Part shown: piece after piece, positions 1 through 64,000 of the stretch | Position numbering within the stretch: the first letter of the stretch is position 1 | How the letters are laid out: every line of letters starts with the position of its first letter | Assembly (NCBI GenBank): GCA_964457775.1 | Contig: CAYWEW010000007.1 | Span: 6,961 to 70,960 of the forward strand | Direction of reading: 5' to 3' | DNA: 64,000 bases | Source of the DNA: an uncultured Candidatus Saccharibacteria bacterium | Lineage (GTDB): Bacteria > Patescibacteriota > Minisyncoccia > Phycocordibacterales > UBA5272 | Notes under the pieces: generated by a model | What the model was told of the DNA's origin: nothing | Databases searched by the model: none | The model's input: only the letters and a program-made list of their open reading frames with translations | Program-made: the position numbers and the translations under genes

Positions 1-947
1 TTACCTCATCTATAGAGCATCCAGCTGTTCTCGAACCAATACAAAAATTAGAAAGAGAAAGGAAAATCAAAGTTACATATTTACCTGTTTACGAAAATGG
101 AATTGTAAAAGTTAATGACATTCGTGAAGCTTTAACTGAAGACACAATACTTGTGAGTGTAATGTATGCGAATAATGAAATAGGGACATTGCAACCATTA
201 AAAGAAATTGGGCGCATGTTGGAAGAATGGAAGAAAGAAAATAACCGCACTCACACTAGTTATCCATATTTTCACATAGATGCCTGCCAAGCGGGGAATT
301 ATTGTAATCTTGATGCTGTTAGACTTCGTGCACATTTAATGACAGTGAACAGTAGTAAAGTATATGGACCGAAAGGTATAGCATTATTGTACAAAAGAGA
401 GGGAATAAAAATTGAAAGTATTATTCTAGGTGGTGGACAGGAGAGAGGGTTACGTAGTGGGACAGAAGCTGTACCACTTGCATATTCATTTGGAGTTGCA
501 CTAACTGAAGCAAAAGAGATGAAAGAAAAAGAAAGTGAGAGATTAAGAGTTCTTCGTGATTATTGTAAAGAAGAGCTCACAAAGAAGATAGATGGTGTGA
601 AATTTTATGGTGCTTGGGATGAATATGATAGTCGAAAGTTTAAGGTCGAAGGTCAAAAGTTTTTGCATAATGAATTACGTTTACCTAACAATATTAATTG
701 TCGAATTCCTGGTATATCAAGTGAGGAGATGATTATAAGATTAGACACAGAAGGGTTCGCTGTTTCACACAAGAGTGCGTGTTCATCACAAGTTGATGAT
801 GGGAGTTATGTTATAAAAGCGCTCGGAGCAAGTGATACTGAGTCGAATGAAAATATAAGAATTACACTTGGAAGAAATACAACAAAAAGTGACATTGATA
901 GTTTAATAGTTGTGGTAGTGAGTATATTTAAAAAGTATTCTAAATAG
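1..947 (+). CDS. Cysteine desulfurase, class I (IscS/NifS-like), 5'-truncated at window edge
   Basis: Frame 3 is open from position 3 into the listed ORF (TSSIEHPAVLEPIQKLE...). The C-terminal SHKSACSSQ...SYVIKALG matches the class-I active-site Cys loop SSGSAC...SYVLRALG. Confidence 0.85.
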   Translation, partial: TSSIEHPAVLEPIQKLERERKIKVTYLPVYENGIVKVNDIREALTEDTILVSVMYANNEIGTLQPLKEIGRMLEEWKKENNRTHTSYPYFHIDACQAGNYCNLDAVRLRAHLMTVNSSKVYGPKGIALLYKREGIKIESIILGGGQERGLRSGTEAVPLAYSFGVALTEAKEMKEKESERLRVLRDYCKEELTKKIDGVKFYGAWDEYDSRKFKVEGQKFLHNELRLPNNINCRIPGISSEEMIIRLDTEGFAVSHKSACSSQVDDGSYVIKALGASDTESNENIRITLGRNTTKSDIDSLIVVVVSIFKKYSK

Positions 948-967
948 AATTTTGGGTAAAATAAAAA

Positions 968-984
968 GTCGCGCTAAGCGCGAC
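968..984. terminator. Hairpin gtcgcgc-taa-gcgcgac between convergent genes. The T-run is on the minus-strand side only, so it probably terminates the 990..1361 gene.
   Basis: Perfect 7-bp GC-rich stem with a 3-nt loop. Flanked by ataaaaa on the plus strand, which reads ttttttat on the minus strand. Confidence 0.5.
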
Positions 985-989
985 CCAAA

Positions 990-1361
990 TCAAGCAAATT
1001 TTTTTGCAAAACGTAACCATTGTGACTTGTGCTCACCATCTATTTTTTTGGTTACTGCTCTTACTTGAGCGGTTCCATTTTCCGTATTTGGTACGACCTC
1101 GAAAATTAAGTTTTCACCTAAGTGGTCGTATACAAATCTAAGAACTTGATAACCTGCGCCACTCCTTGGTTTTGTTTTAGGAGAATAAAGATTGCATTCA
1201 TCAGGAACAATTGGACCCCGCCCTGTTACATGTGTATATATTGGCATATATGCAAGAACAGCACGTCTTCCAATTACTTCCTCAAGAATTATTATTTCTT
1301 CCTCTCTGCTCTCCACTACCCAACCACGAGAGGCTAAGTTTTCAAGATAGTCGTAAGGCAT
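990..1361 (-). CDS. Hypothetical protein (123 aa), no family recognised
   Basis: Intact ORF convergent with the cysteine desulfurase gene. GC is somewhat above the local average. Confidence 0.45.
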   Translation of the reverse strand: MPYDYLENLASRGWVVESREEEIIILEEVIGRRAVLAYMPIYTHVTGRGPIVPDECNLYSPKTKPRSGAGYQVLRFVYDHLGENLIFEVVPNTENGTAQVRAVTKKIDGEHKSQWLRFAKKFA

Positions 1362-1491
1362 CTTATTTCCCTTCGTGTAATTTATGTGGACCTTTTTACA
1401 TTATAACATATTATTAATTTTTGTCCAGTATTATGTCACTTTGTTTTTTTGAGTTTTAACTATAAACTACAAAATATTAACTATCTTATTT

Positions 1492-2052
1492 ATGTACACA
1501 GCAAAAAATTTTTCACAACTATTAGGTATACAAGGTATGAGTGATGCTCTACTTAACAATCACTTCACTCTTTATCAGGGGTATATTACTAATACAAATA
1601 AATTAATTGATTTAATGAAGGAGAAAGAGGTTGGTACTCCAGAATTCGCAGAACTTCATCGTCGTTTTGGTTGGGAATGGAATGGCATGAGATTGCATGA
1701 ACTTTATTTTGGTAATCTTGTAAAAGGTGGTGTGGAATTAAGTGGAAGAAGACTTAAGCCAAAGATTGAAAGTACTTGGGGAAGTTATGAAGCTTGGCAA
1801 AAGGAATTCGTAGGATTAGCATCTATGCGAGGTATAGGTTGGGTAATACTTGCTCATGATAAGGCTGATGGAAAGTTGTTCAATGTTTGGGTAAATGAAC
1901 ATGATACTGGATTGTTAGCTGGAGCTACACCAATACTAGTCATGGACGTTTTTGAACATGCATTCATGCTTGATTATGGAGTAAAGCGTATTGATTATAT
2001 TACAGCCTTTATGTCATCAATTGATTGGCATGCGGTAGAAGAAAGAATTTAA
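1492..2052 (+). CDS. Fe/Mn superoxide dismutase family protein (divergent)
   Basis: C-terminal DVFEHAF...IDWHAVEER parallels the SOD motif D-V-W-E-H-A-Y-Y with its Asp/His metal ligands. Central LHELYFGNL parallels NHxLFW. The N-terminal HH-x-K-HH pattern is degenerate (NHFTLYQGY). Confidence 0.65.
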   Translation: MYTAKNFSQLLGIQGMSDALLNNHFTLYQGYITNTNKLIDLMKEKEVGTPEFAELHRRFGWEWNGMRLHELYFGNLVKGGVELSGRRLKPKIESTWGSYEAWQKEFVGLASMRGIGWVILAHDKADGKLFNVWVNEHDTGLLAGATPILVMDVFEHAFMLDYGVKRIDYITAFMSSIDWHAVEERI

Positions 2053-2072
2053 TTAAATGTTATATATTATGA

Positions 2073-2099
2073 TGGGTGACATGCGAAGCATGCCACCCA
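2073..2099 (+). terminator. Weak stem-loop downstream of the SOD-like gene
   Basis: tgggtgacatgc-gaa-gcatgccaccca, 11 of 12 bp paired. No strong T-run follows. Confidence 0.35.
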
Positions 2100-2262
2100 T
2101 TTGACTTATCTATTGGTTTTATATATAAAGAGGATATACTGTAATGGCTGACAGACTGTTAATCTCCCGAATACCCGTATTATATTGATTTTACATGTTT
2201 TTATTTTTGATTTTAATTTTGAATTTATATAGTAACTAACAACAATAATTAATAATTGCCCC

Positions 2263-4977
2263 ATGCCTCCATCATTTAATAATTTCACCACCAAGGCCAA
2301 AGAAGTCATTCGTCGTGCGCATGAGCTTGCAATTGAACGTGGTCAAAATCAAGTAAACCCACTACATCTTATGGGTGCACTTCTCACACAAGAGGAGTCA
2401 CTTGTTCATGCTATTTTGGAAAAGTTAGAAATCGATATTATTCATCTTACTGATAGTATCGTCGACGCCATAGAAGTTCCCGGAGCATCATCCACTATGA
2501 GTCAGTCATATCAGATGTATCTTACACCAGAACTTGCTCAAACTCTTGAAGTGTCACTTAAAGTTGCTCAATCATACAATGATGAATTCGTTTCGACCGA
2601 ACATCTTTTCCTTGCACTTTTAGAATCCACAGGACAAGTACGCGAAATACTTGCTCGTTTTCGCATCGACAAAGAACAAGCTTATCATATTCTGGAAGAA
2701 CTTCGTTCAAGTAATATTACTGATGCTCAAGGTCCAAAGAAAAACAAAGCACTTGCGAAATTTACTCGTAACTTCACAGATCTTGCACGTCAGGACAAAC
2801 TCGATCCAGTTATTGGGCGTGATGTTGAGATTATGCGCCTAATGCAAATTCTTTCTCGTCGTACAAAGAACAATCCAATTGTAATTGGTGAAGCGGGAAC
2901 AGGAAAGACTGCTGTTGTTGAAGGTCTTGCAATTCGTATGGCAAAAGGGGATGTACCAGAAAGTTTGAAAGGAAAGGAACTCGTATCACTCGATCTTGGT
3001 ATGTTAATTGCTGGAACAAAGTTTCGTGGAGAATTCGAAGAGAGATTAAAATCAATCATGAAAGAAATAGAACGCTCAGAAGGAGGGATTATTCTTTTCA
3101 TTGATGAAATACATACAATAGTTGGAGCAGGGGCAACAGAAGGTTCAGCAGATGCGGCGAACTTGCTTAAACCAGCACTTTCTCGTGGAGAGTTGCGCGC
3201 GATAGGTGCGACAACTCTTAAGGAATATCAAAAGCATATTGAAAAGGATCCTGCACTTGCGCGTCGTTTTCAACCAGTGTTTGTTGAAGAGCCGAATGAG
3301 GTGGACGCTCTTGCTATTTTGCGCGGTCTAAAAGAAAAGTATGAATTATTCCATGGTGTACGCATTACAGATGATGCACTTGTGTCTGCGGTTAATCTTT
3401 CAACAAGATATATCACATCTCGTTTCCTTCCAGATAAGGCTATTGACCTTATCGATGAAGCAGCATCATCACTTCGTATTGCACTTGAGAATAAGCCACC
3501 AGTTTTAGATGAGGCACACCGTAGAATTATGCGTCTTGAAATTGAAAAAGAAGCTCTTACAAAAGAGTTGATTGCTCATAGTGATGATAATGTCACTGGT
3601 ACAAAGAAACGTATCGCAACTATTGAAGAAGAAATTGCAAATGTAAAAGAAAAAACACATGAACTAGAACTTAAGTGGAAGAATGAGAAGAAAACACTTT
3701 TAGAAATAGGCGAGATTAAAAAGTCACTAGAGTCATTAAGAGCTGAGTCAGAGAAAGCAGAACTCAGAGCTGACCTTACTCGTGTTGCTGAGATTCGTTA
3801 TGGCCAAATACCAGAACTTACAAAAGAACTTGGAGAAAGGATTGAAAGACTAAAGAAACTTCAAAAGACTAGAAGAATCTTAAAAGAAGAAGTTACAGAA
3901 GAAGATGTGGCTGGTGTTGTTGCGCGTTGGACGGGTATTCCAGTTGTTCGCATGCTTGAAGAAGAAGAGGATAAATTGTCACGAATGGAAGATGAACTTG
4001 GTAAGCGTGTTATAAGTCAACGTGATGCAATTGCGAAGATTAGTGGTGCAGTACGTCGCTCACGCGCGGGAATCAATGATCCACAGCGACCAATCGGATC
4101 ATTTATGTTCTTGGGCCCAACCGGTGTTGGTAAGACTGAACTTACTAAGGCTCTTGCTGAATTTATGTTCAACGATGAAAAGGCTTTGATTAAAGTCGAC
4201 ATGAGTGAATACATGGAGAAACATAGTACAAGCAAATTAATTGGTTCACCTCCAGGATATGTTGGTTATGACGAATCAGGACAATTAACAGAAGCAGTAC
4301 GTCATCGTCCATATGCAGTTATTTTGTTTGACGAAATAGAAAAGGCTCATCCTGAAGTATTTAATCTCTTACTTCAAGTGTTAGATGAAGGACGTCTCAC
4401 TGACAGTAAAGGTCGTGTTGTTAATTTCAAAAACACAATTATTATTATGACTTCAAATATTGGAAGCCAATATATTCAAAAAATGGAAACAATTGGATTT
4501 TCTAACAATGAAGTTGGAAGTGAATATGTTCAAGTAAAAGAACGTGTTATGGAAGCACTTAAGGAATTCTTCAAACCAGAATTTTTGAATAGACTTGATG
4601 AAACAATTATCTTTGATGTTCTTTCCAAAGAAGAAGTCAAAAAAATTGTATCACTTCAAATTAATCTACTTGCAGACAGACTTACAGAAAAAGAAATTGT
4701 ACTTGATGTAACCCATGAAGCAGTGTCACATATTGCAGAAAAATCATATGACCCACATTATGGTGCGCGACCAATTAAGAGATTTATGCAAACAAATATT
4801 CTTAATCAAATCGCCGCACTTATGCTTTCTAAGAAATTTGGAAAGGGAGGAATTGCACATGTATCACTTAATAAAAAAGGTGACATAGAAGTGGATGCTA
4901 GAAAAGCAAAGAAAATACCTAGTCCATTAAATGTAGAATTACGTAGAACAAAAACAGAAGGACGTGGAAAGAAATAA
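2263..4977 (+). CDS. clpB: ATP-dependent chaperone ClpB (Hsp100, two AAA+ modules)
   Basis: 904 aa. N-terminal Clp_N repeats, Walker A GEAGTGKT and LGPTGVGKT, a middle coiled-coil, and near-colinear similarity to E. coli ClpB throughout. Confidence 0.95.
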
Positions 4978-5005
4978 AATTACTAAGAAAATGGAACTGC
5001 GTATA

Positions 5006-5033
5006 ACATATTAATTTGACTTTTGTCAAGTTT
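5006..5033 (+). promoter_or_regulatory. Sigma70-like promoter TTGACT-16-TATACT for the small ORF below
   Basis: Read directly from the sequence. An AAAAGGGG ribosome-binding site precedes the ATG at 5094. Confidence 0.4.
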
Positions 5034-5093
5034 GTGCTATACTGCATAGAGGTTACACAAGTTTTTGTTTTTGTAATGAAAAGGGGTGTAAAA

Positions 5094-5327
5094 ATGAAAG
5101 TCCTTTCCTTGAAAGAAGTGCGTCCCGGTATGAAAGTATTCGTTTCAATGCCTGGGTCTCCCCCAATAAAAAATGCAACTGTAAGGAAGGTTGCAGTAGA
5201 AAAGATTCATGGATGGCAAGAAGTAATTAGTTTGTTCCTCAACGTAGGAGAAGGTCAAAGTCATATTTTGGTTGCTGGAGTGGATGATTTCTCCAGGTCT
5301 AATAATCAGATATTTTTGACTGCATAA
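5094..5327 (+). CDS. Small hypothetical protein (77 aa), internal start of the listed 5016..5327 ORF
   Basis: The ATG at 5094 has an AAAAGGGGTG SD sequence and lies downstream of the predicted promoter. No family recognised. Confidence 0.4.
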   Translation: MKVLSLKEVRPGMKVFVSMPGSPPIKNATVRKVAVEKIHGWQEVISLFLNVGEGQSHILVAGVDDFSRSNNQIFLTA

Positions 5328-5361
5328 AACAAAAAACAAAATAAGAATAAAATGAGGAGAG

Positions 5362-5390
5362 GCTCGCCACACACAGTTGGCGAGCTTTTA
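5362..5390 (+). terminator. Rho-independent terminator
   Basis: gctcgcca-acacagt-tggcgagc followed by tttt. Confidence 0.6.
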
Positions 5391-5451
5391 GTTTGATAGG
5401 TTGTAAATTAGGTCAAAAAAGTATAGAATATACAGGTGCCAAATAATAAAT

Positions 5452-5534
5452 GCGTCGGTGGTGGAGTGGTCAATCACAACAGACTGTAAATCTGTCGCCT
5501 TCGGGCTTCGCTGGTTCAAATCCAGCCCGGCGCA
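5452..5534 (+). tRNA. tRNA-Tyr (anticodon GTA), type II with long variable arm, no encoded CCA
   Basis: Acceptor stem GCGTCGG/CCGGCGC with one G-U pair. Anticodon stem acaga/tctgt with loop cuGUAaa. Variable arm gccttcgggc. T-arm gctgg-ttcaaat-ccagc. Discriminator A. Confidence 0.85.
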
Positions 5535-5547
5535 CAAATATAATAAA

Positions 5548-5577
5548 AGTCCTACATGTAATCATGTGGGACTTTTA
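5548..5577 (+). terminator. Terminator after tRNA-Tyr
   Basis: agtcctacatg-taat-catgtgggact (one G-U pair) followed by tttt. Confidence 0.6.
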
Positions 5578-5813
5578 ATATATTCTGTCTGCCATAGAAG
5601 CAAGACAACTTCTTGTCTTGCGATGGATTTGAATTGGCGAACTAGCAAGTTCGGTTCTTGGAACCAAGCGAAACTACTTCGAGCGCAGCGAGGAGTTTTG
5701 TGACCTAATCCAGCCAGACTCATAATCTAAAATAAAGGAATGAAAAGGTACTCTTTCAGTTGTTTTGTTTATACTTAGCTTTTCTGATATTTTATTGTTA
5801 AACTTCAATCATT

Positions 5814-6209
5814 ATGAAAATATCAAAATATATTGCAATTTTTCTGACAGCACTTTTTATTGGAATTGTTACTATTGAGAGATTGCCAGGAGTACTCACA
5901 TCAACAGATGTTCCATTTGAGTGGTTAATGTTTGGACTCTTTAAAATTTCACTTCTTGATGATATTACTCACGGTATATCTGGCGTTTTAGGTCTGCTTG
6001 CTATTATTGGTGGTTATAGATGGACAATAAAATGGCTTATGCTTGTCGGAGGATACTATTCACTGGATGCTATATTTTTTATTGTAAATGGTTTTGTAAC
6101 AGGGCAGTCATTTATTGAAAATATTTTGTTAAATGGTCCTCATATTGGTATTACTATTCTTGTTATTATTGCGATTCATAGTTCAGTAAAAAGAATTGAA
6201 CTTAAGTAG
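5814..6209 (+). CDS. Small integral membrane protein (about 4 TM, DUF4383-like)
   Basis: Hydrophobic profile with a glycine-rich helix pattern. No enzymatic motifs. Confidence 0.45.
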   Translation: MKISKYIAIFLTALFIGIVTIERLPGVLTSTDVPFEWLMFGLFKISLLDDITHGISGVLGLLAIIGGYRWTIKWLMLVGGYYSLDAIFFIVNGFVTGQSFIENILLNGPHIGITILVIIAIHSSVKRIELK

Positions 6210-6218
6210 TTTAATTAA

Positions 6219-8720
6219 ATGAAGTTTTTTAAAGTTAGGAGTTATTTTAGTAGAATATCAGTATCTAAGTTTTTGTTATGTTTCTTCTTATTTATATTTT
6301 TTGGAGTCCTTATTTCTTTTTTTTATATAGTACTTACAACTCATAATAATCCAATCCCAGATAAAGCAGTTCAAGAAAAAATAAATAATCAAAAAAATAT
6401 TGTTTTAGATGCTTCAGAACTATACCCAGTTATTGTTAAAGGTATTATTGTTCCTCATACAACAGAAGAAATCGTAAAAGCTGTTAAGGAAAACGATTAT
6501 GTATCAATCGGTGGTGGACGAAACAGTATGGGAGGTCAAACAGCAAGTGAAAAAGCTATACAGATTGATATGAGAGAGCTTAATAAAATTATTTCTTTTT
6601 CAACAACTACGAAAGAAATAACGGTGCAGGCTGGTATTAGATGGAGAGATATTCAAGATTTTATTGATCCATATAATCTCTCAGTTAAAATAATGCAGAC
6701 ATATAGTAATTTTACTGTAGGTGGATCACTTTCTGTAAATGTTCACGGTAGATATATTGGGCTTGGGCCGATTATTTTAAGTGTAAAAGGTTTCACAATT
6801 GTGCTTGCTGATGGAAGTATTGTACATGCTACACCAGAAGAGAATTCAGATATTTTTTATAGTGCAATTGGTGGAATGGGAGGAATTGGTGTGATTACTG
6901 ACGTTACGCTCTCGCTTGCTGATAATGTTAATGTAGAAAGAAGTCCTGTACTTTTAACGACAGTAGAATATAAAGATTATTTTAAAAATAATGTTCGAAA
7001 TGACTCAAAAGTTATTTTTCATAATGGGGATATGTATCCGCCAGAATTCAAATATGTTCGTGCTGTAAGCTGGAAAGAAACAATAAAGGATCAGACAACA
7101 TATAATCGACTTATTCCACAAAGAAAAGATTATTGGAAAGAAAGAATTGCTTGGGTTGTGATGAGTGAATGGCCGAAAGGAAGATGGATTAGAGAATATA
7201 TTATTGACCCAATTCTTTATTTCGGTGATCAACCTGTTCATACGCGCAACTACGAAGCTAGCTATGATTTTGCTGAACTTGAGCCAGAGAGTAGAGATAA
7301 AAGTAGTTATGTTTTACAGGAATATTTTGTACCAGTGGAAAAATTTGATGAGTGGGTTCCCAAGATGAAGAAAGTTTTTAATGATAATAATGTAAATGTT
7401 ATCAATGTATCTATTCGTCACTCTCTCCCAGATAATGGGGCAAAGTTAGCTTGGGCAAGAACTGAGAGTTTTGCATTTGTTGTTTATTATAAACAAGGAA
7501 CAAGCGATAAAGAAAGAGCTAAGGTCTCTAATTGGACAAGAGAGATGATCGATCAAGTCATAAGTGTTGGTGGTACTTATTATTTACCCTATCAGCTTCA
7601 CGCGAGCGATGATCAGTTCCACTCATCATATCCGCAAGCAATAGAATATTTTGAAATAAAAAAACAATATGACCCAGCTGACAAGTTTACTAATAAATTG
7701 TGGGAAAAATATTATAGCGAGGATAAACTTAAATATTATAAGAATCGTAACTCAATTCTCCGCTTGGCTAGTACTACAAGTGAGTACTTTAGGCCGTACG
7801 ACAATGCGTGTCTCTCTATTCCTGAATGGTTTATTGTTTATAATTCACTAGAGTATTCACGAGCGCTTTCTAATTCAACCCCGTCTTCCTTTAAGTATTT
7901 CTCAGCAATAAAAGAATATTGGAAGGAGTATTCAAATGTGAATAGTCTTTTAGCTTCAAGTACTAACAATAATAGTGACTATGTAATGGTGTTAAGAGTT
8001 ATCGGGATTAGTTATTCTTTTGAACTTGCAGTCAAAGGCGTATATGAAAATACTTTAGGAAGATTAACTGAATGGCTAGCGCAAGGTAAACCTGTTTATG
8101 AAGAAAAAGTTGCAGCACAGATGAATAGTGATTATGGAGAATTTATATATGATTATCCATGGTATGACTTTCCTTACGGGTCATACTTTAAACCTCTTTG
8201 GTCAAGAAGTGATGATTCAAATTTAACGTTTGGGCAGTATATAAGAAAAATTGAACGACTTGTATTTATTTCTTTAGAGTTAGAAGTAAAAATTGCATAT
8301 TCAAAACTTATAGCATTTTTTACGCATCAGAAATTTGGAGTGCAGGATGATAATATTTATGCAATTATTTCTAGGGACGGAGGAAAGAATCTTGAGCTAT
8401 TTTCAGCACCACACTATCAACCATTTACTCGAGCTCTTTTATCTGAGATGAATGATGCTATTGTTTATGGAAATGATTTTCAGGTGCTGGATATTTCAGG
8501 GAATAAAAAAATAACGTTTAGTTTTCTGATACCAGAAGGTGATGCTTCATCAGATAAGATTATAGAATTATTTCGAACAAAAGAGGGTTATTTTAAAAAT
8601 GACATTAATTTAATTACAAAAGAAAGAGTTCATGCGGAAGTTGAGGTAATTAATATTTTTTCAGTTTATAAAAATCTAAGGGAACAACGACTCACAATCG
8701 ACCATTTTTATGATTATTAA
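6219..8720 (+). CDS. Membrane-anchored FAD-linked oxidase (PCMH-type FAD-binding domain) with a long uncharacterised C-terminal extension
   Basis: N-terminal TM helix. VSIGGGRNSMGGQ and GGSLSVNVHGRYIG motifs typical of the FAD_binding_4 / vanillyl-alcohol-oxidase superfamily. About 500 aa downstream have no recognised family. Confidence 0.65.
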   Translation: MKFFKVRSYFSRISVSKFLLCFFLFIFFGVLISFFYIVLTTHNNPIPDKAVQEKINNQKNIVLDASELYPVIVKGIIVPHTTEEIVKAVKENDYVSIGGGRNSMGGQTASEKAIQIDMRELNKIISFSTTTKEITVQAGIRWRDIQDFIDPYNLSVKIMQTYSNFTVGGSLSVNVHGRYIGLGPIILSVKGFTIVLADGSIVHATPEENSDIFYSAIGGMGGIGVITDVTLSLADNVNVERSPVLLTTVEYKDYFKNNVRNDSKVIFHNGDMYPPEFKYVRAVSWKETIKDQTTYNRLIPQRKDYWKERIAWVVMSEWPKGRWIREYIIDPILYFGDQPVHTRNYEASYDFAELEPESRDKSSYVLQEYFVPVEKFDEWVPKMKKVFNDNNVNVINVSIRHSLPDNGAKLAWARTESFAFVVYYKQGTSDKERAKVSNWTREMIDQVISVGGTYYLPYQLHASDDQFHSSYPQAIEYFEIKKQYDPADKFTNKLWEKYYSEDKLKYYKNRNSILRLASTTSEYFRPYDNACLSIPEWFIVYNSLEYSRALSNSTPSSFKYFSAIKEYWKEYSNVNSLLASSTNNNSDYVMVLRVIGISYSFELAVKGVYENTLGRLTEWLAQGKPVYEEKVAAQMNSDYGEFIYDYPWYDFPYGSYFKPLWSRSDDSNLTFGQYIRKIERLVFISLELEVKIAYSKLIAFFTHQKFGVQDDNIYAIISRDGGKNLELFSAPHYQPFTRALLSEMNDAIVYGNDFQVLDISGNKKITFSFLIPEGDASSDKIIELFRTKEGYFKNDINLITKERVHAEVEVINIFSVYKNLREQRLTIDHFYDY

Positions 8721-8756
8721 AAATTTAATTTATTAACAGTGTGTTATAATTATTTT

Positions 8757-9407
8757 ATGAGTAAAAAACTTCCTACAGCTTTAGTCGCCGTTGATATATG
8801 TATTTTTAAGATTATTGATAATCAGCTTTGTGTTTATGTTACTAAGGTTGATAATGATAATTATAAAAATATGAGATGTTTACCCGGGGGACTTATATAT
8901 TTAAATGAAAATGCAGATGAGACAGTTAAGAGAATTATTGAAGAAAAAACCTGCCTAGAGGATAATAAGGTTTATAGAGAACAACTCTGTTCTTTTTCTA
9001 AAGTAAATAGAGACAAGAGAAGTAGAGTGGTTTCAGTTGCATATCTTGCTATTTATTCTGGTAATAGTAATGAAGGTTTTTTTAATATTAATTCGATAGG
9101 CAAACTGGCTTATGATCATAATGAGATTTTGGAAAAAGCAGAACACAGAATTTCTTCTAAGCTTGAATATACAACTATTGTGAAGAAGTTTATGAAAAAT
9201 AAGTTTACTTATTCTGAATTACAGAAGGCGTATGAGGTTATACTAAGAAAAGAAATAGATAAAAGAAATTTTAGAAAAAAGATAGACAGTTTGGATATTT
9301 TAAAGGAGGCAGGAACAATGAGAAAAGAAGGGAGGATGAGACCAGCTCAAGAATACACTTTCAAATCTGAAAAGGTTCAGAATTTCAAACTCTTTGGAGA
9401 ATTTTAA
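8757..9407 (+). CDS. NrtR-like regulator: Nudix-like domain plus C-terminal winged-helix (Nudix-related transcriptional regulator of NAD metabolism)
   Basis: Nudix-box-like LPGGLIYLNENADETVKRIIEEKT (G-x5-E-x7-R-x-x-E-E). C-terminal FTYSELQKAYEVILRKEIDKRNFRKKI resembles the NrtR wHTH signature. It sits at the head of an NAD-salvage cluster with matching palindromic operators. Start chosen at the second ATG (MSKKL). Confidence 0.55.
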   Translation: MSKKLPTALVAVDICIFKIIDNQLCVYVTKVDNDNYKNMRCLPGGLIYLNENADETVKRIIEEKTCLEDNKVYREQLCSFSKVNRDKRSRVVSVAYLAIYSGNSNEGFFNINSIGKLAYDHNEILEKAEHRISSKLEYTTIVKKFMKNKFTYSELQKAYEVILRKEIDKRNFRKKIDSLDILKEAGTMRKEGRMRPAQEYTFKSEKVQNFKLFGEF

Positions 9408-9532
9408 ATATAGCAGTTACGATTTGCGATTAAGGTGGTAATATTTCTAGTATTTGTAGTGCGAGTTATTTATTAAAATTGTGCATTTTTTGTTTGTTAT
9501 TAAATAATTTTAAAGTATTAATAATATACTAT

Positions 9533-9553
9533 TTAGTGTTCACTTGACACTAA
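9533..9553. promoter_or_regulatory. 21-bp palindrome TTAGTGT-TCACTTG-ACACTAA (candidate NrtR operator 1) overlapping the -35 box
   Basis: Perfect inverted repeat read from the sequence. It overlaps the TTGACA at 9544-9549. Confidence 0.5.
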
Positions 9554-9572
9554 AATGTGATAGGTGTACAAT
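9544..9572 (+). promoter_or_regulatory. Sigma70-like promoter TTGACA-17-TACAAT upstream of the island's first gene
   Basis: Canonical hexamers with 17-nt spacing. Flanked by two identical-arm palindromes. Confidence 0.5.
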
Positions 9573-9584
9573 AAGATTAGATAA

Positions 9585-9605
9585 TTAGTGTATAGTTAAC
9601 ACTAA
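9585..9605. promoter_or_regulatory. 21-bp palindrome TTAGTGT-ATAGTTA-ACACTAA (candidate NrtR operator 2) downstream of the predicted start site
   Basis: Perfect inverted repeat with the same arms as operator 1. Centres are 52 bp apart. Confidence 0.5.
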
Positions 9606-9704
9606 TTAAGGGAATGTCATTTTGACACATTAGGCAGATTGTGGTAGTGTCATTCCTAATGATTGTTGTTTGACAATTAGGTTTAATTCGAAAAGGAGTA
9701 TTCC

Positions 9705-10529
9705 ATGAATACTGTTTCTGTAAGTGGTAAGTGTGATTATCTTGTAGGGAAACCTCTTGGTGGGAATAGTCGGTTCAATTTGTATCGGGCGTCCTCAAAT
9801 GCTTATCCTGATCAAGACTTCATACTCAAGATTGCAAAAACAACTGCGCAAAATCCACTTTTGGAGCGTGAGGCTTTTATTTTTTCGATTATGAATGATG
9901 AAGCTAAACGTCTTGAAGAAGAATATGCGCGGGTTACTGAAGGAAAAGGGTTTCTTAATTATCAGGTTGGTTTCCCTGTTTTGGTCGAAACATTTTTGGC
10001 TGACTCACAGGATAATCGACGGGTTATTGTTGCATCTCTTAGCTCAGAAAATATTAGCAATTTTGTTTCTCTTTCTATGGTGCGTGAACGTGATCGTGTT
10101 CGTGTTGATCCAAAAACAAGTGCCTGGATAATGGGAAAACTTCTCAAGATTCTTGCATTTTGTCACAACCAAAAAATCATAAACAAAAATATTTCTTGTG
10201 GTAATGTTCTCATAGAACGAGGTAATCATCTAGTTACTGTATACGATTGGTCAACTGCTTCAATTCACAACGAAGGTATTCCTCAGGCAGATTCACGAGA
10301 AGAAATAAAGTGCGCTACGCGTGAAGTGGTTCGTGTTTTGGGTGGTAATATCGTTTCGGGAGAAATCCCTGATGATAAACAACTCGTAGATGGTAAGTAT
10401 CAAGAATTTCTCATCAAGCTACTTAGTGGTTCTTATAGCAATGCAAAGGAAGCCCATTCGCGTTTTTACGAAGTTGTAGAAGCAGTCTGGGGCAGAAAGT
10501 TTCACCCGTACGCCTCTTACCCACTGTAA
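9705..10529 (+). CDS. Atypical protein-kinase-like (RIO/Kdo-kinase-like) protein, possibly a pseudokinase
   Basis: FILKIAK (VAIK-like beta3 Lys), LEREAF (alphaC Glu), NKNISCGNVLI (parallels RIO HGDLSEYNILV but with the catalytic Asp replaced by Asn), VTVYDWSTAS (DFG-like). GC about 40%, above the genome background. Confidence 0.5.
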   Translation: MNTVSVSGKCDYLVGKPLGGNSRFNLYRASSNAYPDQDFILKIAKTTAQNPLLEREAFIFSIMNDEAKRLEEEYARVTEGKGFLNYQVGFPVLVETFLADSQDNRRVIVASLSSENISNFVSLSMVRERDRVRVDPKTSAWIMGKLLKILAFCHNQKIINKNISCGNVLIERGNHLVTVYDWSTASIHNEGIPQADSREEIKCATREVVRVLGGNIVSGEIPDDKQLVDGKYQEFLIKLLSGSYSNAKEAHSRFYEVVEAVWGRKFHPYASYPL

Positions 10530-10540
10530 AGGAGAAGGAA

Positions 10541-11650
10541 ATGGAAAAGCGACGCTTTACCAGGGAAACATTCGCTGGTGTCAGGGAAAAAGTCTCTGCT
10601 GCTGGCGGAGATACGTCTTTTGCTGGTCGTCAGCATATCAAGAAAACCAACAAGCTTCACCCGCTTGTTGACCCTGCCGGCTATGGACTTGTTCGCAGGT
10701 CTTTGCCACGGTACTCAGAGTTGGCTGATGGACGGTTACTGTTGCCGAACGGCATTCCGATGCTTGACGAAACATTGTTCGACACGACTGGTTCGATGGG
10801 GCACAATGTTGCCCTTGCGTTTGAGTCATTGCCGACGATGTATGACCTTTTGACTGTGGGTGATTGTCCGGTTTTTGGCCGGTACGACCCGCAGATCATC
10901 AATGCCATCTTCGGCGATGTTGTGGATGACTACATCTGTGCTCGCTCACAAGCGGAAATGGATGAAAAAATCCCTGAACAGCTAACGCTGATGGTTCCAG
11001 AAAACGCTGGTGGTGATAATCCGGAAGATCCGGAATACGGCCTGTTTGGTGCGGCATTCCTCACGGATGCTTTTATCAACAGGTACGGCCTGAAAAGCTA
11101 TCATTCACTGGTTACCGATGCGACCAGTCATGGCCGTATCGACAAACCCAACCTGATTCGTGTGTTCGGTGATACGGTGTTCGATGTGGTTAAGGAAAAT
11201 GGTCATAGCATTACTGCGAAAGACCTACCTACCACAAAGGAAATCGTTGACGAACTAAAGAAGCGTACACACGCTTTCATGGTTCAGGTCGGTGATGAGG
11301 CTTATGTTGGAAGGTACTGGTCCGAAATTTACGGAGTTGATCACCTCGTCGTTATTGAATCGACGAAGTATCTTCCGTTCGTTAAGGCAGCCATTATCGG
11401 TCTAACTGAAGGCATCTTCGATTTGCAGTTTGTGCCTCAGTACCTTGAGTCGGTCGGTTGTGCGAAGAGTGCAGCAAAAAGCATTCAACGCGCAGTTGCC
11501 GGTATTCCTCTCGGTGCACAAGTGATGCTTCCCAACTTCGGTAAGATTCCGAATAGGGGAAGTGTGTTCGCAAAGAAACAGGACCTCTGGCCCATTGCGG
11601 ACGGTGCCACTGTTGACGAGGAAGAAACTGACGACGTTAAGTGGCTGTAA
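10541..11650 (+). CDS. von Willebrand factor A (vWA) domain protein, TerY-like
   Basis: MIDAS motif LFDTTGSMG parallels the D-x-S-G-S-M of TerY-type vWA domains. GC about 50%. Confidence 0.65.
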   Translation: MEKRRFTRETFAGVREKVSAAGGDTSFAGRQHIKKTNKLHPLVDPAGYGLVRRSLPRYSELADGRLLLPNGIPMLDETLFDTTGSMGHNVALAFESLPTMYDLLTVGDCPVFGRYDPQIINAIFGDVVDDYICARSQAEMDEKIPEQLTLMVPENAGGDNPEDPEYGLFGAAFLTDAFINRYGLKSYHSLVTDATSHGRIDKPNLIRVFGDTVFDVVKENGHSITAKDLPTTKEIVDELKKRTHAFMVQVGDEAYVGRYWSEIYGVDHLVVIESTKYLPFVKAAIIGLTEGIFDLQFVPQYLESVGCAKSAAKSIQRAVAGIPLGAQVMLPNFGKIPNRGSVFAKKQDLWPIADGATVDEEETDDVKWL

Positions 11651-11666
11651 TTTACGCCACATCAAG

Positions 11667-11704
11667 TGTTGGTGGGGTCATGGTTAAAATGGCCCCACCA
11701 ACAT
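11667..11704 (+). other. Strong intergenic hairpin (11-bp GC-rich stem) between the vWA and PurA-like genes, no T-tract
   Basis: tgttggtgggg-(15-nt loop)-ccccaccaaca. Confidence 0.5.
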
Positions 11705-11731
11705 TAACATTAACCAAAAGGGAGGTGAAGA

Positions 11732-13123
11732 ATGGCTATCAAAAAAGCATATACTGTCACTGACCTTGGTGGTGGTGATGGAGGTAAGGGTGGTGTTATA
11801 CACAAGTTGTGTGCACTTCGTCGCCCTCATACAGTTATCAAAGTTGGTGGAGCACAAGGTAGTCATGGTGTTTTTACTTCACATGGTGAAAGATTCAATT
11901 TCAGTCAGTTTGGATGTGGGACATTCAATGGATCAAGGACATTTATATCTAATCGATTTGTTGTCTCACCCGTGGGATTACTTAATGAAGCACATGCGCT
12001 TCGATATGAATTAGGTGTACACGATCCGATGTCACTTCTAACGGTGGATGGTAATGCTCTCTGCACAACCCCATACCACGGGATAGCGTCTCGTCTTAAA
12101 GAACTCGCAAGAAAAGAAAATCCACGAGGAATTGTGGGTGTCGGGGTTGGTGAGGCGTTTATAGATGCCAAACAATTTCCTGAGCTTGCGTTTCGTGCGG
12201 CGGATCTTGGTCGTAAAGACATGAGATCTCGTCTTGCTCAGGTTCGAGCACAGAAGCTAGAAGAAGTTGCTAACGTGTTTGCATCTGGCTTTATGGCGGG
12301 GGATATAGAAGAAGCCAAAGAACAGCTTGATTTAATTCGTAATGATGATTTTCTTGATTGGGCCGCAGAACAATTCGAAGAATTTGCTAAACGTGTTAAG
12401 GTTGTCGATGAAGATTTTATTCGTCGGGAAATTTTTTCACGTGATGGTATTATTGTTTTGGAAAGTTCACACGGCGTTCTCACTGACAGGTATTATGGTT
12501 TTGGCCCTCATACATCACGCTTTCGTACATTGCCCGAAATTACTTCTTGGAGCTTGCTCCGTGATTATGATTATGGTGGTGATATTGTTAAGTTTGGTGT
12601 GACTCGTGCTTATCAAATTAGGCATGGGGCAGGACCACTTGTAACTGAAGACACAGAAATGGCAAATGATTTGCTTCCACATGAAGTGGGCGCAGTCGAC
12701 CGCTATCGTGGAAAGGTTCGTGTTGGTCCACTAGATACAGTTTCTCTTCGTTATGCAATTAATGTTTGTGGAGGTAGTAATGCTTTTGATGCAATTGCTG
12801 TAACGTGGTTTGATAGTGTAATTAGAAAGGGTGAATGGAAGGTTTGTAATCGTTATTATGACGCAACGGACCCGCTATTCTTTAACCAATCTGGGGACAT
12901 TATTGTACGTAGAGGGGATGACGATGTTCAGTTAAGGCGACAAGAAAGTTTAACTAAGGTGCTTAAGTCTTGTCGTCCAAGTGTTACAACGTTTCAATTA
13001 TCAAATGGTACTTCGCAAGAAAAGGCGATTAAACTGTGCAGCGACGTGCTAGCTGAGAGGCTTGGTACACCTGTGCGGATGATATCGTTTGGTCCAACAG
13101 AAGCAGATAAAGTTTGCTTCTAG
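11732..13123 (+). CDS. Adenylosuccinate synthetase (PurA) family protein, divergent paralogue
   Basis: Colinear with PurA. GDGGKGG parallels the P-loop GDEGKGK. VGGAQGSHGV parallels GGHNAGHT. The C-terminal ISFGPTEADKV parallels ISTGPDRTETM. The IMP-binding GTTGRRRR element is altered (VDRYRGKVRVG), as is GTTGRGIGP (NPRGIVGVGVG). Strong AAGGGAGGTG ribosome-binding site. GC about 47%. Confidence 0.8.
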   Translation: MAIKKAYTVTDLGGGDGGKGGVIHKLCALRRPHTVIKVGGAQGSHGVFTSHGERFNFSQFGCGTFNGSRTFISNRFVVSPVGLLNEAHALRYELGVHDPMSLLTVDGNALCTTPYHGIASRLKELARKENPRGIVGVGVGEAFIDAKQFPELAFRAADLGRKDMRSRLAQVRAQKLEEVANVFASGFMAGDIEEAKEQLDLIRNDDFLDWAAEQFEEFAKRVKVVDEDFIRREIFSRDGIIVLESSHGVLTDRYYGFGPHTSRFRTLPEITSWSLLRDYDYGGDIVKFGVTRAYQIRHGAGPLVTEDTEMANDLLPHEVGAVDRYRGKVRVGPLDTVSLRYAINVCGGSNAFDAIAVTWFDSVIRKGEWKVCNRYYDATDPLFFNQSGDIIVRRGDDDVQLRRQESLTKVLKSCRPSVTTFQLSNGTSQEKAIKLCSDVLAERLGTPVRMISFGPTEADKVCF

Positions 13124-13173
13124 TTCTAAGCCGCGAGGAATTTTCTCGCATCAACCAACATTAGGAGAAAAGC

Positions 13174-14301
13174 ATGAACGATATACTGAAGGCCCGTTTG
13201 ATTGAGCTCGGACTCGGTGAAGACCAGGTTGCGAAGCTTGAAGCGGAAGGTGTCAAGGAAGAAGCCGATCTGCAGCTTCTCAATCGGGATGAATTGAAAT
13301 CACTCACCGGTTGCGGACTTGTGGCGGCGGCGAAGATTGCGGCGGCATTTACTGCTACTGTCGTAGCCACTCCGGCCGAGTCTGCGGTTCCGCCGATGGG
13401 GGCAGCAACGTTTGACATCCTCCCCCCGGTTCCGAGTGATGAAGCCTGGATGAATGCTCTCAAGGTTGGCGGCGTGCTCAAGTTCAATTCGAGTACTGTC
13501 ATCGGCACGGTGAGTGCAGCCCTAGCTGCCAAGGTGGGTCTTTACGAACTGCCGGGCAAGATCGGGGTGGCCATGGAAAGGCAGGCGGAGTCGCTCGAAG
13601 AACCTGTCGGTGAGGATTATTACCAGATGCAAAACCTCCTCACCCGTCGTAGCTATGCGGACATCTTTGCAGCAATGCCAGGTGTTGACGGCCGGTTCGC
13701 GACTCAGACGCGCAAGGATGTACTGCTTCGTCGTTTGAATGAGCGGTTGTGGGGCTCATTGAGCTCCTATCAACAACAGCTCAAGCAGTGGGTCGAGGCG
13801 TGGCAACAAGGGATGTCCAACCCTGCGGCCATGATGAGTGTGTTTACTGCAATGGCTGGTGGGGTCGGCGCTGTTCCTCCGGGAATGATGCAACCGCCCC
13901 CGATTGACGTTTTGCGGGATGCTGCTGACGGTGTTGTGAACGACATCAACTACGTGTTTGCCGGAACTGGCATTCCCGTTGCGATGGCGCTTGCATACGA
14001 CGCTCAGCAAATCCGCAAAGTTCTCGAAAACCCGTCGCTTCCTGCGCAAGTCGGAGCAGCGAATCGGGAACAAATGCTGCGCATGCTTGGTGCAGCGGTA
14101 TCGTCGGACTATCCGCGTCTCGAAAAAAACCTGAAGCAGTTTGCGCTCGGCATCATCGAGTTTCAAAATGTGACTTCAGGGCAAGCAGAGCTTCAATATG
14201 TCGTCGCGCTTTATCAGCTTGGTTCCATGATTCCGTGGGACAAGCTTGATACCAGCGACGGCGGTCATTCCGGCCTTGGTCGGGGAGGTAAGAAGCTCTA
14301 A
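13174..14301 (+). CDS. Hypothetical Ala/Gly/Pro-rich protein with an N-terminal SAP/HeH (Rho-N-like) motif
   Basis: ILKARLIELGLGEDQVAKLEAEGVKEEADLQLLNRDELKSL resembles HeH/SAP DNA- or RNA-binding motifs. The rest is low-complexity (MQPPPIDVL, AMAGGVGAVPPG). GC about 57%, the most atypical in the window. Confidence 0.45.
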   Translation: MNDILKARLIELGLGEDQVAKLEAEGVKEEADLQLLNRDELKSLTGCGLVAAAKIAAAFTATVVATPAESAVPPMGAATFDILPPVPSDEAWMNALKVGGVLKFNSSTVIGTVSAALAAKVGLYELPGKIGVAMERQAESLEEPVGEDYYQMQNLLTRRSYADIFAAMPGVDGRFATQTRKDVLLRRLNERLWGSLSSYQQQLKQWVEAWQQGMSNPAAMMSVFTAMAGGVGAVPPGMMQPPPIDVLRDAADGVVNDINYVFAGTGIPVAMALAYDAQQIRKVLENPSLPAQVGAANREQMLRMLGAAVSSDYPRLEKNLKQFALGIIEFQNVTSGQAELQYVVALYQLGSMIPWDKLDTSDGGHSGLGRGGKKL

Positions 14302-14341
14302 TCAGTTCTTTCTGTTTGTAATGTTGCTAATTTTGCAACAA

Positions 14342-14368
14342 AGGCGATCTTCGGATCGCCTTTTTTTA
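14342..14368. terminator. Bidirectional rho-independent terminator with a UUCG tetraloop, shared by the convergent 13174..14301 and 14384..16399 genes
   Basis: aggcgatc-ttcg-gatcgcct followed by ttttttt. Confidence 0.7.
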
Positions 14369-14383
14369 TACATAAGTTATTTT

Positions 14384-16399
14384 TTATTTTGGTTTACTTA
14401 ATTGTGGGAGAAATACTCTGTTAATAAATAATTGAGTAGCCAGTCTACGGTACCCAGAGTCATAAAAAGCACTATCACTATCAACGTTATCTGAATGTTC
14501 AGTTTCTAGATTTCCTTTTTTTGGAAAGAAATGTCTATATCCTTTGTGCATTAATCTGTATTGTAAAGTGTCACGCCCGATTTCCTCAGTCCAAACTTTT
14601 TGTGCACCTTGTCCAAGGATATATTTGTCCTCTGAATAAAGATATCCAGGCATTAATTTTTTATATAATTCTTTTATTGTTTCTGTGTCTCCATACCAAG
14701 CTCCGATGAGAGGATGAGTAAGAGTGCTATCGCCAAGTTTGGTGTCAGGATTATCAAAGTCTAAAATGGACATATTGCCGTCATTTTCTTCTAACCAAAA
14801 CTCCATAACCTCACCTTGTATTTTTTCATGAGTGAATGTTTTTTTTATTAAATCTTGGAGATGTTTACGTTTTTCAAATGGAGTACCAGGTTTAACAAAG
14901 ACTGCGATATCAAGGTCTGCTTTACTTTTTGCATATCCTTTTATTCTTGATCCAAGCATTATAACGACCGGATATATTAATTCGGATAATTCTTTATCTT
15001 TTTCGATGGATTCTATTGTTGATGTTATATCTTTAGTATGTATTTCTAAACTGTCCATTCTACCAGTTAAATCAAAATTTAAATTAGGTGATTTTATTCC
15101 AAAACTTGCCAGCTGTTCTTCATTTATAATTTGTAATGAATATAGATGAAGTATCAATTCTTCCGTGGCAGTATGAACATCAGAATCATTTTCAATTAAC
15201 CATAGACTTTTTATTAAGTTCTCATGTTTTTGATAAAATTCCTTAGCTTCAATGTTGCTTGTTTTTACTAAAGTTTCTATTACTTCTTGTATAGATTTAA
15301 TTATAAGTGTGTTTTCTATATTTTCTCCATCAATCGACAATTTATTTTTTATTAATGTTTCAAATTGTTCTGGTCCGAATGATAAAGTGTGAAGTGCTAT
15401 AATTTTTGAGTACCTTTCTAAAAGAAGCCTTCTTTTTTCTTCTTTAAGCCAAAGACCACGACGGTTGGTTGCTTCAGGGTAATCTCTATCAATAATTGCG
15501 GCTTCATTTTCAAAATCTTTTTGCATCATATCTGTAATATTTGAAATATCTGATTTAGGTAAGTCTAGTTTTGTTTCCTGAGAGCTAGATTTGTTTGCTT
15601 GTATGATTCTGGCCATGTTTGAGACCAGGCGATTTTCTGATTTTTCAATGAGGTCGAGGTCGTTTTCATTAATTAATCCCATATCTGCTAATACTGGTAA
15701 TGTATCAGCAATGCTATCCGCGAGTATCTTATCTGTCGTTGTTTCTAGTAAATTAATTATTTCTTCAAAAGATAATATTCCTCTTTTTAAAAATTGAGGA
15801 ATAAGATGCGCAGCTTTAACTACTTCAGGTAAGGGTTCTTTTCTGTACTCAACTTCTGGAATGTTACCATCTATGAAGTCAGCTCTAAGATTGTGTTGAG
15901 TAAGTAAATTCCCCCATCCATTTTTAATGTTAGACGCTAGTTTTGAGTTTGCCTTCGAAAGTTCATCTGTCTTTATTTGTGAATTTAAGTTGGGAAGAAG
16001 TTCAAAAGGCAAGTAAAGTAAAATTTGAGCATTATTTTTATCTTGTTCTAGCAAAAGAGAAAGGGTGTCGTAAAGTTCAACTAAATCTTTTTCCTGAAGT
16101 GTCTCATTTTTTATACTATCCCAGATATCTGTAGTTGCTTCTGGAATAAGATTATATAAATGACTAAGTTCTTTAGAAAGCCTTCGTCTTGTCCTTGCTT
16201 GCTCTTGCAGGTTTTTGTTATTTCGCACTTCTTCTGTCCAAGGTACATTTGTTGTTTCTATATACAATAATGATTCGGTGGCAGGGGAGGTGAGCACTAT
16301 TTTCGGAGATGATTCCAATGTTGCAAATGGCTGCTTGTTTTCCATAGTATTACATATATTATACAAGACAAGACTAGAGATGACTATTATCCTTGACAT
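14384..16399 (-). CDS. Large protein (671 aa) with an alpha-helical N-region and a C-terminal minimal nucleotidyltransferase (Pol-beta superfamily) domain
   Basis: NTase signature GSRIKGYAKSKADLDIAVFV (G-S-x9-13-D-x-D). Transcribed divergently from pncA and shares its operator-bearing intergenic region. Confidence 0.55.
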   Translation of the reverse strand: MSRIIVISSLVLYNICNTMENKQPFATLESSPKIVLTSPATESLLYIETTNVPWTEEVRNNKNLQEQARTRRRLSKELSHLYNLIPEATTDIWDSIKNETLQEKDLVELYDTLSLLLEQDKNNAQILLYLPFELLPNLNSQIKTDELSKANSKLASNIKNGWGNLLTQHNLRADFIDGNIPEVEYRKEPLPEVVKAAHLIPQFLKRGILSFEEIINLLETTTDKILADSIADTLPVLADMGLINENDLDLIEKSENRLVSNMARIIQANKSSSQETKLDLPKSDISNITDMMQKDFENEAAIIDRDYPEATNRRGLWLKEEKRRLLLERYSKIIALHTLSFGPEQFETLIKNKLSIDGENIENTLIIKSIQEVIETLVKTSNIEAKEFYQKHENLIKSLWLIENDSDVHTATEELILHLYSLQIINEEQLASFGIKSPNLNFDLTGRMDSLEIHTKDITSTIESIEKDKELSELIYPVVIMLGSRIKGYAKSKADLDIAVFVKPGTPFEKRKHLQDLIKKTFTHEKIQGEVMEFWLEENDGNMSILDFDNPDTKLGDSTLTHPLIGAWYGDTETIKELYKKLMPGYLYSEDKYILGQGAQKVWTEEIGRDTLQYRLMHKGYRHFFPKKGNLETEHSDNVDSDSAFYDSGYRRLATQLFINRVFLPQLSKPK

Positions 16400-16431
16400 T
16401 TCTAAATTTATGTTGTAGGGTTTTAAAAGAT

Positions 16432-16469
16432 TTGCATTAAAAAACTATATAGTGTATAATATACACTAT
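16432..16469. promoter_or_regulatory. pncA promoter TTGCAT-17-TATAAT with the 21-bp palindrome ATAGTGTATA-A-TATACACTAT (candidate NrtR operator 3) overlapping the -10
   Basis: Perfect palindrome at 16449..16469 with the same TAGTGT-N7-ACACTA core as operators 1 and 2. Confidence 0.5.
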
Positions 16470-16537
16470 TAAGGTAGATTACCTTGGTAAGGAAGTTCTT
16501 TGTAATAAAATCATTCAACAAACAAGGAGAAGTTATC

Positions 16538-17194
16538 ATGAAAAACAAATGGAAAATCGGTGAAAATGGTAACAAGGATGCACTGGTAATCATTGATGCA
16601 GAAGTCGATTTTGTGAATCCTGGTGGCAAACTTTATGTGTCCGGGGTAGATGGTGAATCAAGTGGAGATGATGTTGTTTTCGGTATAATCGAACTCAACA
16701 AACAGCCGTTCGATTATCGAGTCACCTCAGAAGATGAACATCCTCCTGGCCATATTGAGTTTGATATTTTTCCTCCACATTGTGAAAAAGGAAAAGTTGG
16801 TCAAGAATACGTAGCGGTCCTTGACCCCGTGTATGAAAGCAGTGATGAAAATCTCGTCAAAGGTGATGATGTTAGCATTATTGCCTACTCTATTGCAACG
16901 AGTAAGGAATTCGCCAATCACATTGGCCGTCTTCGTGCAAAGGGCATCAAGCGAATTTTCGTTACTGGCTGGGCATATACCCACTGTGTAGGAGAATCTG
17001 CAATTGCATACGCATCTCAAGGTTTCGAAACCTTTGTTGTGCGTGACCTTACTCGCAGTGTTGCTCCTCCTTACGGAGATCCTGAAGTCATGAAACAAAA
17101 ACTCGCACTTTATGGTGTCAAAGAAGTTTATATGGCAGATATGGAAAGTGCTGACTCATTTCTTTCTGTGGCCATAAGCAGCCCTTGTCCGTGA
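16538..17194 (+). CDS. pncA: Nicotinamidase / isochorismatase-family hydrolase (PncA-like)
   Basis: ALVIIDAEVDF (the ALLLVDxQNDF region of PncA). The Cys FVTGWAYTHCV parallels the catalytic GLATDYCV. AAGGAG ribosome-binding site before the ATG at 16538. Confidence 0.7.
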   Translation: MKNKWKIGENGNKDALVIIDAEVDFVNPGGKLYVSGVDGESSGDDVVFGIIELNKQPFDYRVTSEDEHPPGHIEFDIFPPHCEKGKVGQEYVAVLDPVYESSDENLVKGDDVSIIAYSIATSKEFANHIGRLRAKGIKRIFVTGWAYTHCVGESAIAYASQGFETFVVRDLTRSVAPPYGDPEVMKQKLALYGVKEVYMADMESADSFLSVAISSPCP

Positions 17195-17203
17195 TTTGTT
17201 GTT

Positions 17204-17246
17204 GGGTTTCTGCTCTATGTTTGCTCATTTAGCAGAAACCCTTTTT
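17204..17246 (+). terminator. Rho-independent terminator after pncA
   Basis: gggtttctgct-...-agcagaaaccc followed by ttttt. Confidence 0.65.
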
Positions 17247-17287
17247 ATAAAGTATCTAAATAATTATTTGGGTATTTTTAGAAAATA

Positions 17288-19150
17288 ATGAAAAAAATTT
17301 ATACTAACAATTTAAAAATATCAGTTGCGCAAATGAGTCCAACACCAATGAATGTTGTGGCTAATTTGTCAGCAATTAAAGACTATATAAATAAAGCTAA
17401 AAATACTGGTTCACAAGTAGTTGTCTTTCCTGAGCTTTGTGTTTCTGGATATGTACTTGGTGATAGATTTGAGTACAGCGATTTTATAAATGAATTACAA
17501 GAAGCAAATGATACTATTCGTGAAATGAGTGAAGGTATTGTTGTTGTATGGGGGAACATTGTAAGTGACACTACTAAGATTGGTGAAGACGGACGCATTA
17601 GAAAATATAATGCTGTACTTATTGCGTACAATGGAAAGTGGGTAAGTAACGGTGTACTTCTAGGATTTTTACCAAAGAATAATCTTCCTAAATATCGTAT
17701 CTTTGATGATTCAAGACACTTTTATCCTGCATATAAATTAGTCAAAGAAATGAATTTAGAGTTGAACGATTTTTTTAAAGCTTTTGAAATAAATATTGAT
17801 GGTGTAATTTACAAAATAGCTTTGGCTATTTGTGAAGATATGTGGGAGGATGAATATTCAATAAAATTATCTAAGATATATCAAAAACAAAATATTGATT
17901 TGCTTGTCGACGTATCTGCCTCACCTTGGACACTGGGTAAGTGGCACGCACGTGAGAATATGCTTGTGAAAAGGGTTAAAGATTTGAATGCGCCAATGCT
18001 ATATGTTAATTGTGTTGGGCTACAAAATAATGGCAAGAATTTAATCTGGTTTGATGGAGCTTCTGTATTCGTTAAGGAGGATGGAGAATTTGTTTTTCGT
18101 GCAGAGAATAATATAAATAATTTGTATTCTTTTTCTGTTGCTGATTTAAAAGCAAATAATTCTTATAAACAAAAAAGTGAAGTAGAAGAACTTTATTCCA
18201 ATATCACAAGTGCAATGTATGAGTTCTATAAAGATTTTAATAAAGTAGTTGTTGGATTGTCAGGTGGCATAGATTCAGCACTTACACTTGCTTTACTTTG
18301 TGCTGTTTTACCAAAAGAAAAAATTCTTACAGTTAATATGCCAACTAGATTTAATTCTTCCACTACTAAAGATTTGGCTAAGAAATGTGCAGAGAATTTT
18401 GGTGTTGAGTATAAAGTAGTAGCAATTGATGAATTATTCGAAGCACAATGTAAAGTACTTTTGGATTCAGGTTTATCATCACTTAATACTTTAGTAAAAG
18501 AGAATATTCAAGCTCGTCTTCGTTTACAACAACTCGCAACTATTTCGGCATCTTATGGTGGGGTGTTTACCAACAATGGAAACAAGACAGAGGTATCCCT
18601 TAATTACTTTACACTTTATGGAGATGCAGGCGGATCATCAGCATTTCTTGGAGATCTTTGGAAAGGACAAGTGTATGAATTATCTAAATATATTAATTTA
18701 ATTAATAACAAAGAACTTATTCCAGAAGGAATTATAAATATTATTCCAAGTGCTGAACTTTCAGAAAATCAAAATGTAGACGAAGGGAAAGGGGATCCAA
18801 TCTTTTATGAATATCACGACAAATTACTTTTGGCTTTTGTTGAATCTCGTATAGGTATTACGGATATTCTTGTGAAATATGAGGCAGGCACCCTTGAAAA
18901 ATATTTGAAGTGTGAAGAAGGTACAATCGCAAAATATTTTAAGACAACAGCTGAATTCATTAATAATCTAGAATGGGCATGGAATGCATACAACACAGAA
19001 TATAAACGAGTACAGTTACCACCAGTATTTCTAGCATCTCGCAGAGCTTTTGGTTTTGACAGAAGAGACACTATCGCACCAGCTTTTTTCTCCCAAGAAT
19101 ATGTAACACTAAAAGAAAAACTCCTTACTTCATCTGATACTGCTACATAA
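17288..19150 (+). CDS. nadE: Glutamine-dependent NAD+ synthetase (N-terminal CN-hydrolase/nitrilase domain plus C-terminal NadE domain)
   Basis: PP-loop VVVGLSGGIDSA and an N-terminal carbon-nitrogen hydrolase fold. 620 aa. Confidence 0.9.
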   Translation: MKKIYTNNLKISVAQMSPTPMNVVANLSAIKDYINKAKNTGSQVVVFPELCVSGYVLGDRFEYSDFINELQEANDTIREMSEGIVVVWGNIVSDTTKIGEDGRIRKYNAVLIAYNGKWVSNGVLLGFLPKNNLPKYRIFDDSRHFYPAYKLVKEMNLELNDFFKAFEINIDGVIYKIALAICEDMWEDEYSIKLSKIYQKQNIDLLVDVSASPWTLGKWHARENMLVKRVKDLNAPMLYVNCVGLQNNGKNLIWFDGASVFVKEDGEFVFRAENNINNLYSFSVADLKANNSYKQKSEVEELYSNITSAMYEFYKDFNKVVVGLSGGIDSALTLALLCAVLPKEKILTVNMPTRFNSSTTKDLAKKCAENFGVEYKVVAIDELFEAQCKVLLDSGLSSLNTLVKENIQARLRLQQLATISASYGGVFTNNGNKTEVSLNYFTLYGDAGGSSAFLGDLWKGQVYELSKYINLINNKELIPEGIINIIPSAELSENQNVDEGKGDPIFYEYHDKLLLAFVESRIGITDILVKYEAGTLEKYLKCEEGTIAKYFKTTAEFINNLEWAWNAYNTEYKRVQLPPVFLASRRAFGFDRRDTIAPAFFSQEYVTLKEKLLTSSDTAT

Positions 19151-19212
19151 CAGGATGCAGTGTCAGATGAACCGTAGTTCTTTGTTAATTTTAAGGAAAG
19201 GAAGGGAATCAA

Positions 19213-20523
19213 ATGAACCCGAAACTTCGTGAGCTTATTGAAGAAACGATTAGGATTGTTCGCAGTAAGGAATTTGTTCCGCCTGTTCAAAATGTAACAG
19301 ATATTGATGTTTACAAATTATTCATGATGCAATTTATCAGGCATTATTACCCAGATGTTGAAGCAACTTTCAAGTTGACCGTAAGAGATAAAGCGATAAG
19401 ACTTTGGAAGTATGTTGACCAAGATGAGCTTCGTCAATCTTTTGACCACATGAGGTCACTTTCGCTACGAAAGACTGACCGATATTATCTTCGTGGCATG
19501 GATCTCTACGACAAGTACATGTTTAGCGAAGATTTTCTTTCTTCTTTCGGAAGTTTTCATCTTCCGGAGTACAAGATTGACCACAAAGATGGGATTATGG
19601 ATGTTCAATTTCCTGGTCTGTGGTCAGAGAGCTCTCTTTGGGAAACTGGCGGAATGGCTGTTATTTCTGAGTTGTACTATCGCGGATTTTTGAAGGAGCT
19701 TACTGATGATCAAATACGTGACCTCTATATAGTTGCGGATAACAGACTTCAGAATGATCTACTTCGAATCAAAAAGAATCCTTGGGTTCGATTTGCTGAT
19801 TTCGGACATCGTCGTCGTCATAGTTTTCTTTGGCAGAAGTATGTCATTGGTGAAACCAAACGTGTTCTCGGTGATCAGTTCATCGGTACCTCGGATGTCT
19901 GGATGGCTTTTCATTATGACTTGAACGTGATTGGTACGAATGCTCATGAATTGCCAATGGTAGTAACGGCAATTGCTAAGAGCGATGAGGAAATGCGTCA
20001 AGCTCAATACCAAGTTCTTTGGCAGTGGCAAGAGATGTACGGCAAGGGTCTACGCATCATTCTTCCTGACACTTATGGGTCTGAGCAGTTTTTTGCAAAT
20101 GCACCTAAGTGGTTATTGGAGTGGCGTGGTCAAAGGCAGGATTCTGGAGACCCTATTACTGAAATTGATAGGTACAAGGATTGGCTCATTTCTAATGGGG
20201 TTAATCCCAATGAAAGAATCTCTCTCCCTTCCGATGGTCTTGATGTTTCGTCGATGATTTCAATCGCGTCGCATTATGAAGGTAAGCATGTAACTGGTTT
20301 TGGTTACGGTACGGGCCTCACCAATAACTTCAATGGCATTCTACCTGGGAATGAAGATTTTCGGTCATTCTCAATGGTGATAAAAGCCTATTTGGCAAAT
20401 GGTAATCCTTGCGTGAAGTTGCCAAACGATATCAATAAGGCAACAGGGGAAGCTTCTGCAAAAGAGCGCTATCTCAGAGTCTTTGGTCGACAGCATCGAG
20501 TCGAAAGAGAAGTGTTTGTTTGA
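19213..20523 (+). CDS. pncB: Nicotinate phosphoribosyltransferase (PncB family)
   Basis: DVYKLFMMQ, FADFGHRRRHS (the FxDFGTRRR motif), IGTSDV and GTNAHE motifs of the type II PRTase NAPRTase family. Confidence 0.8.
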   Translation: MNPKLRELIEETIRIVRSKEFVPPVQNVTDIDVYKLFMMQFIRHYYPDVEATFKLTVRDKAIRLWKYVDQDELRQSFDHMRSLSLRKTDRYYLRGMDLYDKYMFSEDFLSSFGSFHLPEYKIDHKDGIMDVQFPGLWSESSLWETGGMAVISELYYRGFLKELTDDQIRDLYIVADNRLQNDLLRIKKNPWVRFADFGHRRRHSFLWQKYVIGETKRVLGDQFIGTSDVWMAFHYDLNVIGTNAHELPMVVTAIAKSDEEMRQAQYQVLWQWQEMYGKGLRIILPDTYGSEQFFANAPKWLLEWRGQRQDSGDPITEIDRYKDWLISNGVNPNERISLPSDGLDVSSMISIASHYEGKHVTGFGYGTGLTNNFNGILPGNEDFRSFSMVIKAYLANGNPCVKLPNDINKATGEASAKERYLRVFGRQHRVEREVFV

Positions 20524-20532
20524 AAAACTTTG

Positions 20533-20567
20533 AATCCGGTCAATATATTTTGACCGGATTTTTCTTT
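20533..20567 (+). terminator. Rho-independent terminator after pncB
   Basis: aatccggtcaa-tatattt-tgaccggatt followed by tttcttttat. Confidence 0.7.
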
Positions 20568-20588
20568 TATCTGGGTATTTAATTTTAC

Positions 20589-20628
20589 TTGCATTATATT
20601 TTATATAGTGTATAATGAACACTATATA
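20589..20628. promoter_or_regulatory. nadM promoter TTGCAT-16-TATAAT with the palindrome TATATAGTGT-ATAATGA-ACACTATATA (candidate NrtR operator 4) overlapping the -10
   Basis: Same TAGTGT-N7-ACACTA core and the same TTGCAT -35 as the pncA promoter. Confidence 0.5.
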
Positions 20629-20639
20629 ATTAATAAACT

Positions 20640-21554
20640 ATGAAAATAATCAAAAATATCAATCAATCAAAACAAAAGACCGTCGGAGTTGTAATCGGTA
20701 GATTTCAGCTTGCTAATTTGCACGAAGGTCACAAACACTTAATTGATACAGTTAAATCAAAGAATGATGAGATTTGTATTTTGCTTGGTTCATCAGGCGG
20801 GGCACCAACTAAGAGGAATCCACTTCCTTTTTCCATAAGAAAAGAAATGATTCAGGATTTATATAAAGATGCTAAGGTTTTTGAAATAGTTGATTCCAAA
20901 AATAAGTGGTCAGAGAATGTCGATAAAATTCTGAAGAAGAATTTTAAGAATAAAAATATTCGATTATACGGATCTAGAGATTCATTTTCCAAGTGGTACT
21001 TCGGAGAATTTCCTTTTGTCTATGTAAAAGAGATGCACGATATATCTGGAACAGAAATTAGAAATAGTAATATTTTACCAAAAGAAAAAGAAAGTTTTCG
21101 TCTCGGTATGATTGAAAGTCACAAGGTTAGATATCCTATTTCTTATCAAACAGCTGATATTGTTTTATTTGATGAAAAGAAAAGCAAAATTGTTTTAGGC
21201 CAAAAGGAGGATGTAAAAACTTGGTTCTTTCCTGGGGGCTTCGTTGATCCAAGTGATCTTTCTTTAGAAGATTCTGCAAAAAGAGAGTTAAGTGAAGAAG
21301 TGGTAAATATTGAAACAAAAGACGATGTTAAATATTTGGGCTCAATTAGAGTGAACGACCACAGATATAGAAATGAGGAAGACAAGATTATGACAAGTCT
21401 TTTTCTTATTAAATATAAAAGCGGAAAGATAAAAGCAGGAGATGATTTAAAAAGAGTAAAATGGTTTTCTTTAAAAGAGGCCAAGGAAGTCATTTCTGAC
21501 ACTCATACACCATTATTAAATATGTTATTAGAAAAGTACAGTAATGTATTATAA
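20640..21554 (+). CDS. nadM: Bifunctional NMN adenylyltransferase (NadM-type) / Nudix ADP-ribose pyrophosphatase
   Basis: N-terminal GRFQLANLHEGH (the HxGH nucleotidyltransferase motif). C-terminal Nudix box FPGGFVDPSDLSLEDSAKRELSEEV. Confidence 0.8.
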   Translation: MKIIKNINQSKQKTVGVVIGRFQLANLHEGHKHLIDTVKSKNDEICILLGSSGGAPTKRNPLPFSIRKEMIQDLYKDAKVFEIVDSKNKWSENVDKILKKNFKNKNIRLYGSRDSFSKWYFGEFPFVYVKEMHDISGTEIRNSNILPKEKESFRLGMIESHKVRYPISYQTADIVLFDEKKSKIVLGQKEDVKTWFFPGGFVDPSDLSLEDSAKRELSEEVVNIETKDDVKYLGSIRVNDHRYRNEEDKIMTSLFLIKYKSGKIKAGDDLKRVKWFSLKEAKEVISDTHTPLLNMLLEKYSNVL

Positions 21555-22266
21555 TATAGCAATGAAAAAGTTTTATATTATTGGGATTAATAACGAGGAA
21601 ATAAAAGATGAGTTTATTGGTCTTGGCTTTGTTTTGGATAAAGATAATCCCGATTTTGTGATTAGTTTTGGTGGGGATGGTACTTTACTTAAAAGTGAAT
21701 TTGAATATCCAGGTATACCAAAATTATTTTTGAAAAATACTAATGTTGGTAAATTGGCTCAAAATAAAAAGAATCAAGAAATAATTGATGGTTTTGTTAA
21801 TGGCCATTTTTTTATAAAAGAATATAAAAAATTAAAGATTACATTAAATCACGATAAATTTTTAATTGCATGTAATGAAATTAATATACATAATGCCAAT
21901 CCTCGCTCTGCAATAAGATTTAAAATTAAAGTTGATGATGATTATCTTCATCATGAGCTTATCGGAGACGGGGCGATTATTGCAAATGCTCTTGGTTCAA
22001 CTGGTTATTATAAATCGATTACCGACAGTTATTTTGAAGTTGGTATTGGTGTGGCATTTAATAATTCAACAGAAGCTGCTGACCACGTAGTGTTAGATGC
22101 GAAGAGAAAGATAAAGATTGAAATTACTCGTGGACCAGCAGAAGTGTTTGCAGATAATCAAGAAGAGTTTTTGAATGCAAAAGAAGGGGATGTTTTAGAA
22201 ATTGGAGAGATGGAAGAAACAGTAAAGCTTATCAGAATTCATGATGAAATTTTGGAGCAGGAATAG
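21544..22266 (+). CDS. nadK: NAD kinase (the start may be the internal ATG at 21565)
   Basis: GGDGT motif (ISFGGDGTLL) and GDGAIIANALGSTGYYKS (the DGxxxxTPTGSTAY motif). Confidence 0.8.
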   Translation: MYYNIAMKKFYIIGINNEEIKDEFIGLGFVLDKDNPDFVISFGGDGTLLKSEFEYPGIPKLFLKNTNVGKLAQNKKNQEIIDGFVNGHFFIKEYKKLKITLNHDKFLIACNEINIHNANPRSAIRFKIKVDDDYLHHELIGDGAIIANALGSTGYYKSITDSYFEVGIGVAFNNSTEAADHVVLDAKRKIKIEITRGPAEVFADNQEEFLNAKEGDVLEIGEMEETVKLIRIHDEILEQE

Positions 22267-22289
22267 GTTGTAAAAAGCCTGGTAATAAT

Positions 22290-22318
22290 TTGACACATGT
22301 CAAATTATGTTCTATAAT
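22290..22318 (+). promoter_or_regulatory. Canonical sigma70 promoter TTGACA-17-TATAAT. The -35 is embedded in the inverted repeat TTGACA-ca-TGTCAA.
   Basis: Exact consensus hexamers. About 75 nt upstream of the CPBP gene. Confidence 0.5.
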
Positions 22319-22392
22319 ATAAAAAGTAAAGTTGTAAAGAGTTAAATTATTCTTTATTTTGATTTAATGATTCTAATCAAGAGGAGAGACAT

Positions 22393-23133
22393 ATGTCTTT
22401 TTCTGCTAAAGAAGATTCAGAAGAAAATGATACCCCTTGGCCAGTTAGTGCGGTCGGAGCTTTCTTCTTCATTGGTGGCCTAGTTTACTTTTTTCCACAC
22501 CTCATTAAGCCATTTGGTTTCTTTGAGTTTTGGACAATAAAAGGCAATTTCTGGAATGCGGTCAAAGAAGCGTGGCCGTGGTATGCCTGGGGTTTTGGTG
22601 CCACGTTTATGTTTTTACTTTTTCGCAACGACAATATATCCACGCATAATAGCCCAATGGACAAGTTCATCAGTGGTGTATTAATTAGTGTTTGGGCTGG
22701 AGTTGCAGAAGAGATGGCATTTCGATGGTTATTTTTCTTTTCTGCCATTGTAATATTACCAGTATCAAACTGGATCTTTGGTGGCTGGTTTGGTCTCGAA
22801 CTGATTCGGTGGCTATACGAAGATGCTCTCTGTCCAATTGCAAACTTTTTCACTTTTGGATACCTTGAGCCTTATCTCATTAATGGATATGGTTGGGTAA
22901 TTGGTGCAGCTGTTATTAGTTCAAATGGTCGTTTCCGTAACGGTCATGCATACCAGGGAACACTAGGGTTAGTTAACTCTTGGTTTTTTGGAATGTACAT
23001 GCACTGGATGGTGTTCAAGTATGGCATTTTGCCGGCTATCTTTGTTCATTTTTTGTATGACTTTATTATCTTCACTATGGAAGCGATTAGTTCCATTTTT
23101 GATAAAAGTCGTTTTCAATCTCGTGCCCGGTAG
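22393..23133 (+). CDS. CPBP-family (CAAX protease / bacteriocin-processing) intramembrane metalloprotease
   Basis: Motif 1 VAEEMAFRW (EExxxR), motif 3 HFLYDF (HxxxD/N), multi-TM. Confidence 0.65.
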   Translation: MSFSAKEDSEENDTPWPVSAVGAFFFIGGLVYFFPHLIKPFGFFEFWTIKGNFWNAVKEAWPWYAWGFGATFMFLLFRNDNISTHNSPMDKFISGVLISVWAGVAEEMAFRWLFFFSAIVILPVSNWIFGGWFGLELIRWLYEDALCPIANFFTFGYLEPYLINGYGWVIGAAVISSNGRFRNGHAYQGTLGLVNSWFFGMYMHWMVFKYGILPAIFVHFLYDFIIFTMEAISSIFDKSRFQSRAR

Positions 23134-23145
23134 TAGAAATTCATT

Positions 23146-23199
23146 GGCTATTGAGTCTGACACATTACAAGTGTCGCACTCAATAGCCTTTTTATTTTT
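23146..23199 (+). terminator. Strong rho-independent terminator (10-bp outer stem with a nested inner stem) followed by tttttattttt
   Basis: ggctattgag-(tctgacacattacaagtgtcgca)-ctcaatagcc, then a T-run. Confidence 0.75.
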
Positions 23200-23405
23200 C
23201 TGTAAAATTATATTACTTGATGATTGTAAAAATACAATCTATTTTCCAAATACCAATATTGTGATTGTCGCGGAGAAATAAATAGCCTTTTGAGGTACAT
23301 TGAATTGATTTTAAAATGATTAATTGCTAGTATTCGAATCGGAAACAACTTCGTTCTTTTTAGTAACATAGACAGAAATAGACATTTAAAACCAGGGAGA
23401 AAATC

Positions 23406-23714
23406 GTGGAAAATCCAAAAGATGTGGTTAGGAAGCTTAATTTGTACATACTTCAAGTCATTTCTCAGTTGGCAAGAAATGATATTGCTGACACCATACT
23501 TCGATTCGATATTTCAAGAGAAGTTGCTGAATCTTTGGCAAAATTGAATACTGCCGAACTTGACGATCTGTCAATGTCACCAGTTTTTATGTTCGACATT
23601 AATCAAAAAAGTATTTTGGATGCTTTGAAAGACAGAGAACAAGGACATGGTTATAGAAGTTTACATAATTCTATAGTTGGTGTTTGTGCATTGATTAATG
23701 ATGAGGATAAATGA
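23406..23714 (+). CDS. flhD: FlhD-like transcriptional activator subunit (GTG start)
   Basis: 102 aa. KLNLYILQVISQLARNDIADTILRFDI...LAKLNTAELDDLSMSPVFMFDIN is colinear with E. coli FlhD ([27 protein letters not shown]...[25 protein letters not shown]). The 4-nt overlap with flhC gives the operon arrangement. Confidence 0.6.
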   Translation: MENPKDVVRKLNLYILQVISQLARNDIADTILRFDISREVAESLAKLNTAELDDLSMSPVFMFDINQKSILDALKDREQGHGYRSLHNSIVGVCALINDEDK

Positions 23715-24271
23715 TGAGAAAAACTACCCCTTATCAACAAATGATTGACACATCGTTAGCGGTAAGACTGATTCAGCTTGGAGCCAGGTTAATAGTTCTT
23801 TCAAATGAGCTGAATGTTTCCAAAGAAAAGTTGCTTGCGCTATACAAAGAAGTTAGCGGTGGAGATTCATCACCAAAAGGAATGTTACCATCTTCCGTTG
23901 ATTGGTTTGTGACATGGCAACCATGCGCACACTCTTCTTTGTTCATGGCGTACTACAAATTTTTTGAATCAACAACGACATTGTCTAAAGTAGAGTTATT
24001 GATAAAATCTTATGAAATGTATCTTGAGGAAGTTTCTCGACATAGGAATTATGATGAGGAACAACCAGTTTTATCTATAACTAGAGCGTGGATGATGTTG
24101 AGGATGATAAATGTAAATCACCCATTGCTTGTACTAACAAGATGCAAAAATTGCATTGGAAATTTTGTCACCAGAAGTAATGAGGGTGATAAGTTTTACG
24201 AAAACTATGTTTGTGGTTTCTGTAACAAACCAATAAGAGCAGGGAAAACTGAAAAATATTCCTTTGTTTGA
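23711..24271 (+). CDS. flhC: FlhC-like transcriptional activator subunit with the zinc-ribbon cysteines
   Basis: 186 aa. LGARLIVLSNELNVSKEKLLALYKEVSGGDSSPKGMLPSSVDWFVTWQPCAHSSLF parallels E. coli FlhC [55 protein letters not shown]. The four Zn-ligand Cys (CKNC...CGFC) are conserved. Confidence 0.8.
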   Translation: MMRKTTPYQQMIDTSLAVRLIQLGARLIVLSNELNVSKEKLLALYKEVSGGDSSPKGMLPSSVDWFVTWQPCAHSSLFMAYYKFFESTTTLSKVELLIKSYEMYLEEVSRHRNYDEEQPVLSITRAWMMLRMINVNHPLLVLTRCKNCIGNFVTRSNEGDKFYENYVCGFCNKPIRAGKTEKYSFV

Positions 24272-24313
24272 TTTTGGAACAGAGGACATAAGAAATTATG
24301 CCCTCTTTTTGTT

Positions 24314-25138
24314 TTATATTTTTTTCTTCAATTCCAGAATATTTTTAAAAAGATGTGCAACTGTAAGTGGTCCAACACCACCAGGGACAGGAGTAATTAT
24401 ACTTGCAATTTCTTCGCACGACGGGTGAAAGTCTCCAGCGAGCACACCAGCTTGTTCGCTTGTGCCAGCGTCAATGAGTATTACTCCGCCTTTGAAAAAT
24501 TCTTTTTTAAGATGATGAGGTTTACCAATTCCTGAAATAACAATATCTGCTTCTTTGTATAATTTCATTTTAGTCTCTTCTTCAGTATTTATATCTATAA
24601 TATTTGGATATGCCCCTTGATGCCTGAACCAGGCTGTAACAGGTAGACCAACAAGTATTCCTTGGCCAACAATAACTACTTTTTTATGTGTAATGTGAGT
24701 GTCGGTATCTTTTAAAATATGAGCAACAGCTAAAGCAACAGGAGGGGCAGGATTGTTATTTTTAATAAATGACACCCAAGCATCTTTTCCTAAAACATCA
24801 GCATCTAATTCTTTTGATATAGTATCAAGTACTCGTTTAGTGTTATATGAAGAAGGTAGTGGTAATTGAACAATAAGAGAGGTACATTCCTTTTTATTTA
24901 TTATATTTTGTATTTCACAAATTAAATTTTCTTCACCGATAGATTCTGGAAAATTGTATTCACTTATTGAGACATCAACAGCTTCAGCAAACTTTCTTTT
25001 AATTTTAATAAATGAAGCAATGCTTGGATGTGTTGAAACAGAAACAATGGCAAGTATTGGCTTATCTTTTAAATTATAAACTTCTAATTTTAGTTGTTCT
25101 TGTAGGAGGAGTGAAGCTTTTTTGCCATCGTATATCAT
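24314..25138 (-). CDS. folD: Bifunctional methylenetetrahydrofolate dehydrogenase / methenyl-THF cyclohydrolase
   Basis: 274 aa. The NAD(P)-binding VVIVGQGILVGLPV and overall FolD architecture. Confidence 0.9.
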   Translation of the reverse strand: MIYDGKKASLLLQEQLKLEVYNLKDKPILAIVSVSTHPSIASFIKIKRKFAEAVDVSISEYNFPESIGEENLICEIQNIINKKECTSLIVQLPLPSSYNTKRVLDTISKELDADVLGKDAWVSFIKNNNPAPPVALAVAHILKDTDTHITHKKVVIVGQGILVGLPVTAWFRHQGAYPNIIDINTEEETKMKLYKEADIVISGIGKPHHLKKEFFKGGVILIDAGTSEQAGVLAGDFHPSCEEIASIITPVPGGVGPLTVAHLFKNILELKKKI

Positions 25139-25194
25139 AGTGATTAGTATTGTATCAAAAATATTGTATACGTGTTGTGTGCTATGATAAGTAT

Positions 25195-25896
25195 ATGAAA
25201 AAAATATTACTCAGTATTGTATGGTTATTGGTTATTATCAGTACTTTTTATCTTGTTAACTACTTTTCAAAAAAGAATATTGTTACAGAAAAGACAAATG
25301 AAAATATTATAAACTCGGTAACTTTTGTGTGTGAGGGAAACAAAACCATTCAAGCAGTATTTTTTGAAGATAAAGTTGAACTTAATTTAAGTGATAAAAG
25401 AAATATTTTGCTAATGCAAGCGATATCAGCATCTGGTGCTCGTTATACAAATAGTGATGAATCATTTGTATTTTGGAATAAAGGAAATACAGCTTTTGTG
25501 GATGAGGGGGGTATAGTTACTTTTAAGGATTGTGTAGAAAAAAGTAAAGATGAAGAAAATAAACCCGTAGCACAAATGGGTAACCACGCATCTATTAATT
25601 GTCAGAAGGTTGGTGGTAATTTAGTAATACAAAAACGAGGCGACGGTGGTGAATATGGGCTATGTTATTTTGAAGAAAACAGAGCTTGTGAAGAATGGGC
25701 GCTTATGCGAGGTGAGTGTCCTTATGGTGGAAGAAAAACAACTGGGTATGACACAATAGATCAAAATTATTGTGCATGGTTAGGTGGAGAAACATTTGCT
25801 GTAAAAGATTCTGTATGTACATTCAAGAATGGCTCAAAATGTAAAACAATAGATTTGTATAATGGTAAATGTTCACCATCAAATACGACTCAATAA
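25195..25896 (+). CDS. Secreted/membrane-anchored MliC-like lysozyme-inhibitor domain fused to a DUF333 (putative hemolysin-like) Cys-rich domain
   Basis: N-terminal TM/signal helix. VTFVCEGNKTIQAVFFEDKVELNLSD...ASGARYTNSDESFVFWNKGNTAF fits the MliC beta-barrel pattern. The C-terminal CEEWALMRGECP...YCAWLGG fits DUF333. Confidence 0.5.
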   Translation: MKKILLSIVWLLVIISTFYLVNYFSKKNIVTEKTNENIINSVTFVCEGNKTIQAVFFEDKVELNLSDKRNILLMQAISASGARYTNSDESFVFWNKGNTAFVDEGGIVTFKDCVEKSKDEENKPVAQMGNHASINCQKVGGNLVIQKRGDGGEYGLCYFEENRACEEWALMRGECPYGGRKTTGYDTIDQNYCAWLGGETFAVKDSVCTFKNGSKCKTIDLYNGKCSPSNTTQ

Positions 25897-26000
25897 AAGT
25901 TTGCTTTCCTTGAGTTGTTTTGTTAGTCTTGTTTCCAGATGTGGATTTAGGCCAAACTACACGGCATTGTTGTGTGGAACTTGTTCCTTGAAAGGGGATT

Positions 26001-26672
26001 TTGATGTTCAGAGATGAAGATGGTTGGATGGATGTATATCGAGAAAAGGATGCATTCTGGCTACATAATGGAAATCCGAAATTTCCACATGCGATTCTTA
26101 CTTCAGGGAAACATTCGAATGGCTTTTTTAACAGCCGTTTGGTGATTCCTTATGATGAATTGATGGGAGAAGCAGCTTCTGATCTTGTTGAAAAAATGAA
26201 AATACAGATTGAGCCAATGTTAACAATTGACATGGTTGTTGGTCCTCAAACAGGAGCAACAAAATTGTCCAGGTTGATTTGTGGTGAGGTTGCCAAATAC
26301 ACAAGAAGTCATTGTTTTTGGTCTTCGCCTGCAAAGGGTGAAATCGACGGCAGAAAAGCTATGATTTTTGAGTCCGAGGAAAAGGAGTTATTTTCGGGTC
26401 GTTCAGTGTTGCTCTGTGAGGACGTACTTTCAACTGGTGGTAGTATTGATTTGACGGTTGAGGCAGTTCTGAATGCTGAGTGCATTGTCCTCCCATGTGT
26501 CCTTGTCCTTGTGAATCGTTCCGGACTTAAGGAATTGAATGGAAAAAAGATTGTCGCTCTCATTGATCGAGAAATGACGATGTGGGAACCCGATGATTGT
26601 CCGCTTTGCAAACAAGGTTCCAGTGCGGTTCGTGCGAAGGACAACTGGGCTCTGCTCACGGCCCCATATTGA
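26001..26672 (+). CDS. pyrE: Type I phosphoribosyltransferase, orotate PRTase-like
   Basis: PRPP-binding motif VLLCEDVLSTGGS. Immediately followed by pyrF. Confidence 0.6.
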   Translation: MMFRDEDGWMDVYREKDAFWLHNGNPKFPHAILTSGKHSNGFFNSRLVIPYDELMGEAASDLVEKMKIQIEPMLTIDMVVGPQTGATKLSRLICGEVAKYTRSHCFWSSPAKGEIDGRKAMIFESEEKELFSGRSVLLCEDVLSTGGSIDLTVEAVLNAECIVLPCVLVLVNRSGLKELNGKKIVALIDREMTMWEPDDCPLCKQGSSAVRAKDNWALLTAPY

Positions 26673-26701
26673 AGTGTTTATCAACAGAAAAGGAGTTTAT
26701 T

Positions 26702-27469
26702 ATGAAATCAAAAATCATTGTTGCATTTGATGTCCCAAATTTCCAGTCAGCAATCACTCTAGCCCATCAAATTGATCCAAAACAATGCAGAGCAAAAATT
26801 GGCATGGAACTTTTCACTGCCTGTGGACCTTCAGTAGTTGAGGCTTTAATGAAATTGGGATTTGAAATTTTTCTTGATTTGAAATTCAAGGACATTCCTA
26901 ATACTGTAAAAGGAGCGATTCGCTCTGCTTGTGGTATGGGTGTATGGATGACAAATGTCCACTGTGATGGTGGTCGCAAGATGTTGGATGCTGCCAAGGA
27001 AGCGGTTAGTAATGTTTCTAATCCACCCATACTCATTGGTGTTACTGTTCTCACCAGTATGGAGATTGTTGATCTTGAAGAGATTGGCGTACTTAATCAT
27101 GACATGATTCCACCGATGGATTATTTCGTCAACGAAGAAGCAAAAAAGAACTATGACAGTTCTTCAAAAACTCTTGGTCAAGTATTACGTCTGTCAGAAT
27201 TAGCACAAAAGGCAGGTCTAGACGGTGTTGTTTGCTCCGGTAAGGAAGTTTTAAGCTTAAGAAAAGAGAGAGGGGACAGCTTCCTTCTTGTGGTTCCCGG
27301 CATTCGTCTTACTGATGGAAAGAGTAATGACCAAGCACGCATTGTGACACCTGAAATTGCAATACAATCCGGAGCAGATTATCTTGTTGTTGGAAGACCA
27401 ATTACCGACGCCGTATATCCAAATGTTGCACTTGGTGATTTCAATAATCGAGTAGCTTCTGTTTCTTGA
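26702..27469 (+). CDS. pyrF: Orotidine 5'-phosphate decarboxylase (internal start of the listed ORF, with an AAAAGGAG ribosome-binding site)
   Basis: IIVAFDVPN...DLKFKDIPNT motifs of the OMP decarboxylase family. Confidence 0.85.
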   Translation: MKSKIIVAFDVPNFQSAITLAHQIDPKQCRAKIGMELFTACGPSVVEALMKLGFEIFLDLKFKDIPNTVKGAIRSACGMGVWMTNVHCDGGRKMLDAAKEAVSNVSNPPILIGVTVLTSMEIVDLEEIGVLNHDMIPPMDYFVNEEAKKNYDSSSKTLGQVLRLSELAQKAGLDGVVCSGKEVLSLRKERGDSFLLVVPGIRLTDGKSNDQARIVTPEIAIQSGADYLVVGRPITDAVYPNVALGDFNNRVASVS

Positions 27470-27495
27470 AAAATATATAATATTGTTATCGTTTA

Positions 27496-27526
27496 AACCG
27501 CAACCAGTAATGGTTGCGGTTTTTTC
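27496..27526 (+). terminator. Rho-independent terminator after pyrF
   Basis: aaccgcaacc-agtaat-ggttgcggtt followed by ttttcttt. Confidence 0.7.
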
Positions 27527-27558
27527 TTTTATAACCAATTGTATATACTGATTCAATT

Positions 27559-28158
27559 ATGAAATATGTTATCGGAATTGATGAAGTTGGGCGTGGACCA
27601 ATTGCTGGACCGGTTGTTGTGGTTGCATGTGCTGTAATGGAAGGTGTTAACCTAATACACTTATTTCCAAAAAATGAATTGCGTGATAGTAAAAAGTTGT
27701 CAGAAAAAAATAGAGAAAAAATTAGAAATGAATTGGATTATTTAAATAATGAGAAAAAAGTATTGTGGGGAATAGGAGAAGTAAGTGCAAAGCGTATTGA
27801 TGAAATAGGAATATCACCATCAATAAAAGAGGCGATGAATCAGGCTCTTACTCAATTAGAAGAAAAAGGAATTTCTTCGGAAACAAAAATTGTTCTTGAT
27901 GGTTCACTTTACGCACCTGAAAGATATGTGAATCAAGAAACACATATTAAAGGTGATGAGAAGTTTGTGGAAATATCTTTCGCCTCAATTATTGCAAAAG
28001 TGTATCGAGATAATTTGATGAAAGAAGTTGCAAAAGAATTTTCAGATTATGGATTTGAGAATCATGTAGGATATGGAACAAAAGTGCATTATGAAGCAAT
28101 TGCGAAAAACGGTATGACAATACATCACAGAAGAAGTTTTCTCAGAAAATTACTATAG
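27559..28158 (+). CDS. rnhB: Ribonuclease HII
   Basis: GIDEVGRGPIAGPVVVVA N-terminal motif. Confidence 0.9.
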   Translation: MKYVIGIDEVGRGPIAGPVVVVACAVMEGVNLIHLFPKNELRDSKKLSEKNREKIRNELDYLNNEKKVLWGIGEVSAKRIDEIGISPSIKEAMNQALTQLEEKGISSETKIVLDGSLYAPERYVNQETHIKGDEKFVEISFASIIAKVYRDNLMKEVAKEFSDYGFENHVGYGTKVHYEAIAKNGMTIHHRRSFLRKLL

Positions 28159-28205
28159 TTTTCTATGGTGTGCTAATAGTTTTGTAAGGTGTATACTTCT
28201 TACAT

Positions 28206-28745
28206 ATGACAAAGACACTTATTCTCGCAGGAGGATGTTTCTGGTGTTTAGAGCATGATATGCGTCAGGCTCACGGGGGTATCTCCGTTGTTTCTGGTTA
28301 TTCTGGTGGGGACACATTTACACCAACTTATGAAGATCACACTGGTCACAGAGAAGTTATTTTGGTTGAGTATGATTCCTCTTTTACAACCTATAAAAAG
28401 TTATTACAGTATTTTATAGACCATATTGATCCAACAGACGGCGAAGGACAATTTACAGACATAGGAGAGAGTTACAGACCAGCAATCTTTTGTGAAAATG
28501 AAGAAGAAAGGGATGTTGCAAAAAATGTGATTGATGAATTAAATAAAAGCGGAGTATATAAAGTTCCTTCAGCCGTAGAAATACTTTTACGTAAACCATT
28601 TTATAAAGCAGAAGAATATCATCAGAATTATGCAGAAAAGAACTCTACTCAGTATGGATTATATCGTCTAGCAAGTGGACGTGAGGACTTCATTCAAAAC
28701 ACCTGCGAGATAAGAGAAGAAAAAAATATAGTTTGGAGCAAATAA
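28206..28745 (+). CDS. msrA: Peptide methionine sulfoxide reductase MsrA
   Basis: Active-site GGCFWC motif. Confidence 0.9.
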   Translation: MTKTLILAGGCFWCLEHDMRQAHGGISVVSGYSGGDTFTPTYEDHTGHREVILVEYDSSFTTYKKLLQYFIDHIDPTDGEGQFTDIGESYRPAIFCENEEERDVAKNVIDELNKSGVYKVPSAVEILLRKPFYKAEEYHQNYAEKNSTQYGLYRLASGREDFIQNTCEIREEKNIVWSK

Positions 28746-28832
28746 ACGCTGAATAACCTATTGCTATTGACAATATTATTTATAGGTGTAATATTATTAT
28801 TAAGTAGTTCAATCAAAAGGGGGTTTTTGAAA

Positions 28833-29159
28833 ATGGGTAGACATAATGGTAGTCAAAAGAGGAGACCGGTTCCTCAGGTAGAATCAAATCCAAAACTTGC
28901 AGAAGTTGTGCAACTTCATCCACTCGCACAGTTTCAGCAACAGGAAAGATTGATACCTTTTAGTCAGCTCAAAATTGGAGAAAAGTTCAAACTTCCGCGC
29001 ACTGAAAGTTCACCGAAAGATGTGGAATGTCCCGTGTTTATAAAGACTGAGCTAACCAGGAAGGACATAAATAATCCAGTGTCTGATTTGTTCAACTGTA
29101 AAGCAGGACATTGGACAGGATGGTTATCTGGAGTTATTCAAGTAATCCCTGTTTTCTAA
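28833..29159 (+). CDS. Hypothetical protein (108 aa). The internal ATG is preferred over the TTG start of the listed ORF.
   Basis: TTGACA-17 promoter-like element at 28767, followed by an AAAAGGGGG ribosome-binding site before the ATG at 28833. Confidence 0.4.
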   Translation: MGRHNGSQKRRPVPQVESNPKLAEVVQLHPLAQFQQQERLIPFSQLKIGEKFKLPRTESSPKDVECPVFIKTELTRKDINNPVSDLFNCKAGHWTGWLSGVIQVIPVF

Positions 29160-29185
29160 ACCGTTCTAAACAAAAAGGAACAGAG

Positions 29186-29209
29186 CCTCGCATATTTTGC
29201 GAGGTTTTT
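29186..29209 (+). terminator. Rho-independent terminator
   Basis: cctcgca-tatttt-gcgagg followed by ttttt. Confidence 0.6.
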
Positions 29210-29277
29210 GTATTTTTGAATTGGTATTAATGATGTATTTACTATAAACTAATAACCACTAACCACTAACCATCTTT

Positions 29278-29661
29278 ATGAGTACAATTTTTTCAAAAAT
29301 TATTTCCGGTGAGATATCAGCATACAAAATTTATGAGGATGAATATGTGTGTGCTTTTCTTGATATTAATCCTATACATAAAGGTCATACACTTGTTGTT
29401 CCAAAAGTGGAAGTTGATGATTTTCTAAAACTTGATGAAGAGATGTTTGATAAAGTGATGCACCGTATACGTTACGTAGCTCAGGTCATCAAAGGAAAAA
29501 TAAATTGCGAAAGAGTTGTTATGTTAGTCGAAGGTTATGAAATTCCACATGCTCATATGCATCTTATTCCGACGAACACTGGAGCAGATTTTGATAAGAA
29601 AAATATTTATAAAGCAACCAAGGAAGAGTTAGAAGAAGTCCAGGAATTATTGCAATCATAA
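29278..29661 (+). CDS. HIT-family (histidine triad) nucleotide hydrolase
   Basis: HAHMHLIP histidine triad. HKGHTLVVPK. Confidence 0.85.
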   Translation: MSTIFSKIISGEISAYKIYEDEYVCAFLDINPIHKGHTLVVPKVEVDDFLKLDEEMFDKVMHRIRYVAQVIKGKINCERVVMLVEGYEIPHAHMHLIPTNTGADFDKKNIYKATKEELEEVQELLQS

Positions 29662-29665
29662 TATC

Positions 29666-29917
29666 ATGAGTTTTACTGAGGCTGTATATAAAGTAGTTGC
29701 AAAAATCCCAAAAGGGAAAGTTCTCACATATAAAGAAGTTGCAATACGTGCAGGTAATCCTAAAGCAAGTCGTGCGGTTGGGAATATCCTTAATAAAAAT
29801 AATGATCCAAATGTTCCATGTCATCGTGTTATTAGAAGTGATGGAAAAATAGGAGGATATAATAAAGGGAATAAAGAAAAGATTAGACGTCTCAAACAAG
29901 AAGGTGCTATTATGTAA
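29666..29917 (+). CDS. Stand-alone MGMT/Ogt-type methylated-DNA-protein-cysteine methyltransferase DNA-binding domain
   Basis: PCHRV active-site motif and a helix-turn-helix. 83 aa, lacking the N-terminal domain. Confidence 0.7.
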   Translation: MSFTEAVYKVVAKIPKGKVLTYKEVAIRAGNPKASRAVGNILNKNNDPNVPCHRVIRSDGKIGGYNKGNKEKIRRLKQEGAIM

Positions 29918-29919
29918 AC

Positions 29920-30273
29920 ATGAAGTATTTAATTATTAGAACCATTGCTGTTCTTGCCACAAGTTATATTACTAGAGTTGGCGTACCGTTAGTTTTTACT
30001 TTGAGTTCAATTGCAAGCACTCTTTGGACCGCTCTTTTAGTAGCTGTTGTTATTGCATTAATTAACCATACCATTAAGCCAATATTCATGTTAGTCTCCA
30101 TTCCGGTTAATTTGATGACACTCGGATTATTTTCATTTGTAATTAACGGAGCAATGATTCTACTTGCAGCGCGTATAATTGGGCCAACCTTTAATATACC
30201 AGGACTATTGATGGCGATATATTTTTCAATTGTTCTTGCTATTATCAACTGGGTACTTCACATATTTGAATAA
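29920..30273 (+). CDS. DUF360 / phage-holin-4-like small membrane protein
   Basis: Four predicted TM helices. VINGAMILLAARIIGP pattern. Confidence 0.5.
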   Translation: MKYLIIRTIAVLATSYITRVGVPLVFTLSSIASTLWTALLVAVVIALINHTIKPIFMLVSIPVNLMTLGLFSFVINGAMILLAARIIGPTFNIPGLLMAIYFSIVLAIINWVLHIFE

Positions 30274-30275
30274 TA

Positions 30276-31022
30276 ATGAAAATAGTTTCTCTTAACATTG
30301 AATGTAATAAACATTACGAAAGGTTTCTTCCTTTTCTGGAAAAAGAGAATCCAGATGTAATTTGTTTACAAGAGGTGCTTGAAGAAGACCTTCAATTTCT
30401 AGTAGAAAAACTTGTAAATTTAAACTATATATTTAAGCCTTTTGAATATGTGACATCTAGTCATCCAGATTATAAGAAACTTTATGGTAAAAAAATGGGG
30501 AATGTTATTTTTTCAAAGAATATTATGAATTCCGGATATTCATATTATTGGGGAGATGAAAGTTACAGTATGATGCCATTTGATGAATATGATACAAAAA
30601 AAGATCAACTTAAAAATTATGTTTTTGTATGGGCTGATATAAAAGACGAATCTGGAGAAATATTTAGATGTGTTACAACACATTTCCCTGTAACTAAAGA
30701 AGGTGAATCAACTCCACTTCAACTAGAAATAACTGCACCATTTTTTGCAAAATTAGATGAACTTGGTGACTTTGTTTTGTGCGGGGATTTTAATGCTCCA
30801 CGAGGAAATGAAACTTTTAGAAGAATTGCAGAAAAATATAAAGACAATATTCCAGCAAAATATGTGACCAGTTTGGACCAAAATTTACACAGAGTAAAAG
30901 GTATTATTTTTATGGTTGATGGTTTGTTCACAACTAATGGCTACATAGCAAAAGACGTATCATTGATTGATGGAGTAAGTGATCATATGGCAGTAGTTGC
31001 AGAAATTTTTCCTGTTAAATAA
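30276..31022 (+). CDS. Endonuclease/exonuclease/phosphatase (EEP) family protein
   Basis: VICLQEV N-terminal motif. C-terminal SDH of the EEP fold. Confidence 0.75.
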   Translation: MKIVSLNIECNKHYERFLPFLEKENPDVICLQEVLEEDLQFLVEKLVNLNYIFKPFEYVTSSHPDYKKLYGKKMGNVIFSKNIMNSGYSYYWGDESYSMMPFDEYDTKKDQLKNYVFVWADIKDESGEIFRCVTTHFPVTKEGESTPLQLEITAPFFAKLDELGDFVLCGDFNAPRGNETFRRIAEKYKDNIPAKYVTSLDQNLHRVKGIIFMVDGLFTTNGYIAKDVSLIDGVSDHMAVVAEIFPVK

Positions 31023-31469
31023 TTATTTGTCTGGGGTGATCTCTTCTACATCTTCTTGAATCTCATCAACATCTTTCTGAATTTCATCCACATCCTTTTG
31101 AATTTCTTCAATATCTTCCTGAATTTCTTCGTGAGCTTCTTGAATATCTTCCACATCTTCTGCAATCTCACCAACGTCTTCTGCGATTTCTTCAACATCT
31201 TCCTGAATCTCATCAATGTCTTTTTCAACGTTTTCAAGTGCGCGTGCTTGGTAGTTAACACTCAATTGTATGAATATAGATAGATATATTGCTTCCAAAG
31301 AAACGATAGTTGTAACAATAAGTAGCACTCTATCAAAATCAAATCCAAAGAACACCATAACAAAAGCACCTGCAAATAAAAGGGTGTGAATAATTATCGA
31401 TGGCACCGAGCCAATGCCTCTAGTTACAGAAAGTGCTATGGTTTCAAGCTTATTAAGAGGTATTTTCAT
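31023..31469 (-). CDS. DUF1003-like two-TM membrane protein with an acidic heptad-repeat tail
   Basis: N-terminal hydrophobic DUF1003-like region. The C-terminal tail has nine 7-aa repeats [VI][DE]EI[QA][EK]D. Confidence 0.5.
   Translation of the reverse strand: MKIPLNKLETIALSVTRGIGSVPSIIIHTLLFAGAFVMVFFGFDFDRVLLIVTTIVSLEAIYLSIFIQLSVNYQARALENVEKDIDEIQEDVEEIAEDVGEIAEDVEDIQEAHEEIQEDIEEIQKDVDEIQKDVDEIQEDVEEITPDK
31034..31228. repeat. Imperfect 21-nt tandem repeat (about 9 copies) encoding the acidic heptad tail of the DUF1003-like protein
   Basis: Reiterated atcttc[ct]tgaatttcttc... units visible on the plus strand. Confidence 0.7.
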
Positions 31470-31508
31470 GTTGTTTTTACTATACCATAAAAGTGTTAGA
31501 ATAGGGAT

Positions 31509-32666
31509 ATGATAACAGTCATACCAATTATTATGTTGTTAATGTTCCTCTTTATTGTTGTAGGAATTGGTTTCCTTATTTATTCATTTACTATTAAAAA
31601 AAATATCATGAACGGAGAAATAAAAACAAAAGCACTAGACGTATTCGTTTACTTGGGAATTGCGATATCACTTGTATGGAGTGTTGTTAATCTTTTACAA
31701 ATTATATTTTCTGCAATTGATAGAAAATTTGTGGATGTATTAAATGCTACGATGTATTTGGATACATATAACAGTGATGTTAGATTTGCTATCGCATCAC
31801 TAGTAGTGATGTACCCAATCTATTTAGGATTGTCGTGGTATGTAGCAAATGATATACAAAAGTTTTTATATAAGCGTGATCTTCTAATTAGAAAAGTAAT
31901 GGTGTACATAACATTATTTGTTACTGTGTGTACTCTTATAGGCACACTTGTCTCACTTATCTATACATATTTAGGTGGTGAGTTATCTGTGAGATTTGAA
32001 TTAAAAGCACTAGCAATATTTGTAGTGGCTCTTTCTTTGTTTGCTTATTATTTGTATTCAATGAAAAGAGATTATTCAAAGAAAAGTAATGTTCCTTTAA
32101 TTTTAAGTATAGTAGTTTCAACTGCAGTTGTTGTATCTTTGGTTTGGAGTGTGAGTATTATTGGAACACCATCACAAATGCGTGCGAAGAGATTAGACAG
32201 TACAAGACTGTCTGATATTTCTAGAATACAACAAGAAGTTTTGAGTCGAGTAAATATGACTGATAAAATTCCAGCTGAACTTTCAGAATTGAATAATGCT
32301 TTCCAGGGATATGCTATTCCAGTTGATCCAGTTACAAAGGAAGCTTATGGATATAATGTTATACAACAACCAACATTTAAAATGAATTATGTTACTAATA
32401 AAAAAGAATTAGTAACACCTGCAATATTCGAATTATGTGCGACATTTGAAACGGTTCGCAATGTTGATGCAAGAGGTATGTCTATTAATGCATCAGAGCC
32501 GATGAAAGTTGGTGTGGGTGGAGGTGTAGGAATTGGTGTAATGGATATACAGTATTCTGCTATGAACTATTATTACGAGGGCGATCAATCACCTTTCTGG
32601 AATCATGAAGTAGGGGAGAAGTGTTTTAAGAGAATTATATCTTCCGAAATGTATTACGGTCGTTAA
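31509..32666 (+). CDS. Hypothetical polytopic membrane protein with a C-terminal soluble domain
   Basis: Five to six TM helices, then a Gly-rich motif VGVGGGVGIGV. No recognised family. Confidence 0.5.
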   Translation: MITVIPIIMLLMFLFIVVGIGFLIYSFTIKKNIMNGEIKTKALDVFVYLGIAISLVWSVVNLLQIIFSAIDRKFVDVLNATMYLDTYNSDVRFAIASLVVMYPIYLGLSWYVANDIQKFLYKRDLLIRKVMVYITLFVTVCTLIGTLVSLIYTYLGGELSVRFELKALAIFVVALSLFAYYLYSMKRDYSKKSNVPLILSIVVSTAVVVSLVWSVSIIGTPSQMRAKRLDSTRLSDISRIQQEVLSRVNMTDKIPAELSELNNAFQGYAIPVDPVTKEAYGYNVIQQPTFKMNYVTNKKELVTPAIFELCATFETVRNVDARGMSINASEPMKVGVGGGVGIGVMDIQYSAMNYYYEGDQSPFWNHEVGEKCFKRIISSEMYYGR

Positions 32667-32936
32667 AAAAAATCACTTTATCTACTGCGTTGTGTGAGAT
32701 TTTTTCTCCATGCGCCGTACTTACTCGTACGCCTTAGTCATAAAAATCTCACACGCCTTTTATCTAAAGCAATTTTTTCATAACGAAAAATAAAGAACTA
32801 CTTTACGAATTAGTTTCGTAAATACAAAGAACGATACCGAAAGTATCGTTCTTTGTATTTCTAAAGAATAACATCCTAACTTCCTAACGTGCATTTTTGT
32901 TTTGCTACTACATGATAATTTGATAGTATAGAGAGT

Positions 32937-35789
32937 ATGAAGTTATACGACCATAAAAATAATGACGCTAAGTGGCAGAAGGATTGGGAAGATAAAAAAA
33001 TATATCAAACTCCCGTCAAACCAAACGGCAAGAAGTCATACATTCTAGACATGTTCCCATATCCATCAGGAGACGGCCTACATGTTGGTCATCCAAAAGG
33101 ATATATTGCAACAGATATTTATTCGAGATTTAAGCGTATGAATGGCTATGACGTGCTGCACCCAATGGGATGGGATGCCTTTGGTCTTCCCGCAGAACAA
33201 TATGCTATCAAAAATAAAATACATCCTAAAATTGCAGTAGAAAAAAATGTTGCAATGTTCAAGCAACAACTTTCTCATCTTGGTCTTAGTTATGATTGGT
33301 CACGAGAAATAGACACAACAGATCCTAATTTTTATAAATGGACTCAGTGGATTTTTACAAAGTTATACGAGAAGGGTTTAGCTTATGAAAGTAATGAACC
33401 AATCAATTGGTGTCCAACATGTAAGACCGGTCTTGCGAATGAAGATGTTAATGCAGATGGGACGTGTGAGAGATGTGATACTAAAGTAGAGAAGAAACCA
33501 ATTCGACAGTGGGTGCTTAAGATTACTGATTATGCAGATAGAATGCTTTCGGATTTAGACACTCTCAATTGGCCTGAAGGGGTGAAGACTGCTCAGAAGA
33601 ATTGGATTGGACGTAGTGAAGGTGCAGAATTTGATTTCAAATTAGTTGACGCACCACAGGAGTCAGTGAGAATTTTTACAACTAGAGCAGATACACTTTT
33701 TGGTGCAACGTATGTAGCTATATCAGCCGAACTAGCTCAATCATGGTTGAAGATGAATTTTAAAATGAGTGAAGATGTCAAGAAGTATATTGTAGCTACA
33801 TTGGAAGATCAAAAGAAAGAAAATGATTATTCTGTCGTTCCTGAAAAAACAGGAGTGTTCACGGGCGTATATGCAATTAATCCTGTAACACAAGAAAAGC
33901 TTCCAGTATGGATTGCGAATTATGTAATGGGTGGAGTTGGCACTGGTGCAATCATGGCCGTACCAGCTCACGATGAACGTGATTATGAATTTGCAAAGAA
34001 ATATAATCTACCAATTAAGCAAGTTGTTCTTCCAGTTTTTGTCGATAAAGTTAATCCACCTAAAGTAGACGCTGAAGATACTGTTCGTCATGGTGTGATT
34101 GTTCTTGTTAAACACTGGTCCGAAGAAAAGTATTTGATTGATTATTCTCCGAAGTTTAATTGGAAGTGTTTATTCACAGGTGGTATAGATGAAGGGGAAG
34201 ACCCACTGGATTCTGCTGTTAGAGAAATAAGAGAAGAAACTGGGTATCAGAATATAAAGGAAGTAAAATATATTCCACTTGAACATGTTGATAAATTCCA
34301 TGCACCACATAAAGGGGTTAATAGAGTTGCATATCAAAAAAATATCTTTATTCAGCTTCTAGATGGAGAAACAAAAGAAAGAACAGAAGAAGAAAAAGAG
34401 CTTCACCATATTTCTTGGTTAACAAAAGAAGAGATGAGAAAAACGATTTCACTTCCAAATCATCTTTTTATTTTTGAGACGGCATTACAAGATGGAAATG
34501 TTTTGACTGAAGACGGTATTCTTTCTAATTCTGGTAATTATTCTAATTTGGAATCAAAAGAAGTAAGAGAAAAAATCATAAAAGATTTTGGTGGTAAAAA
34601 AGTTGTAAAGTACAAAATACAAGATTGGGTATTTGCTCGTCAAAGATATTGGGGTGAACCATTTCCTGTTGTTCGTGATGAAAATGGAAAAGTGTATATG
34701 GTTGACGAAAGTGAACTTCCAGTACTACTTCCAAATGTAGAGAGCTATGAACCAACAGATACTGGAGAGTCACCACTTGCAACTATTACGGACTGGGTAA
34801 ATGTAAAAGGCTTTATTACTGACAAGGGGACATTCAAACAATCAGCTGACGGAAAAGTATTCACTCGCGAAACAAACACAATGCCACAGTGGGCAGGTTC
34901 ATCATGGTACTATCTTCGCTTTGCAGATCCGAGAAATGATAAAGCACTTATTGATCCAGAGATAGAAAAGTCGTGGTTACCAGTTGATGTATATGTTGGA
35001 GGGGATCATGCAACAAGACATCTTATCTATGCGAGATTTTGGCACAAATTTTTGTATGACATTGGAGTCGTGTCATCAATCGAACCATTTTCACGTTTAG
35101 AGTTCTTAGGATTTATTCTTGCTGAAGATGGACGTAAGATGAGTAAGAGATGGGGGAATATTATCAATCCAGACGATGTGGTAGCCGAGCATGGAGCAGA
35201 CACACTTCGAGTGTATGAAATGTTCATGGCACCATTTGAACAAACTGCCTCATGGAGTACATCAAGTATTAAAGGTTCAGATAAATTTTTGGACAGAGTG
35301 TATTCACTTCAATCAAAAATTGTAGAGAAAAGTAATGTGACCAATGTACTTCATAAGACAATTAAAAAAGTCACAGAAGATATTGAGAGTTTTAAGTTCA
35401 ACACAGCAATATCTCAGATGATGATATTAACTAATAGTATGGAAGATGGGGAATTTACAAAAGATGATTACAGTACTTTCTTGCAAATTTTAGCCCCGTT
35501 TGCACCACATCTTACAGAGGAAATTTGGTCCAAATTAGGGCAAAATACATCAATTCATAGCTCGGTTTGGCCATCATTTGATGATAAATATCTAGTCACA
35601 AATGAGGTAACTATAGCAATTCAGATAAGCGGAAAGATGAGGGGAACAACTATTACAACACGAGATTTGTCAGATGACAAGATGATAGAATTGGTAAAAA
35701 CCCTTGAAATATATAGGAAATATGTCGGTGATGCCGTTCCTAAAAAAATAATAGTAATTCCAAATCGGCTAATTAATATAATAATTTGA
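32937..35789 (+). CDS. leuS: Leucyl-tRNA synthetase carrying an inserted Nudix-hydrolase domain
   Basis: HIGH (HVGH), KMSKS (RKMSKRWGN), the CP1 region and AHDERDYEFAKKYNLPI. A Nudix box GGIDEGEDPLDSAVREIREETG is inserted upstream of the conserved leucyl-specific segment ILSNSGNY...YKIQDW, which aligns to E. coli VLFNSGEF...YRLRDW. Confidence 0.95.
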   Translation: MKLYDHKNNDAKWQKDWEDKKIYQTPVKPNGKKSYILDMFPYPSGDGLHVGHPKGYIATDIYSRFKRMNGYDVLHPMGWDAFGLPAEQYAIKNKIHPKIAVEKNVAMFKQQLSHLGLSYDWSREIDTTDPNFYKWTQWIFTKLYEKGLAYESNEPINWCPTCKTGLANEDVNADGTCERCDTKVEKKPIRQWVLKITDYADRMLSDLDTLNWPEGVKTAQKNWIGRSEGAEFDFKLVDAPQESVRIFTTRADTLFGATYVAISAELAQSWLKMNFKMSEDVKKYIVATLEDQKKENDYSVVPEKTGVFTGVYAINPVTQEKLPVWIANYVMGGVGTGAIMAVPAHDERDYEFAKKYNLPIKQVVLPVFVDKVNPPKVDAEDTVRHGVIVLVKHWSEEKYLIDYSPKFNWKCLFTGGIDEGEDPLDSAVREIREETGYQNIKEVKYIPLEHVDKFHAPHKGVNRVAYQKNIFIQLLDGETKERTEEEKELHHISWLTKEEMRKTISLPNHLFIFETALQDGNVLTEDGILSNSGNYSNLESKEVREKIIKDFGGKKVVKYKIQDWVFARQRYWGEPFPVVRDENGKVYMVDESELPVLLPNVESYEPTDTGESPLATITDWVNVKGFITDKGTFKQSADGKVFTRETNTMPQWAGSSWYYLRFADPRNDKALIDPEIEKSWLPVDVYVGGDHATRHLIYARFWHKFLYDIGVVSSIEPFSRLEFLGFILAEDGRKMSKRWGNIINPDDVVAEHGADTLRVYEMFMAPFEQTASWSTSSIKGSDKFLDRVYSLQSKIVEKSNVTNVLHKTIKKVTEDIESFKFNTAISQMMILTNSMEDGEFTKDDYSTFLQILAPFAPHLTEEIWSKLGQNTSIHSSVWPSFDDKYLVTNEVTIAIQISGKMRGTTITTRDLSDDKMIELVKTLEIYRKYVGDAVPKKIIVIPNRLINIII

Positions 35790-35836
35790 CGTTTTTGGCA
35801 AATTCTGTTAGAATAGAGAAAACTAATTAATAATAT

Positions 35837-36865
35837 ATGTCAGGCATTACTTTCAAACCAAAAGCAATTTCTAAGAAACTGTTGACCACACTCAATCCAC
35901 GTACACGTGAGATTGTGGTTAATCGTTACGGGCTAGAGAAGGAGAATCGTATGACTCTTGAGGCAATCGGTAAGACATACGATATTACTCGTGAGCGTGT
36001 TCGTCAGATTGAAAACTTTGCTCTTGGTTCAATCAAGAAGTCAAAAGAATACAAGGAAAGTGCTTTTGTTTTTGAGGAACTCAAAAGTATCATCAAAGAA
36101 TTAGGCTCTGTTGTATCAGAGGACCATTTAATGCGTCACATTTCAAAGGACCCAGTTATTCAGAATCATATTAATCTATATCTCGCTTTAGGTGAAGATT
36201 TTGAAAAGCATAAAGAGAGTGATAATTTCCAAGCTCACTTTTCAACTGACAATAAAACTGCAAAGCATGTTCGTGAAGCACTCGATAAGTTGTACTCTTC
36301 TATAAGTGAAGAAGATTTAGTAAGTGAAGAAGAAATCTTCAGTCGTTTTACAGGACATCTATCAGAACTTGTTTCAGAATATAAAGAGAATAAAGATATT
36401 ATTAATCGCTATCTAGCCTTATCAAAAGTTGTAGGTAAAAATCAATTAAGTGAATGGGGTCGCACATCTTCTCCACACGTAAAGGCCCGTGGTATTAAGG
36501 ATTATGCATATCTCATTATGCGTCGAGCTGGTCGCCCTATGCACTTTAAGGAAGTTGCTACAGAAATTAACAAGACATTTGGAAAGAAAGCTCATGTTGC
36601 AACATGTCATAATGAACTTATTAAGGACTCACGTTTCGTTTTAGTTGGTCGTGGCATGTACGGACTAAAGGACTGGGGTCATACAGGAGGCGTTGTTCGT
36701 GATGTTATTGCAGAAGTTTTGAAAGAAGCTGGACGCCCACTTCATAAAGATGAAGTTATCAAGAGAGTATTAGCAAAGAGAATTGTAAAACCAAATACTA
36801 TTCTTGTTAATCTTCAGAACTCAAAATTTTTCCGTAAAGTAGCAGGGGATTATACATTGGCATAA
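35837..36865 (+). CDS. Sigma-70 region-4 domain plus C-terminal HARE-HTH domain protein
   Basis: EIVVNRYGL...TLEAIGKTYDITRERVRQIE is a classic sigma70_r4. The C-terminal GRPMHFKEVATEI matches HARE-HTH as in the RpoE delta subunit. Confidence 0.65.
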   Translation: MSGITFKPKAISKKLLTTLNPRTREIVVNRYGLEKENRMTLEAIGKTYDITRERVRQIENFALGSIKKSKEYKESAFVFEELKSIIKELGSVVSEDHLMRHISKDPVIQNHINLYLALGEDFEKHKESDNFQAHFSTDNKTAKHVREALDKLYSSISEEDLVSEEEIFSRFTGHLSELVSEYKENKDIINRYLALSKVVGKNQLSEWGRTSSPHVKARGIKDYAYLIMRRAGRPMHFKEVATEINKTFGKKAHVATCHNELIKDSRFVLVGRGMYGLKDWGHTGGVVRDVIAEVLKEAGRPLHKDEVIKRVLAKRIVKPNTILVNLQNSKFFRKVAGDYTLA

Positions 36866-36869
36866 TTAG

Positions 36870-36965
36870 TCAAAAGTCTAAAGTCTGTAAAGTTAAAAGT
36901 AGTAAATGCATAACCTAAAGGGTTATGCATTTACTTTATAAACTTTCAACTTTATAGACTTTTGA
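36870..36965. repeat. About 95-bp imperfect inverted repeat with a central perfect 12-bp hairpin (aaatgcataacc-taaag-ggttatgcattt)
   Basis: Read from the sequence. The arms tcaaaagtctaaagtctgtaaagtt / aactttcaactttatagacttttga flank the hairpin at 36903..36933. Confidence 0.6.
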
Positions 36966-38482
36966 TGTTATACTTTCTTAATATGCAACTCCTTATTGAT
37001 ATAGCATTATCCCTAATATATTTGTGCGCTTTTTTACTTATATGCGCATGGATATGGCGCTTTTGGAAGATGTATGTCAATCAAAAGTTTCTTGATAAAT
37101 TTAATAAGGACAGTATTTTGCTTGAAATTAAACTTCCAAGAGAAATAATGAAGTCTCCACTTGCAGCAGAAATTGCCCTTACTTCGCTACTTCAAAGTGG
37201 TGGAGTTGGACATTGGTATGCCAGAGAGTTTCAAGGAAATCTTCCTGCTTATTCTTCACTTGAAATTGCTTCATTAGAAGGAATTGTTCATTTTTATATT
37301 AGAATTAATAAAAAATTTAAAGGAACTGTAGAATCAAGTTTTTATGCTCAATATCCTGGTATTGAAATAGTTGAAGCAGATGACTATACAAAACTTATTA
37401 GGTATCATCATTTATCAAAAGATACTTCTATGTGGGGAGCAGAGTTTCCTTTATCAGGTAGCTGGAAACCAACTAATCCAGATACTGGTAAGCCGTATGG
37501 TGAAGACTATAAAATGAAAGCCGATTTTCTTCCGATTAAAACTTACGTTGATTATGGTTTGGATAAAGATCCGAAAGAAGAATTCAAAACAGATCCAATT
37601 ACTTCACAGATTGAATTTATGGGTAGTGTTGGAAAGGGGGAATATTTTTGGTATCAAATTCTTGTACAAGATGAGAGTGTATACAGTGGGAAAAAATTTC
37701 CAAAATTTTATTTTAATGAAGTAAATGGAAAACATATGTCTTTGGTAGATATGGCTGACGAAAGAAAGAAACAGATACGTACAGCTTCACACATAATTAA
37801 AGGTGATCCTTTTTTGGATAAATATGGTGACCAAGAATTTAAAAAGAGCGGTAAAAAGGATGCCGAAGGTAAAGATATTTTAATTCCAGCTTTACAACCA
37901 AAAACAAAAGCTGAAAATAAAAAAGAAGTAGATTTAACACAGTCAGAGAAAGAAGAAATCGAAGCAATCAACAAAAAAGTTTCAAAACCTCTTGGTCTTG
38001 TATTGGTGCGATTAATATATGTAGCTAAAAAGGAGAACTTTAGTCCACAACATATTCAAAATATATTAAGTCTAGGGAAACCATTTAAAGGAATTAACTC
38101 ATTTGGTCTTAGCCCAACTGACCCATACGACTTTCCTTGGCAAAATCTTGGAGGCAAAAGAACTGCTTGGAGAGGTGAAGAGATGTTTAGTGCATATGTT
38201 GAAAGAGAGGGATTTTTCCCGCACACAAAAGACAGGAAAAATTTGGATGCATGGGAAGATACAGCGTTTTATCCATACTCTATGAAATCTAGAAAAATAT
38301 TTAGAATGATATATGAGGCAATATTTTATCCGTTTGAGCACCCAACTCCTAAGAATGTGTCTATTATGAATACTGAAGAATTGGCGACATTGTGGCACCT
38401 ACCTGGTCAAGTTGCTGGCACACCAACACTCCCTCGTATTGATAGTAATAAGGGTATGGCACCTACTAATCTTCCTCAGTAA
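36962..38482 (+). CDS. Hypothetical N-terminally membrane-anchored protein (506 aa)
   Basis: One N-terminal TM helix and a Lys-rich linker. No family recognised. Confidence 0.5.
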   Translation: MMLYFLNMQLLIDIALSLIYLCAFLLICAWIWRFWKMYVNQKFLDKFNKDSILLEIKLPREIMKSPLAAEIALTSLLQSGGVGHWYAREFQGNLPAYSSLEIASLEGIVHFYIRINKKFKGTVESSFYAQYPGIEIVEADDYTKLIRYHHLSKDTSMWGAEFPLSGSWKPTNPDTGKPYGEDYKMKADFLPIKTYVDYGLDKDPKEEFKTDPITSQIEFMGSVGKGEYFWYQILVQDESVYSGKKFPKFYFNEVNGKHMSLVDMADERKKQIRTASHIIKGDPFLDKYGDQEFKKSGKKDAEGKDILIPALQPKTKAENKKEVDLTQSEKEEIEAINKKVSKPLGLVLVRLIYVAKKENFSPQHIQNILSLGKPFKGINSFGLSPTDPYDFPWQNLGGKRTAWRGEEMFSAYVEREGFFPHTKDRKNLDAWEDTAFYPYSMKSRKIFRMIYEAIFYPFEHPTPKNVSIMNTEELATLWHLPGQVAGTPTLPRIDSNKGMAPTNLPQ

Positions 38483-38497
38483 ATAATTTATTAGCAC

Positions 38498-39397
38498 ATG
38501 TCACGAATTATTACATTTAGTTTATTAATAATATTCATTGCCGTATCAGTAATTGGCTATGGTTATTATTTAATGCGTACTGTACCAAATAATTTTCCAC
38601 TAGGAAAAGTATTCACAGTTGGAGAGAATGAAAGTCTAAGAAGCCTAAGTAATAGGTTGGAGAATGAAAATTATATTCATTCTGCTTTGTGGTTTAGAGT
38701 TTGGGTCTCATCATTAGGTAAAGATAGAAATATTCAACTTGGAAATTATGAATTTAGCGAGCCTTATGTATTGAGAGATGTTGTTAAAAAATTTGTATTT
38801 GATACACCCGATAAACCACTTGTTCAAGTTACTATTCCAGAAGGAAGTACGTCGTTTGAAGTCGCCACTCTTGTTCATCAAGTCCTCCCAACAATTGATA
38901 TTGATATATTTGGAGAGAAGATTTCTAAGTATGAAGCTGACGGAAAACTTTTTCCATCAACATATTTTCTCTTACCTTCGCACACAGAAGAATATATAGT
39001 TAAGATGATGAAAGAAACATTTGAGAAGAAGTACATGTCTGCATTTAGATGGACAGTAATCCCAGAACCACTTACAAGTAGAGATGAAGTTATATCACTA
39101 GCATCAATTGTAGAAGGAGAGGCGAAATCAGAAGAAGATATGAAAATTGTTGCTGGAATATTACTTACTCGTTTGAATAAAAAAATGCCACTACAAGTTG
39201 ATGTGGCAATGGAAACATACAAATCAAAAGGTATTCCTAGTATACCAATTAACAATCCCGGACTTACAGCGTTAGGAGCAGTACTTAACCCAACAGCATC
39301 ACCACACCTTTTTTACTTAACAGGAAAGGATGGAAAGATGTATTATGCGAAAACTTTCGATGAGCATAAGAGAAACATTAATAAATATTTGAGATAG
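38498..39397 (+). CDS. mltG: Endolytic murein transglycosylase MltG (YceG family)
   Basis: N-terminal TM. LASIVEGEAKSEEDMKIVAGILLTRLNKKMPLQVDVA matches the YceG core. Confidence 0.8.
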   Translation: MSRIITFSLLIIFIAVSVIGYGYYLMRTVPNNFPLGKVFTVGENESLRSLSNRLENENYIHSALWFRVWVSSLGKDRNIQLGNYEFSEPYVLRDVVKKFVFDTPDKPLVQVTIPEGSTSFEVATLVHQVLPTIDIDIFGEKISKYEADGKLFPSTYFLLPSHTEEYIVKMMKETFEKKYMSAFRWTVIPEPLTSRDEVISLASIVEGEAKSEEDMKIVAGILLTRLNKKMPLQVDVAMETYKSKGIPSIPINNPGLTALGAVLNPTASPHLFYLTGKDGKMYYAKTFDEHKRNINKYLR

Positions 39398-39489
39398 TTA
39401 AGTCCAAGACACAAATCTGGTGAGTTGTAGTTGGTGGTTATTGGCTAATGGTTTATACTAAAATATCATTAACTAGTAACTATTTTATT

Positions 39490-40041
39490 ATGAAAGTACA
39501 CAACCTCGCATTTATCGATACAGAAACAACAGGAACAGATCCAGAGAAACATGAGATTATAGAGCTTGCCGTAATTATTGCAAAGCAAGTTGAGCGCGAA
39601 GGTAAGGGCCCTAAGCTTGAAATTATAGAAGAGTGTGAATGGAAAATAAAAATGCAACACCCGGAACGCGCTGAAGAGGCAGCACTTCGTGTGAATGGTT
39701 ATAACGAAGTTGATTGGATGTTTGCAGTTGATAGAAAGAAAGCGATGGAAGAATTTTCTAAGAAGACACAAAGTTGCACTTTTGTATCACACAATCTTGT
39801 ATTTGATTATGGGTTTGTGATGAAAGCATTCGAAGAAACAGGGGTTGAGAATCGTATGCACTATGCGAAACTGGATACTATATCTATGGCATTTGCTAGA
39901 CTCTACGATGCACGTATGGCAGATAAGTTTTCGCTTAGATTTTTATGTGAACTTTTGAAGGTAGAAAATAGCAAAGCTCATACCGCACTTGCAGACACAA
40001 AAGCTCTAGTTGAAGTCTATAAAAAATTGATGGGAGCATAA
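39490..40041 (+). CDS. DEDDh 3'-5' exonuclease (DnaQ / Pol III epsilon-like)
   Basis: Exo I motif FIDTETTG. Exo III HTALADT. Confidence 0.75.
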   Translation: MKVHNLAFIDTETTGTDPEKHEIIELAVIIAKQVEREGKGPKLEIIEECEWKIKMQHPERAEEAALRVNGYNEVDWMFAVDRKKAMEEFSKKTQSCTFVSHNLVFDYGFVMKAFEETGVENRMHYAKLDTISMAFARLYDARMADKFSLRFLCELLKVENSKAHTALADTKALVEVYKKLMGA

Positions 40042-40139
40042 AGACAAAAGGTGGTTTTTGTGGTATAATTCTTTAATTGACCTGTTTGGTTATTGGTTTT
40101 TTAAATTATCTAATGCACTAACTACTAATTATTATCCTT

Positions 40140-42743
40140 ATGGCCCAGAAAAAAATAGAACATATAGAAAGCATAATTGTAAAAGGAGCAAGAACTCATA
40201 ATCTCAAAAACATTACTGTTGAGATGCCTCGTCATAAGATGATTGTTTTCACTGGACTCTCTGGATCAGGAAAATCATCACTTGCATTCGATACTATTTT
40301 TGCGGAAGGACAACGTCGTTATGTTGAATCACTTTCAGCGTATGCAAGGCAATTTTTGACACAATTACAAAAGCCAGATGTGGATGAAATTGTAGGACTC
40401 TCTCCGGCAATTTCTATTGATCAAAAATCAGCAGGACGTAACCCACGTTCAACAGTTGCAACCATCACAGAAATTTATGATTATCTTCGCGTGCTTTATG
40501 CTCGTGTTGGAAAGCCTTATTGTGTAGAATGTGGAGCCAAAATTCAAAAACTTTCCAACGAAGAAATCATGCATTTTATTTTAAATAAAGTAAAAGGTGT
40601 CGATTATAAGAAAGTAAAGAAAGAGTTAATGGGGGTAGAATTTTCTCACGCAGAAATTCATATCATGTCACCACTGGTGAGAGGAAGAAAGGGAGAACAT
40701 TATCAAATGTTATACGATATGTTAGGGAAGGGGTATACCGAAGCCGTGATTGATGGTAATCGTAAGTCGCTTCGTGAACAAATAGTGCTTTCAAAAACAA
40801 AGAAACATGAGATATCAATTATTGTTGACTCAATTTCACTTGATGATTTTCGTACGAAGCAAACTGAGAAGGACGCAATGATACGTCTCTCAGAAGCAAT
40901 TGAGCGAGCACTTCACGAGTCAAATGGATTACTTGAAGTAGAAATACTTGGAGAAAAAACAATAATGAGTAATAAGTTTTCATGTGCAGAATGCGGGTTT
41001 TCATTTCCAGAAATAGAACCTAGATTATTTTCTTTCAACTCACCATATGGTGCATGTCCTACTTGTAATGGTCTTGGGACAAAGTATTTCGGGGGCTTGG
41101 ATGAATGTGATGATTGTCATGGTAAACGCTTACGTCCAGAAGCACTTCACGTATATCTAGATGATGTTGAAAAAATAAATATCGTTGATATTACAGCACT
41201 TTCGATAAAGGATGCGAAGGATTATTTCGCACGTATTCCACTAACACCAAAAGAACAAGAGATTGCATCAGTTGTTATTAAAGAAATAGAATCAAGATTA
41301 GAGTTCATGTTAAATGTGGGACTGGACTATTTATCACTTAATCGAAAGGCAGACACATTATCTGGTGGTGAAGCTCAACGTATAAGACTCGCCTCACAAC
41401 TCGGCTCTCAACTAGTTGGAGCTCTGTATGTACTTGATGAACCAACAATCGGCCTTCATCAACGTGATAATGAAAGACTAATCAAAACATTATTACATCT
41501 TCGTGATATAGGTAATACAATCATTATTGTTGAACACGACGAGGATACTATTTTTGCGTCAGATTATATTGTTGACATTGGTCCAAAAGCTGGAGTACAT
41601 GGTGGTGAAGTAGTTGTGTCTGGATACCTTGAGGAATTATTAACTGCACCTAGAAATAAATCTGGAAGTGTAACGCTCTCATATCTTCGTGGTGAAAAGG
41701 AAATTGCAGTTCCTGTTCGCAGACAACAAGACAAAGGAACGATTCGAGTTACAGGTGGAAATGTTTTCAATATTAAAGATATGAATGTGAATGTTCCACT
41801 TGGAAAATTAGGAGTAATCACTGGTGTGTCTGGTTCTGGTAAAAGTTCACTTATGTATGAAATTCTACATCGTAACTTACTTGCTAGACTTGAGCGTCGT
41901 CATCGCACCGCACAGATTTATAATTGTGCAACATTTACTGGAACGGAATACATTTCACGAGTGGTTATGATTGACCAGTCAGCGATTGGACGCACCCCTA
42001 GATCTAATCCTGCGACATACACTGGATGTTGGACATTTATTCGTGACTTGTTCGCAGAGACAGAAGAAGCGCGTATCAGAGGATGGAAGCCCTCACGCTT
42101 TTCTTTTAATGTGAAAGGTGGACGTTGCGAGGTGTGTCAGGGTAATGGTGAGATTGCGGTTGAGATGCACTTCCTTCCAACTGTTTATGTGCAATGTGAT
42201 GTGTGCCAAGGGAAAAGATTCATGAAAGAAACTCTTGAAGTGAAGTGGAAAGGAAAGAGTATATATGATGTGCTTAATATGACTGTTGAAGAGTCATTAA
42301 CATTTTTTTATGACATTCCTGCAGTTTATGATCGCATCAAAACATTATCTGATGTAGGGTTGGACTATCTTACACTTGGTCAATCAGCAACAACTCTTTC
42401 AGGCGGAGAAGCACAGCGTGTCAAAATTTCTTCAGAACTTTATCGTCCACATGTTGAAAAAACAATATATCTTCTTGATGAGCCATCAATTGGTCTTCAT
42501 TATGAAGACGTTGTGAAGTTGATGGATATATTAAACAAATTAGTTGATAAGGGAAATACAGTTCTACTTATTGAGCATAATTTGGATATAATAAAATGCG
42601 CTGACCATGTTATTGATATTGGACCAGAAGGGGGTGTTGGTGGTGGTAAAGTTGTAGCAACCGGAACCCCAGAGCAAGTAGCAAGTAATCCGAATAGTTA
42701 TACAGGTCAGTACTTGAAAAAAATTCTGAAAAGAAGAAAATAA
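40140..42743 (+). CDS. uvrA: Excinuclease ABC subunit A
   Basis: Two ABC ATPase modules (GLSGSGKSSL and GVSGSGKSSL), the zinc-finger CxxC pairs and the LSGGEAQR signature, present twice. Confidence 0.95.
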   Translation: MAQKKIEHIESIIVKGARTHNLKNITVEMPRHKMIVFTGLSGSGKSSLAFDTIFAEGQRRYVESLSAYARQFLTQLQKPDVDEIVGLSPAISIDQKSAGRNPRSTVATITEIYDYLRVLYARVGKPYCVECGAKIQKLSNEEIMHFILNKVKGVDYKKVKKELMGVEFSHAEIHIMSPLVRGRKGEHYQMLYDMLGKGYTEAVIDGNRKSLREQIVLSKTKKHEISIIVDSISLDDFRTKQTEKDAMIRLSEAIERALHESNGLLEVEILGEKTIMSNKFSCAECGFSFPEIEPRLFSFNSPYGACPTCNGLGTKYFGGLDECDDCHGKRLRPEALHVYLDDVEKINIVDITALSIKDAKDYFARIPLTPKEQEIASVVIKEIESRLEFMLNVGLDYLSLNRKADTLSGGEAQRIRLASQLGSQLVGALYVLDEPTIGLHQRDNERLIKTLLHLRDIGNTIIIVEHDEDTIFASDYIVDIGPKAGVHGGEVVVSGYLEELLTAPRNKSGSVTLSYLRGEKEIAVPVRRQQDKGTIRVTGGNVFNIKDMNVNVPLGKLGVITGVSGSGKSSLMYEILHRNLLARLERRHRTAQIYNCATFTGTEYISRVVMIDQSAIGRTPRSNPATYTGCWTFIRDLFAETEEARIRGWKPSRFSFNVKGGRCEVCQGNGEIAVEMHFLPTVYVQCDVCQGKRFMKETLEVKWKGKSIYDVLNMTVEESLTFFYDIPAVYDRIKTLSDVGLDYLTLGQSATTLSGGEAQRVKISSELYRPHVEKTIYLLDEPSIGLHYEDVVKLMDILNKLVDKGNTVLLIEHNLDIIKCADHVIDIGPEGGVGGGKVVATGTPEQVASNPNSYTGQYLKKILKRRK

Positions 42744-42745
42744 AA

Positions 42746-42775
42746 AAGCAGCAAGTTTTCACTTGCTGCTTTTGG
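42746..42775 (+). terminator. Rho-independent terminator after uvrA
   Basis: aagcagcaagt-tttc-acttgctgctt followed by ttgg. Confidence 0.65.
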
Positions 42776-43270
42776 TTGTTCTAGTCAAGATTACACTGAA
42801 GTGCTTTCTTGAGCTGATTCAACCTTCGATTGATGCAAAGTATGATTCCGATAGGTTCCCATTTCTTGGAACGGGTGACAGTCAGGCCGAGCAGGTATTG
42901 CCCCATTCCCCACTCTTGTGTATGTTCTCGTCGCAATCTTTTCGCGAGTGCAAGATATACACTTAAAGGGACATGGGTGTTCTCCATCAAGATCAGGCAT
43001 GTTCTCCCTCCTTGTTATTGATTTCTTTGTCACCCTCCTTAATTTCAGTTCCGCACAGATAGTGCATGGACTGAAGGAGAAACTTCTGAACACGTTCTTC
43101 GTGCTCATGTTGTGTTGCATGCGGTACTTGATTCGGCATCGATTAGACCCCTTTGAAAAATTGATGAAAGAACTACGTGTTTGCAAAAAAAGCATAAATC
43201 AAGCAAAAAGTTCTTAGTACTTGAAATTTGCATTTTTATCTAAGCAAGAGTATATTATACCATATAATCT

Positions 43271-44485
43271 ATGAAAAAGCAAGAATTATCCACACTTAAA
43301 CTCCCTGATAGACCAGGGGTCTATTTTTTTCGAGATAAAGAAGGAAGTATTTTATATATCGGTAAAGCTACTTCACTTAAAGACAGAGTAAGAAGTTACT
43401 TTAATCCAGACCTTATGGAAACAAGAGGTCTTCGTTTGGTGAGTATGGTAACAATTGCAAATACTGTAACTTATCAAGAAACTGACAGTGTTCTCGAAGC
43501 CTTACTTCTGGAAAGTAAACTAATTAAAGAACACATCCCAATATATAATGCGAAAGAAAAGGATAATAAAAGCTTCGCATGTGTAGTTATTACAAAGGAA
43601 GAATTCCCAAGAGTACTCACAATGCGTATTCGTGATTTTGAAAAGAAAATTTCAAAGAAAGATATTATAGATGTATACGGTCCATTTTCGTCCATGACAC
43701 AACTACGTGATGCAATGAAAATTGTAAGGAAATTATTCCCATATAGAGATACATGTGAACTTGGTCAAACTAAACAATGCTTTAATGCCCAAATTGGTCT
43801 TTGTCCTGGTCTTTGTACTGGGAAAATTACAGCAATTGAGTATAAAAAGAATATAAATAATATTCGCAAATTGTTCAGTGGTAAAAAAACTGAAATCAAA
43901 AAGTCTCTGGAGAAAGATATGAAGGATTATGCCAAAAAACACTTATTTGAAAAGGCTGCATACGCTCGCAACACACTTTTTGCAATCGATCACATAAAAG
44001 ACATTTCATTAATAAAAGGGGAAGAAATAATGTCCTTTAAAAATATTGATTTTCGAATTGAGGCTTATGACGTTGCACACATATCTGGAACCTCTCGTGT
44101 TGGAGTTATGGTTGTATTAGAAGGAAAAGAAAAAGCAAAGAACGAGTATCGTAAGTTTAAGTTGGAAGAAAAAGTAAATGACGACTATGAAGGTTTGCGT
44201 CAAATTTTAAGCAGAAGATTCTCACACAAAGAGTGGCGATATCCAGATATAATTGTAATTGATGGAGGGAATGCCCATAAACAAGTAGCTGAAAAGGTTA
44301 TTGCGAGTTTAGGATTATTAATTCCTTGTGTTTCAGTAGTAAAAGATGACAGACATAAACCAAAAGACATACTAGGGGATAAAGTACATGTGGATTACCA
44401 TAAAAAGGAAATACTTTTAGTCAATGGAGAGGCGCACCGATTCGCGATTAATTATCACAAGAGCTTAAGAAATAAGATAAAGTAG
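43271..44485 (+). CDS. uvrC: Excinuclease ABC subunit C, compact form lacking the C-terminal (HhH)2 domain
   Basis: N-terminal GIY-YIG (GVYFFRDKEGSILYIGKA), a Cys-rich region and the C-terminal RNase-H-like endonuclease segment IIVIDGGNAHKQ. 404 aa. Confidence 0.8.
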   Translation: MKKQELSTLKLPDRPGVYFFRDKEGSILYIGKATSLKDRVRSYFNPDLMETRGLRLVSMVTIANTVTYQETDSVLEALLLESKLIKEHIPIYNAKEKDNKSFACVVITKEEFPRVLTMRIRDFEKKISKKDIIDVYGPFSSMTQLRDAMKIVRKLFPYRDTCELGQTKQCFNAQIGLCPGLCTGKITAIEYKKNINNIRKLFSGKKTEIKKSLEKDMKDYAKKHLFEKAAYARNTLFAIDHIKDISLIKGEEIMSFKNIDFRIEAYDVAHISGTSRVGVMVVLEGKEKAKNEYRKFKLEEKVNDDYEGLRQILSRRFSHKEWRYPDIIVIDGGNAHKQVAEKVIASLGLLIPCVSVVKDDRHKPKDILGDKVHVDYHKKEILLVNGEAHRFAINYHKSLRNKIK

Positions 44486-44738
44486 ACGTAATGATTTTGA
44501 CATGTCAAGAGTAACTATTGACATAGAATTATGGGACAAAAATTGCGTCTTTTACTATTTACTGTGTACACTGAATACATCCAAGGACTTCCAAACCCGA
44601 GCGATATTCTTTGTCAAAACGCCAGATTTTTATTTAGTTTTTAACACCTCCTTCTCTTTAAAATCTTCGTTTTCTCTCAGAATCAATATGGTTTGGAAGT
44701 TCTTTTATTTATAAATGTAATATCAACTAAATTAGTGT

Positions 44739-47639
44739 ATGGCTACCCTACAAATCATAAAAAAGAGAAATGGAGAAATTGTTAGTTTTGATATTGGTAA
44801 AATAGAGAAAGTAATTAAAAAAGCTTTCCTTGCAACTAGATTAGACGAGAATGTTGCTGTAGCAAAAAGCATAGCTGGTCTTGTAAAAAGTGAGCTTGAT
44901 TATAAGTTGTTAGTTAACGAAGAAACAACTTTAACTGTGGAGCAGATACAAGATATAGTTGAAAGACATTTGATGTCAGCTGGATTTTTTGATGTAGCAA
45001 AAAAGTATATTATTTATCGTTATGAGCACGAGAAAATACGAGAACAAGAGAAGTTCGAAGTAATAGAAAAGCTAGAAGAAGGGGCTCTCTACGTTACAAA
45101 GCGAAATGGCAAGAAACAAAAGTTTGATATTGAAAAGGTGAAAAAGAGTCTACTCTTTGTTGTTTCCACATTTAATGACGAAGACAAAAATCTTTTCGAA
45201 ACAGATACCGTTCTCAGTCAAGTGAAGTTAGACGTCTTCGAGAATATGACTACTGAGGATATTCAAAAAATATTAATTATGAATATCAGGTCAATGATTG
45301 AACTAGACCCAATTTATTCAAAAGTTGCAGCGAGACTTTTGCTTTCAAAATTATATAGACAAGTTTTTGGTGGTAATTTGGATTTTGAAAATATCAAAAC
45401 CGAGATGAAGAAGTTCTATCCAAAATATATACAGAAGATGGTAGAGTTGAAAAAGTTCGACCCAAGAATGTTGGATTTCAATTTGGAAAAGCTATCCGAA
45501 TATTTGGTATTAGAGAGAGATTATAATTTTGAGTACATGGGACTTGAGATTTTATCATCAAGATATTTAATAGAAGATAGTGAAACTAATCTACCACTCG
45601 AGACTCCACAGATGTTCTGGATGCGTATTGCGATGGGAACTGCATTAGTTGAGGAGAAAGGTAAGAAAGAAGAAATTGCAAAAAACTTCTATGACATTTT
45701 GTCTGAATTTTATTACACACCTGGAGGTAGAACTTTATTCCAATCAGGAACTATCAAGGCACAGTTATCTAATTGTTTCTTGAATGTTGTACCGGATGAC
45801 CTTCGTGAAATATTCAGAATGTATTCTGACAACGCTCAATTATTGAAGTGGTCAGGAGGGGTAGGAACAAGTTGGTCAAAAATTCGTGGTACAGGTGCAA
45901 GGGTAAAATCAGTAGACATCCACTCTCAAGGAGTTGTTCCATATCTTAAGATTGCTAATGATATAAATGTTTGTGTTATGAGAAGTGGCAAGCGTCGCGC
46001 AGCTTCTGTGGTGTACTTGGAAACATGGCACGTTGATATCGAAGACTTCTTGGAACTTCGTAAGAACACAGGAGATGAACGTCGTCGTACTCATGATTTG
46101 AACACAGCCAACTGGATTCCAGATTTGTTTATGGAAAGAGTGAAGAGAGATGAGGAATGGACATTGTTTTCTCCAGACGAGACTCCAGATTTGCCTGAAT
46201 TGTATGGTAAGAAGTTCAACGCTCGTTATGAACAATATGAGCAAATGGCAAAAGAAGGAAAAATTAAATTGTTCAAAACAATAAAAGCAAAAGATCTTTG
46301 GAAGAAAATGATTGGAATGCTTTTCGAAACTGGACACCCTTGGATTTGTTTCAAAGACCCATCCAATATTCGTAGTCCGCAAGACCATGCTGGAGTTATA
46401 CATTCTTCAAATCTTTGTACAGAGATTATGCTTAATACTTCAGAGAATGAGACCGCTGTATGTAATCTAGGCTCAATTAACTTGGCAAAGTTCGTGACCA
46501 AGAATAAGACTATTGATAAGGAATTATTACAGAAGATAGTTAGATATTCTGTGAGAATGATTGATAACACTGTAGATATTAATTATTATCCAACAGAAGA
46601 TAGTAAGGCGTCTAATATGAAGCATAGACCAATTGGACTTGGTGTTCGTGGTTACCATGATGCACTTTATGGTATGGGTATTTTGTTTGATACTAATGAA
46701 GCAGTGGATTTCGCGGATGAATCAATGGAACTTATTTCCTATTACACCATTCTTTCATCAAGTGAGCTTGCAAGAGAGAAGGGCGCTTATCAATCATATG
46801 AAGGTTCAAAGTGGAGTCGTGGAATATTACCACAAGATACAATTGAATTATTAGAAAAAGAAAGAAACACAGTAATTGATATTCCAAAGGGAGGCAAGTT
46901 GGATTGGACACCAGTGAGAAAGCATATCAAGGAATTCGGAATGAGAAATTCTAACACAATGGCGATTGCACCAACTGCATCTACCGCTAACCTTGTTGGA
47001 TGTATTCCAACTGTTGAGCCAATTTATAAGAATATTTATGTGAAGAGTAACAAGGAAGGTGAATTCATTGTTGTGAACAAATATCTAGTTGAAGATTTGA
47101 AGAAAATAAATCTTTGGAATAGAGACATGGTTAATAAGATTAAGTTCTATGACGGTTCTATTCAAGAAATACATGAGATACCACAAGATATCAAGAACAA
47201 ACACAAGGAAGTGTTCGATATCGATCAGAAGTGGCTCATTCTAGCTGCAGCTCGTCGTGGTAAGTGGATTGACCAAGCTCAGTCTATTAATATATTCTTC
47301 AAGGGTTCATCTGGAAAAGATTTGTCAGAAATATATATGCTCGCATATGATCTTGGACTTAAGACAACTTATTATCTTCGAACACTTGGCGCTTCTCAAG
47401 TAGAAAAGTCCACTGTGAACACATCTGAATTCGGCTCAACACACTTAAGAGACGGTAAGGCATCAATTGTTGCTTCATCAACAGCGGTGAATGATATACC
47501 TTCATCTTTTAATCAAGGAGTGAACATGGTTGCCAGTATTCCTGTAGCAAAAGTTGCAGAGGCAATTACAATTGAAAAACCAAAGTATGTAATTTATCGA
47601 CCAGAACAGATAGAAGAATGTGAAGGATGCTCAGCGTAG
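44739..47639 (+). CDS. nrdA: Ribonucleotide reductase class I alpha subunit with two N-terminal ATP-cone domains
   Basis: ATP-cones (KRNGEIVSFDIGKI and KRNGKKQKFDIEKV), active-site NLCTEI, and a C-terminal CEGCSA tail. Confidence 0.9.
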   Translation: MATLQIIKKRNGEIVSFDIGKIEKVIKKAFLATRLDENVAVAKSIAGLVKSELDYKLLVNEETTLTVEQIQDIVERHLMSAGFFDVAKKYIIYRYEHEKIREQEKFEVIEKLEEGALYVTKRNGKKQKFDIEKVKKSLLFVVSTFNDEDKNLFETDTVLSQVKLDVFENMTTEDIQKILIMNIRSMIELDPIYSKVAARLLLSKLYRQVFGGNLDFENIKTEMKKFYPKYIQKMVELKKFDPRMLDFNLEKLSEYLVLERDYNFEYMGLEILSSRYLIEDSETNLPLETPQMFWMRIAMGTALVEEKGKKEEIAKNFYDILSEFYYTPGGRTLFQSGTIKAQLSNCFLNVVPDDLREIFRMYSDNAQLLKWSGGVGTSWSKIRGTGARVKSVDIHSQGVVPYLKIANDINVCVMRSGKRRAASVVYLETWHVDIEDFLELRKNTGDERRRTHDLNTANWIPDLFMERVKRDEEWTLFSPDETPDLPELYGKKFNARYEQYEQMAKEGKIKLFKTIKAKDLWKKMIGMLFETGHPWICFKDPSNIRSPQDHAGVIHSSNLCTEIMLNTSENETAVCNLGSINLAKFVTKNKTIDKELLQKIVRYSVRMIDNTVDINYYPTEDSKASNMKHRPIGLGVRGYHDALYGMGILFDTNEAVDFADESMELISYYTILSSSELAREKGAYQSYEGSKWSRGILPQDTIELLEKERNTVIDIPKGGKLDWTPVRKHIKEFGMRNSNTMAIAPTASTANLVGCIPTVEPIYKNIYVKSNKEGEFIVVNKYLVEDLKKINLWNRDMVNKIKFYDGSIQEIHEIPQDIKNKHKEVFDIDQKWLILAAARRGKWIDQAQSINIFFKGSSGKDLSEIYMLAYDLGLKTTYYLRTLGASQVEKSTVNTSEFGSTHLRDGKASIVASSTAVNDIPSSFNQGVNMVASIPVAKVAEAITIEKPKYVIYRPEQIEECEGCSA

Positions 47640-47683
47640 CTCAAAATTATAAACCGTTAGAAATTATTAAATAAAAATATATC

Positions 47684-48718
47684 ATGCCTATTATACCGAC
47701 CACCCAAAAGATTGATATCAATCAAAGAAAAATCATCAATGGAAAAGATGCTGATGTTATGCAACTTTATCCGATGAAGCATACTTATGCATGGGATACA
47801 TATCTCGCTGCAAATGCCAATCACTGGCTCCCAACCGAAATATCAATGCAAAGAGATATTGAACAATGGAAGAGTAAAGATACTCTTACTCAAGATGAGA
47901 GAGATGCTTTCGAGACAGTGCTTGGATTCTTCTCCACCGCGGACTCACTCGCCGCGAATAATGTGGTACTCGCATTCTATAAGCACATCACTAGTCCAGA
48001 AGTTAGAATGTATCTTCTTCGTCAAGGTTATGAAGAGGCGATTCATACACATTCATATCAATATATTGTGGAGTCACTTGGGCTAGATCAAGGCAAAATC
48101 TTCAACATGTATCGTGAGAAAAAGGCCATATATGATAAGGATAATTTGGTTTTGTCATTGAATGAAGGAATATTTGATGATAATTTCCATACAGGAACAT
48201 TTGAAAATGACCAGAAGTTTTTGGAGAATATGTGTGTGTTCTCACTCATTATGGAAGGACTATTCTTCTATTCTTCTTTTGCGGTGATGTTTGGTCTTCA
48301 GCGACAAAATAAAATGACAGCGAGTGCAGAGCAGATACAATATATTATGCGTGATGAATCCAATCACTTGAACTTCGGTGTGTTCATGATTAACACTATT
48401 AAGGAAGAACAGCCAGAGTTGTGGACTCCAGAATTCCAACAGCATATTATTGATTTGATGAAGCGCGCGGTTGACCTTGAGTATGAGTTCGCTATTACAG
48501 TTTTCCCTAAAGGAATATTCGGTATGAATGCGCAAGGGTTCAGACAATATACTGAGCATATTGCAGACAGACGTTTGAATGCTGTTGGTTTGCCTTCAGT
48601 ATATGGCTCAGCGAATCCATTCCCATGGATGAGTGAGGCGATTGATTTGTCGAAGGAGAAGAATTTCTTTGAGACCCGCGTGACCGAGTACAAAGTTGGT
48701 GGCACCCTAGAATGGTAA
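47684..48718 (+). CDS. nrdB: Ribonucleotide reductase class I beta subunit
   Basis: Di-iron ligand motifs EEAIHTHSY and ESNH. Follows nrdA. Confidence 0.9.
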   Translation: MPIIPTTQKIDINQRKIINGKDADVMQLYPMKHTYAWDTYLAANANHWLPTEISMQRDIEQWKSKDTLTQDERDAFETVLGFFSTADSLAANNVVLAFYKHITSPEVRMYLLRQGYEEAIHTHSYQYIVESLGLDQGKIFNMYREKKAIYDKDNLVLSLNEGIFDDNFHTGTFENDQKFLENMCVFSLIMEGLFFYSSFAVMFGLQRQNKMTASAEQIQYIMRDESNHLNFGVFMINTIKEEQPELWTPEFQQHIIDLMKRAVDLEYEFAITVFPKGIFGMNAQGFRQYTEHIADRRLNAVGLPSVYGSANPFPWMSEAIDLSKEKNFFETRVTEYKVGGTLEW

Positions 48719-48876
48719 CTATTTCGCAATAAATTACTTCATCTACTTCGTTATGGAGCCTCGCGTGCTCGTCAACGTAGACCTACTACGTCTCCTCGCA
48801 CGCACTCCATGCCTCGTATCTAAAGCAATTTCTTGTGAAATAGAATTAATTATTTAATAATTTAAACAAAATTAAA

Positions 48877-49344
48877 ATGTCATCTGTTGAGATACTTCAC
48901 ATTAAAGACGAAGTTTATGTTTCCATTGGAAAATTAATTTTAACTTTCTCTCAAATAGAATGGTTAATGTCAAATGCAATACTTTTTGGAAAAACTTTAC
49001 CTCATGAATATATAAAAATTAAAGATTTAAAAATAACCCAAGAGTATTTTTTAGTTTTACTCAAGTTAAATTTTTCAAGAAAAATAGAATTACTAAATAA
49101 ACTTGGTTTTAATTGTGAGACATTGAGACAGATAGGAGATTATAGAAATACAATGACACATGGTTTATTATTCCGTGGCACTGTTAAAAATTTATCTAAA
49201 CCAGAAAGTAATGCTGAGCAACTAGATAGTTCTAATATTATTGCAAATATTAATTTATTAGAAAAAGAAGGTGGAAAATTAATTGATTTTATTACTTCAA
49301 AAGGCCATGTATTATTGTCAGAAGTAGATAAAAAAATAATTTGA
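48877..49344 (+). CDS. Hypothetical protein (155 aa), very AT-rich
   Basis: Intact ORF with about 27% GC. No recognised motif. Confidence 0.4.
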   Translation: MSSVEILHIKDEVYVSIGKLILTFSQIEWLMSNAILFGKTLPHEYIKIKDLKITQEYFLVLLKLNFSRKIELLNKLGFNCETLRQIGDYRNTMTHGLLFRGTVKNLSKPESNAEQLDSSNIIANINLLEKEGGKLIDFITSKGHVLLSEVDKKII

Positions 49345-49360
49345 GGTATAATACAACTCT

Positions 49361-49921
49361 ATGAATATAAAAAATATTGAAATTATTGGTGTGGTGTTGG
49401 GGGTTGTTTTGACTGGGTGGTTTTTGATGAGTATTATGCAGGGGTCAAAGGTAACTACAGAGGCAACATCGGTAAGTGATGTTAAGACAAATACAACAGC
49501 AGAAACAAAGGTTGAAACAAAAGTAGAACAACCAAATGCAACAACAAATAATAATACAAATTTAAATACAAATAAAACTATGACAAAAGTAACAGAATTA
49601 ATAATGGAAGATGAGGTGGTAGGAACAGGTGCAGTAGCAAAAGCGGGAGACAGTGTAACTGTACATTATGTTGGAACACTTATGGACGGAACAGTTTTCG
49701 ATGCATCTAAACCAAGAGGCAATCAAGGATTCACATTTACATTAGGTGCTGGTCAAGTTATCAAAGGATGGGATGTCGGTGTTGCAGGAATGAAAGTGGG
49801 CGGCAAGCGTAAGCTGACTATTCCATCTGACATGGCATATGGTAATCAAGCAGTAGGTGGTGTTATTCCAGCGAACTCAGACCTAATCTTTGAAGTAGAA
49901 CTTCTAAGTACAGGCAAGTAA
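49361..49921 (+). CDS. Membrane-anchored FKBP-type peptidyl-prolyl cis-trans isomerase
   Basis: N-terminal TM and a Thr/Asn-rich linker. FKBP core VTVHYVGTLMDGTVFDAS...GAGQVIKGWD...LIFEVELL. Confidence 0.85.
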   Translation: MNIKNIEIIGVVLGVVLTGWFLMSIMQGSKVTTEATSVSDVKTNTTAETKVETKVEQPNATTNNNTNLNTNKTMTKVTELIMEDEVVGTGAVAKAGDSVTVHYVGTLMDGTVFDASKPRGNQGFTFTLGAGQVIKGWDVGVAGMKVGGKRKLTIPSDMAYGNQAVGGVIPANSDLIFEVELLSTGK

Positions 49922-49950
49922 ATTTTAGGTTTTAAAATAAGTTATAAAAT

Positions 49951-49984
49951 AAGAGCAACTACGAAGTAGTTGCTCTTATTTTAT
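49951..49984 (+). terminator. Rho-independent terminator after the FKBP gene
   Basis: aagagcaactac-gaa-gtagttgctctt followed by attttat. Confidence 0.75.
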
Positions 49985-50004
49985 ATAGACAAGCTGTTAG
50001 TATA

Positions 50005-50225
50005 TAAAAAAGCGAGGTAAAGGTTTCCCTTTATCTCGCTTTCAAGTTCAGATACCTGGACCCATAAGTGACCACGGCACTATTCTGGACTTATCAGGTT
50101 ATCTTAAGCAAGGCAAACGAATCAGCTCATTATCCGATTGTCCATCTTTCGATGGAAGTTTGAGGCGACGTTAATGCGTTGCGTGGCTGGTAGTTGATAA
50201 AGGCCTTCTAATCACTATTTTATCA
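50005..50225 (-). ncRNA. Candidate minus-strand small RNA of unknown family, ending in an intrinsic terminator
   Basis: A 400-bp ORF-free region. On the minus strand the hairpin agcgagataaagg-gaaacc-tttacctcgct is followed by ttttttatata, whereas on the plus strand it has no U-run. The minus strand also carries a GNRA hairpin ccatc-gaaa-gatgg and a promoter-like tatgat upstream. No minus-strand CDS is nearby. Confidence 0.3.
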
Positions 50226-50318
50226 TATAGTAGTATTTTTTAATATTTATTTGGGGATAGTAAATTAGCTAACAGCTAAAGGCTACTAGCTAAAAGCTCT
50301 ATCTGATATACTATATTC

Positions 50319-51263
50319 ATGATAAAAGGATCTCGTAGTCTTCCAGATATTGCAGTGCTTCGTGGAGGTAAAAAAGAATTTAAACAATCCCTAGCAGAAG
50401 GGGCTGAAGTTCTTACTTCTCTTACAAAATTAGGATATCAACCACTAGATGTACTTATTGACGGAGAGGGGAATTGGACTTGTAAAGGAAAGCCGACAGA
50501 TGCGCATATGATTTTTACTACAGCTCACACTGTTGTTGACACCACAAGAACTAAAGGAGAAAAGTATCATGAATTAGCCAAGAAGATGAATGTACCACTT
50601 CTTTTTTCTCAAGCACACGATGTACATTTGGACAGAGAGGATATGTATAAAATATTAAGACAACAAGGAGTAAAAGTCCCAGATACAGTTGTAGTAAGAG
50701 CCAAGGCTCCACTTAAGGATAGTCTGTTCCGTGATTTATGGTCGAAGTATCACACACCACTTTTGGTTAGACCACTAAAAAGAAATGATGAAGCACCTTC
50801 AAGATTAATAAAATTATTTTCTGATTTAGAAAAAACAATACGCGATTATCATCGTAAGGGTATTGATATGCACATCATGACATATCGCAAAGCGCCAACA
50901 CTTTCTATTGCCTTACTACCAAACTTTCGTAATCAAAGTTTATATGTTCCAGTTTGGGTTGAAACTTTTAATATAGAAAATGAAATCCCGAACCGTGATT
51001 CTATTGTTCGCGCACATTTACAAGCGCCACAAGATAAGAAGAATGCAATGAAAGACCTAGCAACCAAAGTGTATAAGGCACTAGATTTATCTGGACCGGC
51101 TACAGTTGATGTTATTCATTATAATAATGAACATGTTGTTGTGAATGTTGATACATCTCCTTCACTTAGAAAAGATGGTAGATTTATGCAAGCACTTGAG
51201 ACAACAGGAGCTGACGCAGGGCACTATATCCATTCACATATACAAAACGAATTCGAGAAGTAA
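50319..51263 (+). CDS. ATP-grasp protein of the D-alanine--D-alanine ligase family (divergent)
   Basis: N-terminal IAVLRGGKKEFKQSLAEGAEV resembles the Ddl N-domain (VAVLFGGRSAERE-VSL-SG). The central ATP-grasp region is present but the GSS motif is degenerate. Confidence 0.45.
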   Translation: MIKGSRSLPDIAVLRGGKKEFKQSLAEGAEVLTSLTKLGYQPLDVLIDGEGNWTCKGKPTDAHMIFTTAHTVVDTTRTKGEKYHELAKKMNVPLLFSQAHDVHLDREDMYKILRQQGVKVPDTVVVRAKAPLKDSLFRDLWSKYHTPLLVRPLKRNDEAPSRLIKLFSDLEKTIRDYHRKGIDMHIMTYRKAPTLSIALLPNFRNQSLYVPVWVETFNIENEIPNRDSIVRAHLQAPQDKKNAMKDLATKVYKALDLSGPATVDVIHYNNEHVVVNVDTSPSLRKDGRFMQALETTGADAGHYIHSHIQNEFEK

Positions 51264-51293
51264 AATATCTTTTGCTTTTTAATAAATTCAAAT

Positions 51294-51701
51294 TTAATCA
51301 GCGAAATATTTTTCTAGTATTTTAAAATAAGTATTCCCATCATCTAGTTTTTTATAATTATCTTTTGTAACCCAAGAAAAGTTGGAGTGTTCATCACTCA
51401 TTTTGACTTCTCCAGAAACATAGTCACATTTATATCCAACAAGGAAAAGTTTATTACCAGCTAGTCTGTGTTCAGAAGGGATTATATAATTCCATGTCGC
51501 AAAAGGTTCACCAACGTTAATTTCTAATCCAGTCTCTTCCATAACTTCACGTTTAAGAGATTCAATTAAGTCAGTTTCATGTTCTTGAATTTTGCCACCA
51601 GGGTAGTCTACTCTCCACCTTGAGTCAGCTAGTACGAGTACCTCATCTCCTTTTTTGATAAAGGCTTTTTGTCCAACATAATATAAGGCATCTTCTTTCA
51701 T
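51294..51701 (-). CDS. Nudix hydrolase (MutT-like)
   Basis: Nudix box GGKIQEHETDLIESLKREVMEETG. Confidence 0.8.
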   Translation of the reverse strand: MKEDALYYVGQKAFIKKGDEVLVLADSRWRVDYPGGKIQEHETDLIESLKREVMEETGLEINVGEPFATWNYIIPSEHRLAGNKLFLVGYKCDYVSGEVKMSDEHSNFSWVTKDNYKKLDDGNTYFKILEKYFAD

Positions 51702-51787
51702 AGTTTTTTATTATATCAGAGTTTTGTATTTTTTTTATATCGAAATATGTTGAGTGTGTTTTAGTTCAGATATTGAGTCAGGTACGA

Positions 51788-51852
51788 GGTATAGGAAAAT
51801 TTTTGACTGAAATGTACAGCTAGTACATTGAAAGAAAAAATTTTCCTATACC
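51788..51852. repeat. Nested palindromic element A: 17-bp perfect arms ggtataggaaaattttt / aaaaattttcctatacc enclosing an inner hairpin atgtac-agcta-gtacat
   Basis: Read from the sequence. Lies in a 750-bp ORF-poor region. Confidence 0.6.
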
Positions 51853-51920
51853 GAAGTAGATGGCGCAATATATGGATAATAAAATATATTTACCAAATAA
51901 AACAGTTTAAGATGCGAGGC

Positions 51921-51982
51921 GGAAGAAATTTTTACGACCAAGACGTACGAGTAGTACGTCGCGTGGAGGAAAAATTTCTTCC
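51921..51982. repeat. Nested palindromic element B: 13-bp perfect arms ggaagaaattttt / aaaaatttcttcc enclosing an inner hairpin gacgtac-gagta-gtacgtc
   Basis: Same architecture as element A (GGNNGAAAATTTTT arms, GTAC-containing inner stem with a 5-nt loop), 70 bp downstream. Confidence 0.6.
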
Positions 51983-52013
51983 AACAAAGCAGATTGAACT
52001 GTTTTACAAGGTA

Positions 52014-52054
52014 AAGTAAAAACCGCCCCTCTGGTAAGTACGGCGGTTTTTACT
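52014..52054. terminator. Long (13-bp) stem-loop with U-runs on both sides, a bidirectional terminator
   Basis: agtaaaaaccgcc-(cctctggtaagtac)-ggcggtttttact. Confidence 0.6.
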
Positions 52055-52410
52055 TTGTTACTTTAAATATTAAAGTGACGTCTTTGTTTGATGCGTTACG
52101 GTTGCTTCTGGCTTCCGTTTTTGTTAGTAAGGTTTTAATTTACTTCCAGTTGTTTGAAGCCGCATCTGCTTTTTTATCGGCATCGATATTTGTGATTATA
52201 AGTTCACATTTATCTTCATAGACTCCAAGACCTATCCCTTGATATTCTTTTCTATAGTACTAAAAGCTGATAATGAAACAACTGTCTATACATAGTGTAA
52301 CAACTCATCGTATTATACTCAAGCAAAAGCAACAAAGTTATTCACACCCCCATAAAACAGTCAGTAGTGAATAGGGTGTAGATGGTAGTAGAATTCTAGA
52401 TATACTTTTT

Positions 52411-52456
52411 CTACACGCTACACGCTACACGCTACACGCTACACGCTACACGCTAC
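52411..52456. repeat. Heptanucleotide microsatellite (CTACACG)x6.5. The last unit supplies the TAG stop codon of the minus-strand rluB-like gene.
   Basis: Perfect tandem copies read directly. An inverted partial copy gggtgtag lies 30 bp upstream. Confidence 0.9.
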
Positions 52457-53145
52457 TTACTAACTCCGCATTCAGTAAGTAAAGTTTCAACTTGTTTTGG
52501 TGTAAGTATATGTACTGCTCCAGACTTTAGGCCACGAACGACAAATGACATAATACGTACACGCTTAAGAGATACAACAGTTAAATTAAGTGCATTTAAC
52601 ATGCGACGGATTTCATGCTTTTTTCCTTCAGTTAAAATGATTCTAAGAGAGTAACCTTCTTTATAAATAGAAACAGATTTAACAGGGGCGTATTCAGCTT
52701 CTTGAGTCCTAATTCCCTTTTTAAGAAGGGTTACTACGCGGGGGGTTGCCTTTTCTCGTATAACTACTTCATACTCCTTCTCACGGCCATATTTTGGGTT
52801 AAGGAGGGCATCAACAACGCGATAGTCATTACTATAAAGCAACAATCCTTCACTTTCCTTATCAAGTCTTCCAAGAGGTTCACATCCTGGTATATTTGTA
52901 TTCTTGCCCGTTACTTCTCCACGAGGTTTGTTGTAGAGCGCATAAACCAAATCCTTTGAAATAGCTTTCACACGAACAATATCATTTTCGGAAACTTTAC
53001 TACCTAATGTTGCTGGCTTGTTATTAATAGTCACATAATTTTTAGTAATGTAATCATCAATAGTACGTCGAGAGCCAACACCTTCATCACGCAAGAAAGC
53101 GTTAATACGAATTGGATCTTTTGATTTTACTTTTATTTCTTTCAT
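52453..53145 (-). CDS. Pseudouridine synthase, RsuA/RluB family (S4 domain plus catalytic domain)
   Basis: S4-like N-terminus (RINAFLRDEGVGSRR) and the catalytic GRLDKESEGLLLYSND motif. Confidence 0.8.
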   Translation of the reverse strand: MKEIKVKSKDPIRINAFLRDEGVGSRRTIDDYITKNYVTINNKPATLGSKVSENDIVRVKAISKDLVYALYNKPRGEVTGKNTNIPGCEPLGRLDKESEGLLLYSNDYRVVDALLNPKYGREKEYEVVIREKATPRVVTLLKKGIRTQEAEYAPVKSVSIYKEGYSLRIILTEGKKHEIRRMLNALNLTVVSLKRVRIMSFVVRGLKSGAVHILTPKQVETLLTECGVSK

Positions 53146-53150
53146 ATTTT

Positions 53151-54362
53151 TTATTGATGATGTTGGTGATTATTTGTAGGAGTGATGTGTATTCTCAAAG
53201 CATGAGATATTCCCCACAATATAACACATCCCAAGAGGATAAACATTATTTGTGGTCTTTCAATAAGTAGTGGCGCAAAAATAAAACCAAGACTACCAAC
53301 TAGAATGATTGATATTCCTCTTATATTCATAAACAACGCTGTAAGAGACGCATCCTCTGGGCCAATTTTTTTAAAGAAGGCAGTATATGCCATAGTTTCA
53401 GTAGCTGATGTACCAATACGAGAAACGAAGAAAAGCATAGCCCAAACAAGTGGATTGGAACTATTAAGAACAACACACAAAAATGTTGTCACTGCCATAA
53501 TAAGTAAACCAATGATTAGTATGTTCTTCTCACCATAGCGTCCATCTGCTATATGACCAAGCTCATACGGAAGGACAACAAGAGGTATAAGTGCTATCGG
53601 TAGGATATAAGTAAGATATGTTGTAAGAGGTATACCAAGCGTCACAAGATACAATGGAGAGTAGATAATCATTGTAGAATAAAAAGATTCAACCGCTAAA
53701 TCTGCGATAAAAATAGATTTTAAATTTTTATCTTTGGTTACTTTTCTCAAAGCGCCCCAAACATCAACCTTAGTATATGATGGTTCCTTTATGTGTGTTA
53801 AGTATCTGTGTAAGAAATAAAGAAATGGCAAAAGCACTAATGATGCGACAATATATAGTACTTTGAAAGAACTGTGTGCCAAAATAAATCCACCAATTAG
53901 AGGTGAGGCCAATACTCCTAAATTTAAAATAGTAAGGAATAGTCCACGTATACTTCCGGTCTCCGCATCTTTGCTAAAACTTTCAATGAAGATGTTTAAA
54001 CTAATATATAGAAATGATTGAAGAACAATGTGTATTATAAAAAACAACCCAATTACAAAAAGATTATCTGTGACAGCAAATGTAATAGTTGAAATAATTT
54101 CTGCAATAACTAGAAAGAAAGTGAATCCATAAGTATGAAAACGTCTTATTGATTTTGAAATTGAAACTGAAGCAACCAAAGTAGCAACACTAGCTATAAC
54201 GTATAAAGCACTCACATATGCAGAATTAAAATGCATATGCAGAAATGAAGAAGTTGCATACAAAGGAATAGCATAATGTAATGCATACAAAATCGTCAAC
54301 ATATATGTGACGAGAAGTAATTTATTCTTAAGTATAGAATGCATAATAATATAGTATATCAA
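53151..54362 (-). CDS. MFS-type transporter (12 TM)
   Basis: Twelve hydrophobic segments in a 6+6 arrangement. Confidence 0.7.
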   Translation of the reverse strand: MIYYIIMHSILKNKLLLVTYMLTILYALHYAIPLYATSSFLHMHFNSAYVSALYVIASVATLVASVSISKSIRRFHTYGFTFFLVIAEIISTITFAVTDNLFVIGLFFIIHIVLQSFLYISLNIFIESFSKDAETGSIRGLFLTILNLGVLASPLIGGFILAHSSFKVLYIVASLVLLPFLYFLHRYLTHIKEPSYTKVDVWGALRKVTKDKNLKSIFIADLAVESFYSTMIIYSPLYLVTLGIPLTTYLTYILPIALIPLVVLPYELGHIADGRYGEKNILIIGLLIMAVTTFLCVVLNSSNPLVWAMLFFVSRIGTSATETMAYTAFFKKIGPEDASLTALFMNIRGISIILVGSLGFIFAPLLIERPQIMFILLGCVILWGISHALRIHITPTNNHQHHQ

Positions 54363-54402
54363 ACATAGTATGCATCTAGTAGTTGATAGCTTGTTACAAA
54401 AT

Positions 54403-54440
54403 TAATACTGCGCAACGCCGAAGCTGTTGCGCAGTATTAA
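54403..54440 (-). terminator. Terminator hairpin downstream of rnj (minus strand)
   Basis: ttaatactgcgcaac-gccgaagct-gttgcgcagtattaa. The minus strand continues aattttgt. Confidence 0.6.
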
Positions 54441-54466
54441 GTACTAGCGTTGGTAATTATCTATAA

Positions 54467-56389
54467 TTACACTGAGATAATTACTGGAATAATCACCGGA
54501 CGTTTAGCAGTTTTTTGAAGAAGGAATTTAGTTGTTGCTTCAACCACATCCTGCTTCATTTGGTCTAAATTCGCATACCCACCACGAGCAAGTCCGTCAT
54601 CAATAACTTTCTTTGTAAGTAGTCTTGTTTGATATAACAAGTCTTGCGATTCTTTAAGATAAACGAAACCACGAGAAATAAGATCAGGGGACTTCTTGAG
54701 AGTGTGAGTATGGCTATCGATAACTCCAATAACAACAAACATTCCATCTTCTGCAAGAGTTTGACGGTCACGCATAACTACATCTTGTATTTTTCCAACA
54801 GATGTACCATCTACTACAATCATTTCTCCCGGTGCCAATTCTTTTAGTTTAAGAATTTTATTACCCCCATCTTGAATTTCAATAATCATTCCGTTATCTG
54901 GGATAACAATATTTTCTTCAGGCATACCTAGTTTACGCTCTAGATCAGCATGTACGCGGAGCATGTAATGATATCCGTGAACTGGAATGAAAAACTTTGG
55001 ATGAACTTTACGATGTATCCAAACCAATTCATCTGCATTGGCGTGACCTGAAGAGTGAACATCAGATGTTTTGTAATGAATAATATGAGCACCCATACGA
55101 GATAGTTTATCTTTCAAGTTTTGAACAGCACGCTCATTTCCTGGAACTACTGACGATGACATGAGAATGGTATCACGTGAAGTAAGACGAATAAACTTAT
55201 GAGTCTTAGCTGCAATTCTACCAAGTGCCGCGAACTCTTCTCCTTGTTGACCAGTTGCCAAAATAATAATTTTATTTTCAGGATAGTTAGACATTTCTTC
55301 CAAAGAAATAAGTGTCTCAGGTTTAACCTTGAGCATATTTGCAAGTTTAGAAATTTCAACATTAGTCTTCATGCTACGACCTTCAACAACAACTTTCTTG
55401 CCATACTTTTCTGCAGTTTCAAGCATGAATAACATGCGTTCAACTTGGGAAGCAAAAGTACTAATAATAAGACGACCAGAAGCTTCTTTTATAATATTTT
55501 CTATGTTCTTATAAACAACATTATCTGAAATAGAAAATCCAGGGTTCTCACAGTTAGTAGAGTCAGCCATAAGCAAAAGCGTATTACGATTTTCGAAAAC
55601 CTTATATCTGTCTATTTCATCATCAGTTGGAATATTGTCATTATGTTCAAGACGAAGATCTCCTGTGTGAACGATATCACCGTAAGGTGTCTCAATAATA
55701 ATACCCATTGAGTCAGGAATAGCATGAGTAACACCAAAGAATCTAACTTTTAAATCACCAAATGTAATTGCGTCACCTTTTTCAACAACATTTATTGTAA
55801 GAGGGGAAAGATGAGGGAATTCTTCTTGACGCTTTCTAATCATAAGTGATGTAAAAAGACGAGCATATAATTGCGGATTACCAATACGAGGCATGATGTA
55901 AGGAATAGCTCCAATGTGGTCTAAGTGACCATGAGTAACTAATACACCCTTAATCTTATGCTTATTTTCTTCAAGGTAACGTGTGTTAGGAAGAATGAAA
56001 TCAATACCAGGGGTATGTTTCTCAGTGAACTGAACACCGCAGTCAACAATCAAAATTGTATCTTTATATTCAACCATACTCATATTACGGCCAATTTCTT
56101 CAACGCCACCAAAATGGATAATACGAATATTACCATCAGCTAATTTAGGAATATGACCCAATTCACTTTTTGCAGATACTGTTGTATCAAATTTAGGACC
56201 AACCATAGAGCGAGGTGGTCTATTATTCCTCATACGGTTACCACCACCAGTACGTGGACGTGCGTCGTGCGCTCTTCTAAATGGAGCTTGTTGAGGTGTC
56301 ACTGTTTGAGTTACCGGAGGTTGATTATTATTTCCTTCCCCTGTAGCTTCTGTAATGTTATTTGATTGTGGTGTTGTGTCTGTGTTCAT
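54467..56389 (-). CDS. rnj: Ribonuclease J (metallo-beta-lactamase / beta-CASP) with a roughly 80-aa Arg/Gly/Asn-rich N-terminal tail
   Basis: HxHxDH motif VTHGHLDHIG. Beta-CASP and C-terminal domains colinear with RNase J. Confidence 0.9.
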   Translation of the reverse strand: MNTDTTPQSNNITEATGEGNNNQPPVTQTVTPQQAPFRRAHDARPRTGGGNRMRNNRPPRSMVGPKFDTTVSAKSELGHIPKLADGNIRIIHFGGVEEIGRNMSMVEYKDTILIVDCGVQFTEKHTPGIDFILPNTRYLEENKHKIKGVLVTHGHLDHIGAIPYIMPRIGNPQLYARLFTSLMIRKRQEEFPHLSPLTINVVEKGDAITFGDLKVRFFGVTHAIPDSMGIIIETPYGDIVHTGDLRLEHNDNIPTDDEIDRYKVFENRNTLLLMADSTNCENPGFSISDNVVYKNIENIIKEASGRLIISTFASQVERMLFMLETAEKYGKKVVVEGRSMKTNVEISKLANMLKVKPETLISLEEMSNYPENKIIILATGQQGEEFAALGRIAAKTHKFIRLTSRDTILMSSSVVPGNERAVQNLKDKLSRMGAHIIHYKTSDVHSSGHANADELVWIHRKVHPKFFIPVHGYHYMLRVHADLERKLGMPEENIVIPDNGMIIEIQDGGNKILKLKELAPGEMIVVDGTSVGKIQDVVMRDRQTLAEDGMFVVIGVIDSHTHTLKKSPDLISRGFVYLKESQDLLYQTRLLTKKVIDDGLARGGYANLDQMKQDVVEATTKFLLQKTAKRPVIIPVIISV

Positions 56390-56423
56390 ATGAGTAAAGT
56401 TATTTTATAAAGAAACATTTTAA

Positions 56424-58154
56424 TTAGTGAATAATATTTTCCATTAAAGTTATTAGTGGCTTGTAATATGTTTTTGGCCAAACATAGTCAGTGTGTCTAT
56501 ACCAACTTTCAATTAATGAAAATCTTGATGAATTATCAAAACTATAATCTGGAAGTGGTGACACCACTTTGTCATTGTTAATATATATAAGATAGGGAGC
56601 ATAAAGAAAAATTCCTGGAATTTCTTCAGCAAACTCTTTCTTAACATCATCATAAGCACTTATGCGTTCAAGTTCATTACTACTTGTTCTTAATGTTTCA
56701 AGATTTGTATCAAGTTTTTTACTTACATAATTGGATATATTAAGACCAGGATAATTTCTTTGACTTGAATGCCAAAAAGCATAAAGATCTGAAGGGTTTT
56801 GTGTTATTGTTCCAAAGAGCAATGCTTCGAAGTCTCTTTCCTTAATAACTGTTTGATTCAAATCAGCTACTTCATATATAGCTAAAGTAGTATGCACACC
56901 AATTTTTTCCCAATCAGATTTTATCATTTCAGCAACCTTCTTCATTTCATCTGTGTTAGAGGTGGTAAGAGTAATTTCCATTGTACTTGAAGATTTTTTA
57001 AGTGACTTATTATTCAAAAGTATTTCACGAGCTTTTTCAACATCATACACAGCATTAGTCACTTCTTCGTCAAATGGATACGGATCGTTTATAACTTTCC
57101 CGTACTTTAAAAGAACTTGGTCAACTATAGCTTGTTTGTTTATTGCCATTTGAAGCGCGGAACGTATATTTTTATCTGAAAGAATTGTTGCTTTATTCGG
57201 ATTGAAAAATACCGCAAAAGTTCTTGGTAATAGTGATGTATGTATAGAATCAAGAGGAAGTTCAAGAGTTTTTATTTTCTCAGGATTTACTCCGTAAAAT
57301 CTTGTAAAATCTCCACTATCAAAAGCACGAAGAAGATATTTTTCATTCTGATAAGTTGAAATTATTATATTATCAATGTATGGACGACCAAGAGTATATT
57401 TATCATGAGATATAAGTGTGAAAGTTTCAGGTATGCCAGAGTTTGTTGTAATCTCTTTTATTTTATAAGGACCACTTCCAATTGCGTGCAAATTTAAATC
57501 ACTTAAACTTATTTGTTCATCAGACAAATTTTTCCAAATATGTTTTGGTAGAATTCCGAGTGTTAATATATCCATAAATAGAGGGAACGGCTTTTTCAAT
57601 GAAAAAGTAAATTGATTGTCACTATCTTTTTCAACTGTAATTCCTTCCCATTCAACACGATGTGGGCTTTTTATTATTGGATTTTGAATTAAGTTAACAG
57701 TAAAAATAATATCGTCTGATGTAACATGAACTCCGTCATGAAATTGTGCGTTTTTTTTGAGAACAACGGTGTAATGAAGTTTGTTGTCACTTTCAGTTAT
57801 GGTTTGTGCCATATCAAGCTCAGCTCTCCCTTCTGAATTTTTTCTTGTTAGTCCAGCATAAATAAGCGATGTTAAGTCTTCATCTTGATCACTTGTTGCT
57901 AGTACTGGGTTAATGAATCTAGGGGTTCCAATTATTCCCTCGGATACTGTTCCCCCATATGTTGGAACAGAAATGAGGAATTTTGAATTGTAAGTAATAA
58001 TAGCTGAAAAGAAAAAAATAACTGACAAAAACAAAAACAGCCACAAAACAATAACTCTCTCAGGGGAAAGAGACTTATAAATTAAATCTACCTTACTATA
58101 AAATGTAGACCATTGTTTTTTATAACGTGATATGTCCATAGGTGAGGTATACAC
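56424..58154 (-). CDS. ABC transporter substrate-binding protein, family 5 (oligopeptide/dipeptide-like), N-terminally anchored
   Basis: N-terminal TM helix followed by an SBP_bac_5-like domain (about 520 aa). Confidence 0.7.
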   Translation of the reverse strand: MYTSPMDISRYKKQWSTFYSKVDLIYKSLSPERVIVLWLFLFLSVIFFFSAIITYNSKFLISVPTYGGTVSEGIIGTPRFINPVLATSDQDEDLTSLIYAGLTRKNSEGRAELDMAQTITESDNKLHYTVVLKKNAQFHDGVHVTSDDIIFTVNLIQNPIIKSPHRVEWEGITVEKDSDNQFTFSLKKPFPLFMDILTLGILPKHIWKNLSDEQISLSDLNLHAIGSGPYKIKEITTNSGIPETFTLISHDKYTLGRPYIDNIIISTYQNEKYLLRAFDSGDFTRFYGVNPEKIKTLELPLDSIHTSLLPRTFAVFFNPNKATILSDKNIRSALQMAINKQAIVDQVLLKYGKVINDPYPFDEEVTNAVYDVEKAREILLNNKSLKKSSSTMEITLTTSNTDEMKKVAEMIKSDWEKIGVHTTLAIYEVADLNQTVIKERDFEALLFGTITQNPSDLYAFWHSSQRNYPGLNISNYVSKKLDTNLETLRTSSNELERISAYDDVKKEFAEEIPGIFLYAPYLIYINNDKVVSPLPDYSFDNSSRFSLIESWYRHTDYVWPKTYYKPLITLMENIIH

Positions 58155-58176
58155 AAAGGACTATGTATGTGCGACT

Positions 58177-58401
58177 TTAACGAGCAAAAAGTGTGTAAGC
58201 AAGAGAAAGTACAAACAACACCGCCACAATAATAGTTAAACGATGAAGTGATTTTTCTGCACCACGCTTTTCGAGTGTTGCACTAGATCCTCCGTCAGCA
58301 CCGAAAGCACCTGAGGCGTCAGTATTTGCTCGTTGGATTAGAACGAGAGCTGTTAGGAGAATAGCTAGTATTAATTGCACAATAGATAGCAAGTGAACCA
58401 T
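58177..58401 (-). CDS. secG: Preprotein translocase subunit SecG
   Basis: 74 aa, two TM helices with a Gly-rich loop ASGAFGADGGS. Confidence 0.8.
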   Translation of the reverse strand: MVHLLSIVQLILAILLTALVLIQRANTDASGAFGADGGSSATLEKRGAEKSLHRLTIIVAVLFVLSLAYTLFAR

Positions 58402-58496
58402 GTATTGATTATATCATATACCTATAAACTCTGCAAAATCATGCATGTGGAGAAGGATATTTATTAATTTGGCAATAATATTAAGTATAATTTAAA

Positions 58497-58820
58497 CTAC
58501 TTTTTATTTAGATAAGAAAACCATTTTTTATCAATAGATTCAATTGGGTTAATTCCTTCCTTTTCCGCAAACAGCAACAGATATGCAAAAACATCAGCAA
58601 ATTCATCAGAAAACATATCTTTAATCTCCTCCTTTGTTTTTCCTTTTTGTCTACCTCGATCAGTAAGCATAAGATATGTTTGTAAGCATTCGCCCCATTC
58701 TTCAGTAATCTTGAAAGGGATATAATCTCTATCCATTTTTACATCAGGAAAGTCTTCTTTATATTTTTTTATTACAAAATTTAACTTCTCAGTAATCTCT
58801 AGCAGGTTTACATTTTTCAT
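58497..58820 (-). CDS. MazG-like nucleoside-triphosphate pyrophosphohydrolase (single-domain)
   Basis: EEWGECLQ...DEFADVFAYLLLFAEKEGI matches the MazG EExxE...E..D metal-binding helices. Confidence 0.6.
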   Translation of the reverse strand: MKNVNLLEITEKLNFVIKKYKEDFPDVKMDRDYIPFKITEEWGECLQTYLMLTDRGRQKGKTKEEIKDMFSDEFADVFAYLLLFAEKEGINPIESIDKKWFSYLNKK

Positions 58821-58821
58821 A

Positions 58822-61800
58822 CTATGCTTGAAGTTTTTTTAATTCATCTACTATAATTGTCTTCTCGCCATTTCTGGTTGAAACTTTACCACGTGCAACA
58901 AGAGGGATATCAAGAACAACAAGGTCTTTTTGTCGTTTATATGTTTCTGGAAATACTGCAACTTCAATTGTTCCAGTATAATCACGTAGTCTTACTAATG
59001 CCATCTTATCTCCTTTTTTTGTGACTGTTATTTTTATGTTCTCAATAATTACAGCAATTGATACTTCTGTTCCATCTTTAACATTATGGTGAATTTTATC
59101 AATATTCATATTTCTTGCTTCAATTTTATCTTTCCATGGATCAAGTGGAAAACCCGAAACGAATAATCCAAGAAGATCTTTTTCCCAAATAAGTTTTTGT
59201 TCTTGAGAAACAGGTTCTGCTTTTTTCATAACAAAAGAAGGGGATTCTGATTCTCCAAACAAACTATGTTGTAATATATTATCTTTTACAACACTTTTAT
59301 GAAAATCAAGAATGCTTTCCATGTTAGCAAGAATTTCTCCACGTTCTTTAAATTCGTCCAGTGCTCCACACTTAGTCAAAGCCTCTAAAGATTTTTTGTT
59401 TAAATTTTTATGAGTAACTCTTCTGATAAAATCTTCGAATGATTTATATTTCCCTTTTTTATTTCTCTCTGCAATTATCGCATCTGAAATATCAACCCCA
59501 AGATTTTTAACAGTATATAAACCAAAACGAATTTCTTCTTTACCATCCTTGTCTTTTACTACACTGAAACCACCATCACTCATATTAATATCAGGAGGTA
59601 GTACAGTTATTTTCATTCTCTTACATTCAGCCACAATTTCAGAAATTTTATCCACATCTCCACTTTCGTTGGTCATAATCGCGGTCATGTATGCAACAGG
59701 GAAATTTGCTTTCATGTATGCAGTTTGGTATGCAACCCGTCCATAACTTGCAGCATGAGCCTTATTGAAACCATAAGCCGCAAATGGCTCAATCAGTGAC
59801 CACAGCATCTGACCTTTCTTTGGGGTTAGACCGTGCTCGATGAAGCCTTCTAGAAGCTTTTCTTTCTGTGCCTGCATTTCAGCAGGAATTTTTTTACCCA
59901 TAGCTTTACGAAGCTTATCTGCTTCAAGCCATGAATAACCTGCAAGATGAATAGCAATAAGCATCACGTCGTCCTGATAAACGATAACTCCAAATGATTG
60001 GTCAAGAATTGGTTCAAGACGTGGATCTAGAAAGGTAATGAGTTCAGGGTTGTGTTTACGGGAAATATATTCAGGAATCATTTCAAGAGGACCTGGTCGA
60101 TATAGTGCTACCATCGCGTTAATGTCAAAAATAGTACTCGGCTTTAATTCCTTTAGAAAACGAGTCATCCCAGAACCATTAAGTTGAAACAATCCTACAG
60201 TCTCACCTCTAGATAACATGCTAAAAGTTTTTTCATCATCAAGTGGTATTTCTTCTATATCAACTTCAACACCATATCTATCTTTTGCAATTTTAATAGC
60301 ATCTCCAAGTATTGTTAAGTTGCGAATACCAAGGAAGTCGAATTTAAGCAGACCCGCATCTTCAACAGTATACATATCGTACTGAGTGATAATTTTTCCA
60401 CCTTTAGGATCTTTTTGTATCGGACTGAATTCCCATAAAGGTAGAGGTGAGATAACAGTACCAGCAGCATGGACAGAGATGTGTCGTGCACACCCTTCAA
60501 TTTTTTGAGCCATATCAATTATTGTCTGAACTTCACGATCAGAATCGTACATTGTTTTTAGCTCAGGAACATCAAGAAGTGCACTCGCAATTGTTACAGG
60601 GAAGCCCTGTTTAGGTGGGGGAATCATTTTACTAATTCTGTCACCCACTATATATGGGTATTTCATAGCACGAGCAACATCACGCACAGCACCTCTTGCC
60701 ATCATAGTTCCAAAAGTTCCTATTTGTGCCACATTATCAATTCCATATTTAAAACGTACATAATCAAGCACTTCATCGCGTCTTGTATCCGCATAGTCCA
60801 TGTCTATATCAGGAGCAGAAGGACGCTCAGGGTTTAGAAATCTTTCAAAAGGGAGTTTATAAGCCAACGGGTCACATTTTGTAATACGAAGAAGATAAGT
60901 AACCAACGAACCCGCAACCGAACCTCTAATATTGGTAAGAATATCATTCTCACGAGCGTAGCGCAGAAGATCATACACAACAAGGAAATAAGGGGAGTAA
61001 CCTTTATCGGCAATAACTTTTAATTCGTATTCAAGTCTATTTCTTACGGTATCTGTTAATTCCATGTTTCTCACCTTTAAACCCTCATAAGCTAAATCTC
61101 TAATATCCTCATCATAACCTTTTTTGAATTCAATATTAGGGAAAACCCAAGAACCTAGAGGAATTTCAAAATCACAAGATTCAGCAATTTTAATCGTATT
61201 TGACAATGCTTCCGGAATATCTTTAAATTGATTATTTGCCTCAGCTTCATCAACAAATTCAAATGAATCTTTTTGGAAAAGATGATTATATTCGTCTAGA
61301 GAGTGTTCATCACCATGAATTAAATAAAGCGTTTTCTGGGCGCTTTTATCTGAAGAATTTAGATAATGGGTATTCCAAGTTGCCACAATCGGGGTATCTG
61401 TCTTATGAGCAAATTCTATGGTTTTGGAACGCATAGTTTCCCCGTATTCCATACTGTTTTGTGGGTTTATCTCAAGATAAAAATTTTCACCAAAGTGCTT
61501 TTTGTAAAAAGATATTCTTTCAATAGCTTCCCTTTCATTAATAATTAGTAAATTAGTTATATCCCCCCAAACTCCACCAGAAAGTACAGTCAAACCTTCA
61601 CTAAAATCCAGAAGAGTCTTGTCATTTAATGTAGGGTTTAATGGGTTTTCGGTATTAACAATAGAAGTTATACGCATTAAGTTCTTATAACCAATAAATG
61701 TACGAGCGATTAAGACTATTTGAAAAACTCTGTCACCGTATTTAAGAGAGAACTCAACACCAATAATTGGCTTAATATTAGTTTTTTTACAAGATTTGTA

Positions 61801-61947
61801 AAATTCGATTACCCCGTACATATTACTGTAGTCAGTTATAGCAATAGAATTCATTTTCATTGAACCAGCCTTTTTAACTAATGCATCTATTTTAGGCAAA
61901 GCCTTAAGAAGGGAATAGTGGGTATGATTCCTAAGGTGTATAAACAT
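58822..61947 (-). CDS. dnaE: DNA polymerase III alpha subunit (PHP domain plus polymerase core)
   Basis: N-terminal PHP FIHLRNHTHYSLL. Polymerase palm/fingers motifs. 1041 aa. Confidence 0.95.
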   Translation of the reverse strand: MFIHLRNHTHYSLLKALPKIDALVKKAGSMKMNSIAITDYSNMYGVIEFYKSCKKTNIKPIIGVEFSLKYGDRVFQIVLIARTFIGYKNLMRITSIVNTENPLNPTLNDKTLLDFSEGLTVLSGGVWGDITNLLIINEREAIERISFYKKHFGENFYLEINPQNSMEYGETMRSKTIEFAHKTDTPIVATWNTHYLNSSDKSAQKTLYLIHGDEHSLDEYNHLFQKDSFEFVDEAEANNQFKDIPEALSNTIKIAESCDFEIPLGSWVFPNIEFKKGYDEDIRDLAYEGLKVRNMELTDTVRNRLEYELKVIADKGYSPYFLVVYDLLRYARENDILTNIRGSVAGSLVTYLLRITKCDPLAYKLPFERFLNPERPSAPDIDMDYADTRRDEVLDYVRFKYGIDNVAQIGTFGTMMARGAVRDVARAMKYPYIVGDRISKMIPPPKQGFPVTIASALLDVPELKTMYDSDREVQTIIDMAQKIEGCARHISVHAAGTVISPLPLWEFSPIQKDPKGGKIITQYDMYTVEDAGLLKFDFLGIRNLTILGDAIKIAKDRYGVEVDIEEIPLDDEKTFSMLSRGETVGLFQLNGSGMTRFLKELKPSTIFDINAMVALYRPGPLEMIPEYISRKHNPELITFLDPRLEPILDQSFGVIVYQDDVMLIAIHLAGYSWLEADKLRKAMGKKIPAEMQAQKEKLLEGFIEHGLTPKKGQMLWSLIEPFAAYGFNKAHAASYGRVAYQTAYMKANFPVAYMTAIMTNESGDVDKISEIVAECKRMKITVLPPDINMSDGGFSVVKDKDGKEEIRFGLYTVKNLGVDISDAIIAERNKKGKYKSFEDFIRRVTHKNLNKKSLEALTKCGALDEFKERGEILANMESILDFHKSVVKDNILQHSLFGESESPSFVMKKAEPVSQEQKLIWEKDLLGLFVSGFPLDPWKDKIEARNMNIDKIHHNVKDGTEVSIAVIIENIKITVTKKGDKMALVRLRDYTGTIEVAVFPETYKRQKDLVVLDIPLVARGKVSTRNGEKTIIVDELKKLQA

Positions 61948-62747
61948 ATACTGATCAGTTTATCAGAAAAAAGAAAAAATATACCTAAAGATACCGAACA
62001 TGCTGTGAGTACAGTAGTAAATCATTAGACATAATAGATGTGTTAAATTAGCTATAATTACCAAGGAGATATTAATGCTTAGGTATAACAGAAAGTTTAT
62101 TATAACAATTTATAATTCACACATAATTAAAATCATGTTATTAAATAATTTATATGGTGATTAATTAAGTTAGTATTTTGAAATAGATTAATATCTAGCT
62201 TCTCCTCAACAATTTTGTATTTGGATTTAAAACTTTATACTTTACTAATCATATTGAAAAATAACAACTTACTGGATTAGGGAGGTGAAATTGTTGGACT
62301 AAAGTGTCCTACAATTGCCGTAATTCGCTTAAATTTGAAGGATGTTTGAGTATTGTAGTCGGTTCAGTATTATTGTCCTGCTCTAGTAAAGTAATTTCAT
62401 GTATGTGGATTTTGTTGAATTTAGCATGTTTTTTGTTGTTAGTGATAGTAGTATGGTTACATTGCAATTTAGTACTTTTAAACTATTAGATATATCAGAA
62501 TAATTGTTTTTTATTTTATATATAATTTTCAGCACAATGCGTGAAGTTTCTTTGTTGATTTTTTATTGAATTTTTTTGTTATTTTTTTGTGTTTATTTCA
62601 TTGCAAATTAGTTAAAATATTTGTCATAAAATTCTGATTTACGTTTTTAAAATAAGGTTTTTTCAATTTGTACTTTATCCACAACAATCTTTAATTTTTA
62701 TATATACTTTGGTCTATTTTTTATTATACTTATTTATATAAAACCTC

Positions 62748-64000
62748 ATGCAAGACTCTGGTAAATTTAAGGGCAAAAAAATTAGTTTTCTTTTTAATTT
62801 TTTCTTGTTTTTTTGTTTTGTTTTTTCAACTGGTTATACACAGGTTGTTAATGCTTTTTCTTTGAAGGATTTTTCGAATAGTGTCAATCTTGATCATTCC
62901 TCAGCTGATAGTGTTATTTTAGATTTTTTTTCAATTTCTAGAATTGGGTCTACTGTGTTTGAGCCGGTTGTAGATGAGGGGCGTGGGATATTTAATACTG
63001 AACCTATTACACCTAGATTTGGTTATTCAGAAAACAATTTGTTTGATTTAAGAACAAAAATAGTTAGATTGAATCTTGATTTTGACTTCGAGAGTTTTTC
63101 TGGTTTTTTTGATAAAAATGATTTTAATAACAATATACTTTTTTCTTTACCTAGTAAGAACAATCTTTTGTTTAGTGGAGCTGTGACTAGAGAGATAAAA
63201 GTTGTAGGAGCGCCACTTGATTCACAACTTTTTAGAAGTGGTGTTTCTGTTGTTACTGATAGATTAAGTACGAATGATTTTAACAATAACTCAATTACGG
63301 ATATTGTTTCCAAAGTACATTTAAGTATTCCTAGATTAGTTCAGATTGAATTATTGCCGATTAAGAATTATCAATCTTTGGTATTTGGCACTAAAGTGAA
63401 TGCTTTAGATTCTAAAGCAGTAACATCTCAGAAAGTAAAGAATGTTCCATTTTTAGACAAGTTATCTCTTAGTCTTTATTGTAAATTGTCTTCTTCTGTA
63501 ACCGATTTAAGACGTTGTAATTATAATATTGTTGCCTCTGATTTGTTTACTACACTTTTTTCATCTTCTACGGTCACAACAAATAATTCAGATTTGAATA
63601 ATATTGGAAGTGGTTCAAGTACAATAATCACTCAGACTCCTATATATTTTTCAACAACAACCACAGTCTATGTTACAAATTATATTCCAGTTCCAGGGCC
63701 AAGAGGTGTTGCGGGTAAAGATGGTTTAAATGGTAAAAATGGTAAGGATGGAATAGATGGTTTAAACACTGGTTCAAATCAATCATCATACATACCATTT
63801 TTTGTAAACTCAGGTAATACAACAAGTAATTTAGTAGTTACAACAATAAGTGGCGGTACTTTTAACGCTGGGACTGGAAACAATTTAACATTGTCTTCTT
63901 CGTCATTAACAGACACAATTTTTGGTGGGTATAATATTTTTAATGGTAGTGCAATTTTCAATTCTTCTTTAATTGCTAATAATATTACTGCAACCTCTGC
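62748..64000 (+). CDS. Large secreted/surface protein with a signal peptide and collagen-like Gly-X-Y repeats, 3'-truncated at the window edge (absent from the ORF track because no stop codon is reached)
   Basis: Frame 3 is open from the ATG at 62748 to the window end (more than 417 codons). The N-terminus KISFLFNFFLFFCFVFSTGYTQVVNA is signal-peptide-like. GPRGVAGKDGLNGKNGKDGIDGLNTG lies near 63690-63775. The protein is Ser/Thr/Asn-rich. Confidence 0.6.
   Translation, partial: MQDSGKFKGKKISFLFNFFLFFCFVFSTGYTQVVNAFSLKDFSNSVNLDHSSADSVILDFFSISRIGSTVFEPVVDEGRGIFNTEPITPRFGYSENNLFDLRTKIVRLNLDFDFESFSGFFDKNDFNNNILFSLPSKNNLLFSGAVTREIKVVGAPLDSQLFRSGVSVVTDRLSTNDFNNNSITDIVSKVHLSIPRLVQIELLPIKNYQSLVFGTKVNALDSKAVTSQKVKNVPFLDKLSLSLYCKLSSSVTDLRRCNYNIVASDLFTTLFSSSTVTTNNSDLNNIGSGSSTIITQTPIYFSTTTTVYVTNYIPVPGPRGVAGKDGLNGKNGKDGIDGLNTGSNQSSYIPFFVNSGNTTSNLVVTTISGGTFNAGTGNNLTLSSSSLTDTIFGGYNIFNGSAIFNSSLIANNITATS

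Follow-up and report, generated by a model that had tools for sequence, protein, structure and literature searches.

FlhD/FlhC homologues with a probable non-flagellar role in a Paceibacteria-type CPR bacterium

To our knowledge, FlhDC, one of the most intensively studied master regulators of bacteria, belongs to Beta- and Gammaproteobacteria and is tied to flagella. The presence of an flhDC-like gene pair in a 64 kb stretch of DNA (the window) from an apparently non-proteobacterial genome raises the questions of whether the genes are genuine, how they were acquired and what they could regulate. The initial annotation had read two overlapping ORFs, at 23406–23714 and 23711–24271, as FlhD and FlhC in a CPR-like host, and had proposed an ancient acquisition that was later repurposed. 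No mention of FlhDC together with Patescibacteria/CPR was found in the literature searched. The reading favoured here, with a probability of about 0.7, is that the two genes specify a working heteromeric zinc transcription factor of FlhD/FlhC type in a CPR bacterium of the Paceibacteria type, gained in a single old horizontal gene transfer and controlling a non-flagellar regulon.

Both ORFs are present on the forward strand. The flhD homologue (23406–23714) encodes 102 aa from a GTG start and was identified by Pfam family PF05247 and by PDB matches. For the flhC homologue (23714–24271, 185 aa), the start at ATG 23714 is preferred on the evidence of public gene calls and of the relatives (MRNT...) and gives a 1 nt overlap with the flhD stop codon (TGATG); the ATG at 23711 would give 186 aa and a 4 nt overlap (ATGA). 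Pfam searches gave significant scores for both proteins, with 36.7 bits for FlhD against PF05247 (cutoff 27, E=5.3e-9, profile positions 9–95 of 102; 38.3 bits for the FlhD of relative L001) and 194.6 bits for FlhC against PF05280 (cutoff 27, E=1.5e-57, profile positions 7–172 of 173). Scores were below the NCBIfam equivalog cutoffs for both FlhC (NF009365, 191.2 versus 216 bits) and FlhD (NF002783, 32.6 versus 90 bits). This indicates a divergent subfamily rather than an orthodox equivalog, so that the name FlhC holds at family level only. The CPR FlhDs also lack two residues around Cys65 of E. coli FlhD and, taken with the equivalog scores, this means that functional equivalence is not guaranteed.

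The closest solved relatives of both proteins are chains of FlhDC complexes. A PDB sequence search with FlhC returned 8j56_C (E=3e-37) and 2avu_E (E=4.5e-35), and the AF2 model of FlhC (pLDDT 89, pTM 0.84) matched the same chains by Foldseek (8j56_C, E=1.3e-13, TM 0.93, rmsd 1.7 Å; 2avu_E, E=6.9e-13, TM 0.91), with the next match after the FlhC chains reaching only E=0.55. The best structural match is thus that of Cupriavidus necator (8J56, 42 % identity), ahead of the E. coli FlhC of 2AVU (38 %), and 8j56_A was also the best sequence match for FlhD (E=1.4e-6). The four zinc-ligand cysteines noted in the initial annotation form a CxxC...CxxC knuckle (C145, C148, C168 and C171 in 186 aa numbering) that aligns with C137, C140, C157 and C160 of E. 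coli FlhC; in alignments of 15 and of 42 FlhC sequences, CPR clade included, three of them are invariant and the fourth, the second Cys of the C-terminal CxxC, is conserved in at least 90 %. The PKGMLP, TWxP and TRAW motifs are also shared with E. coli FlhC, from which the window protein differs by a four-residue loop insertion and by insertions of one to three residues near the zinc knuckle. FlhD is colinear with E. coli FlhD, with the FlhD of eight CPR-type loci and with other proteobacterial FlhDs; it has the IHxxI histidine of E. coli, which is kept in most of these proteins. Its AF2 model (pLDDT 73, pTM 0.63) was built on a shallow alignment of four sequences because a word-indexed search found only four proteins. 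The ten top-ranked PDB matches were nonetheless all FlhD chains (8j56, 2avu, 1g8e, 4es4 and 5hxg; probability 0.94–1.0, target-normalised TM 0.52–0.79, E only 0.03–0.3), and model and ranking together give moderate backing to a predicted all-helical FlhD fold. Homology, fold and zinc ligands confirm the pair as FlhD/FlhC homologues.

The order flhD–flhC is that of the class I activator operon of E. coli and Salmonella, whose product is FlhD4C2 (2AVU, 1G8E). By analogy with that complex, FlhC would bind zinc through its four cysteines and would join FlhD dimers in a complex that wraps DNA and activates transcription from sigma-70 promoters. By the same homology, the predicted product would be an FlhD4C2 heterohexamer acting on sigma-70 RNA polymerase. 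Hexamer formation, DNA binding and activation are here argued from E. coli; a non-flagellar regulon and the direction of transfer are argued from other evidence below.

In the window, flhD lies directly upstream of flhC within one promoter and one terminator, and nine related loci have this arrangement. The overlap of the two genes in the window contrasts with a 31 nt gap in a proteobacterial control locus (L013), and coupled translation would favour a fixed FlhD:FlhC stoichiometry. Upstream, the intrinsic terminator of a CAAX-protease-like gene (22393–23133) occupies 23146–23199 on the forward strand, with a hairpin at 23146–23188 followed by TTTTTATTTTT, a T-run. Its RNA fold has a free energy of −26 kcal/mol (z=−9.3), equalled by none of 200 shuffles, and it isolates flhDC from transcription upstream. 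The strong terminator proposed in the initial annotation therefore stands; the leader of about 200 bp proposed to follow it is replaced by a 272 bp spacer that contains a predicted promoter and ends in a predicted 5′UTR of about 65 nt. This promoter (23305–23333, forward strand) consists of a −35 element, TTGATT (23305–23310), and an extended −10 element, TGcTAGTAT (23325–23333), the coordinates place 17 nt between the two hexamers, and transcription is predicted to start near 23340. It matches the consensus at 8 of 12 positions, which is under the threshold of a generic scanner, and was called from conservation: TTGATT...TGnTAGTAT is kept upstream of flhD in seven relatives, including L001, L007, L010, L011, L015 (with a weaker −35) and L018. 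The generic promoter/terminator scanner missed both this conserved promoter and the long-stem terminator, and conservation and folding were used instead.

The predicted 5′UTR is short compared with the E. coli flhDC leader, which is long and heavily regulated. It contains a conserved heptamer, GTTCTTT (23353–23359, forward strand), 19–21 nt past the −10 hexamer and at the same offset in seven CPR-type loci (GTACTTT in L004), a possible operator or target of an RNA-binding protein; a consensus RNA structure search of the flhD 5′UTR of seven loci predicted no pairs. A Shine–Dalgarno sequence, AGGGAG (23394–23399, forward strand), is followed 6 nt on by the GTG start, and a GGAG-type sequence occupies the equivalent place in all relatives. 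Downstream, flhC converges with folD (24314–25138, reverse strand), and between them a hairpin, GAGGACATAAG...TTATGCCCTC followed by TTTTTGTTTT (24282–24316), folds at −12.5 kcal/mol on the forward strand (z=−3.2) and −14.6 kcal/mol on the reverse strand (z=−6.4). An equivalent hairpin and T-run lies 3′ of flhC in every related locus, and the hairpin terminates flhDC and probably acts bidirectionally. The pair would thus form an independent two-gene transcription unit, complete with a consensus-like sigma-70 promoter, short 5′UTR and terminator.

A non-proteobacterial, CPR-like host had been proposed from gene content, and comparison with public proteins upheld this. The window DnaE is 80–87 % identical to proteins labelled by NCBI as Candidatus Paceibacterota, Pacebacteria and Nomurabacteria, and its RNase J clusters with Paceibacterota proteins at 90 % identity; in a taxonomy check the name Paceibacterota mapped to the phylum Minisyncoccota, which is Patescibacteria/CPR. 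A DUF5671 protein, RNase J itself and a sigma-r4/HARE-HTH protein fit this assignment, and the window contains no rRNA or ribosomal protein genes. As judged from these sequences, the host is a tiny-genome Patescibacteria/CPR bacterium of the Paceibacteria type and not a reduced proteobacterial symbiont.

Chimeric contigs are possible among metagenome-assembled genomes, and one FlhC match labelled ‘Ignavibacteria’ indicates that mislabelled bins exist. The possibility was therefore weighed that faulty assembly or binning had placed proteobacterial DNA in a CPR contig, or that the pair is a recent transfer in decay. The GC content of flhD (34.0 %) and flhC (36.0 %) matches that of the window (35.6 %), and GC3 also equals that of the host; the pair is fully ameliorated, in line with the initial estimate of about 36 %. 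Two independent Logan assemblies (L002 and L003) contain the locus in identical form, and the diverged loci L007, L010 and L011 share the order flhD–flhC–(parB)–folD(−)–mliC/DUF333–pyrF–rnhB–msrA. The same junctions in independent assemblies and the retention of flhDC beside folD in diverged relatives argue that the contig is not a chimera. In addition, the nearest proteobacterial FlhC is only about 52 % identical, the ORFs are intact, and motifs, promoter and terminator are conserved. The artefact explanation is effectively refuted by the present data and its probability is close to nil.

The window FlhC belongs to a distinct clade. About 17 FlhC clusters share a four-residue insertion (EVSRHRNYD) that proteobacterial FlhC lacks; among 394 fetched proteins, EVSRH(R/K)NYD was found only in P0001–P0017, P0121 and P0254, and in the window protein the insertion (SRHRNYD) lies in a loop. 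In neighbour-joining (NJ) trees, which are unrooted and star-like, 15 insertion-bearing clusters were monophyletic in 85 % of 500 bootstraps. The related ORFs are intact at 50–70 % identity. Synonymous sites are saturated (pS 0.55–0.78), so FlhC dN was compared with that of FolD instead of using dN/dS; for the same genome pair it was 0.24, near the 0.21 of FolD. The clade is monophyletic, retains synteny and is under sequence constraint, a pattern that fits the ancient acquisition initially proposed. It points to a gain of flhDC by one horizontal transfer into the ancestor of a single CPR sublineage, probably followed by mostly vertical descent under purifying selection. In L015 and L018 the pair is located elsewhere, and a degree of mobility, within genomes or lateral, is therefore possible.

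A proteobacterial donor is most likely. The closest named sequences are betaproteobacterial (Rhodocyclaceae, P0019–P0038, 50–52 % identity), which differ in lacking the SRHRNYD insertion and in belonging to high-GC genomes where flhDC is directly followed by motAB–cheY (L013). The CPR clade was nested in betaproteobacterial FlhC in only 10 % of NJ replicates and in no sampled proteobacterial group overall, and the trees supported no particular sister group. For this reason the sole ground for donor and direction is that the family is far more diverse in Proteobacteria: at 50 % identity the CPR clade reduces to a single one of 384 FlhC representatives (from 1.84e9 proteins), and all 181 FlhC-bearing replicons among 72 556 PLSDB plasmid records are from Beta- or Gammaproteobacteria. 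The family might instead not be proteobacterial in origin, with CPR-type FlhDC an older general regulator co-opted by Beta- and Gammaproteobacteria, or with a third lineage as source. The position of the clade outside all sampled proteobacterial groups is consistent with this, as is its depth, since the FlhC of the window and P0013 are 51 % identical, equal to the distance from Rhodocyclaceae (about 51 %). Near the base of the CPR clade there is also another flhDC pair with non-flagellar surroundings, after holB–frr–rseP (P0302, L021/L022). Most flagellated bacteria lack FlhDC, and on this established knowledge FlhDC was a late addition to the flagellar hierarchy. Against this origin stand the proteobacterial predominance just given and the star-like tree, in which fast CPR evolution could alone explain the depth, and it is regarded as quite improbable.

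The recovered surroundings of the pair are not flagellar. None of the 44 window ORFs of at least 150 aa matched flagellar, chemotaxis or T3SS families, and no mot, flg, fli or che gene was found in the 64 kb window or in L001–L012 and L015–L023 (about 90 kb of related loci), extending the initial observation that no flagellar genes are visible; the scope here is the window, 64 kb of a 121 kb contig, and fragments of relatives. MotA and MotB were absent by tblastn from every CPR-type locus and were found in the proteobacterial controls, in which motA comes right after flhC in 12 of 19 loci. When JGI metagenomes were scanned with an alignment of CPR FlhC, only high-GC proteobacterial flhDC–motAB loci came back; these were used as controls and contributed no CPR context. 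Patescibacteria are reported to lack flagellar assembly and chemotaxis genes (PMC7137472), neither kind was detected in cultured Minisyncoccus (PMC12281837), and comparative genomics and microscopy found no flagella in Parcubacteria/Patescibacteria (PMC7137472; PMC12281837). An ordinary flagellar master regulator, with its flagellar genes elsewhere in the CPR genome, would accord with FlhDC being known only as a class I flagellar regulator, with the part of the genome seen being a 64 kb window and with patescibacterial motility and chemotaxis genes, at 0.7±1.2 per genome, not being strictly zero; that count is nevertheless far under the 17±18 of other phyla (PMC7137472). Together with the reported lack of flagella and with the 64 kb window and about 90 kb of related CPR-type loci that, unlike proteobacterial ones, have no motAB after flhDC and no other flagellar, motor or chemotaxis gene, this makes such a regulator very unlikely. 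In a phylum without flagella the FlhDC regulon should be non-flagellar, and FlhDC here probably controls non-flagellar genes. For E. coli (PMC9962212) and for Yersinia (PMC2262085), FlhDC targets outside the flagellar system have been described.

Candidate targets were sought with the E. coli FlhDC box consensus (42–44 bp, AAYGSSNNAAATAGCG-N10-12-CGCTATTTNNSSCRTT; PMC9962212). Matches at 13 or more of the 16 core positions numbered 10 in the window versus 6.4±2.4 in Markov shuffles, and matches at 14 or more numbered 1 versus 0.3. In this comparison, which had no positive control and concerned a CPR regulator whose specificity may differ from that of E. coli, E. coli-type boxes were not enriched in the window or in 88 kb of CPR-type loci. 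The box matches sit in unremarkable places.

A different candidate came from the relatives. In L001, L004, L007, L010 and L023, flhC is followed by a gene for a 317–323 aa ParB_N protein that scored 64.8 bits with TIGR00180 (cutoff 58.45) and whose best PDB matches were ParB, Spo0J, KorB and Noc. It shares the ParB_N domain and a GESRWRA (GERRxRA-like) box with ParB/KorB-type CTPase DNA clamps, from which it differs in having about 140 C-terminal residues without a family match and in being linked to flhDC and not to parA. The five loci represent most of the clade, down to P0014, its deepest member. In each case the flhC terminator separates the gene from flhDC, and the gene's own conserved extended −10 element, TGnTAGATT, has no clear −35, as is common at activator-dependent promoters. 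This ParB/KorB-like, CTPase-fold protein may be a partner or a target of FlhDC. The gene is absent from L011, L015, L018 and the window, where tblastn found no homologue at any position; FlhDC is conserved in these loci and so does not depend on the ParB-like protein.

A phage or mobile-element origin of the pair was considered and rejected, as FlhC had no match in 50 697 INPHARED phage records or in IMG/VR, and PADLOC gave no defence matches. Integrase or other mobile-element genes were not found beside flhDC.

The recurrence of the parB-like gene in five loci across most of the clade, and its promoter type, would suit a three-gene module of FlhDC and the ParB/KorB-like protein, for example in long-range silencing or activation, in nucleoid or segregation control or as a relic of a mobile element, from which the window organism has lost the ParB partner. 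The loci that keep FlhDC and lack the gene speak against such a module, as do the negative phage, PADLOC and mobile-element results, and an interaction between ParB and FlhDC is not known; the module appears doubtful. A broader proposal is that FlhDC is not intrinsically flagellar. The CPR clade, often accompanied by the ParB/KorB-like clamp, would then stand for a separate, possibly ancestral, employment of the FlhD4C2 scaffold in general transcription or chromosome organization, and Beta- and Gammaproteobacteria would have co-opted the module for flagella. This is judged improbable; if true, FlhDC could control cell-cycle or host-attachment genes in an episymbiotic bacterium without flagella.

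On the favoured reading, an FlhDC factor acquired once and directed at non-flagellar genes, a conserved FlhDC clade in a phylum without flagella implies that the FlhD–FlhC scaffold can serve another purpose. CPR FlhDC would provide a natural system for the study of FlhDC roles beyond flagella, and would extend the very limited set of CPR regulators by one transcription factor. Because the NCBIfam equivalog cutoffs miss CPR FlhD and FlhC, under-annotation of such pairs is likely. The locus would also be a record of an old transfer linking CPR bacteria and Proteobacteria, consistent with their co-occurrence in groundwater, and the recurrent link with a ParB/KorB-like protein provides a concrete, testable hypothesis.

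The two overlapping forward-strand ORFs proposed in the initial annotation as FlhD and FlhC homologues were both found exactly where it had placed them. The first, flhD (23406-23714), encodes 102 aa from a GTG start 6 bases past a Shine-Dalgarno sequence (AGGGAG). The second, flhC, ends at 24271 and begins either with an ATG at 23711 (ATGA overlap with flhD) or at 23714 (TGATG overlap, 185 aa), the latter being favoured by public gene calls and relatives (MRNT...). Both products scored above the Pfam gathering score for the expected families, with 36.7 bits vs 27 for FlhD (PF05247, E=5e-9) and 194.6 bits over nearly the entire profile for FlhC (PF05280, E=1.5e-57). The NCBI equivalog cutoffs were missed (FlhC, 191 vs 216; FlhD, 32.6 vs 90), indicating that these are family members yet form a divergent subfamily. 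PDB sequence searches matched FlhC to the FlhC chains of the Cupriavidus necator (8J56, E=3e-37) and E. coli (2AVU, E=4.5e-35) complexes and FlhD to 8j56_A (E=1.4e-6). This likeness extended to the predicted fold, as an AlphaFold2 model of FlhC (pLDDT 89) had target-normalised TM scores of 0.93 on 8j56_C and 0.91 on 2avu_E, with the next match at only E=0.55. The FlhD model was of lower confidence (pLDDT 73, 4-sequence alignment); its ten top PDB matches were all FlhD chains. All four cysteines noted as zinc ligands (C145, C148, C168 and C171) align to those of E. coli FlhC (C137, C140, C157 and C160), and three of the four columns are invariant, the fourth being at least 90% conserved, in 15- and 42-sequence FlhC alignments.

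As genes for rRNA and ribosomal proteins are absent from the window, whose single tRNA is tRNA-Tyr, the host was judged from housekeeping proteins. DnaE (58822-61947, reverse strand) was 80-87% identical to proteins labelled by NCBI as Candidatus Paceibacterota, Pacebacteria, Nomurabacteria and one 'Gracilibacteria', and RNase J fell in a 90%-identity cluster with proteins of Paceibacterota, which NCBI taxonomy places in the phylum Minisyncoccota, formerly Patescibacteria/CPR. Gene content was also consistent with CPR (DUF5671, RNase J, a sigma-r4/HARE-HTH protein, compact UvrC and NAD-salvage genes). The host is therefore non-proteobacterial, as had been suspected, and a reduced proteobacterial symbiont is ruled out by the same evidence. 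An assembly artefact was likewise ruled out. The identical locus with identical flanks was present in two independent Logan assemblies (L002 and L003), and the pair is compositionally ameliorated, as previously noted, with GC of 34.0% (flhD) and 36.0% (flhC) vs 35.6% for the window and GC3 of 0.26 and 0.32 vs 0.24 in eight housekeeping ORFs. Diverged relatives retain flhDC in the same neighbourhood, with gene orders clpB...flhD-flhC-parB-like-folD(-)-mliC/DUF333-pyrF-rnhB-msrA-hit-holin-DUF5671-leuS in L007, NAD kinase-flhD-flhC-parB-like-folD(-)-rnhB-msrA in L010 and FAD-binding protein-M32 peptidase-flhD-flhC-folD(-)-mliC-rnhB-msrA in L011. In locus L018, flhDC lies between sodA-like and aminotransferase genes that adjoin each other at the window start, and in L015 its neighbours are clpP, RNase Y and HU genes.

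The best FlhC matches were 17 90%-identity clusters without a species name (P0001-P0017; 49-100% identical to the window FlhC), followed by Rhodocyclaceae FlhCs at about 50-52% identity. A four-residue insertion, EVSRH(R/K)NYD, was common to these 17 clusters, P0121 and the fragment P0254 and was found in no further protein among the 394 fetched. In the AlphaFold2 model it sits in a loop (108-121) joining two helices, predicted with high confidence, and the majority of insertion-bearing FlhCs also have small insertions beside the zinc knuckle. Neighbour-joining reconstruction (numpy; 87 sequences, 177 columns, 500 bootstraps) grouped 15 insertion-bearing FlhCs as a monophyletic clade in 85% of the bootstrap replicates. 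When 1.84 billion proteins representing 50%-identity clusters were searched exhaustively with HMMER (E<=1e-3), only 384 FlhC representatives were detected, and the CPR clade collapsed into a single one, P0009. FlhC is otherwise accepted to be distributed in Beta- and Gammaproteobacteria, in agreement with PLSDB, where 181 of 181 FlhC-bearing replicons were from these classes (Ralstonia, Burkholderia, Cupriavidus, Escherichia, Salmonella and others); a search of the accessible literature library found no paper treating FlhDC and Patescibacteria together. The window pair belongs to a divergent FlhDC subfamily that is marked by the insertion and has become fixed in a CPR lineage without flagella. 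A second non-flagellar flhDC, of 50% GC, has an FlhC (P0302) that is 34% identical and without the SRHRNYD insertion; such pairs lie 3' of TraG-like, holB, frr and rseP (M50) genes at L021:7715-8555 and L022:2836-3697, with no flagellar genes nearby in either locus. This hints at a wider distribution of FlhDC beyond Proteobacteria than is currently appreciated.

Comparison of the window with its relatives showed saturation at synonymous sites (pS 0.55-0.78), making formal dN/dS unreliable; FlhC dN was instead compared with that of the neighbouring housekeeping gene folD, which it tracked (0.24 vs 0.21 against L010; 0.41 vs 0.29 against L011). FlhD evolved somewhat faster than FlhC (dN 0.30-0.62), and every flhDC copy was intact. 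Together with amelioration and synteny, the intact copies and folD-like dN of FlhC point to an old, single acquisition that would have been followed by mostly vertical inheritance, in line with the ancient horizontal acquisition first envisaged; a recent or decaying transfer fits these observations poorly. Searches of IMG/VR and of 50,697 phage records found no FlhC homologues, there were no matches to defence systems and no mobility genes adjoined flhDC. The sister of the CPR clade varied between bootstrap replicates, with none above 31% (P0014 alone, 31%; P0014 with P0302, 19%; the Rhodocyclaceae group, 10%), which leaves a low probability for transfer from CPR to Proteobacteria or for a third source. 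The far higher FlhC diversity in Proteobacteria favours Proteobacteria as the putative donor and CPR as the recipient.

The strong terminator reported upstream of the pair was recovered as a hairpin at 23146-23188 followed by a T-run (-26 kcal/mol, z=-9.3), belonging to a CAAX-protease-like gene. The proposed leader of about 200 nt was not; the 272-bp spacer instead holds a predicted promoter (23305-23333, TTGATT...TGcTAGTAT), with a predicted transcription start at ~23340 and 5'UTR of about 65 nt. This architecture is kept 5' of flhD in seven CPR-type loci, and a generic promoter scanner missed it because it matches only 8/12 consensus positions. A GTTCTTT heptamer (23353-23359; ~+13 to +20 of the predicted transcript), 19-21 nt past the -10 hexamer, occurs at the same offset in L001, L007, L010, L011, L015 and L018. 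It is part of no conserved palindrome, and the leaders of CPR-type loci have no consensus RNA fold. The flhD-flhC overlap is 1-29 nt in every CPR-type locus, whereas a 31 nt gap separates them in the proteobacterial control L013; this overlap implies that the two genes would be translationally coupled. A hairpin with a T-run (24282-24316) separates the convergent flhC and folD.

A gene for a 317-323-aa ParB-like protein lies directly 3' of flhC in five related loci (L001:10665-11636, L004:8148-9110, L007:10670-11623, L010:2330-3289 and L023:747-1274), beyond the flhC terminator and with its own conserved extended -10 (TGnTAGATT). Its product carries GESRWRA at the position of the GERRxRA CTP box in a ParB_N domain, passes TIGR00180 and has ParB, Spo0J, KorB and Noc as its closest PDB matches; about 140 C-terminal residues have no family match. 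As a putative partner or target of FlhDC, it is the strongest candidate. The gene is dispensable for FlhDC retention, since it is absent after flhC in the window, L011, L015 and L018, and tblastn detected no homologue elsewhere in the window.

Several other features of the window were recorded. An NAD cluster (17288-22266; nadE, NAPRTase, NadM-Nudix and NAD kinase) ends just before the CAAX-protease gene and flhDC, and an NrtR-type regulator with a Nudix-related winged-helix domain (8739-9407) lies about 8 kb 5' of it; in L010, the NAD kinase gene adjoins flhD directly. A GC-rich island (10000-14000; 46-49% vs about 35% in the rest of the window) contains a very divergent adenylosuccinate-synthetase-like ORF (11732-13123; TIGR00184, 80 bits vs a cutoff of 395.55), flanked by ORFs at 10541-11650 and 13174-14301 with no Pfam/NCBIfam match, and may be foreign DNA or encode a PurA-like enzyme of different function. 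A 671-aa ORF (14384-16399, reverse strand) is opposite to all its neighbours (local AT skew -0.18) and has no Pfam match, with a weak MntA-like nucleotidyltransferase stretch (residues 478-520, 23 bits). In leucyl-tRNA synthetase (32937-35789), a NUDIX hydrolase domain follows the editing domain as an insertion (residues 388-502); precomputed annotation of the L007 LeuS fragment shows no NUDIX match. The 342-aa sigma/HARE-HTH protein (35837-36865) combines an N-terminal sigma-70 region 4, similar to those of RpoD and MzaA, with a HARE-HTH/RNAP-delta-like domain (TIGR04567, 38 bits vs a cutoff of 42), an unusual transcription-factor architecture. Gene orientation flips from forward to reverse at about 52.4 kb and cumulative GC skew is maximal at ~50-52 kb, so that ~50000-53000 is possibly a replication terminus or strand-switch point.

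None of the window's 44 ORFs of at least 150 aa matched flagellar, chemotaxis or T3SS families, extending the initial impression that flagellar genes are absent. By tblastn, MotA/MotB lay directly 3' of flhC in the proteobacterial controls L013, L014 and 10 of the 18 loci from JGI, and were found in none of the CPR-type loci. Comparative genomics reports Patescibacteria to be without flagellar-assembly and chemotaxis genes, and electron microscopy shows no flagella (PMC7137472); in Minisyncoccus archaeiphilus, which is in culture, genes for type IV pili are present and flagellar genes absent (PMC12281837). Many targets unrelated to flagella are already reported for FlhDC in E. coli (PMC9962212) and Yersinia (PMC2262085), which makes a non-flagellar role plausible. 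Sites resembling the E. coli FlhDC box (consensus AAYGSSNNAAATAGCG-N10-12-inverted, PMC9962212; 16 core positions scored) were not enriched in the window, with 10 vs an expected 6.4 +/- 2.4 at >=13/16 and one vs 0.3 at >=14/16, nor in related loci. Because the loci have no mot or flagellar genes and the lineage has no flagella, the pair most likely encodes an FlhD4C2-like transcription factor that would assemble, bind DNA and control a non-flagellar regulon, as the suggested repurposing would predict. The presence of FlhDC in a flagellum-less lineage would be a surprise for the field of flagellar regulation and opens a testable question, namely the role of the FlhDC scaffold without flagella.

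What the first reader, a model, noticed from the sequence alone, without database searches (positions are those of the whole stretch)
34030..34610. Nudix hydrolase domain inserted into leucyl-tRNA synthetase
After the conserved AHDERDYEFAKKYNLPI segment, leuS carries an extra domain of about 140 aa with a complete Nudix box (GGIDEGEDPLDSAVREIREETG at about 34180-34245). It lies immediately before the retained leucyl-specific segment ILSNSGNY...KYKIQDW, which aligns with E. coli VLFNSGEF...YRLRDW, so the Leu-specific region is kept and the Nudix is inserted. Bacterial LeuRS is not known to carry a Nudix module. It could hydrolyse a nucleotide by-product such as Ap4A made by aaRSs, or an ADP-ribosylated or capped RNA. 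Together with NrtR, NadM-Nudix and the stand-alone Nudix at 51294, this window has four Nudix folds, pointing to heavy use of Nudix chemistry in this lineage.
Basis: seen in the sequence. Interest (0 to 1): 0.6.

Follow-up and report, generated by a model that had tools for sequence, protein, structure and literature searches.

The report
Exchangeable Nudix domain inside leucyl-tRNA synthetase
The enzyme that loads leucine onto tRNA here carries a complete, conserved Nudix hydrolase domain nested in a loop of its proofreading domain, and in related tiny bacteria this extra module is present, absent or swapped for a very different version even between near-identical genomes, a pattern I found described in no paper.

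Summary
The core observation is real. leuS (32937-35789, 950 aa) carries a 159-aa insert (aa 365-523, nt 34029-34505). It scores as Pfam NUDIX (E 4e-14), has a perfect Nudix box, and models confidently as a Nudix fold.

The anatomy was mislabelled. The insert replaces a 15-aa loop inside the CP1 editing domain. The flanking "ILSNSG...KYKIQDW" is the end of CP1, not the leucine-specific domain. That domain is missing here, replaced by a short linker before KMSKS.

The module is common in Patescibacteria. Records labelled DPANN archaea have it too. At least 235 species-representative genomes carry it. The catalytic Glu/Gly residues are invariant while the rest falls to 20-30% identity.

The new result is that the insert behaves as a cassette:
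- There are at least 14 discrete Nudix types.
- Insert identity and host identity are uncoupled.
- Two genomes 99-100% identical over 14.8 kb carry unrelated (25% aa) Nudix inserts.
- Another close pair differs by a clean presence/absence.
- The same Nudix family sits at three LeuRS sites, in one to three copies, and in a few ProRS.

Weak similarity points to RppH and ApnA hydrolases. The substrate is inferred, not shown. I found no paper describing this.

The parts
32937..35789 (+). leuS, bacterial-type leucyl-tRNA synthetase, 950 aa, hosting the insert
   Evidence: ORF. TIGR00396 scores 933 bits against a cut-off of 548. E=9e-194 to T. thermophilus LeuRS 1H3N. Full-length AF2 model has pLDDT 86.9 and pTM 0.74.
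33081..33092 (+). HIGH signature (H49-V-G-H52) of the class I catalytic core
   Evidence: Read from the translation. H49, G51 and H52 are invariant in 41 Nudix-bearing LeuRS.
33597..34028 (+). CP1 editing domain, part before the insert (aa 221-364)
   Evidence: Pfam PF13603 covers aa 221-368 and profile positions 1-144 of 185. It includes the T-rich editing motif TTRADT (aa 248-253, nt 33678-33695) and AHDERD with the universal Asp (aa 344-349, nt 33966-33983). T248, T249, R250, D252, T253, H345, D346, R348 and D349 are invariant.
34029..34505 (+). Nudix insert (aa 365-523), type 2 of at least 14 cassette types
   Evidence: PF00293 at E=3.7e-14. It replaces Tth 363-377. AF2 model of the insert alone has pLDDT 93.5 and pTM 0.87. 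Foldseek hits in the PDB are all Nudix hydrolases. Type assignment.
34179..34247 (+). Nudix box GGIDEGEDPLDSAVREIREETGY (aa 415-437)
   Evidence: Exact match to GX5EX7REUXEEXGU. G415, E430, E433, E434 and G436 are invariant across inserts that are otherwise 20-30% identical. The box lies on helix 423-435 of the model.
34296..34301 (+). X-loop aromatic pair F454-H455, 17-18 residues after the Nudix box
   Evidence: Across 76 inserts, position +17 is Y 37 / F 22 / G 15 and position +18 is F 43 / H 15 / Y 15. PMC5389931 gives a Tyr at this position as the marker for ApnA hydrolases.
34506..34616 (+). CP1 editing domain, part after the insert (aa 524-560).
   Evidence: Aligns to Tth 378-417. Helix 540-550 and strand 554-559 lead back to the catalytic core.
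35121..35150 (+). Short linker AEDGR (aa 729-733) in place of the leucine-specific domain, followed by KMSKR (aa 734-738)
   Evidence: Query 729 aligns to Tth 579 and query 735 to Tth 638. The position of the domain before KMSKS, and the Mycoplasma mobile GKDG precedent, come from PMC3643597. K734, M735, S736 and K737 are invariant.

Best explanation
Shown:
- This is a working bacterial-type LeuRS. Its synthetic and editing motifs are intact.
- A surface loop near the C-terminal end of the CP1 editing domain hosts a complete, independently folding Nudix domain.
- That domain belongs to a small Nudix family found almost only inside aminoacyl-tRNA synthetases. The catalytic Nudix-box residues are invariant across it.
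- The module is accessory. Close relatives have the same LeuRS with an empty loop, a different Nudix type or another domain. Exchange happens by homologous recombination using the conserved leuS sequence on either side.

Inferred:
- The domain is an active Mg2+-dependent pyrophosphohydrolase of the RppH / ApnA-hydrolase kind.
- Tethered to the synthetase, it most likely hydrolyses dinucleoside polyphosphates (Ap4A and relatives), which synthetases form when aminoacyl-adenylate reacts with ATP. It may also hydrolyse the RNA caps derived from them. This would return AMP and ATP to a cell that depends on scavenged nucleotides.
- The link to LeuRS is one of place and dosage. It is not a change in leucylation itself.
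For: Domain and fold:
- Pfam NUDIX E=3.7e-14.
- AF2 model of the insert has pLDDT 93.5. The insert keeps pLDDT 86-95 in the full-length model with no disordered linkers.
- All Foldseek top hits are Nudix hydrolases.

Host intact:
- HIGH, KMSKS, the T-rich motif and AHDxRD are invariant in 41 Nudix-LeuRS.

Selection for catalysis:
- G, E, EE and G of the box are invariant in 76 inserts that are otherwise 20-30% identical. K459, N462, R463, E486 and W494 are conserved across the family.
- In type-2 comparisons the Nudix has lower dN (0.14-0.27) than the LeuRS core (0.25-0.60) in 6 of 8 pairs, while synonymous sites are near saturation. Where dS can be estimated, omega is about 0.08-0.18.

A dedicated synthetase-associated family:
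- phmmer of the insert against 1.84 billion representatives gives only 344 hits.
- Most of the best 150 are LeuRS or LeuRS fragments. The remainder are 40-50 short proteins, apparently stand-alone, and a ProRS.
- Five ProRS carry the domain.
- The family occupies three separate LeuRS sites, in 1-3 copies.

Accessory and exchangeable:
-.

Substrate class:
- Best PDB profile hits include the lupin, human and Aquifex Ap4A hydrolases.
- Best fold hits include Tth Ndx1 Ap6A hydrolase, Aquifex Ap4A hydrolase and the mycobacterial MutT1/Rv2985 ApnA hydrolases.
- RppH models are the commonest weak NCBIfam match, 29 of 32 inserts.
- An aromatic residue is conserved at the X-loop position that marks ApnA hydrolases.
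Against: - No substrate evidence is direct.
- All matches to named Nudix subfamilies fall far below their cut-offs (about 29 bits against 116 for RppH). The family is its own branch.
- The window's own X-loop residue is Phe, not the marker Tyr.
- To my knowledge LeuRS is not among the strong Ap4A producers. This rests on memory and was not checked.
- A simple clean-up role does not obviously explain at least 14 deeply diverged types, within-species replacement, or multi-copy variants.
- The other domains hosted at the insertion sites are not all nucleotide enzymes. They include a PF10706 domain (aminoglycoside-2''-adenylyltransferase family, as I recall it), ASCH, Ham1, HAD, a methyltransferase and an alpha/beta-hydrolase. 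LeuRS may simply be a permissive carrier.
Confidence: 0.4

Rival explanations
1. RNA-end enzyme. The Nudix acts on RNA rather than on free nucleotides, as an RppH-like 5'-pyrophosphohydrolase or decapping enzyme (5'-ppp, NAD or Np4A caps). LeuRS supplies the RNA-binding platform.
For: RppH and YtkD models are the most frequent weak NCBIfam matches, 29/32 and 23/32. Dcp2, AvrM14 and RppH appear among the PDB profile and fold hits. The host domain CP1 is an RNA-end-binding module.
Against: Scores are far below family cut-offs. CP1 binds the tRNA 3' end, not the 5' end. The same Nudix also works from two other LeuRS sites and from a ProRS with different geometry. Mature tRNA 5' ends are monophosphates, by general knowledge.
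Confidence: 0.2
2. Piggy-backing housekeeping enzyme. This is a general nucleotide-pool sanitiser (MutT, NudB or NTP pyrophosphatase-like). In tiny genomes it has been fused into a highly expressed essential gene for co-expression, with no mechanistic link to aminoacylation.
For: Other house-cleaning or nucleotide enzymes occupy LeuRS insertion sites in relatives: Ham1/ITPase in P0101 and HAD in P0116. Weak matches to NudB (21/32), MutT (9/32) and NudI also occur. Presence/absence between near-identical genomes shows it is dispensable for LeuRS.
Against: The family is almost confined to synthetases, with 344 hits in 1.84 billion representatives. It recurs at three LeuRS sites, in multiple copies and in ProRS. 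That argues for a specific association rather than a chance fusion.
Confidence: 0.15
3. Conflict module. The CP1 slot is a hypervariable accessory locus whose cassettes counter toxins, phage factors or nucleotide-analogue inhibitors that target tRNA-Leu or LeuRS. One example would be removing a 3'-pyrophosphate or ADP-ribose from the tRNA CCA end that CP1 binds.
For: There are at least 14 discrete types, and insert identity is bimodal and independent of host identity. Allelic replacement occurs between genomes that are 99-100% identical. Presence/absence polymorphism is seen. An alternative PF10706 cassette (aminoglycoside-2''-adenylyltransferase family, as I recall it) sits at the same site in the LeuRS closest to the window's (P0009). 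The host domain holds the tRNA 3' end.
Against: No toxin, antitoxin or defence genes were seen next to leuS in the six related loci whose genes I looked at (L082-L087). The neighbourhood is conserved housekeeping synteny. No relatives were found in viral contigs. A repair enzyme tied to one synthetase would serve only one tRNA family. The diversity could equally come from neutral recombination between deeply diverged alleles.
Confidence: 0.1
4. Non-catalytic module. The Nudix fold serves as a ligand sensor or structural spacer that tunes CP1 movement, as in NrtR where a Nudix fold binds ADP-ribose without hydrolysing it.
For: A minority of inserts have altered box residues: E to D or M at the GX5E position, R to K, and one RE to RK. 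A Nudix used as a sensor exists in this very window (NrtR).
Against: The metal-binding and catalytic E430, E433 and E434 are invariant or nearly so (75-76 of 76) in the inserts from the 120 best LeuRS matches. In NrtR-type sensors the box is usually degenerate, by general knowledge. LeuRS works without the module in close relatives.
Confidence: 0.05

Closest known systems
Bacterial-type LeuRS (T. thermophilus 1H3N/2BYT, E. coli 4AQ7/4ARC)
   Same: Same catalytic core, CP1 editing domain with T-rich and AHDxRD motifs, anticodon-binding and C-terminal domains. E=9e-194 to 1H3N.
   Different: A 159-aa Nudix domain replaces the 15-aa CP1 loop (Tth 363-377). The leucine-specific domain is missing.
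Mycoplasma mobile LeuRS (3ZIU), a minimal LeuRS with GKDG in place of the leucine-specific domain (PMC3643597)
   Same: Here too the leucine-specific domain is replaced by a short Gly/Asp-containing linker (AEDGR) directly before KMSKS.
   Different: The M. mobile enzyme also lacks CP1. This enzyme keeps CP1 and enlarges it with a Nudix domain.
Nudix ApnA hydrolases and RppH/NudH (Aquifex aq_158 3I7U, T. thermophilus Ndx1 1VC8, M. tuberculosis Rv2985 9CXX, E. coli RppH 4S2X)
   Same: Same fold and full Nudix box, with an aromatic residue in the X-loop about 17 residues downstream. These are the best fold and profile matches.
   Different: Only 14-24% identity. All curated family models score far below cut-off. 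This domain is nested inside a synthetase instead of free-standing, and it has its own motif K..NR plus E486 and W494.
IleRS with an N-acetyltransferase domain (NCBIfam NF040702, ileS_w_GNAT)
   Same: Another bacterial class Ia synthetase catalogued as carrying an extra enzyme domain. It appeared among the weak matches.
   Different: Different guest domain and different host. I did not examine where the GNAT sits or whether it is exchangeable.
NadM-Nudix bifunctional enzyme (present in this window at 20640-21554)
   Same: A Nudix domain fused to a nucleotide-handling enzyme.
   Different: It is an end-to-end fusion with an ADP-ribose pyrophosphatase type of Nudix, not a nested insertion. The insert profile matches it only weakly (E=8e-8).

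Membership tests
Nudix hydrolase superfamily (PF00293) | Nudix box GX5EX7REUXEEXGU | tested here: met
   GGIDEGEDPLDSAVREIREETGY at aa 415-437. Pfam scores 53.3 bits against a gathering score of 21.1.
Nudix hydrolase superfamily (PF00293) | Alpha/beta/alpha Nudix fold with the box on a loop-helix-loop | tested here: met
   AF2 pLDDT 93.5 and pTM 0.87. The box lies on helix 423-435. 497 PDB matches at E<=1e-3, and all 50 listed are Nudix proteins.
Nudix hydrolase superfamily (PF00293) | Divalent-cation-dependent hydrolysis of a nucleoside diphosphate linked to X | not testable with these tools
   Only inferred, from invariant catalytic Glu residues across 76 inserts and low dN.
Bacterial leucyl-tRNA synthetase (TIGR00396 leuS_bact) | Score above the curated equivalog cut-off; HIGH and KMSKS motifs | tested here: met
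   933 bits against 548. HVGH at aa 49-52 and KMSKR at aa 734-738.
Bacterial leucyl-tRNA synthetase (TIGR00396 leuS_bact) | CP1 editing site (T-rich motif, conserved Asp of AHDxRD) | tested here: met
   TTRADT at aa 248-253 and AHDERD at aa 344-349, invariant in 41 homologues. PF13603 at E=2.6e-56.
Bacterial leucyl-tRNA synthetase (TIGR00396 leuS_bact) | Leucine-specific domain before KMSKS (present in most but not all bacterial LeuRS) | tested here: not met
   Tth 580-637 has no counterpart; query 729-735 bridges the gap. The domain is not essential according to PMC3643597, so this does not exclude membership.
Nudix ApnA (diadenosine polyphosphate) hydrolases | Tyrosine in the X-loop 16-18 residues after the Nudix box (Dunn 1999, as cited in PMC5389931) | tested here: inconclusive
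   The window has F454/H455. Across the family, Y is at +17 in 37 of 76 and at +18 in 15 of 76, with F otherwise.
RppH RNA pyrophosphohydrolase (NCBIfam PRK00714 models) | Score above the curated cut-off | tested here: not met
   Best score 28.9 bits against a cut-off of 116. This is the commonest weak match, in 29 of 32 inserts.
ADP-ribose pyrophosphatase / NADH pyrophosphatase Nudix subfamilies | Pro about 15-16 residues after the box (ADPRase), or the SQPWPFPQS array (NADH pyrophosphatase) | tested here: not met
   Residues +15 and +16 are D and K, and no SQPWPF motif is present. TIGR00052 scores 18 bits against a cut-off of 79.6, and NudC scores 13 against 158.
MutT 8-oxo-dGTPase (TIGR00586) | Score above the curated cut-off | tested here: not met
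   17.3 bits against 97.9.
Intein or other self-splicing / homing insertion | Cys/Ser/Thr at the insert start, His-Asn at its end, a nucleophile after it, and a homing endonuclease | tested here: not met
   The insert starts LPVFVD and ends NVLTED. There is no endonuclease domain and there are no flanking repeats.

The most novel reading that the evidence does not exclude
The CP1 loop of LeuRS in ultra-small bacteria (and, by record title, DPANN archaea) is a conflict-driven, recombination-shuffled accessory slot. Its many Nudix types, and occasional other enzymes, are kept by diversifying or balancing selection. They would detoxify or repair something aimed at the synthetase-tRNA pair, for example a pyrophosphorylated or ADP-ribosylated tRNA 3' end held by CP1, or adenylate-mimicking inhibitors. 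That would be a defence or repair function built into a housekeeping translation enzyme.
Probability: 0.1. Interest if true: 0.9.

Novelty: new variant of a known kind. Interest (0 to 1): 0.7.

Why it matters
- Aminoacyl-tRNA synthetases with extra enzymatic domains are well known in eukaryotes and rare in bacteria. To my knowledge a hydrolase nested inside the proofreading domain has not been described, and my literature searches found nothing.
- Here the architecture is a widespread feature of Patescibacteria, and by record title of DPANN archaea. It is not a single oddity.
- It comes with a population-genetic signature unusual for a core translation gene. The module has discrete allelic types, presence/absence variation, and replacement between otherwise identical genomes.
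- If the Nudix removes synthetase by-products such as Ap4A, it would be a direct physical link between alarmone metabolism and aminoacylation in organisms that cannot make their own nucleotides.
- If it acts on tRNA or RNA ends, it would be a new quality-control or defence step.
- Either way the hypothesis is testable. The domain is small, confidently modelled, excisable, and has natural 'empty' and 'swapped' controls with the same LeuRS backbone.

Tried and rejected
- **Word-index search with the insert alone.** It found nothing. This is a limit of the tool, since the same sequence is inside P0001. The exhaustive phmmer search replaced it.
- **Genome scan with the broad insert alignment A1.** It was repeated with the type-2 alignment A2. 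The count of 235 genomes is therefore a lower bound biased towards type 2.
- **NJ tree of LeuRS cores.** I hoped it would show a single gain. Instead Nudix-bearing and Nudix-free sequences were interleaved throughout, and the topology was star-like. I dropped the tree in favour of pairwise core-versus-insert identities and DNA comparisons.
- **In-situ divergence of the insert.** Rejected as the only explanation. Identity is bimodal at every level of core identity, and one pair has 99% identical cores with 25% identical inserts.
- **Assembly chimera.** Rejected. Both alleles of the L082/L083 pair were seen on two contigs each.
- **Intein or mobile element.** Rejected.
- **Phage origin.** No relatives in viral contigs.
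- **NADAR gene next to leuS in L082-L084.** Considered as a clue to ADP-ribose chemistry. It is absent from the window and from the other 84 loci, so I treat it as incidental.
- **GC content of the insert.** It is 0.30-0.36 against 0.35-0.42 in most of the rest of leuS, which is not distinctive.
- **dN/dS.** Synonymous sites are saturated in most comparisons, so only a few omega values could be estimated.
- **Geometry of the Nudix active site relative to the editing pocket.** Could not be examined, because model coordinates are not exposed.


Full report
**1. What is there**

The window holds one uninterrupted ORF, 32937-35789 on the + strand, encoding 950 aa. It is a bacterial-type leucyl-tRNA synthetase. 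TIGR00396 scores 933 bits against a cut-off of 548. The match to T. thermophilus LeuRS 1H3N has E=9e-194.

Pfam finds the class I catalytic domain, the LeuRS editing domain, the anticodon-binding domain and a NUDIX domain. The NUDIX hit covers aa 388-502 at E=3.7e-14, with 53 bits against a gathering score of 21. The box GGIDEGEDPLDSAVREIREETGY (aa 415-437, nt 34179-34247) fits GX5EX7REUXEEXGU exactly. The exact protein is on three independent contigs. No ORF of 80 aa or more lies on the opposite strand across the insert.

**2. Where the insert sits**

The alignment to T. thermophilus LeuRS comes in three blocks:
- Query 4-364 aligns to Tth 4-362.
- Query 524-729 aligns to Tth 378-579.
- Query 735-950 aligns to Tth 638-876.

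So aa 365-523 (nt 34029-34505, 159 aa) replace a 15-residue loop, Tth 363-377. That loop lies inside the CP1 editing domain. The Pfam editing-domain profile is interrupted at position 144 of 185. In Nudix-free relatives the same loop is 5-38 residues long, so it is a naturally variable loop.

The real leucine-specific domain is inserted just before KMSKS and spans A571-M617 in E. coli (PMC3643597). It is absent here. Only AEDGR precedes KMSKR, which recalls the GKDG linker of Mycoplasma mobile LeuRS described in that paper.

The synthetic motifs are HVGH (aa 49-52) and KMSKR (aa 734-738). The editing motifs are TTRADT (aa 248-253) and AHDERD (aa 344-349). All are intact and invariant in 41 Nudix-bearing homologues.

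**3. Is it a real Nudix fold?**

An AF2 model of aa 362-526, built with a 32-sequence alignment, has pLDDT 93.5 and pTM 0.87. In the full-length model (pLDDT 86.9, pTM 0.74) the insert keeps pLDDT 86-95. The connections to CP1 are short and ordered, and the REx2EE segment lies on helix 423-435.

Foldseek against the PDB gives 497 matches at E<=1e-3, and all 50 listed are Nudix proteins. The list is led by:
- 2AZW, of unknown function.
- T. thermophilus Ndx1, an Ap6A hydrolase.
- Aquifex Ap4A hydrolase.
- Mycobacterial MutT1/Rv2985, ApnA hydrolases.
- NudI and RppH.

**4. How widespread, and under what constraint**

Of the 120 best LeuRS matches in the large protein collection, 80 carry this Nudix family and 76 have it at this site. 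The names given by the sources are Nomurabacteria, Parcubacteria and Pacebacteria.

A scan of one genome per species found 235 stretches encoding a relative. This used peptide patterns taken from the window's own type, so it is a lower bound. Of the 80 loci kept, all but three have the order LeuRS-N / Nudix / LeuRS-C or a contig-truncated version of it. The three exceptions (L016, L017, L020) lack the LeuRS core. The records are labelled as follows:
- Many Patescibacteria classes.
- About 13 MAGs labelled DPANN archaea (Woese-, Nano- and Pacearchaeota).
- A few MAGs labelled Clostridia or Bacillota.

I did not verify those labels.

Across inserts that are only 20-30% identical, the invariant positions are G415, E430, E433, E434 and G436. 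Near-invariant positions are K459, N462/R463, E486 and W494.

In eight comparisons with species representatives that carry a type-2 insert, the insert has lower dN (0.14-0.27) than the LeuRS core (0.25-0.60) in six, and synonymous sites are near saturation. Where omega could be estimated it is 0.08-0.18. The domain is under purifying selection that centres on the catalytic residues.

**5. A synthetase-associated Nudix family**

An exhaustive phmmer search of the insert against 1.84 billion representative proteins returned only 344 hits at E<=1e-3. Mapping the best 150 onto the three parts of the query and running Pfam on ten of the hits with little or no LeuRS similarity gave this picture:
- Most are LeuRS or LeuRS fragments.
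- Some 40-50 are short proteins (about 110-300 aa) with no detectable LeuRS sequence; those of 150-200 aa look stand-alone. One of them, P0166, is confirmed as a separate gene next to trigger factor, ClpP, RNase Y and HU.
- Some are free CP1-fragment-plus-Nudix proteins.
- Some are tandem Nudix proteins.
- One is a ProRS.

Five ProRS, with relatives named Nano- or Woesearchaeota, carry the domain between the anticodon-binding and C-terminal domains.

Within LeuRS the same family occupies three different sites:
- The Rossmann-to-CP1 junction (query about 209-241).
- The CP1 loop described here.
- A loop at query about 633-642.

Copy number varies from one to three. This recurrence argues for a real functional tie to synthetases rather than one accidental fusion.

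**6. The insert is an exchangeable cassette**

This is the main new result.

*Discrete types.* The 76 inserts fall into at least 14 types by single linkage at 45% identity. The window carries type 2. Insert identity is bimodal, either 20-30% or 60-90%, at every level of LeuRS-core identity. The correlation between core identity and insert identity is r=0.25.

*Discordant pairs.* Percent identity for selected pairs:

| Pair | Core | Insert |
|---|---|---|
| P0017 / P0018 | 99 | 25 |
| P0007 / P0038 | 95 | 24 |
| P0011 / P0013 | 93 | 19 |

Conversely, type-2 inserts are 64-73% identical between LeuRS whose cores are only 53-55% identical.

*The window's nearest relatives.* The LeuRS cores closest to the window's (about 86-87% identical overall, 87-90% in the N- and C-terminal parts) differ at this site. 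One carries a PF10706 domain there (P0009; as I recall, this Pfam family is aminoglycoside-2''-adenylyltransferase). The others carry nothing (P0008, P0012, P0010).

*DNA-level evidence for replacement.* L082 and L083 come from two different assemblies. They are perfectly syntenic and 99-100% identical over 14.8 kb, apart from two other short variable spots and a segment of about 650 nt inside leuS that is unalignable (32-53% identity). That segment begins exactly after ...KKYGIEIK and ends about 20 residues past the Nudix. Each allele was seen on two contigs.

*DNA-level evidence for presence/absence.* A second syntenic pair has flanks mostly 91-99% identical and LeuRS cores 96.8% identical. 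The two differ by a clean indel of about 440 nt that is the Nudix.

*Mechanism of exchange.* There are no flanking repeats, no intein motifs and no endonuclease. There are no viral relatives. The simplest mechanism is homologous recombination between leuS alleles, using the highly conserved sequence on either side. All these loci share the window's gene order: HIT, holin, a coiled-coil protein, DUF5671, leuS, a sigma-r4/HARE-HTH protein, an unknown protein of about 500 aa, YceG, RNase T and UvrA.

**7. What it probably does**

No curated Nudix subfamily claims the domain. All NCBIfam matches are far below cut-off. The commonest weak matches are:
- RppH models, 29 of 32 inserts.
- YtkD, 23 of 32.
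- NudB, 21 of 32.

Profile hits to the PDB include the lupin, human and Aquifex Ap4A hydrolases, Dcp2 and RppH.

The 'X-loop' about 17 residues after the box carries specificity markers, and a Tyr there marks ApnA hydrolases (PMC5389931). In this family that position holds a conserved aromatic residue. It is Tyr in most members and Phe-His in the window. The Pro marker of ADP-ribose pyrophosphatases and the SQPWPFPQS array of NADH pyrophosphatases are absent.

My best reading has three parts:
- It is an active pyrophosphohydrolase of the RppH/ApnA-hydrolase kind.
- It is tethered to the synthetase.
- It removes dinucleoside polyphosphates that synthetases make from aminoacyl-adenylate plus ATP, or the caps derived from them.

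The fold, the conservation, the accessory status and the recombination are shown. The substrate and the logic of the coupling are inference (confidence 0.4).

The rivals are an RNA-end enzyme, a piggy-backing housekeeping enzyme, a conflict or repair module, and a non-catalytic sensor. The cassette diversity is the observation that the clean-up hypothesis explains least well.

**8. Comparison with what is known, and novelty**

Seven literature searches found no description of a Nudix domain in LeuRS or in any bacterial synthetase. Five were aimed at the combination (LeuRS or aaRS with Nudix, CPR with aaRS insertions, Patescibacteria with Nudix). The other two concerned the X-loop and the LeuRS domains.

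A large review of the Nudix clan has no occurrence of 'tRNA synthetase' in its main text. The library covers open-access papers only, so absence there is not proof. Database annotators have noticed the domain: JGI gives P0118 a LeuRS/MutT name.

Both parts are known kinds, and nested accessory domains in synthetases are known in principle. New here are three things: the combination, its position inside the proofreading domain, and its cassette-like population behaviour. I rate it a new variant of a known kind, with interest 0.7.

Noticed in passing
related proteins P0020, P0029, P0030, P0032, P0035, P0039, P0042, P0112, P0116, P0121-P0123; P0099, P0107, P0114, P0118: LeuRS relatives carry the same Nudix family at two further sites: the Rossmann-to-CP1 junction (query about 209-241) and a loop at query about 633-642. 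Some have two or three copies per protein, and some have it only at the third site.
   Followed up: partly
related proteins P0009, P0004, P0054/P0059, P0101, P0116, P0119: By their precomputed Pfam lists, these relatives hold other enzymes in LeuRS. P0009 has a PF10706 domain (aminoglycoside-2''-adenylyltransferase family, as I recall it) at exactly the window's site. The others are a methyltransferase, ASCH, Ham1/ITPase, HAD and an alpha/beta-hydrolase, assigned to the extra insertions seen at other sites.
   Followed up: partly
P0224, P0269-P0272 (prolyl-tRNA synthetases; relatives named Nano- or Woesearchaeota): The same Nudix family is embedded in a few ProRS between the anticodon-binding domain and the C-terminal domain.
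   Followed up: partly
L015, L025, L028, L030, L033, L034, L036, L037, L040, L045, L047, L059, L067: MAGs labelled DPANN archaea encode a bacterial-type LeuRS with the Nudix at the same site. Their match to the query's C-terminal part (aa 524-950) stops about 25-70 residues before its end. The taxonomic labels were not verified.
   Followed up: no
L016 2659-3594 (also L017, L020; proteins P0182, P0155, P0266): These are free-standing proteins made of a degenerate CP1 editing-domain fragment plus the Nudix, without any LeuRS catalytic core. They occur in MAGs labelled Bacilli. In L016 the T-rich motif is lost and AHDxRD reads AHIEKD.
   Followed up: partly
window 23711-24271 (+): A 186-aa ORF matches Pfam FlhC, the flagellar master regulator subunit, at E=1.5e-57. 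This is unexpected in a Patescibacteria-like genome.
   Followed up: no
window 8739-9407, 16484-22266, 51294-51701: A NAD salvage set is present: NrtR (8739-9407), an isochorismatase/PncA-like protein (16484), NadE (17288), NAPRTase (19213), NadM-Nudix (20640-21554) and NAD kinase (21544). There is also an unrelated stand-alone Nudix at 51294-51701 (-).
   Followed up: yes
L082 10857-11141 and 13242-13658, compared with L083: Besides the leuS cassette, the two near-identical genomes differ at two other short spots. One is inside the unknown protein of about 500 aa downstream of the sigma-r4/HARE-HTH gene (window counterpart 36962-38482, no Pfam hit). The other is at a small ORF before uvrA.
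   Followed up: no
L082-L084 5437-5916: A NADAR-domain gene lies directly upstream of leuS in these genomes only. It is absent from the window and from the other 84 loci.
   Followed up: yes
window 35837-36865 (+): The gene directly downstream of leuS encodes sigma-70 region 4 plus a HARE-HTH domain (342 aa). It is conserved in that position in all related loci examined.
   Followed up: no

Follow-up and report, generated by a model that had tools for sequence, protein, structure and literature searches.

A probable MITE/REP-REPIN-like family of foldback repeats with a strand-specific hairpin in a Patescibacteria genome

Among the described systems that come closest to the repeats reported here are the TA-inserting MITEs of the IS630/Tc1-mariner type, such as Correia/NEMIS of Neisseria and Stowaway-like elements. 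IS630 inserts into the TA of CTAG. MITEs of this type and the present family have in common a size of ~100-150 bp, the lack of coding capacity, a full-length foldback and a TA at each end, with a preference for CTAG in the family described here; both also have many dispersed copies beside genes, some of them tandem, nested or truncated, together with filled and empty sites and a likely influence on transcript ends. The family differs from these MITEs in that no matching transposase was found, that its stems covary while its asymmetric purine loops are fixed, that one strand folds better than the other, and that its core is common to CPR and high-GC diderm hosts. The Tc1 end, CAGTGCTGGCCAAAAAG, resembles the repeat arm CAGGCTGCTCAAAAAGG and serves as a lead only. 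Likewise, REP/REPIN-RAYT repeats (IS200/IS605-like Y1 HUH) and the IS200/IS605-derived PATEs are extragenic palindromes concentrated at gene 3' ends; as in the present family, the hairpin is kept while the sequence drifts, long vertical inheritance is possible, and clusters (BIME-like arrays) are formed. REP hairpins are thought to act as ssDNA, and the strand-specific structure of the present family fits such a single-strand mechanism. While a REPIN consists of two short inverted REP hairpins, one long rod is found here; it has no GTAG-type head at the foot, and the 3' arm alone conserves a G(U/C)AG, as part of AAG(U/C)AGAU. ERIC/IRU (127 bp), together with BOX, RUP and RPE, are further imperfect palindromes of ~125 bp which, like the family, lie in transcribed intergenic regions in either orientation and vary in copy number between relatives. 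ERIC, however, shows no sequence similarity to it, conserves its sequence rather than covarying, and has a narrow host range.

Tandem hairpin units with short conserved motifs and variable stems are also found in the TIGR arrays (TIGR-Tas) of CPR and phage genomes. A TIGR unit contains two unpaired 8-12-nt spacers flanked by box C/D motifs and lies beside a Nop-domain tas gene (PMC12045711). A TIGR array was rejected for the repeats described here: their variable segments are base-paired, and their neighbours are NUDIX, pseudouridine synthase, ribonucleotide reductase (RNR) and LeuRS genes, with no tas gene adjacent.

The repeats were noticed in a gap at 51702-52452 of the window, which is the whole 64-kb stretch of DNA that was analysed. 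In this gap, an earlier note had described two nested palindromes of identical architecture, designated el1 and el2 in this study, and had offered three explanations, namely a small structured-RNA family, a pair of protein-binding sites, and a miniature mobile element. The last of these fits best, given the near-identical dispersed copies, the presence or absence of copies at orthologous sites and the lack of a conserved neighbour gene; the structured-RNA option holds in part, and the protein-site pair is not upheld. With a probability of about two in three, el1 and el2 belong, together with two further copies in the window, to a widespread, ~125-bp, non-coding foldback repeat family of the MITE/REP-REPIN-like kind. 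The family is dispersed, has been amplified recently in some lineages, is gained or lost at orthologous sites, and piles into tandem arrays. Its copies sit at TA/CTAG beside the 3' ends of genes, often exactly at the stop codon.

On re-reading of the sequence, both nested palindromes and their inner hairpins were found where they had been placed. In el1, GGTATAGGAAAATTTT pairs with AAAATTTTCCTATACC inside 30-nt arms (51788-51817 and 51823-51852) around the inner hairpin atgtac-agcta-gtacat, while el2 has perfect 13-nt arms (51921-51933 and 51970-51982) and the inner hairpin gacgtac-gagta-gtacgtc. The arm pattern GAAAWTTTT-N20-50-AAAAWTTTC gives 2 matches against 0.02 expected. The extents originally assigned, 51788-51852 and 51921-51982, were right as to location but too small, covering the middle and apical part of each element only: upon folding, the palindromes are the upper two thirds of longer, imperfect hairpins of ~125 nt, which possess two further basal helices. 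Accordingly extended, el1 and el2 align end to end, including conserved flanks (5' AGRU.CGAGG, 3' AAG(U/C)AGAU) outside the original coordinates. They are arranged in tandem on the same strand, separated by 5 nt, and el1 has TA at both feet. The minimum free energy of el1 is -48 kcal/mol (z = -10.3 versus shuffles), compared with only -34.8 kcal/mol for the complement strand; that of el2, of which orthologous copies are present in relatives, is -53 kcal/mol (z = -10.9). A 63-aa ORF (51828-52019) spans both hairpins without a Pfam match and is non-coding, as had been supposed, yet it is not the only ORF of the gap, since a second one of 48 aa is located at 52075-52221.

Nor are el1 and el2 a sole pair, because the window contains two more copies, el3 and el4, both on the opposite strand (Table 1); the R2 scores of the four copies range from 100 to 107 bits. 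The copy el3 was first found by an inverted-repeat scan at ~32692-32754, with the same architecture as el1 and el2 in opposite orientation. It lies between a DUF5671 gene (31509-32666, + strand) and the LeuRS gene (32937-35789, + strand), its 3' foot shares bases with the TAA stop of the convergent gene, and its stem is flanked by A6/U8; the element folds with -46.8 kcal/mol on the model strand versus -32.4 kcal/mol on the complement. From three copies the first covariance model (R1) was built, with which el4 was recovered when the filters were switched off. This copy abuts the stop codon of the RNR small-subunit gene (47684-48718, + strand) and has a divergent, GC-rich middle stem with a GUAG/CUAC apex; the basal loops are kept. 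All four copies have the form TA-[foldback]-TA. The idea of a family of identical architecture was thus borne out by further copies, and the pattern does not occur once only, copies being found elsewhere in the window and conserved in relatives.

Table 1. Positions of the repeat copies and of the other features of the gap within the window.
Feature	Positions	Strand	Remarks
Repeat copy el1	51758-51882	+	CM R2 103.9 bits, E 5e-20
Repeat copy el2	51888-52014	+	CM R2 107.3 bits, E 9e-21
Repeat copy el3	32660-32787	-	CM R2 100.5 bits
Repeat copy el4	48720-48843	-	CM R1 62.6 bits, R2 101.9 bits
Decayed DUF1508 (YegP-like) gene remnant	52140-52259	-	Stop-to-stop segment ending ...ITNIDADKKADAASNNWK at the stop; no start codon
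Conserved RNA-like block	52013-52130	-	Outside the repeat family; present in 28 relatives
(CTACACG)x6 microsatellite	52411-52452		Directly 3' of the pseudouridine synthase stop codon; outside the repeat family

By its RNase J relatives, which are Paceibacteria/Nomurabacteria-like MAGs, the window is placed in Patescibacteria, and a covariance-model search of 80 related loci yielded 28 copies, nearly all of them in closer relatives. These copies sit at two places, matching el1/el2 and el4, and at both places filled and empty orthologous sites are found, as would be expected of a MITE. At the ATP-grasp/DUF1508 locus, arrays of 0-4 copies occur, the order of which varies among relatives; the closest relatives, L005 and L006 (RNase J 90-92% identical), have no copy there. 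The site at the RNR stop codon is occupied by one of three subtypes or by two in tandem, or it is empty. While the window reads TAA-C-TA-[el4]-TA-G at this site, L005, whose RNR tail is 97% identical, reads TGG-TAG-CTAG-G (TGGTAGCTAGG), with an apparently empty CTAG. The comparison of orthologous intergenic regions, which had been suggested as a check, hence finds the family in relatives, with copies gained and lost site by site. In several Paceibacteria relatives, copies are conserved at orthologous sites, and the copies of the window lineage look old and vertically inherited rather than recently active. A rule according to which the copies would always be antisense to the flanking genes holds for the three window loci, but fails in relatives and metagenomes.

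For a scan of metagenomes, a single degenerate pattern derived from the conserved core was used. More than 119 contigs with a GC content of 0.27-0.73 match this pattern, and model R2 confirms a copy in nearly every matched locus. Many of the contigs have a GC content of 0.65-0.72 and carry diderm genes such as LptF/G and LpxC. One contig of IMG/VR was matched, and the phage and plasmid collections gave no match to the family. In the high-GC consensus the same rod is kept, with P1 (CAGGCUGCU / AGCAGCCUG), a C-C mismatch, P2 (AAAAAGGUCCA / UGGGCCUUUUU), a tandem GA/GA loop, a 3-bp helix, a purine loop, variable stems separated by GA loops, and the apex GAGGCGUAC-loop-GUACGUUGA. Variants of 165-185 nt keep the core and carry extra hairpins at defined places in it; truncated and nested copies exist as well, some adjoining full ones, and copies are often found at contig ends. 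Searches of the literature by topic and by sequence string gave nothing specific to the family.

Similar copies are dispersed in unrelated flanks, as in MITEs: in 91 pairs, the copies agree at 90% or more of their positions, although the 120-nt flanks to either side are no more alike than random sequences, while the four copies of the window genome are mutually only 59-70% identical. One contig carries two copies which are 98% identical and 4.9 kb apart. The near-identity of dispersed cores could partly result from gene conversion. The elements are also small and non-coding (~125 nt, with variants up to 185 nt; the ORF across el1 and el2 is without a family match), and their outer helices P1/P2 constitute terminal inverted repeats of the type CAGG...CCTG or TTTC...GAAA, as exemplified by CAGGCTGCTCAAAAAGG / CCTTTTTCAGCAGCCTG and TTTCACAAG / TTGCGAAA. 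TA, often as CTAG, is present at both ends, and the single apparent empty CTAG site of L005 supports insertion at TA; since TA and CTAG are palindromic, a target-site duplication is inseparable from the terminal inverted repeat. Directly after the 3' end, CTA is read in 30 of 93 copies and TTA in 7 of 93; in many mid- and high-GC copies, CTAG stands upstream, accompanied by a degenerate additional arm that is complementary to the 3' one. Where the neighbouring gene is convergent, its stop codon is at a distance of exactly 0 nt in 14 of 52 cases; where the upstream gene is co-oriented, its end falls within 45 nt of the element in 27 of 50. Copies in either orientation to the abutting gene are common.

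The 137 flanking proteins hit 156 different Pfam families, none of which recurs more than four times, and they include housekeeping genes such as dnaK, grpE, hrcA, ftsZ, LeuRS and RNR; no neighbouring gene is conserved, and no transposase is among the 25 most recurrent flanking Pfam families. An autonomous partner, i.e., a transposase between the same termini (CTAG-CAGGCTGCTGAAAAAG ... inverted), was not found in ~2 Mb of loci. No ORF is located between matching ends, and the search for solo ends flanking a transposase gave only longer non-coding variants. RAYT/Y1 HUH enzymes were sought by an HUH + NPV(K/R)xG regex, a crude test which gave no match in the window and all loci (~2 Mb). The family would spread by inserting into TA, with a preference for a TA in CTAG or in a stop codon, by means of a mobilising enzyme acting in trans. 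The single-stranded hairpin, either as ssDNA intermediate or as transcript, would be recognised by the mobilising machinery or by a host protein. Inserted copies would then form arrays and eventually decay.

The foldback is conserved as a structure. From the base upward, the rod is composed of P1, a C-C mismatch, the A/U-rich P2, a tandem GA/GA loop and a 3-bp helix, followed by a purine loop, a variable stem of 7-17 bp, GA loops, and the conserved apex (G)ACGUAC-loop-GUACGU. In an alignment of 70 copies drawn from across the whole range of GC content, 92.6% of cells are paired and 25 of the 30 pairs have undergone compensatory change on both sides. The covariation score of 0.623 compares with 0.17 for shuffles and no more than 0.15 for slid controls; among the 28 aligned copies of the relatives, 24 of 30 pairs show compensatory changes. 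These changes extend over about 40 bp of stem. The model strand folds better than its complement in 26 of 28 CPR copies, with a mean difference of 12 kcal/mol, and is the more stable one in 98 of the 99 metagenome copies, a figure that becomes 95 of 99 when DNA parameters are used. Of the 14 conserved unpaired columns, 13 are purines, and the strand-specific G-U pairs as well as the asymmetric GA loops are kept across very distant hosts. The family thus has the covariation-supported, strand-specific secondary structure that is generally sought in a structured ncRNA. Transcription of the host gene does not explain the strand-specific fold, because both orientations to the abutting gene are common. 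According to the best-supported reading, the hairpin shape on one strand would be under selection; the selected role may be recognition by the mobilising machinery (as ssDNA or RNA) or use by the host as a bidirectional terminator or 3'-end stabiliser.

For the basal loops, several known motifs were considered by eye. Loop E was rejected, the 3-bp helix covarying as Watson-Crick, and so was a K-turn, as no register matches the canonical one; a sarcin-ricin reading was also considered, and the description as tandem sheared G-A loops was kept. An H/ACA-like guide for the adjacent pseudouridine synthase was discarded, since a pseudouridylation pocket is missing and copies are dispersed. In Rfam, searched in gathering and E-value modes with the window, the CPR loci and the high-GC loci, only chance miRNA-type matches to the repeat family were obtained. 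Of the structured-RNA option, the covarying, strand-specific fold therefore stands, while a match to an Rfam family does not.

The asymmetric GA loops, the purine-only loop strand and the strand-specific G-U pairs are features met more typically in a functional RNA than at the ends of an ordinary cut-and-paste MITE. A tentative and rather improbable proposal is that of a new kind of structure-dependent mobile or domesticated module, in which the GA-rich rod would be read as RNA or ssDNA by a putative protein; the module would have been carried across phyla, from CPR to high-GC diderms. Such a protein might be a transposase that recognises hairpins, or else a factor that binds RNA. If the proposal is true, the module would be a functional RNA/ssDNA "gene" that spreads like a MITE and supplies terminators adjacent to stop codons.

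Less probable, and on the whole unlikely, is a set of paralogous small structured RNAs, which would be non-mobile genes with transcription of their own, occasionally duplicated and acting as protein-binding rods with tandem sheared G-A motifs. Such RNAs would account for the strong covariation, for strand-specific folding whatever the orientation of the neighbouring gene, for the purine nature of the conserved unpaired bases, for expansion hairpins at defined places of a kept core, for conservation at orthologous sites in several Paceibacteria, and for the terminator downstream of el1-el2. They would not be expected to give near-identical copies in unrelated flanks, or truncated and nested ones, nor to be missing from the closest relatives; moreover, the 3' end often abuts or overlaps a convergent stop codon, which leaves no room for a terminator, and an Rfam match is lacking. 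No conserved promoter was found either, though the consensus promoter scans are uninformative. Some weight is left to a paralogous sRNA family since the copies of the window lineage look old and are partly syntenic.

Returning to the mobile repeat family as the preferred reading, each copy would probably also serve the abutting gene as a bidirectional intrinsic terminator or 3'-end stabiliser, because an A-tract, a GC-footed hairpin and a U-tract are built into both orientations. This role is deduced from anatomy and position only, that is, from the A-tract/U-tract pair flanking the GC foot and from the abutment of copies on stop codons; the U-run lies inside the outer helix, and a consensus terminator scan did not call the repeat hairpins as intrinsic terminators. 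A terminator or stabiliser role would explain the tolerance and retention of copies in a compact genome. That the copies are nothing else, namely purely cis-acting bidirectional terminators or mRNA 3'-end stabilisers which evolved in place and never moved, is improbable. Their position right after stop codons in either orientation, and the A-tract and U-tract around a GC-footed stem in most copies, would fit. However, termination needs no 125-nt rod with purine loops and an apex common to hosts of GC 0.3 and 0.7, evolution in place cannot give near-identical copies at unrelated loci, the asymmetry between the strands is independent of the direction of the terminated gene, and the tandem el1-el2 precede a separate terminator.

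Integron attC sites, i.e., recombination sites that fold as ssDNA and mark gene cassettes, share several traits with the repeats: they are imperfect palindromes of similar and variable size, conserved at the level of structure and not of sequence, located at ORF 3' ends with the folding strand opposite the adjacent ORF, as in many of the present cases, and several same-orientation copies may be found on one contig, as here. An attC-like nature is nevertheless very improbable and was largely ruled out by missing core sites and housekeeping neighbours: RYYYAAC / GTTRRRY sites (R'/R'') are absent from the termini when these are read directly, the neighbours are not cassette genes, both orientations to the upstream gene are common, and no integrase was found. 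Paired dsDNA protein-binding sites specific to this gap (partition site, invertase/recombinase target, or operator), which two similar palindromes side by side had suggested as one option, have scarcely any probability left, as copies are scattered singly and in arrays, with single ones elsewhere in the window and at hundreds of unrelated loci, no Par or recombinase genes are associated or nearby, and ~40 bp of compensatory changes with G-U asymmetry favour single-strand pairing.

If confirmed, this would be an uncatalogued repeat family without an Rfam entry, linking ultra-small Patescibacteria with high-GC soil and sediment bacteria and combining a signature of mobility with an unusually strong signature of selected single-strand structure. 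It would help to show how streamlined CPR genomes put up with repeats or exploit them as stop-codon terminators, provide a marker for strain-level genome dynamics and assembly breaks, and be a practical system in which to ask what recognises a hairpin rod rich in GA.

The remainder of the 750-bp gap does not belong to the repeat family. That the gap is unusually long, as the earlier note had stated, is accounted for by a DUF1508 gene that decayed there. Relatives encode a DUF1508 (YegP-like) protein at this place on the - strand; an intact homologue is present in the relative L017 (12960-13343; PF07411 at E 1e-10), of which only an 11-residue match is left in the window remnant. The flanking bidirectional terminator that had been described is present, with a stem of 15 bp (52013-52027 / 52042-52056) in place of 13 bp, and forms the 3' part of the conserved RNA-like block on the - strand. 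In this block, an invariant single-stranded 20-mer, ACGCAUCAAACAAAGACGUC, is followed by a variable, covarying hairpin and by the terminator hairpin (52056-52013). The stem of this hairpin covaries, its G-U pairs being on the - strand, and its 14-nt loop, (A/G)UACUUACCAGAGG (ACUUACCAGAGG), is invariant. An anti-Shine-Dalgarno seed in this loop was considered and found weak, as local genes are without a clear SD and no complement is enriched in the window. The only database echo of the block is a sub-threshold Rfam match to ohsC, with 43.2 bits against a gathering score of 50. It is located downstream of the DUF1508 gene and occurs in relatives with or without repeat copies, including L005 and L006. 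The block is independent of the repeat family and is regarded as a candidate 3'-UTR-derived small RNA. The local annotation is corrected to a decayed DUF1508 gene with an adjoining, separately conserved candidate small RNA.

Beside the repeat array at the ATP-grasp/DUF1508 locus, the window contains a conserved RNA-like block that 28 relatives also carry. Its parts are ACGCAUCAAACAAAGACGUC, which is invariant, a hairpin that covaries, and a terminator in whose loop (A/G)UACUUACCAGAGG is likewise invariant. This block is a candidate small RNA. The match to the Rfam family ohsC, with which the loop CUUACCAG is shared, is sub-threshold (43.2 bits; gathering score 50). The adjoining DUF1508/YegP-like gene is intact in relatives (e.g., L017, 12960-13343), while in the window only a pseudogene remnant is left.

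Features of the window, with coordinates and strand
Feature	Position	Strand	Remark
Leucyl-tRNA synthetase	32937-35789	+	NUDIX domain (Pfam PF00293, residues 388-502) adjoining the editing domain
Perfect 15-20-bp inverted repeats, terminator-like hairpins	49943-49985, 36901-36935, 54402-54440		
NUDIX gene	51294-51701	-	Between ATP-grasp gene and repeat array
Conserved RNA-like block	52013-52130	-	Downstream of the DUF1508 gene, decayed in the window
DUF1508/YegP-like pseudogene remnant	52140-52259	-	Start codon absent; only IDADKKADAAS...NNWK* left
(CTACACG)x6 perfect heptanucleotide microsatellite	52411-52452		Adjoins the pseudouridine synthase stop codon on its 3' side

On the other side of the array lies the NUDIX gene of the window; some relatives, L012 and L018 among them, lack it there, and this difference in gene position marks the ATP-grasp/repeat-array locus as a rearrangement hotspot. 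An identical NUDIX gene is present in the Logan contigs L001-L004. Two independent short-read contigs among these stop within the apical hairpins of the two tandem repeat copies, at window positions ~51814 in el1 and ~51955 in el2, a pattern in keeping with breaks in the assembly at foldback repeats. A NUDIX domain is also contained in the leucyl-tRNA synthetase of the window, where it is an unusual fusion or insertion. The terminator-like inverted repeats of the window are not matched by the covariance model of the repeat family.

In the mid-GC metagenome contig L183, repeat copies at 3791-3917 and 5001-5127 bracket hrcA of the hrcA-grpE-dnaK operon; CIRCE operators would normally be expected at these sites. 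The CPR-like contig L177, which also bears a repeat copy, contains at 176-266 a distinct hairpin of ~90 nt with CAGUAGAUAG, which may be a remote relative of the repeat family or represent a second one.
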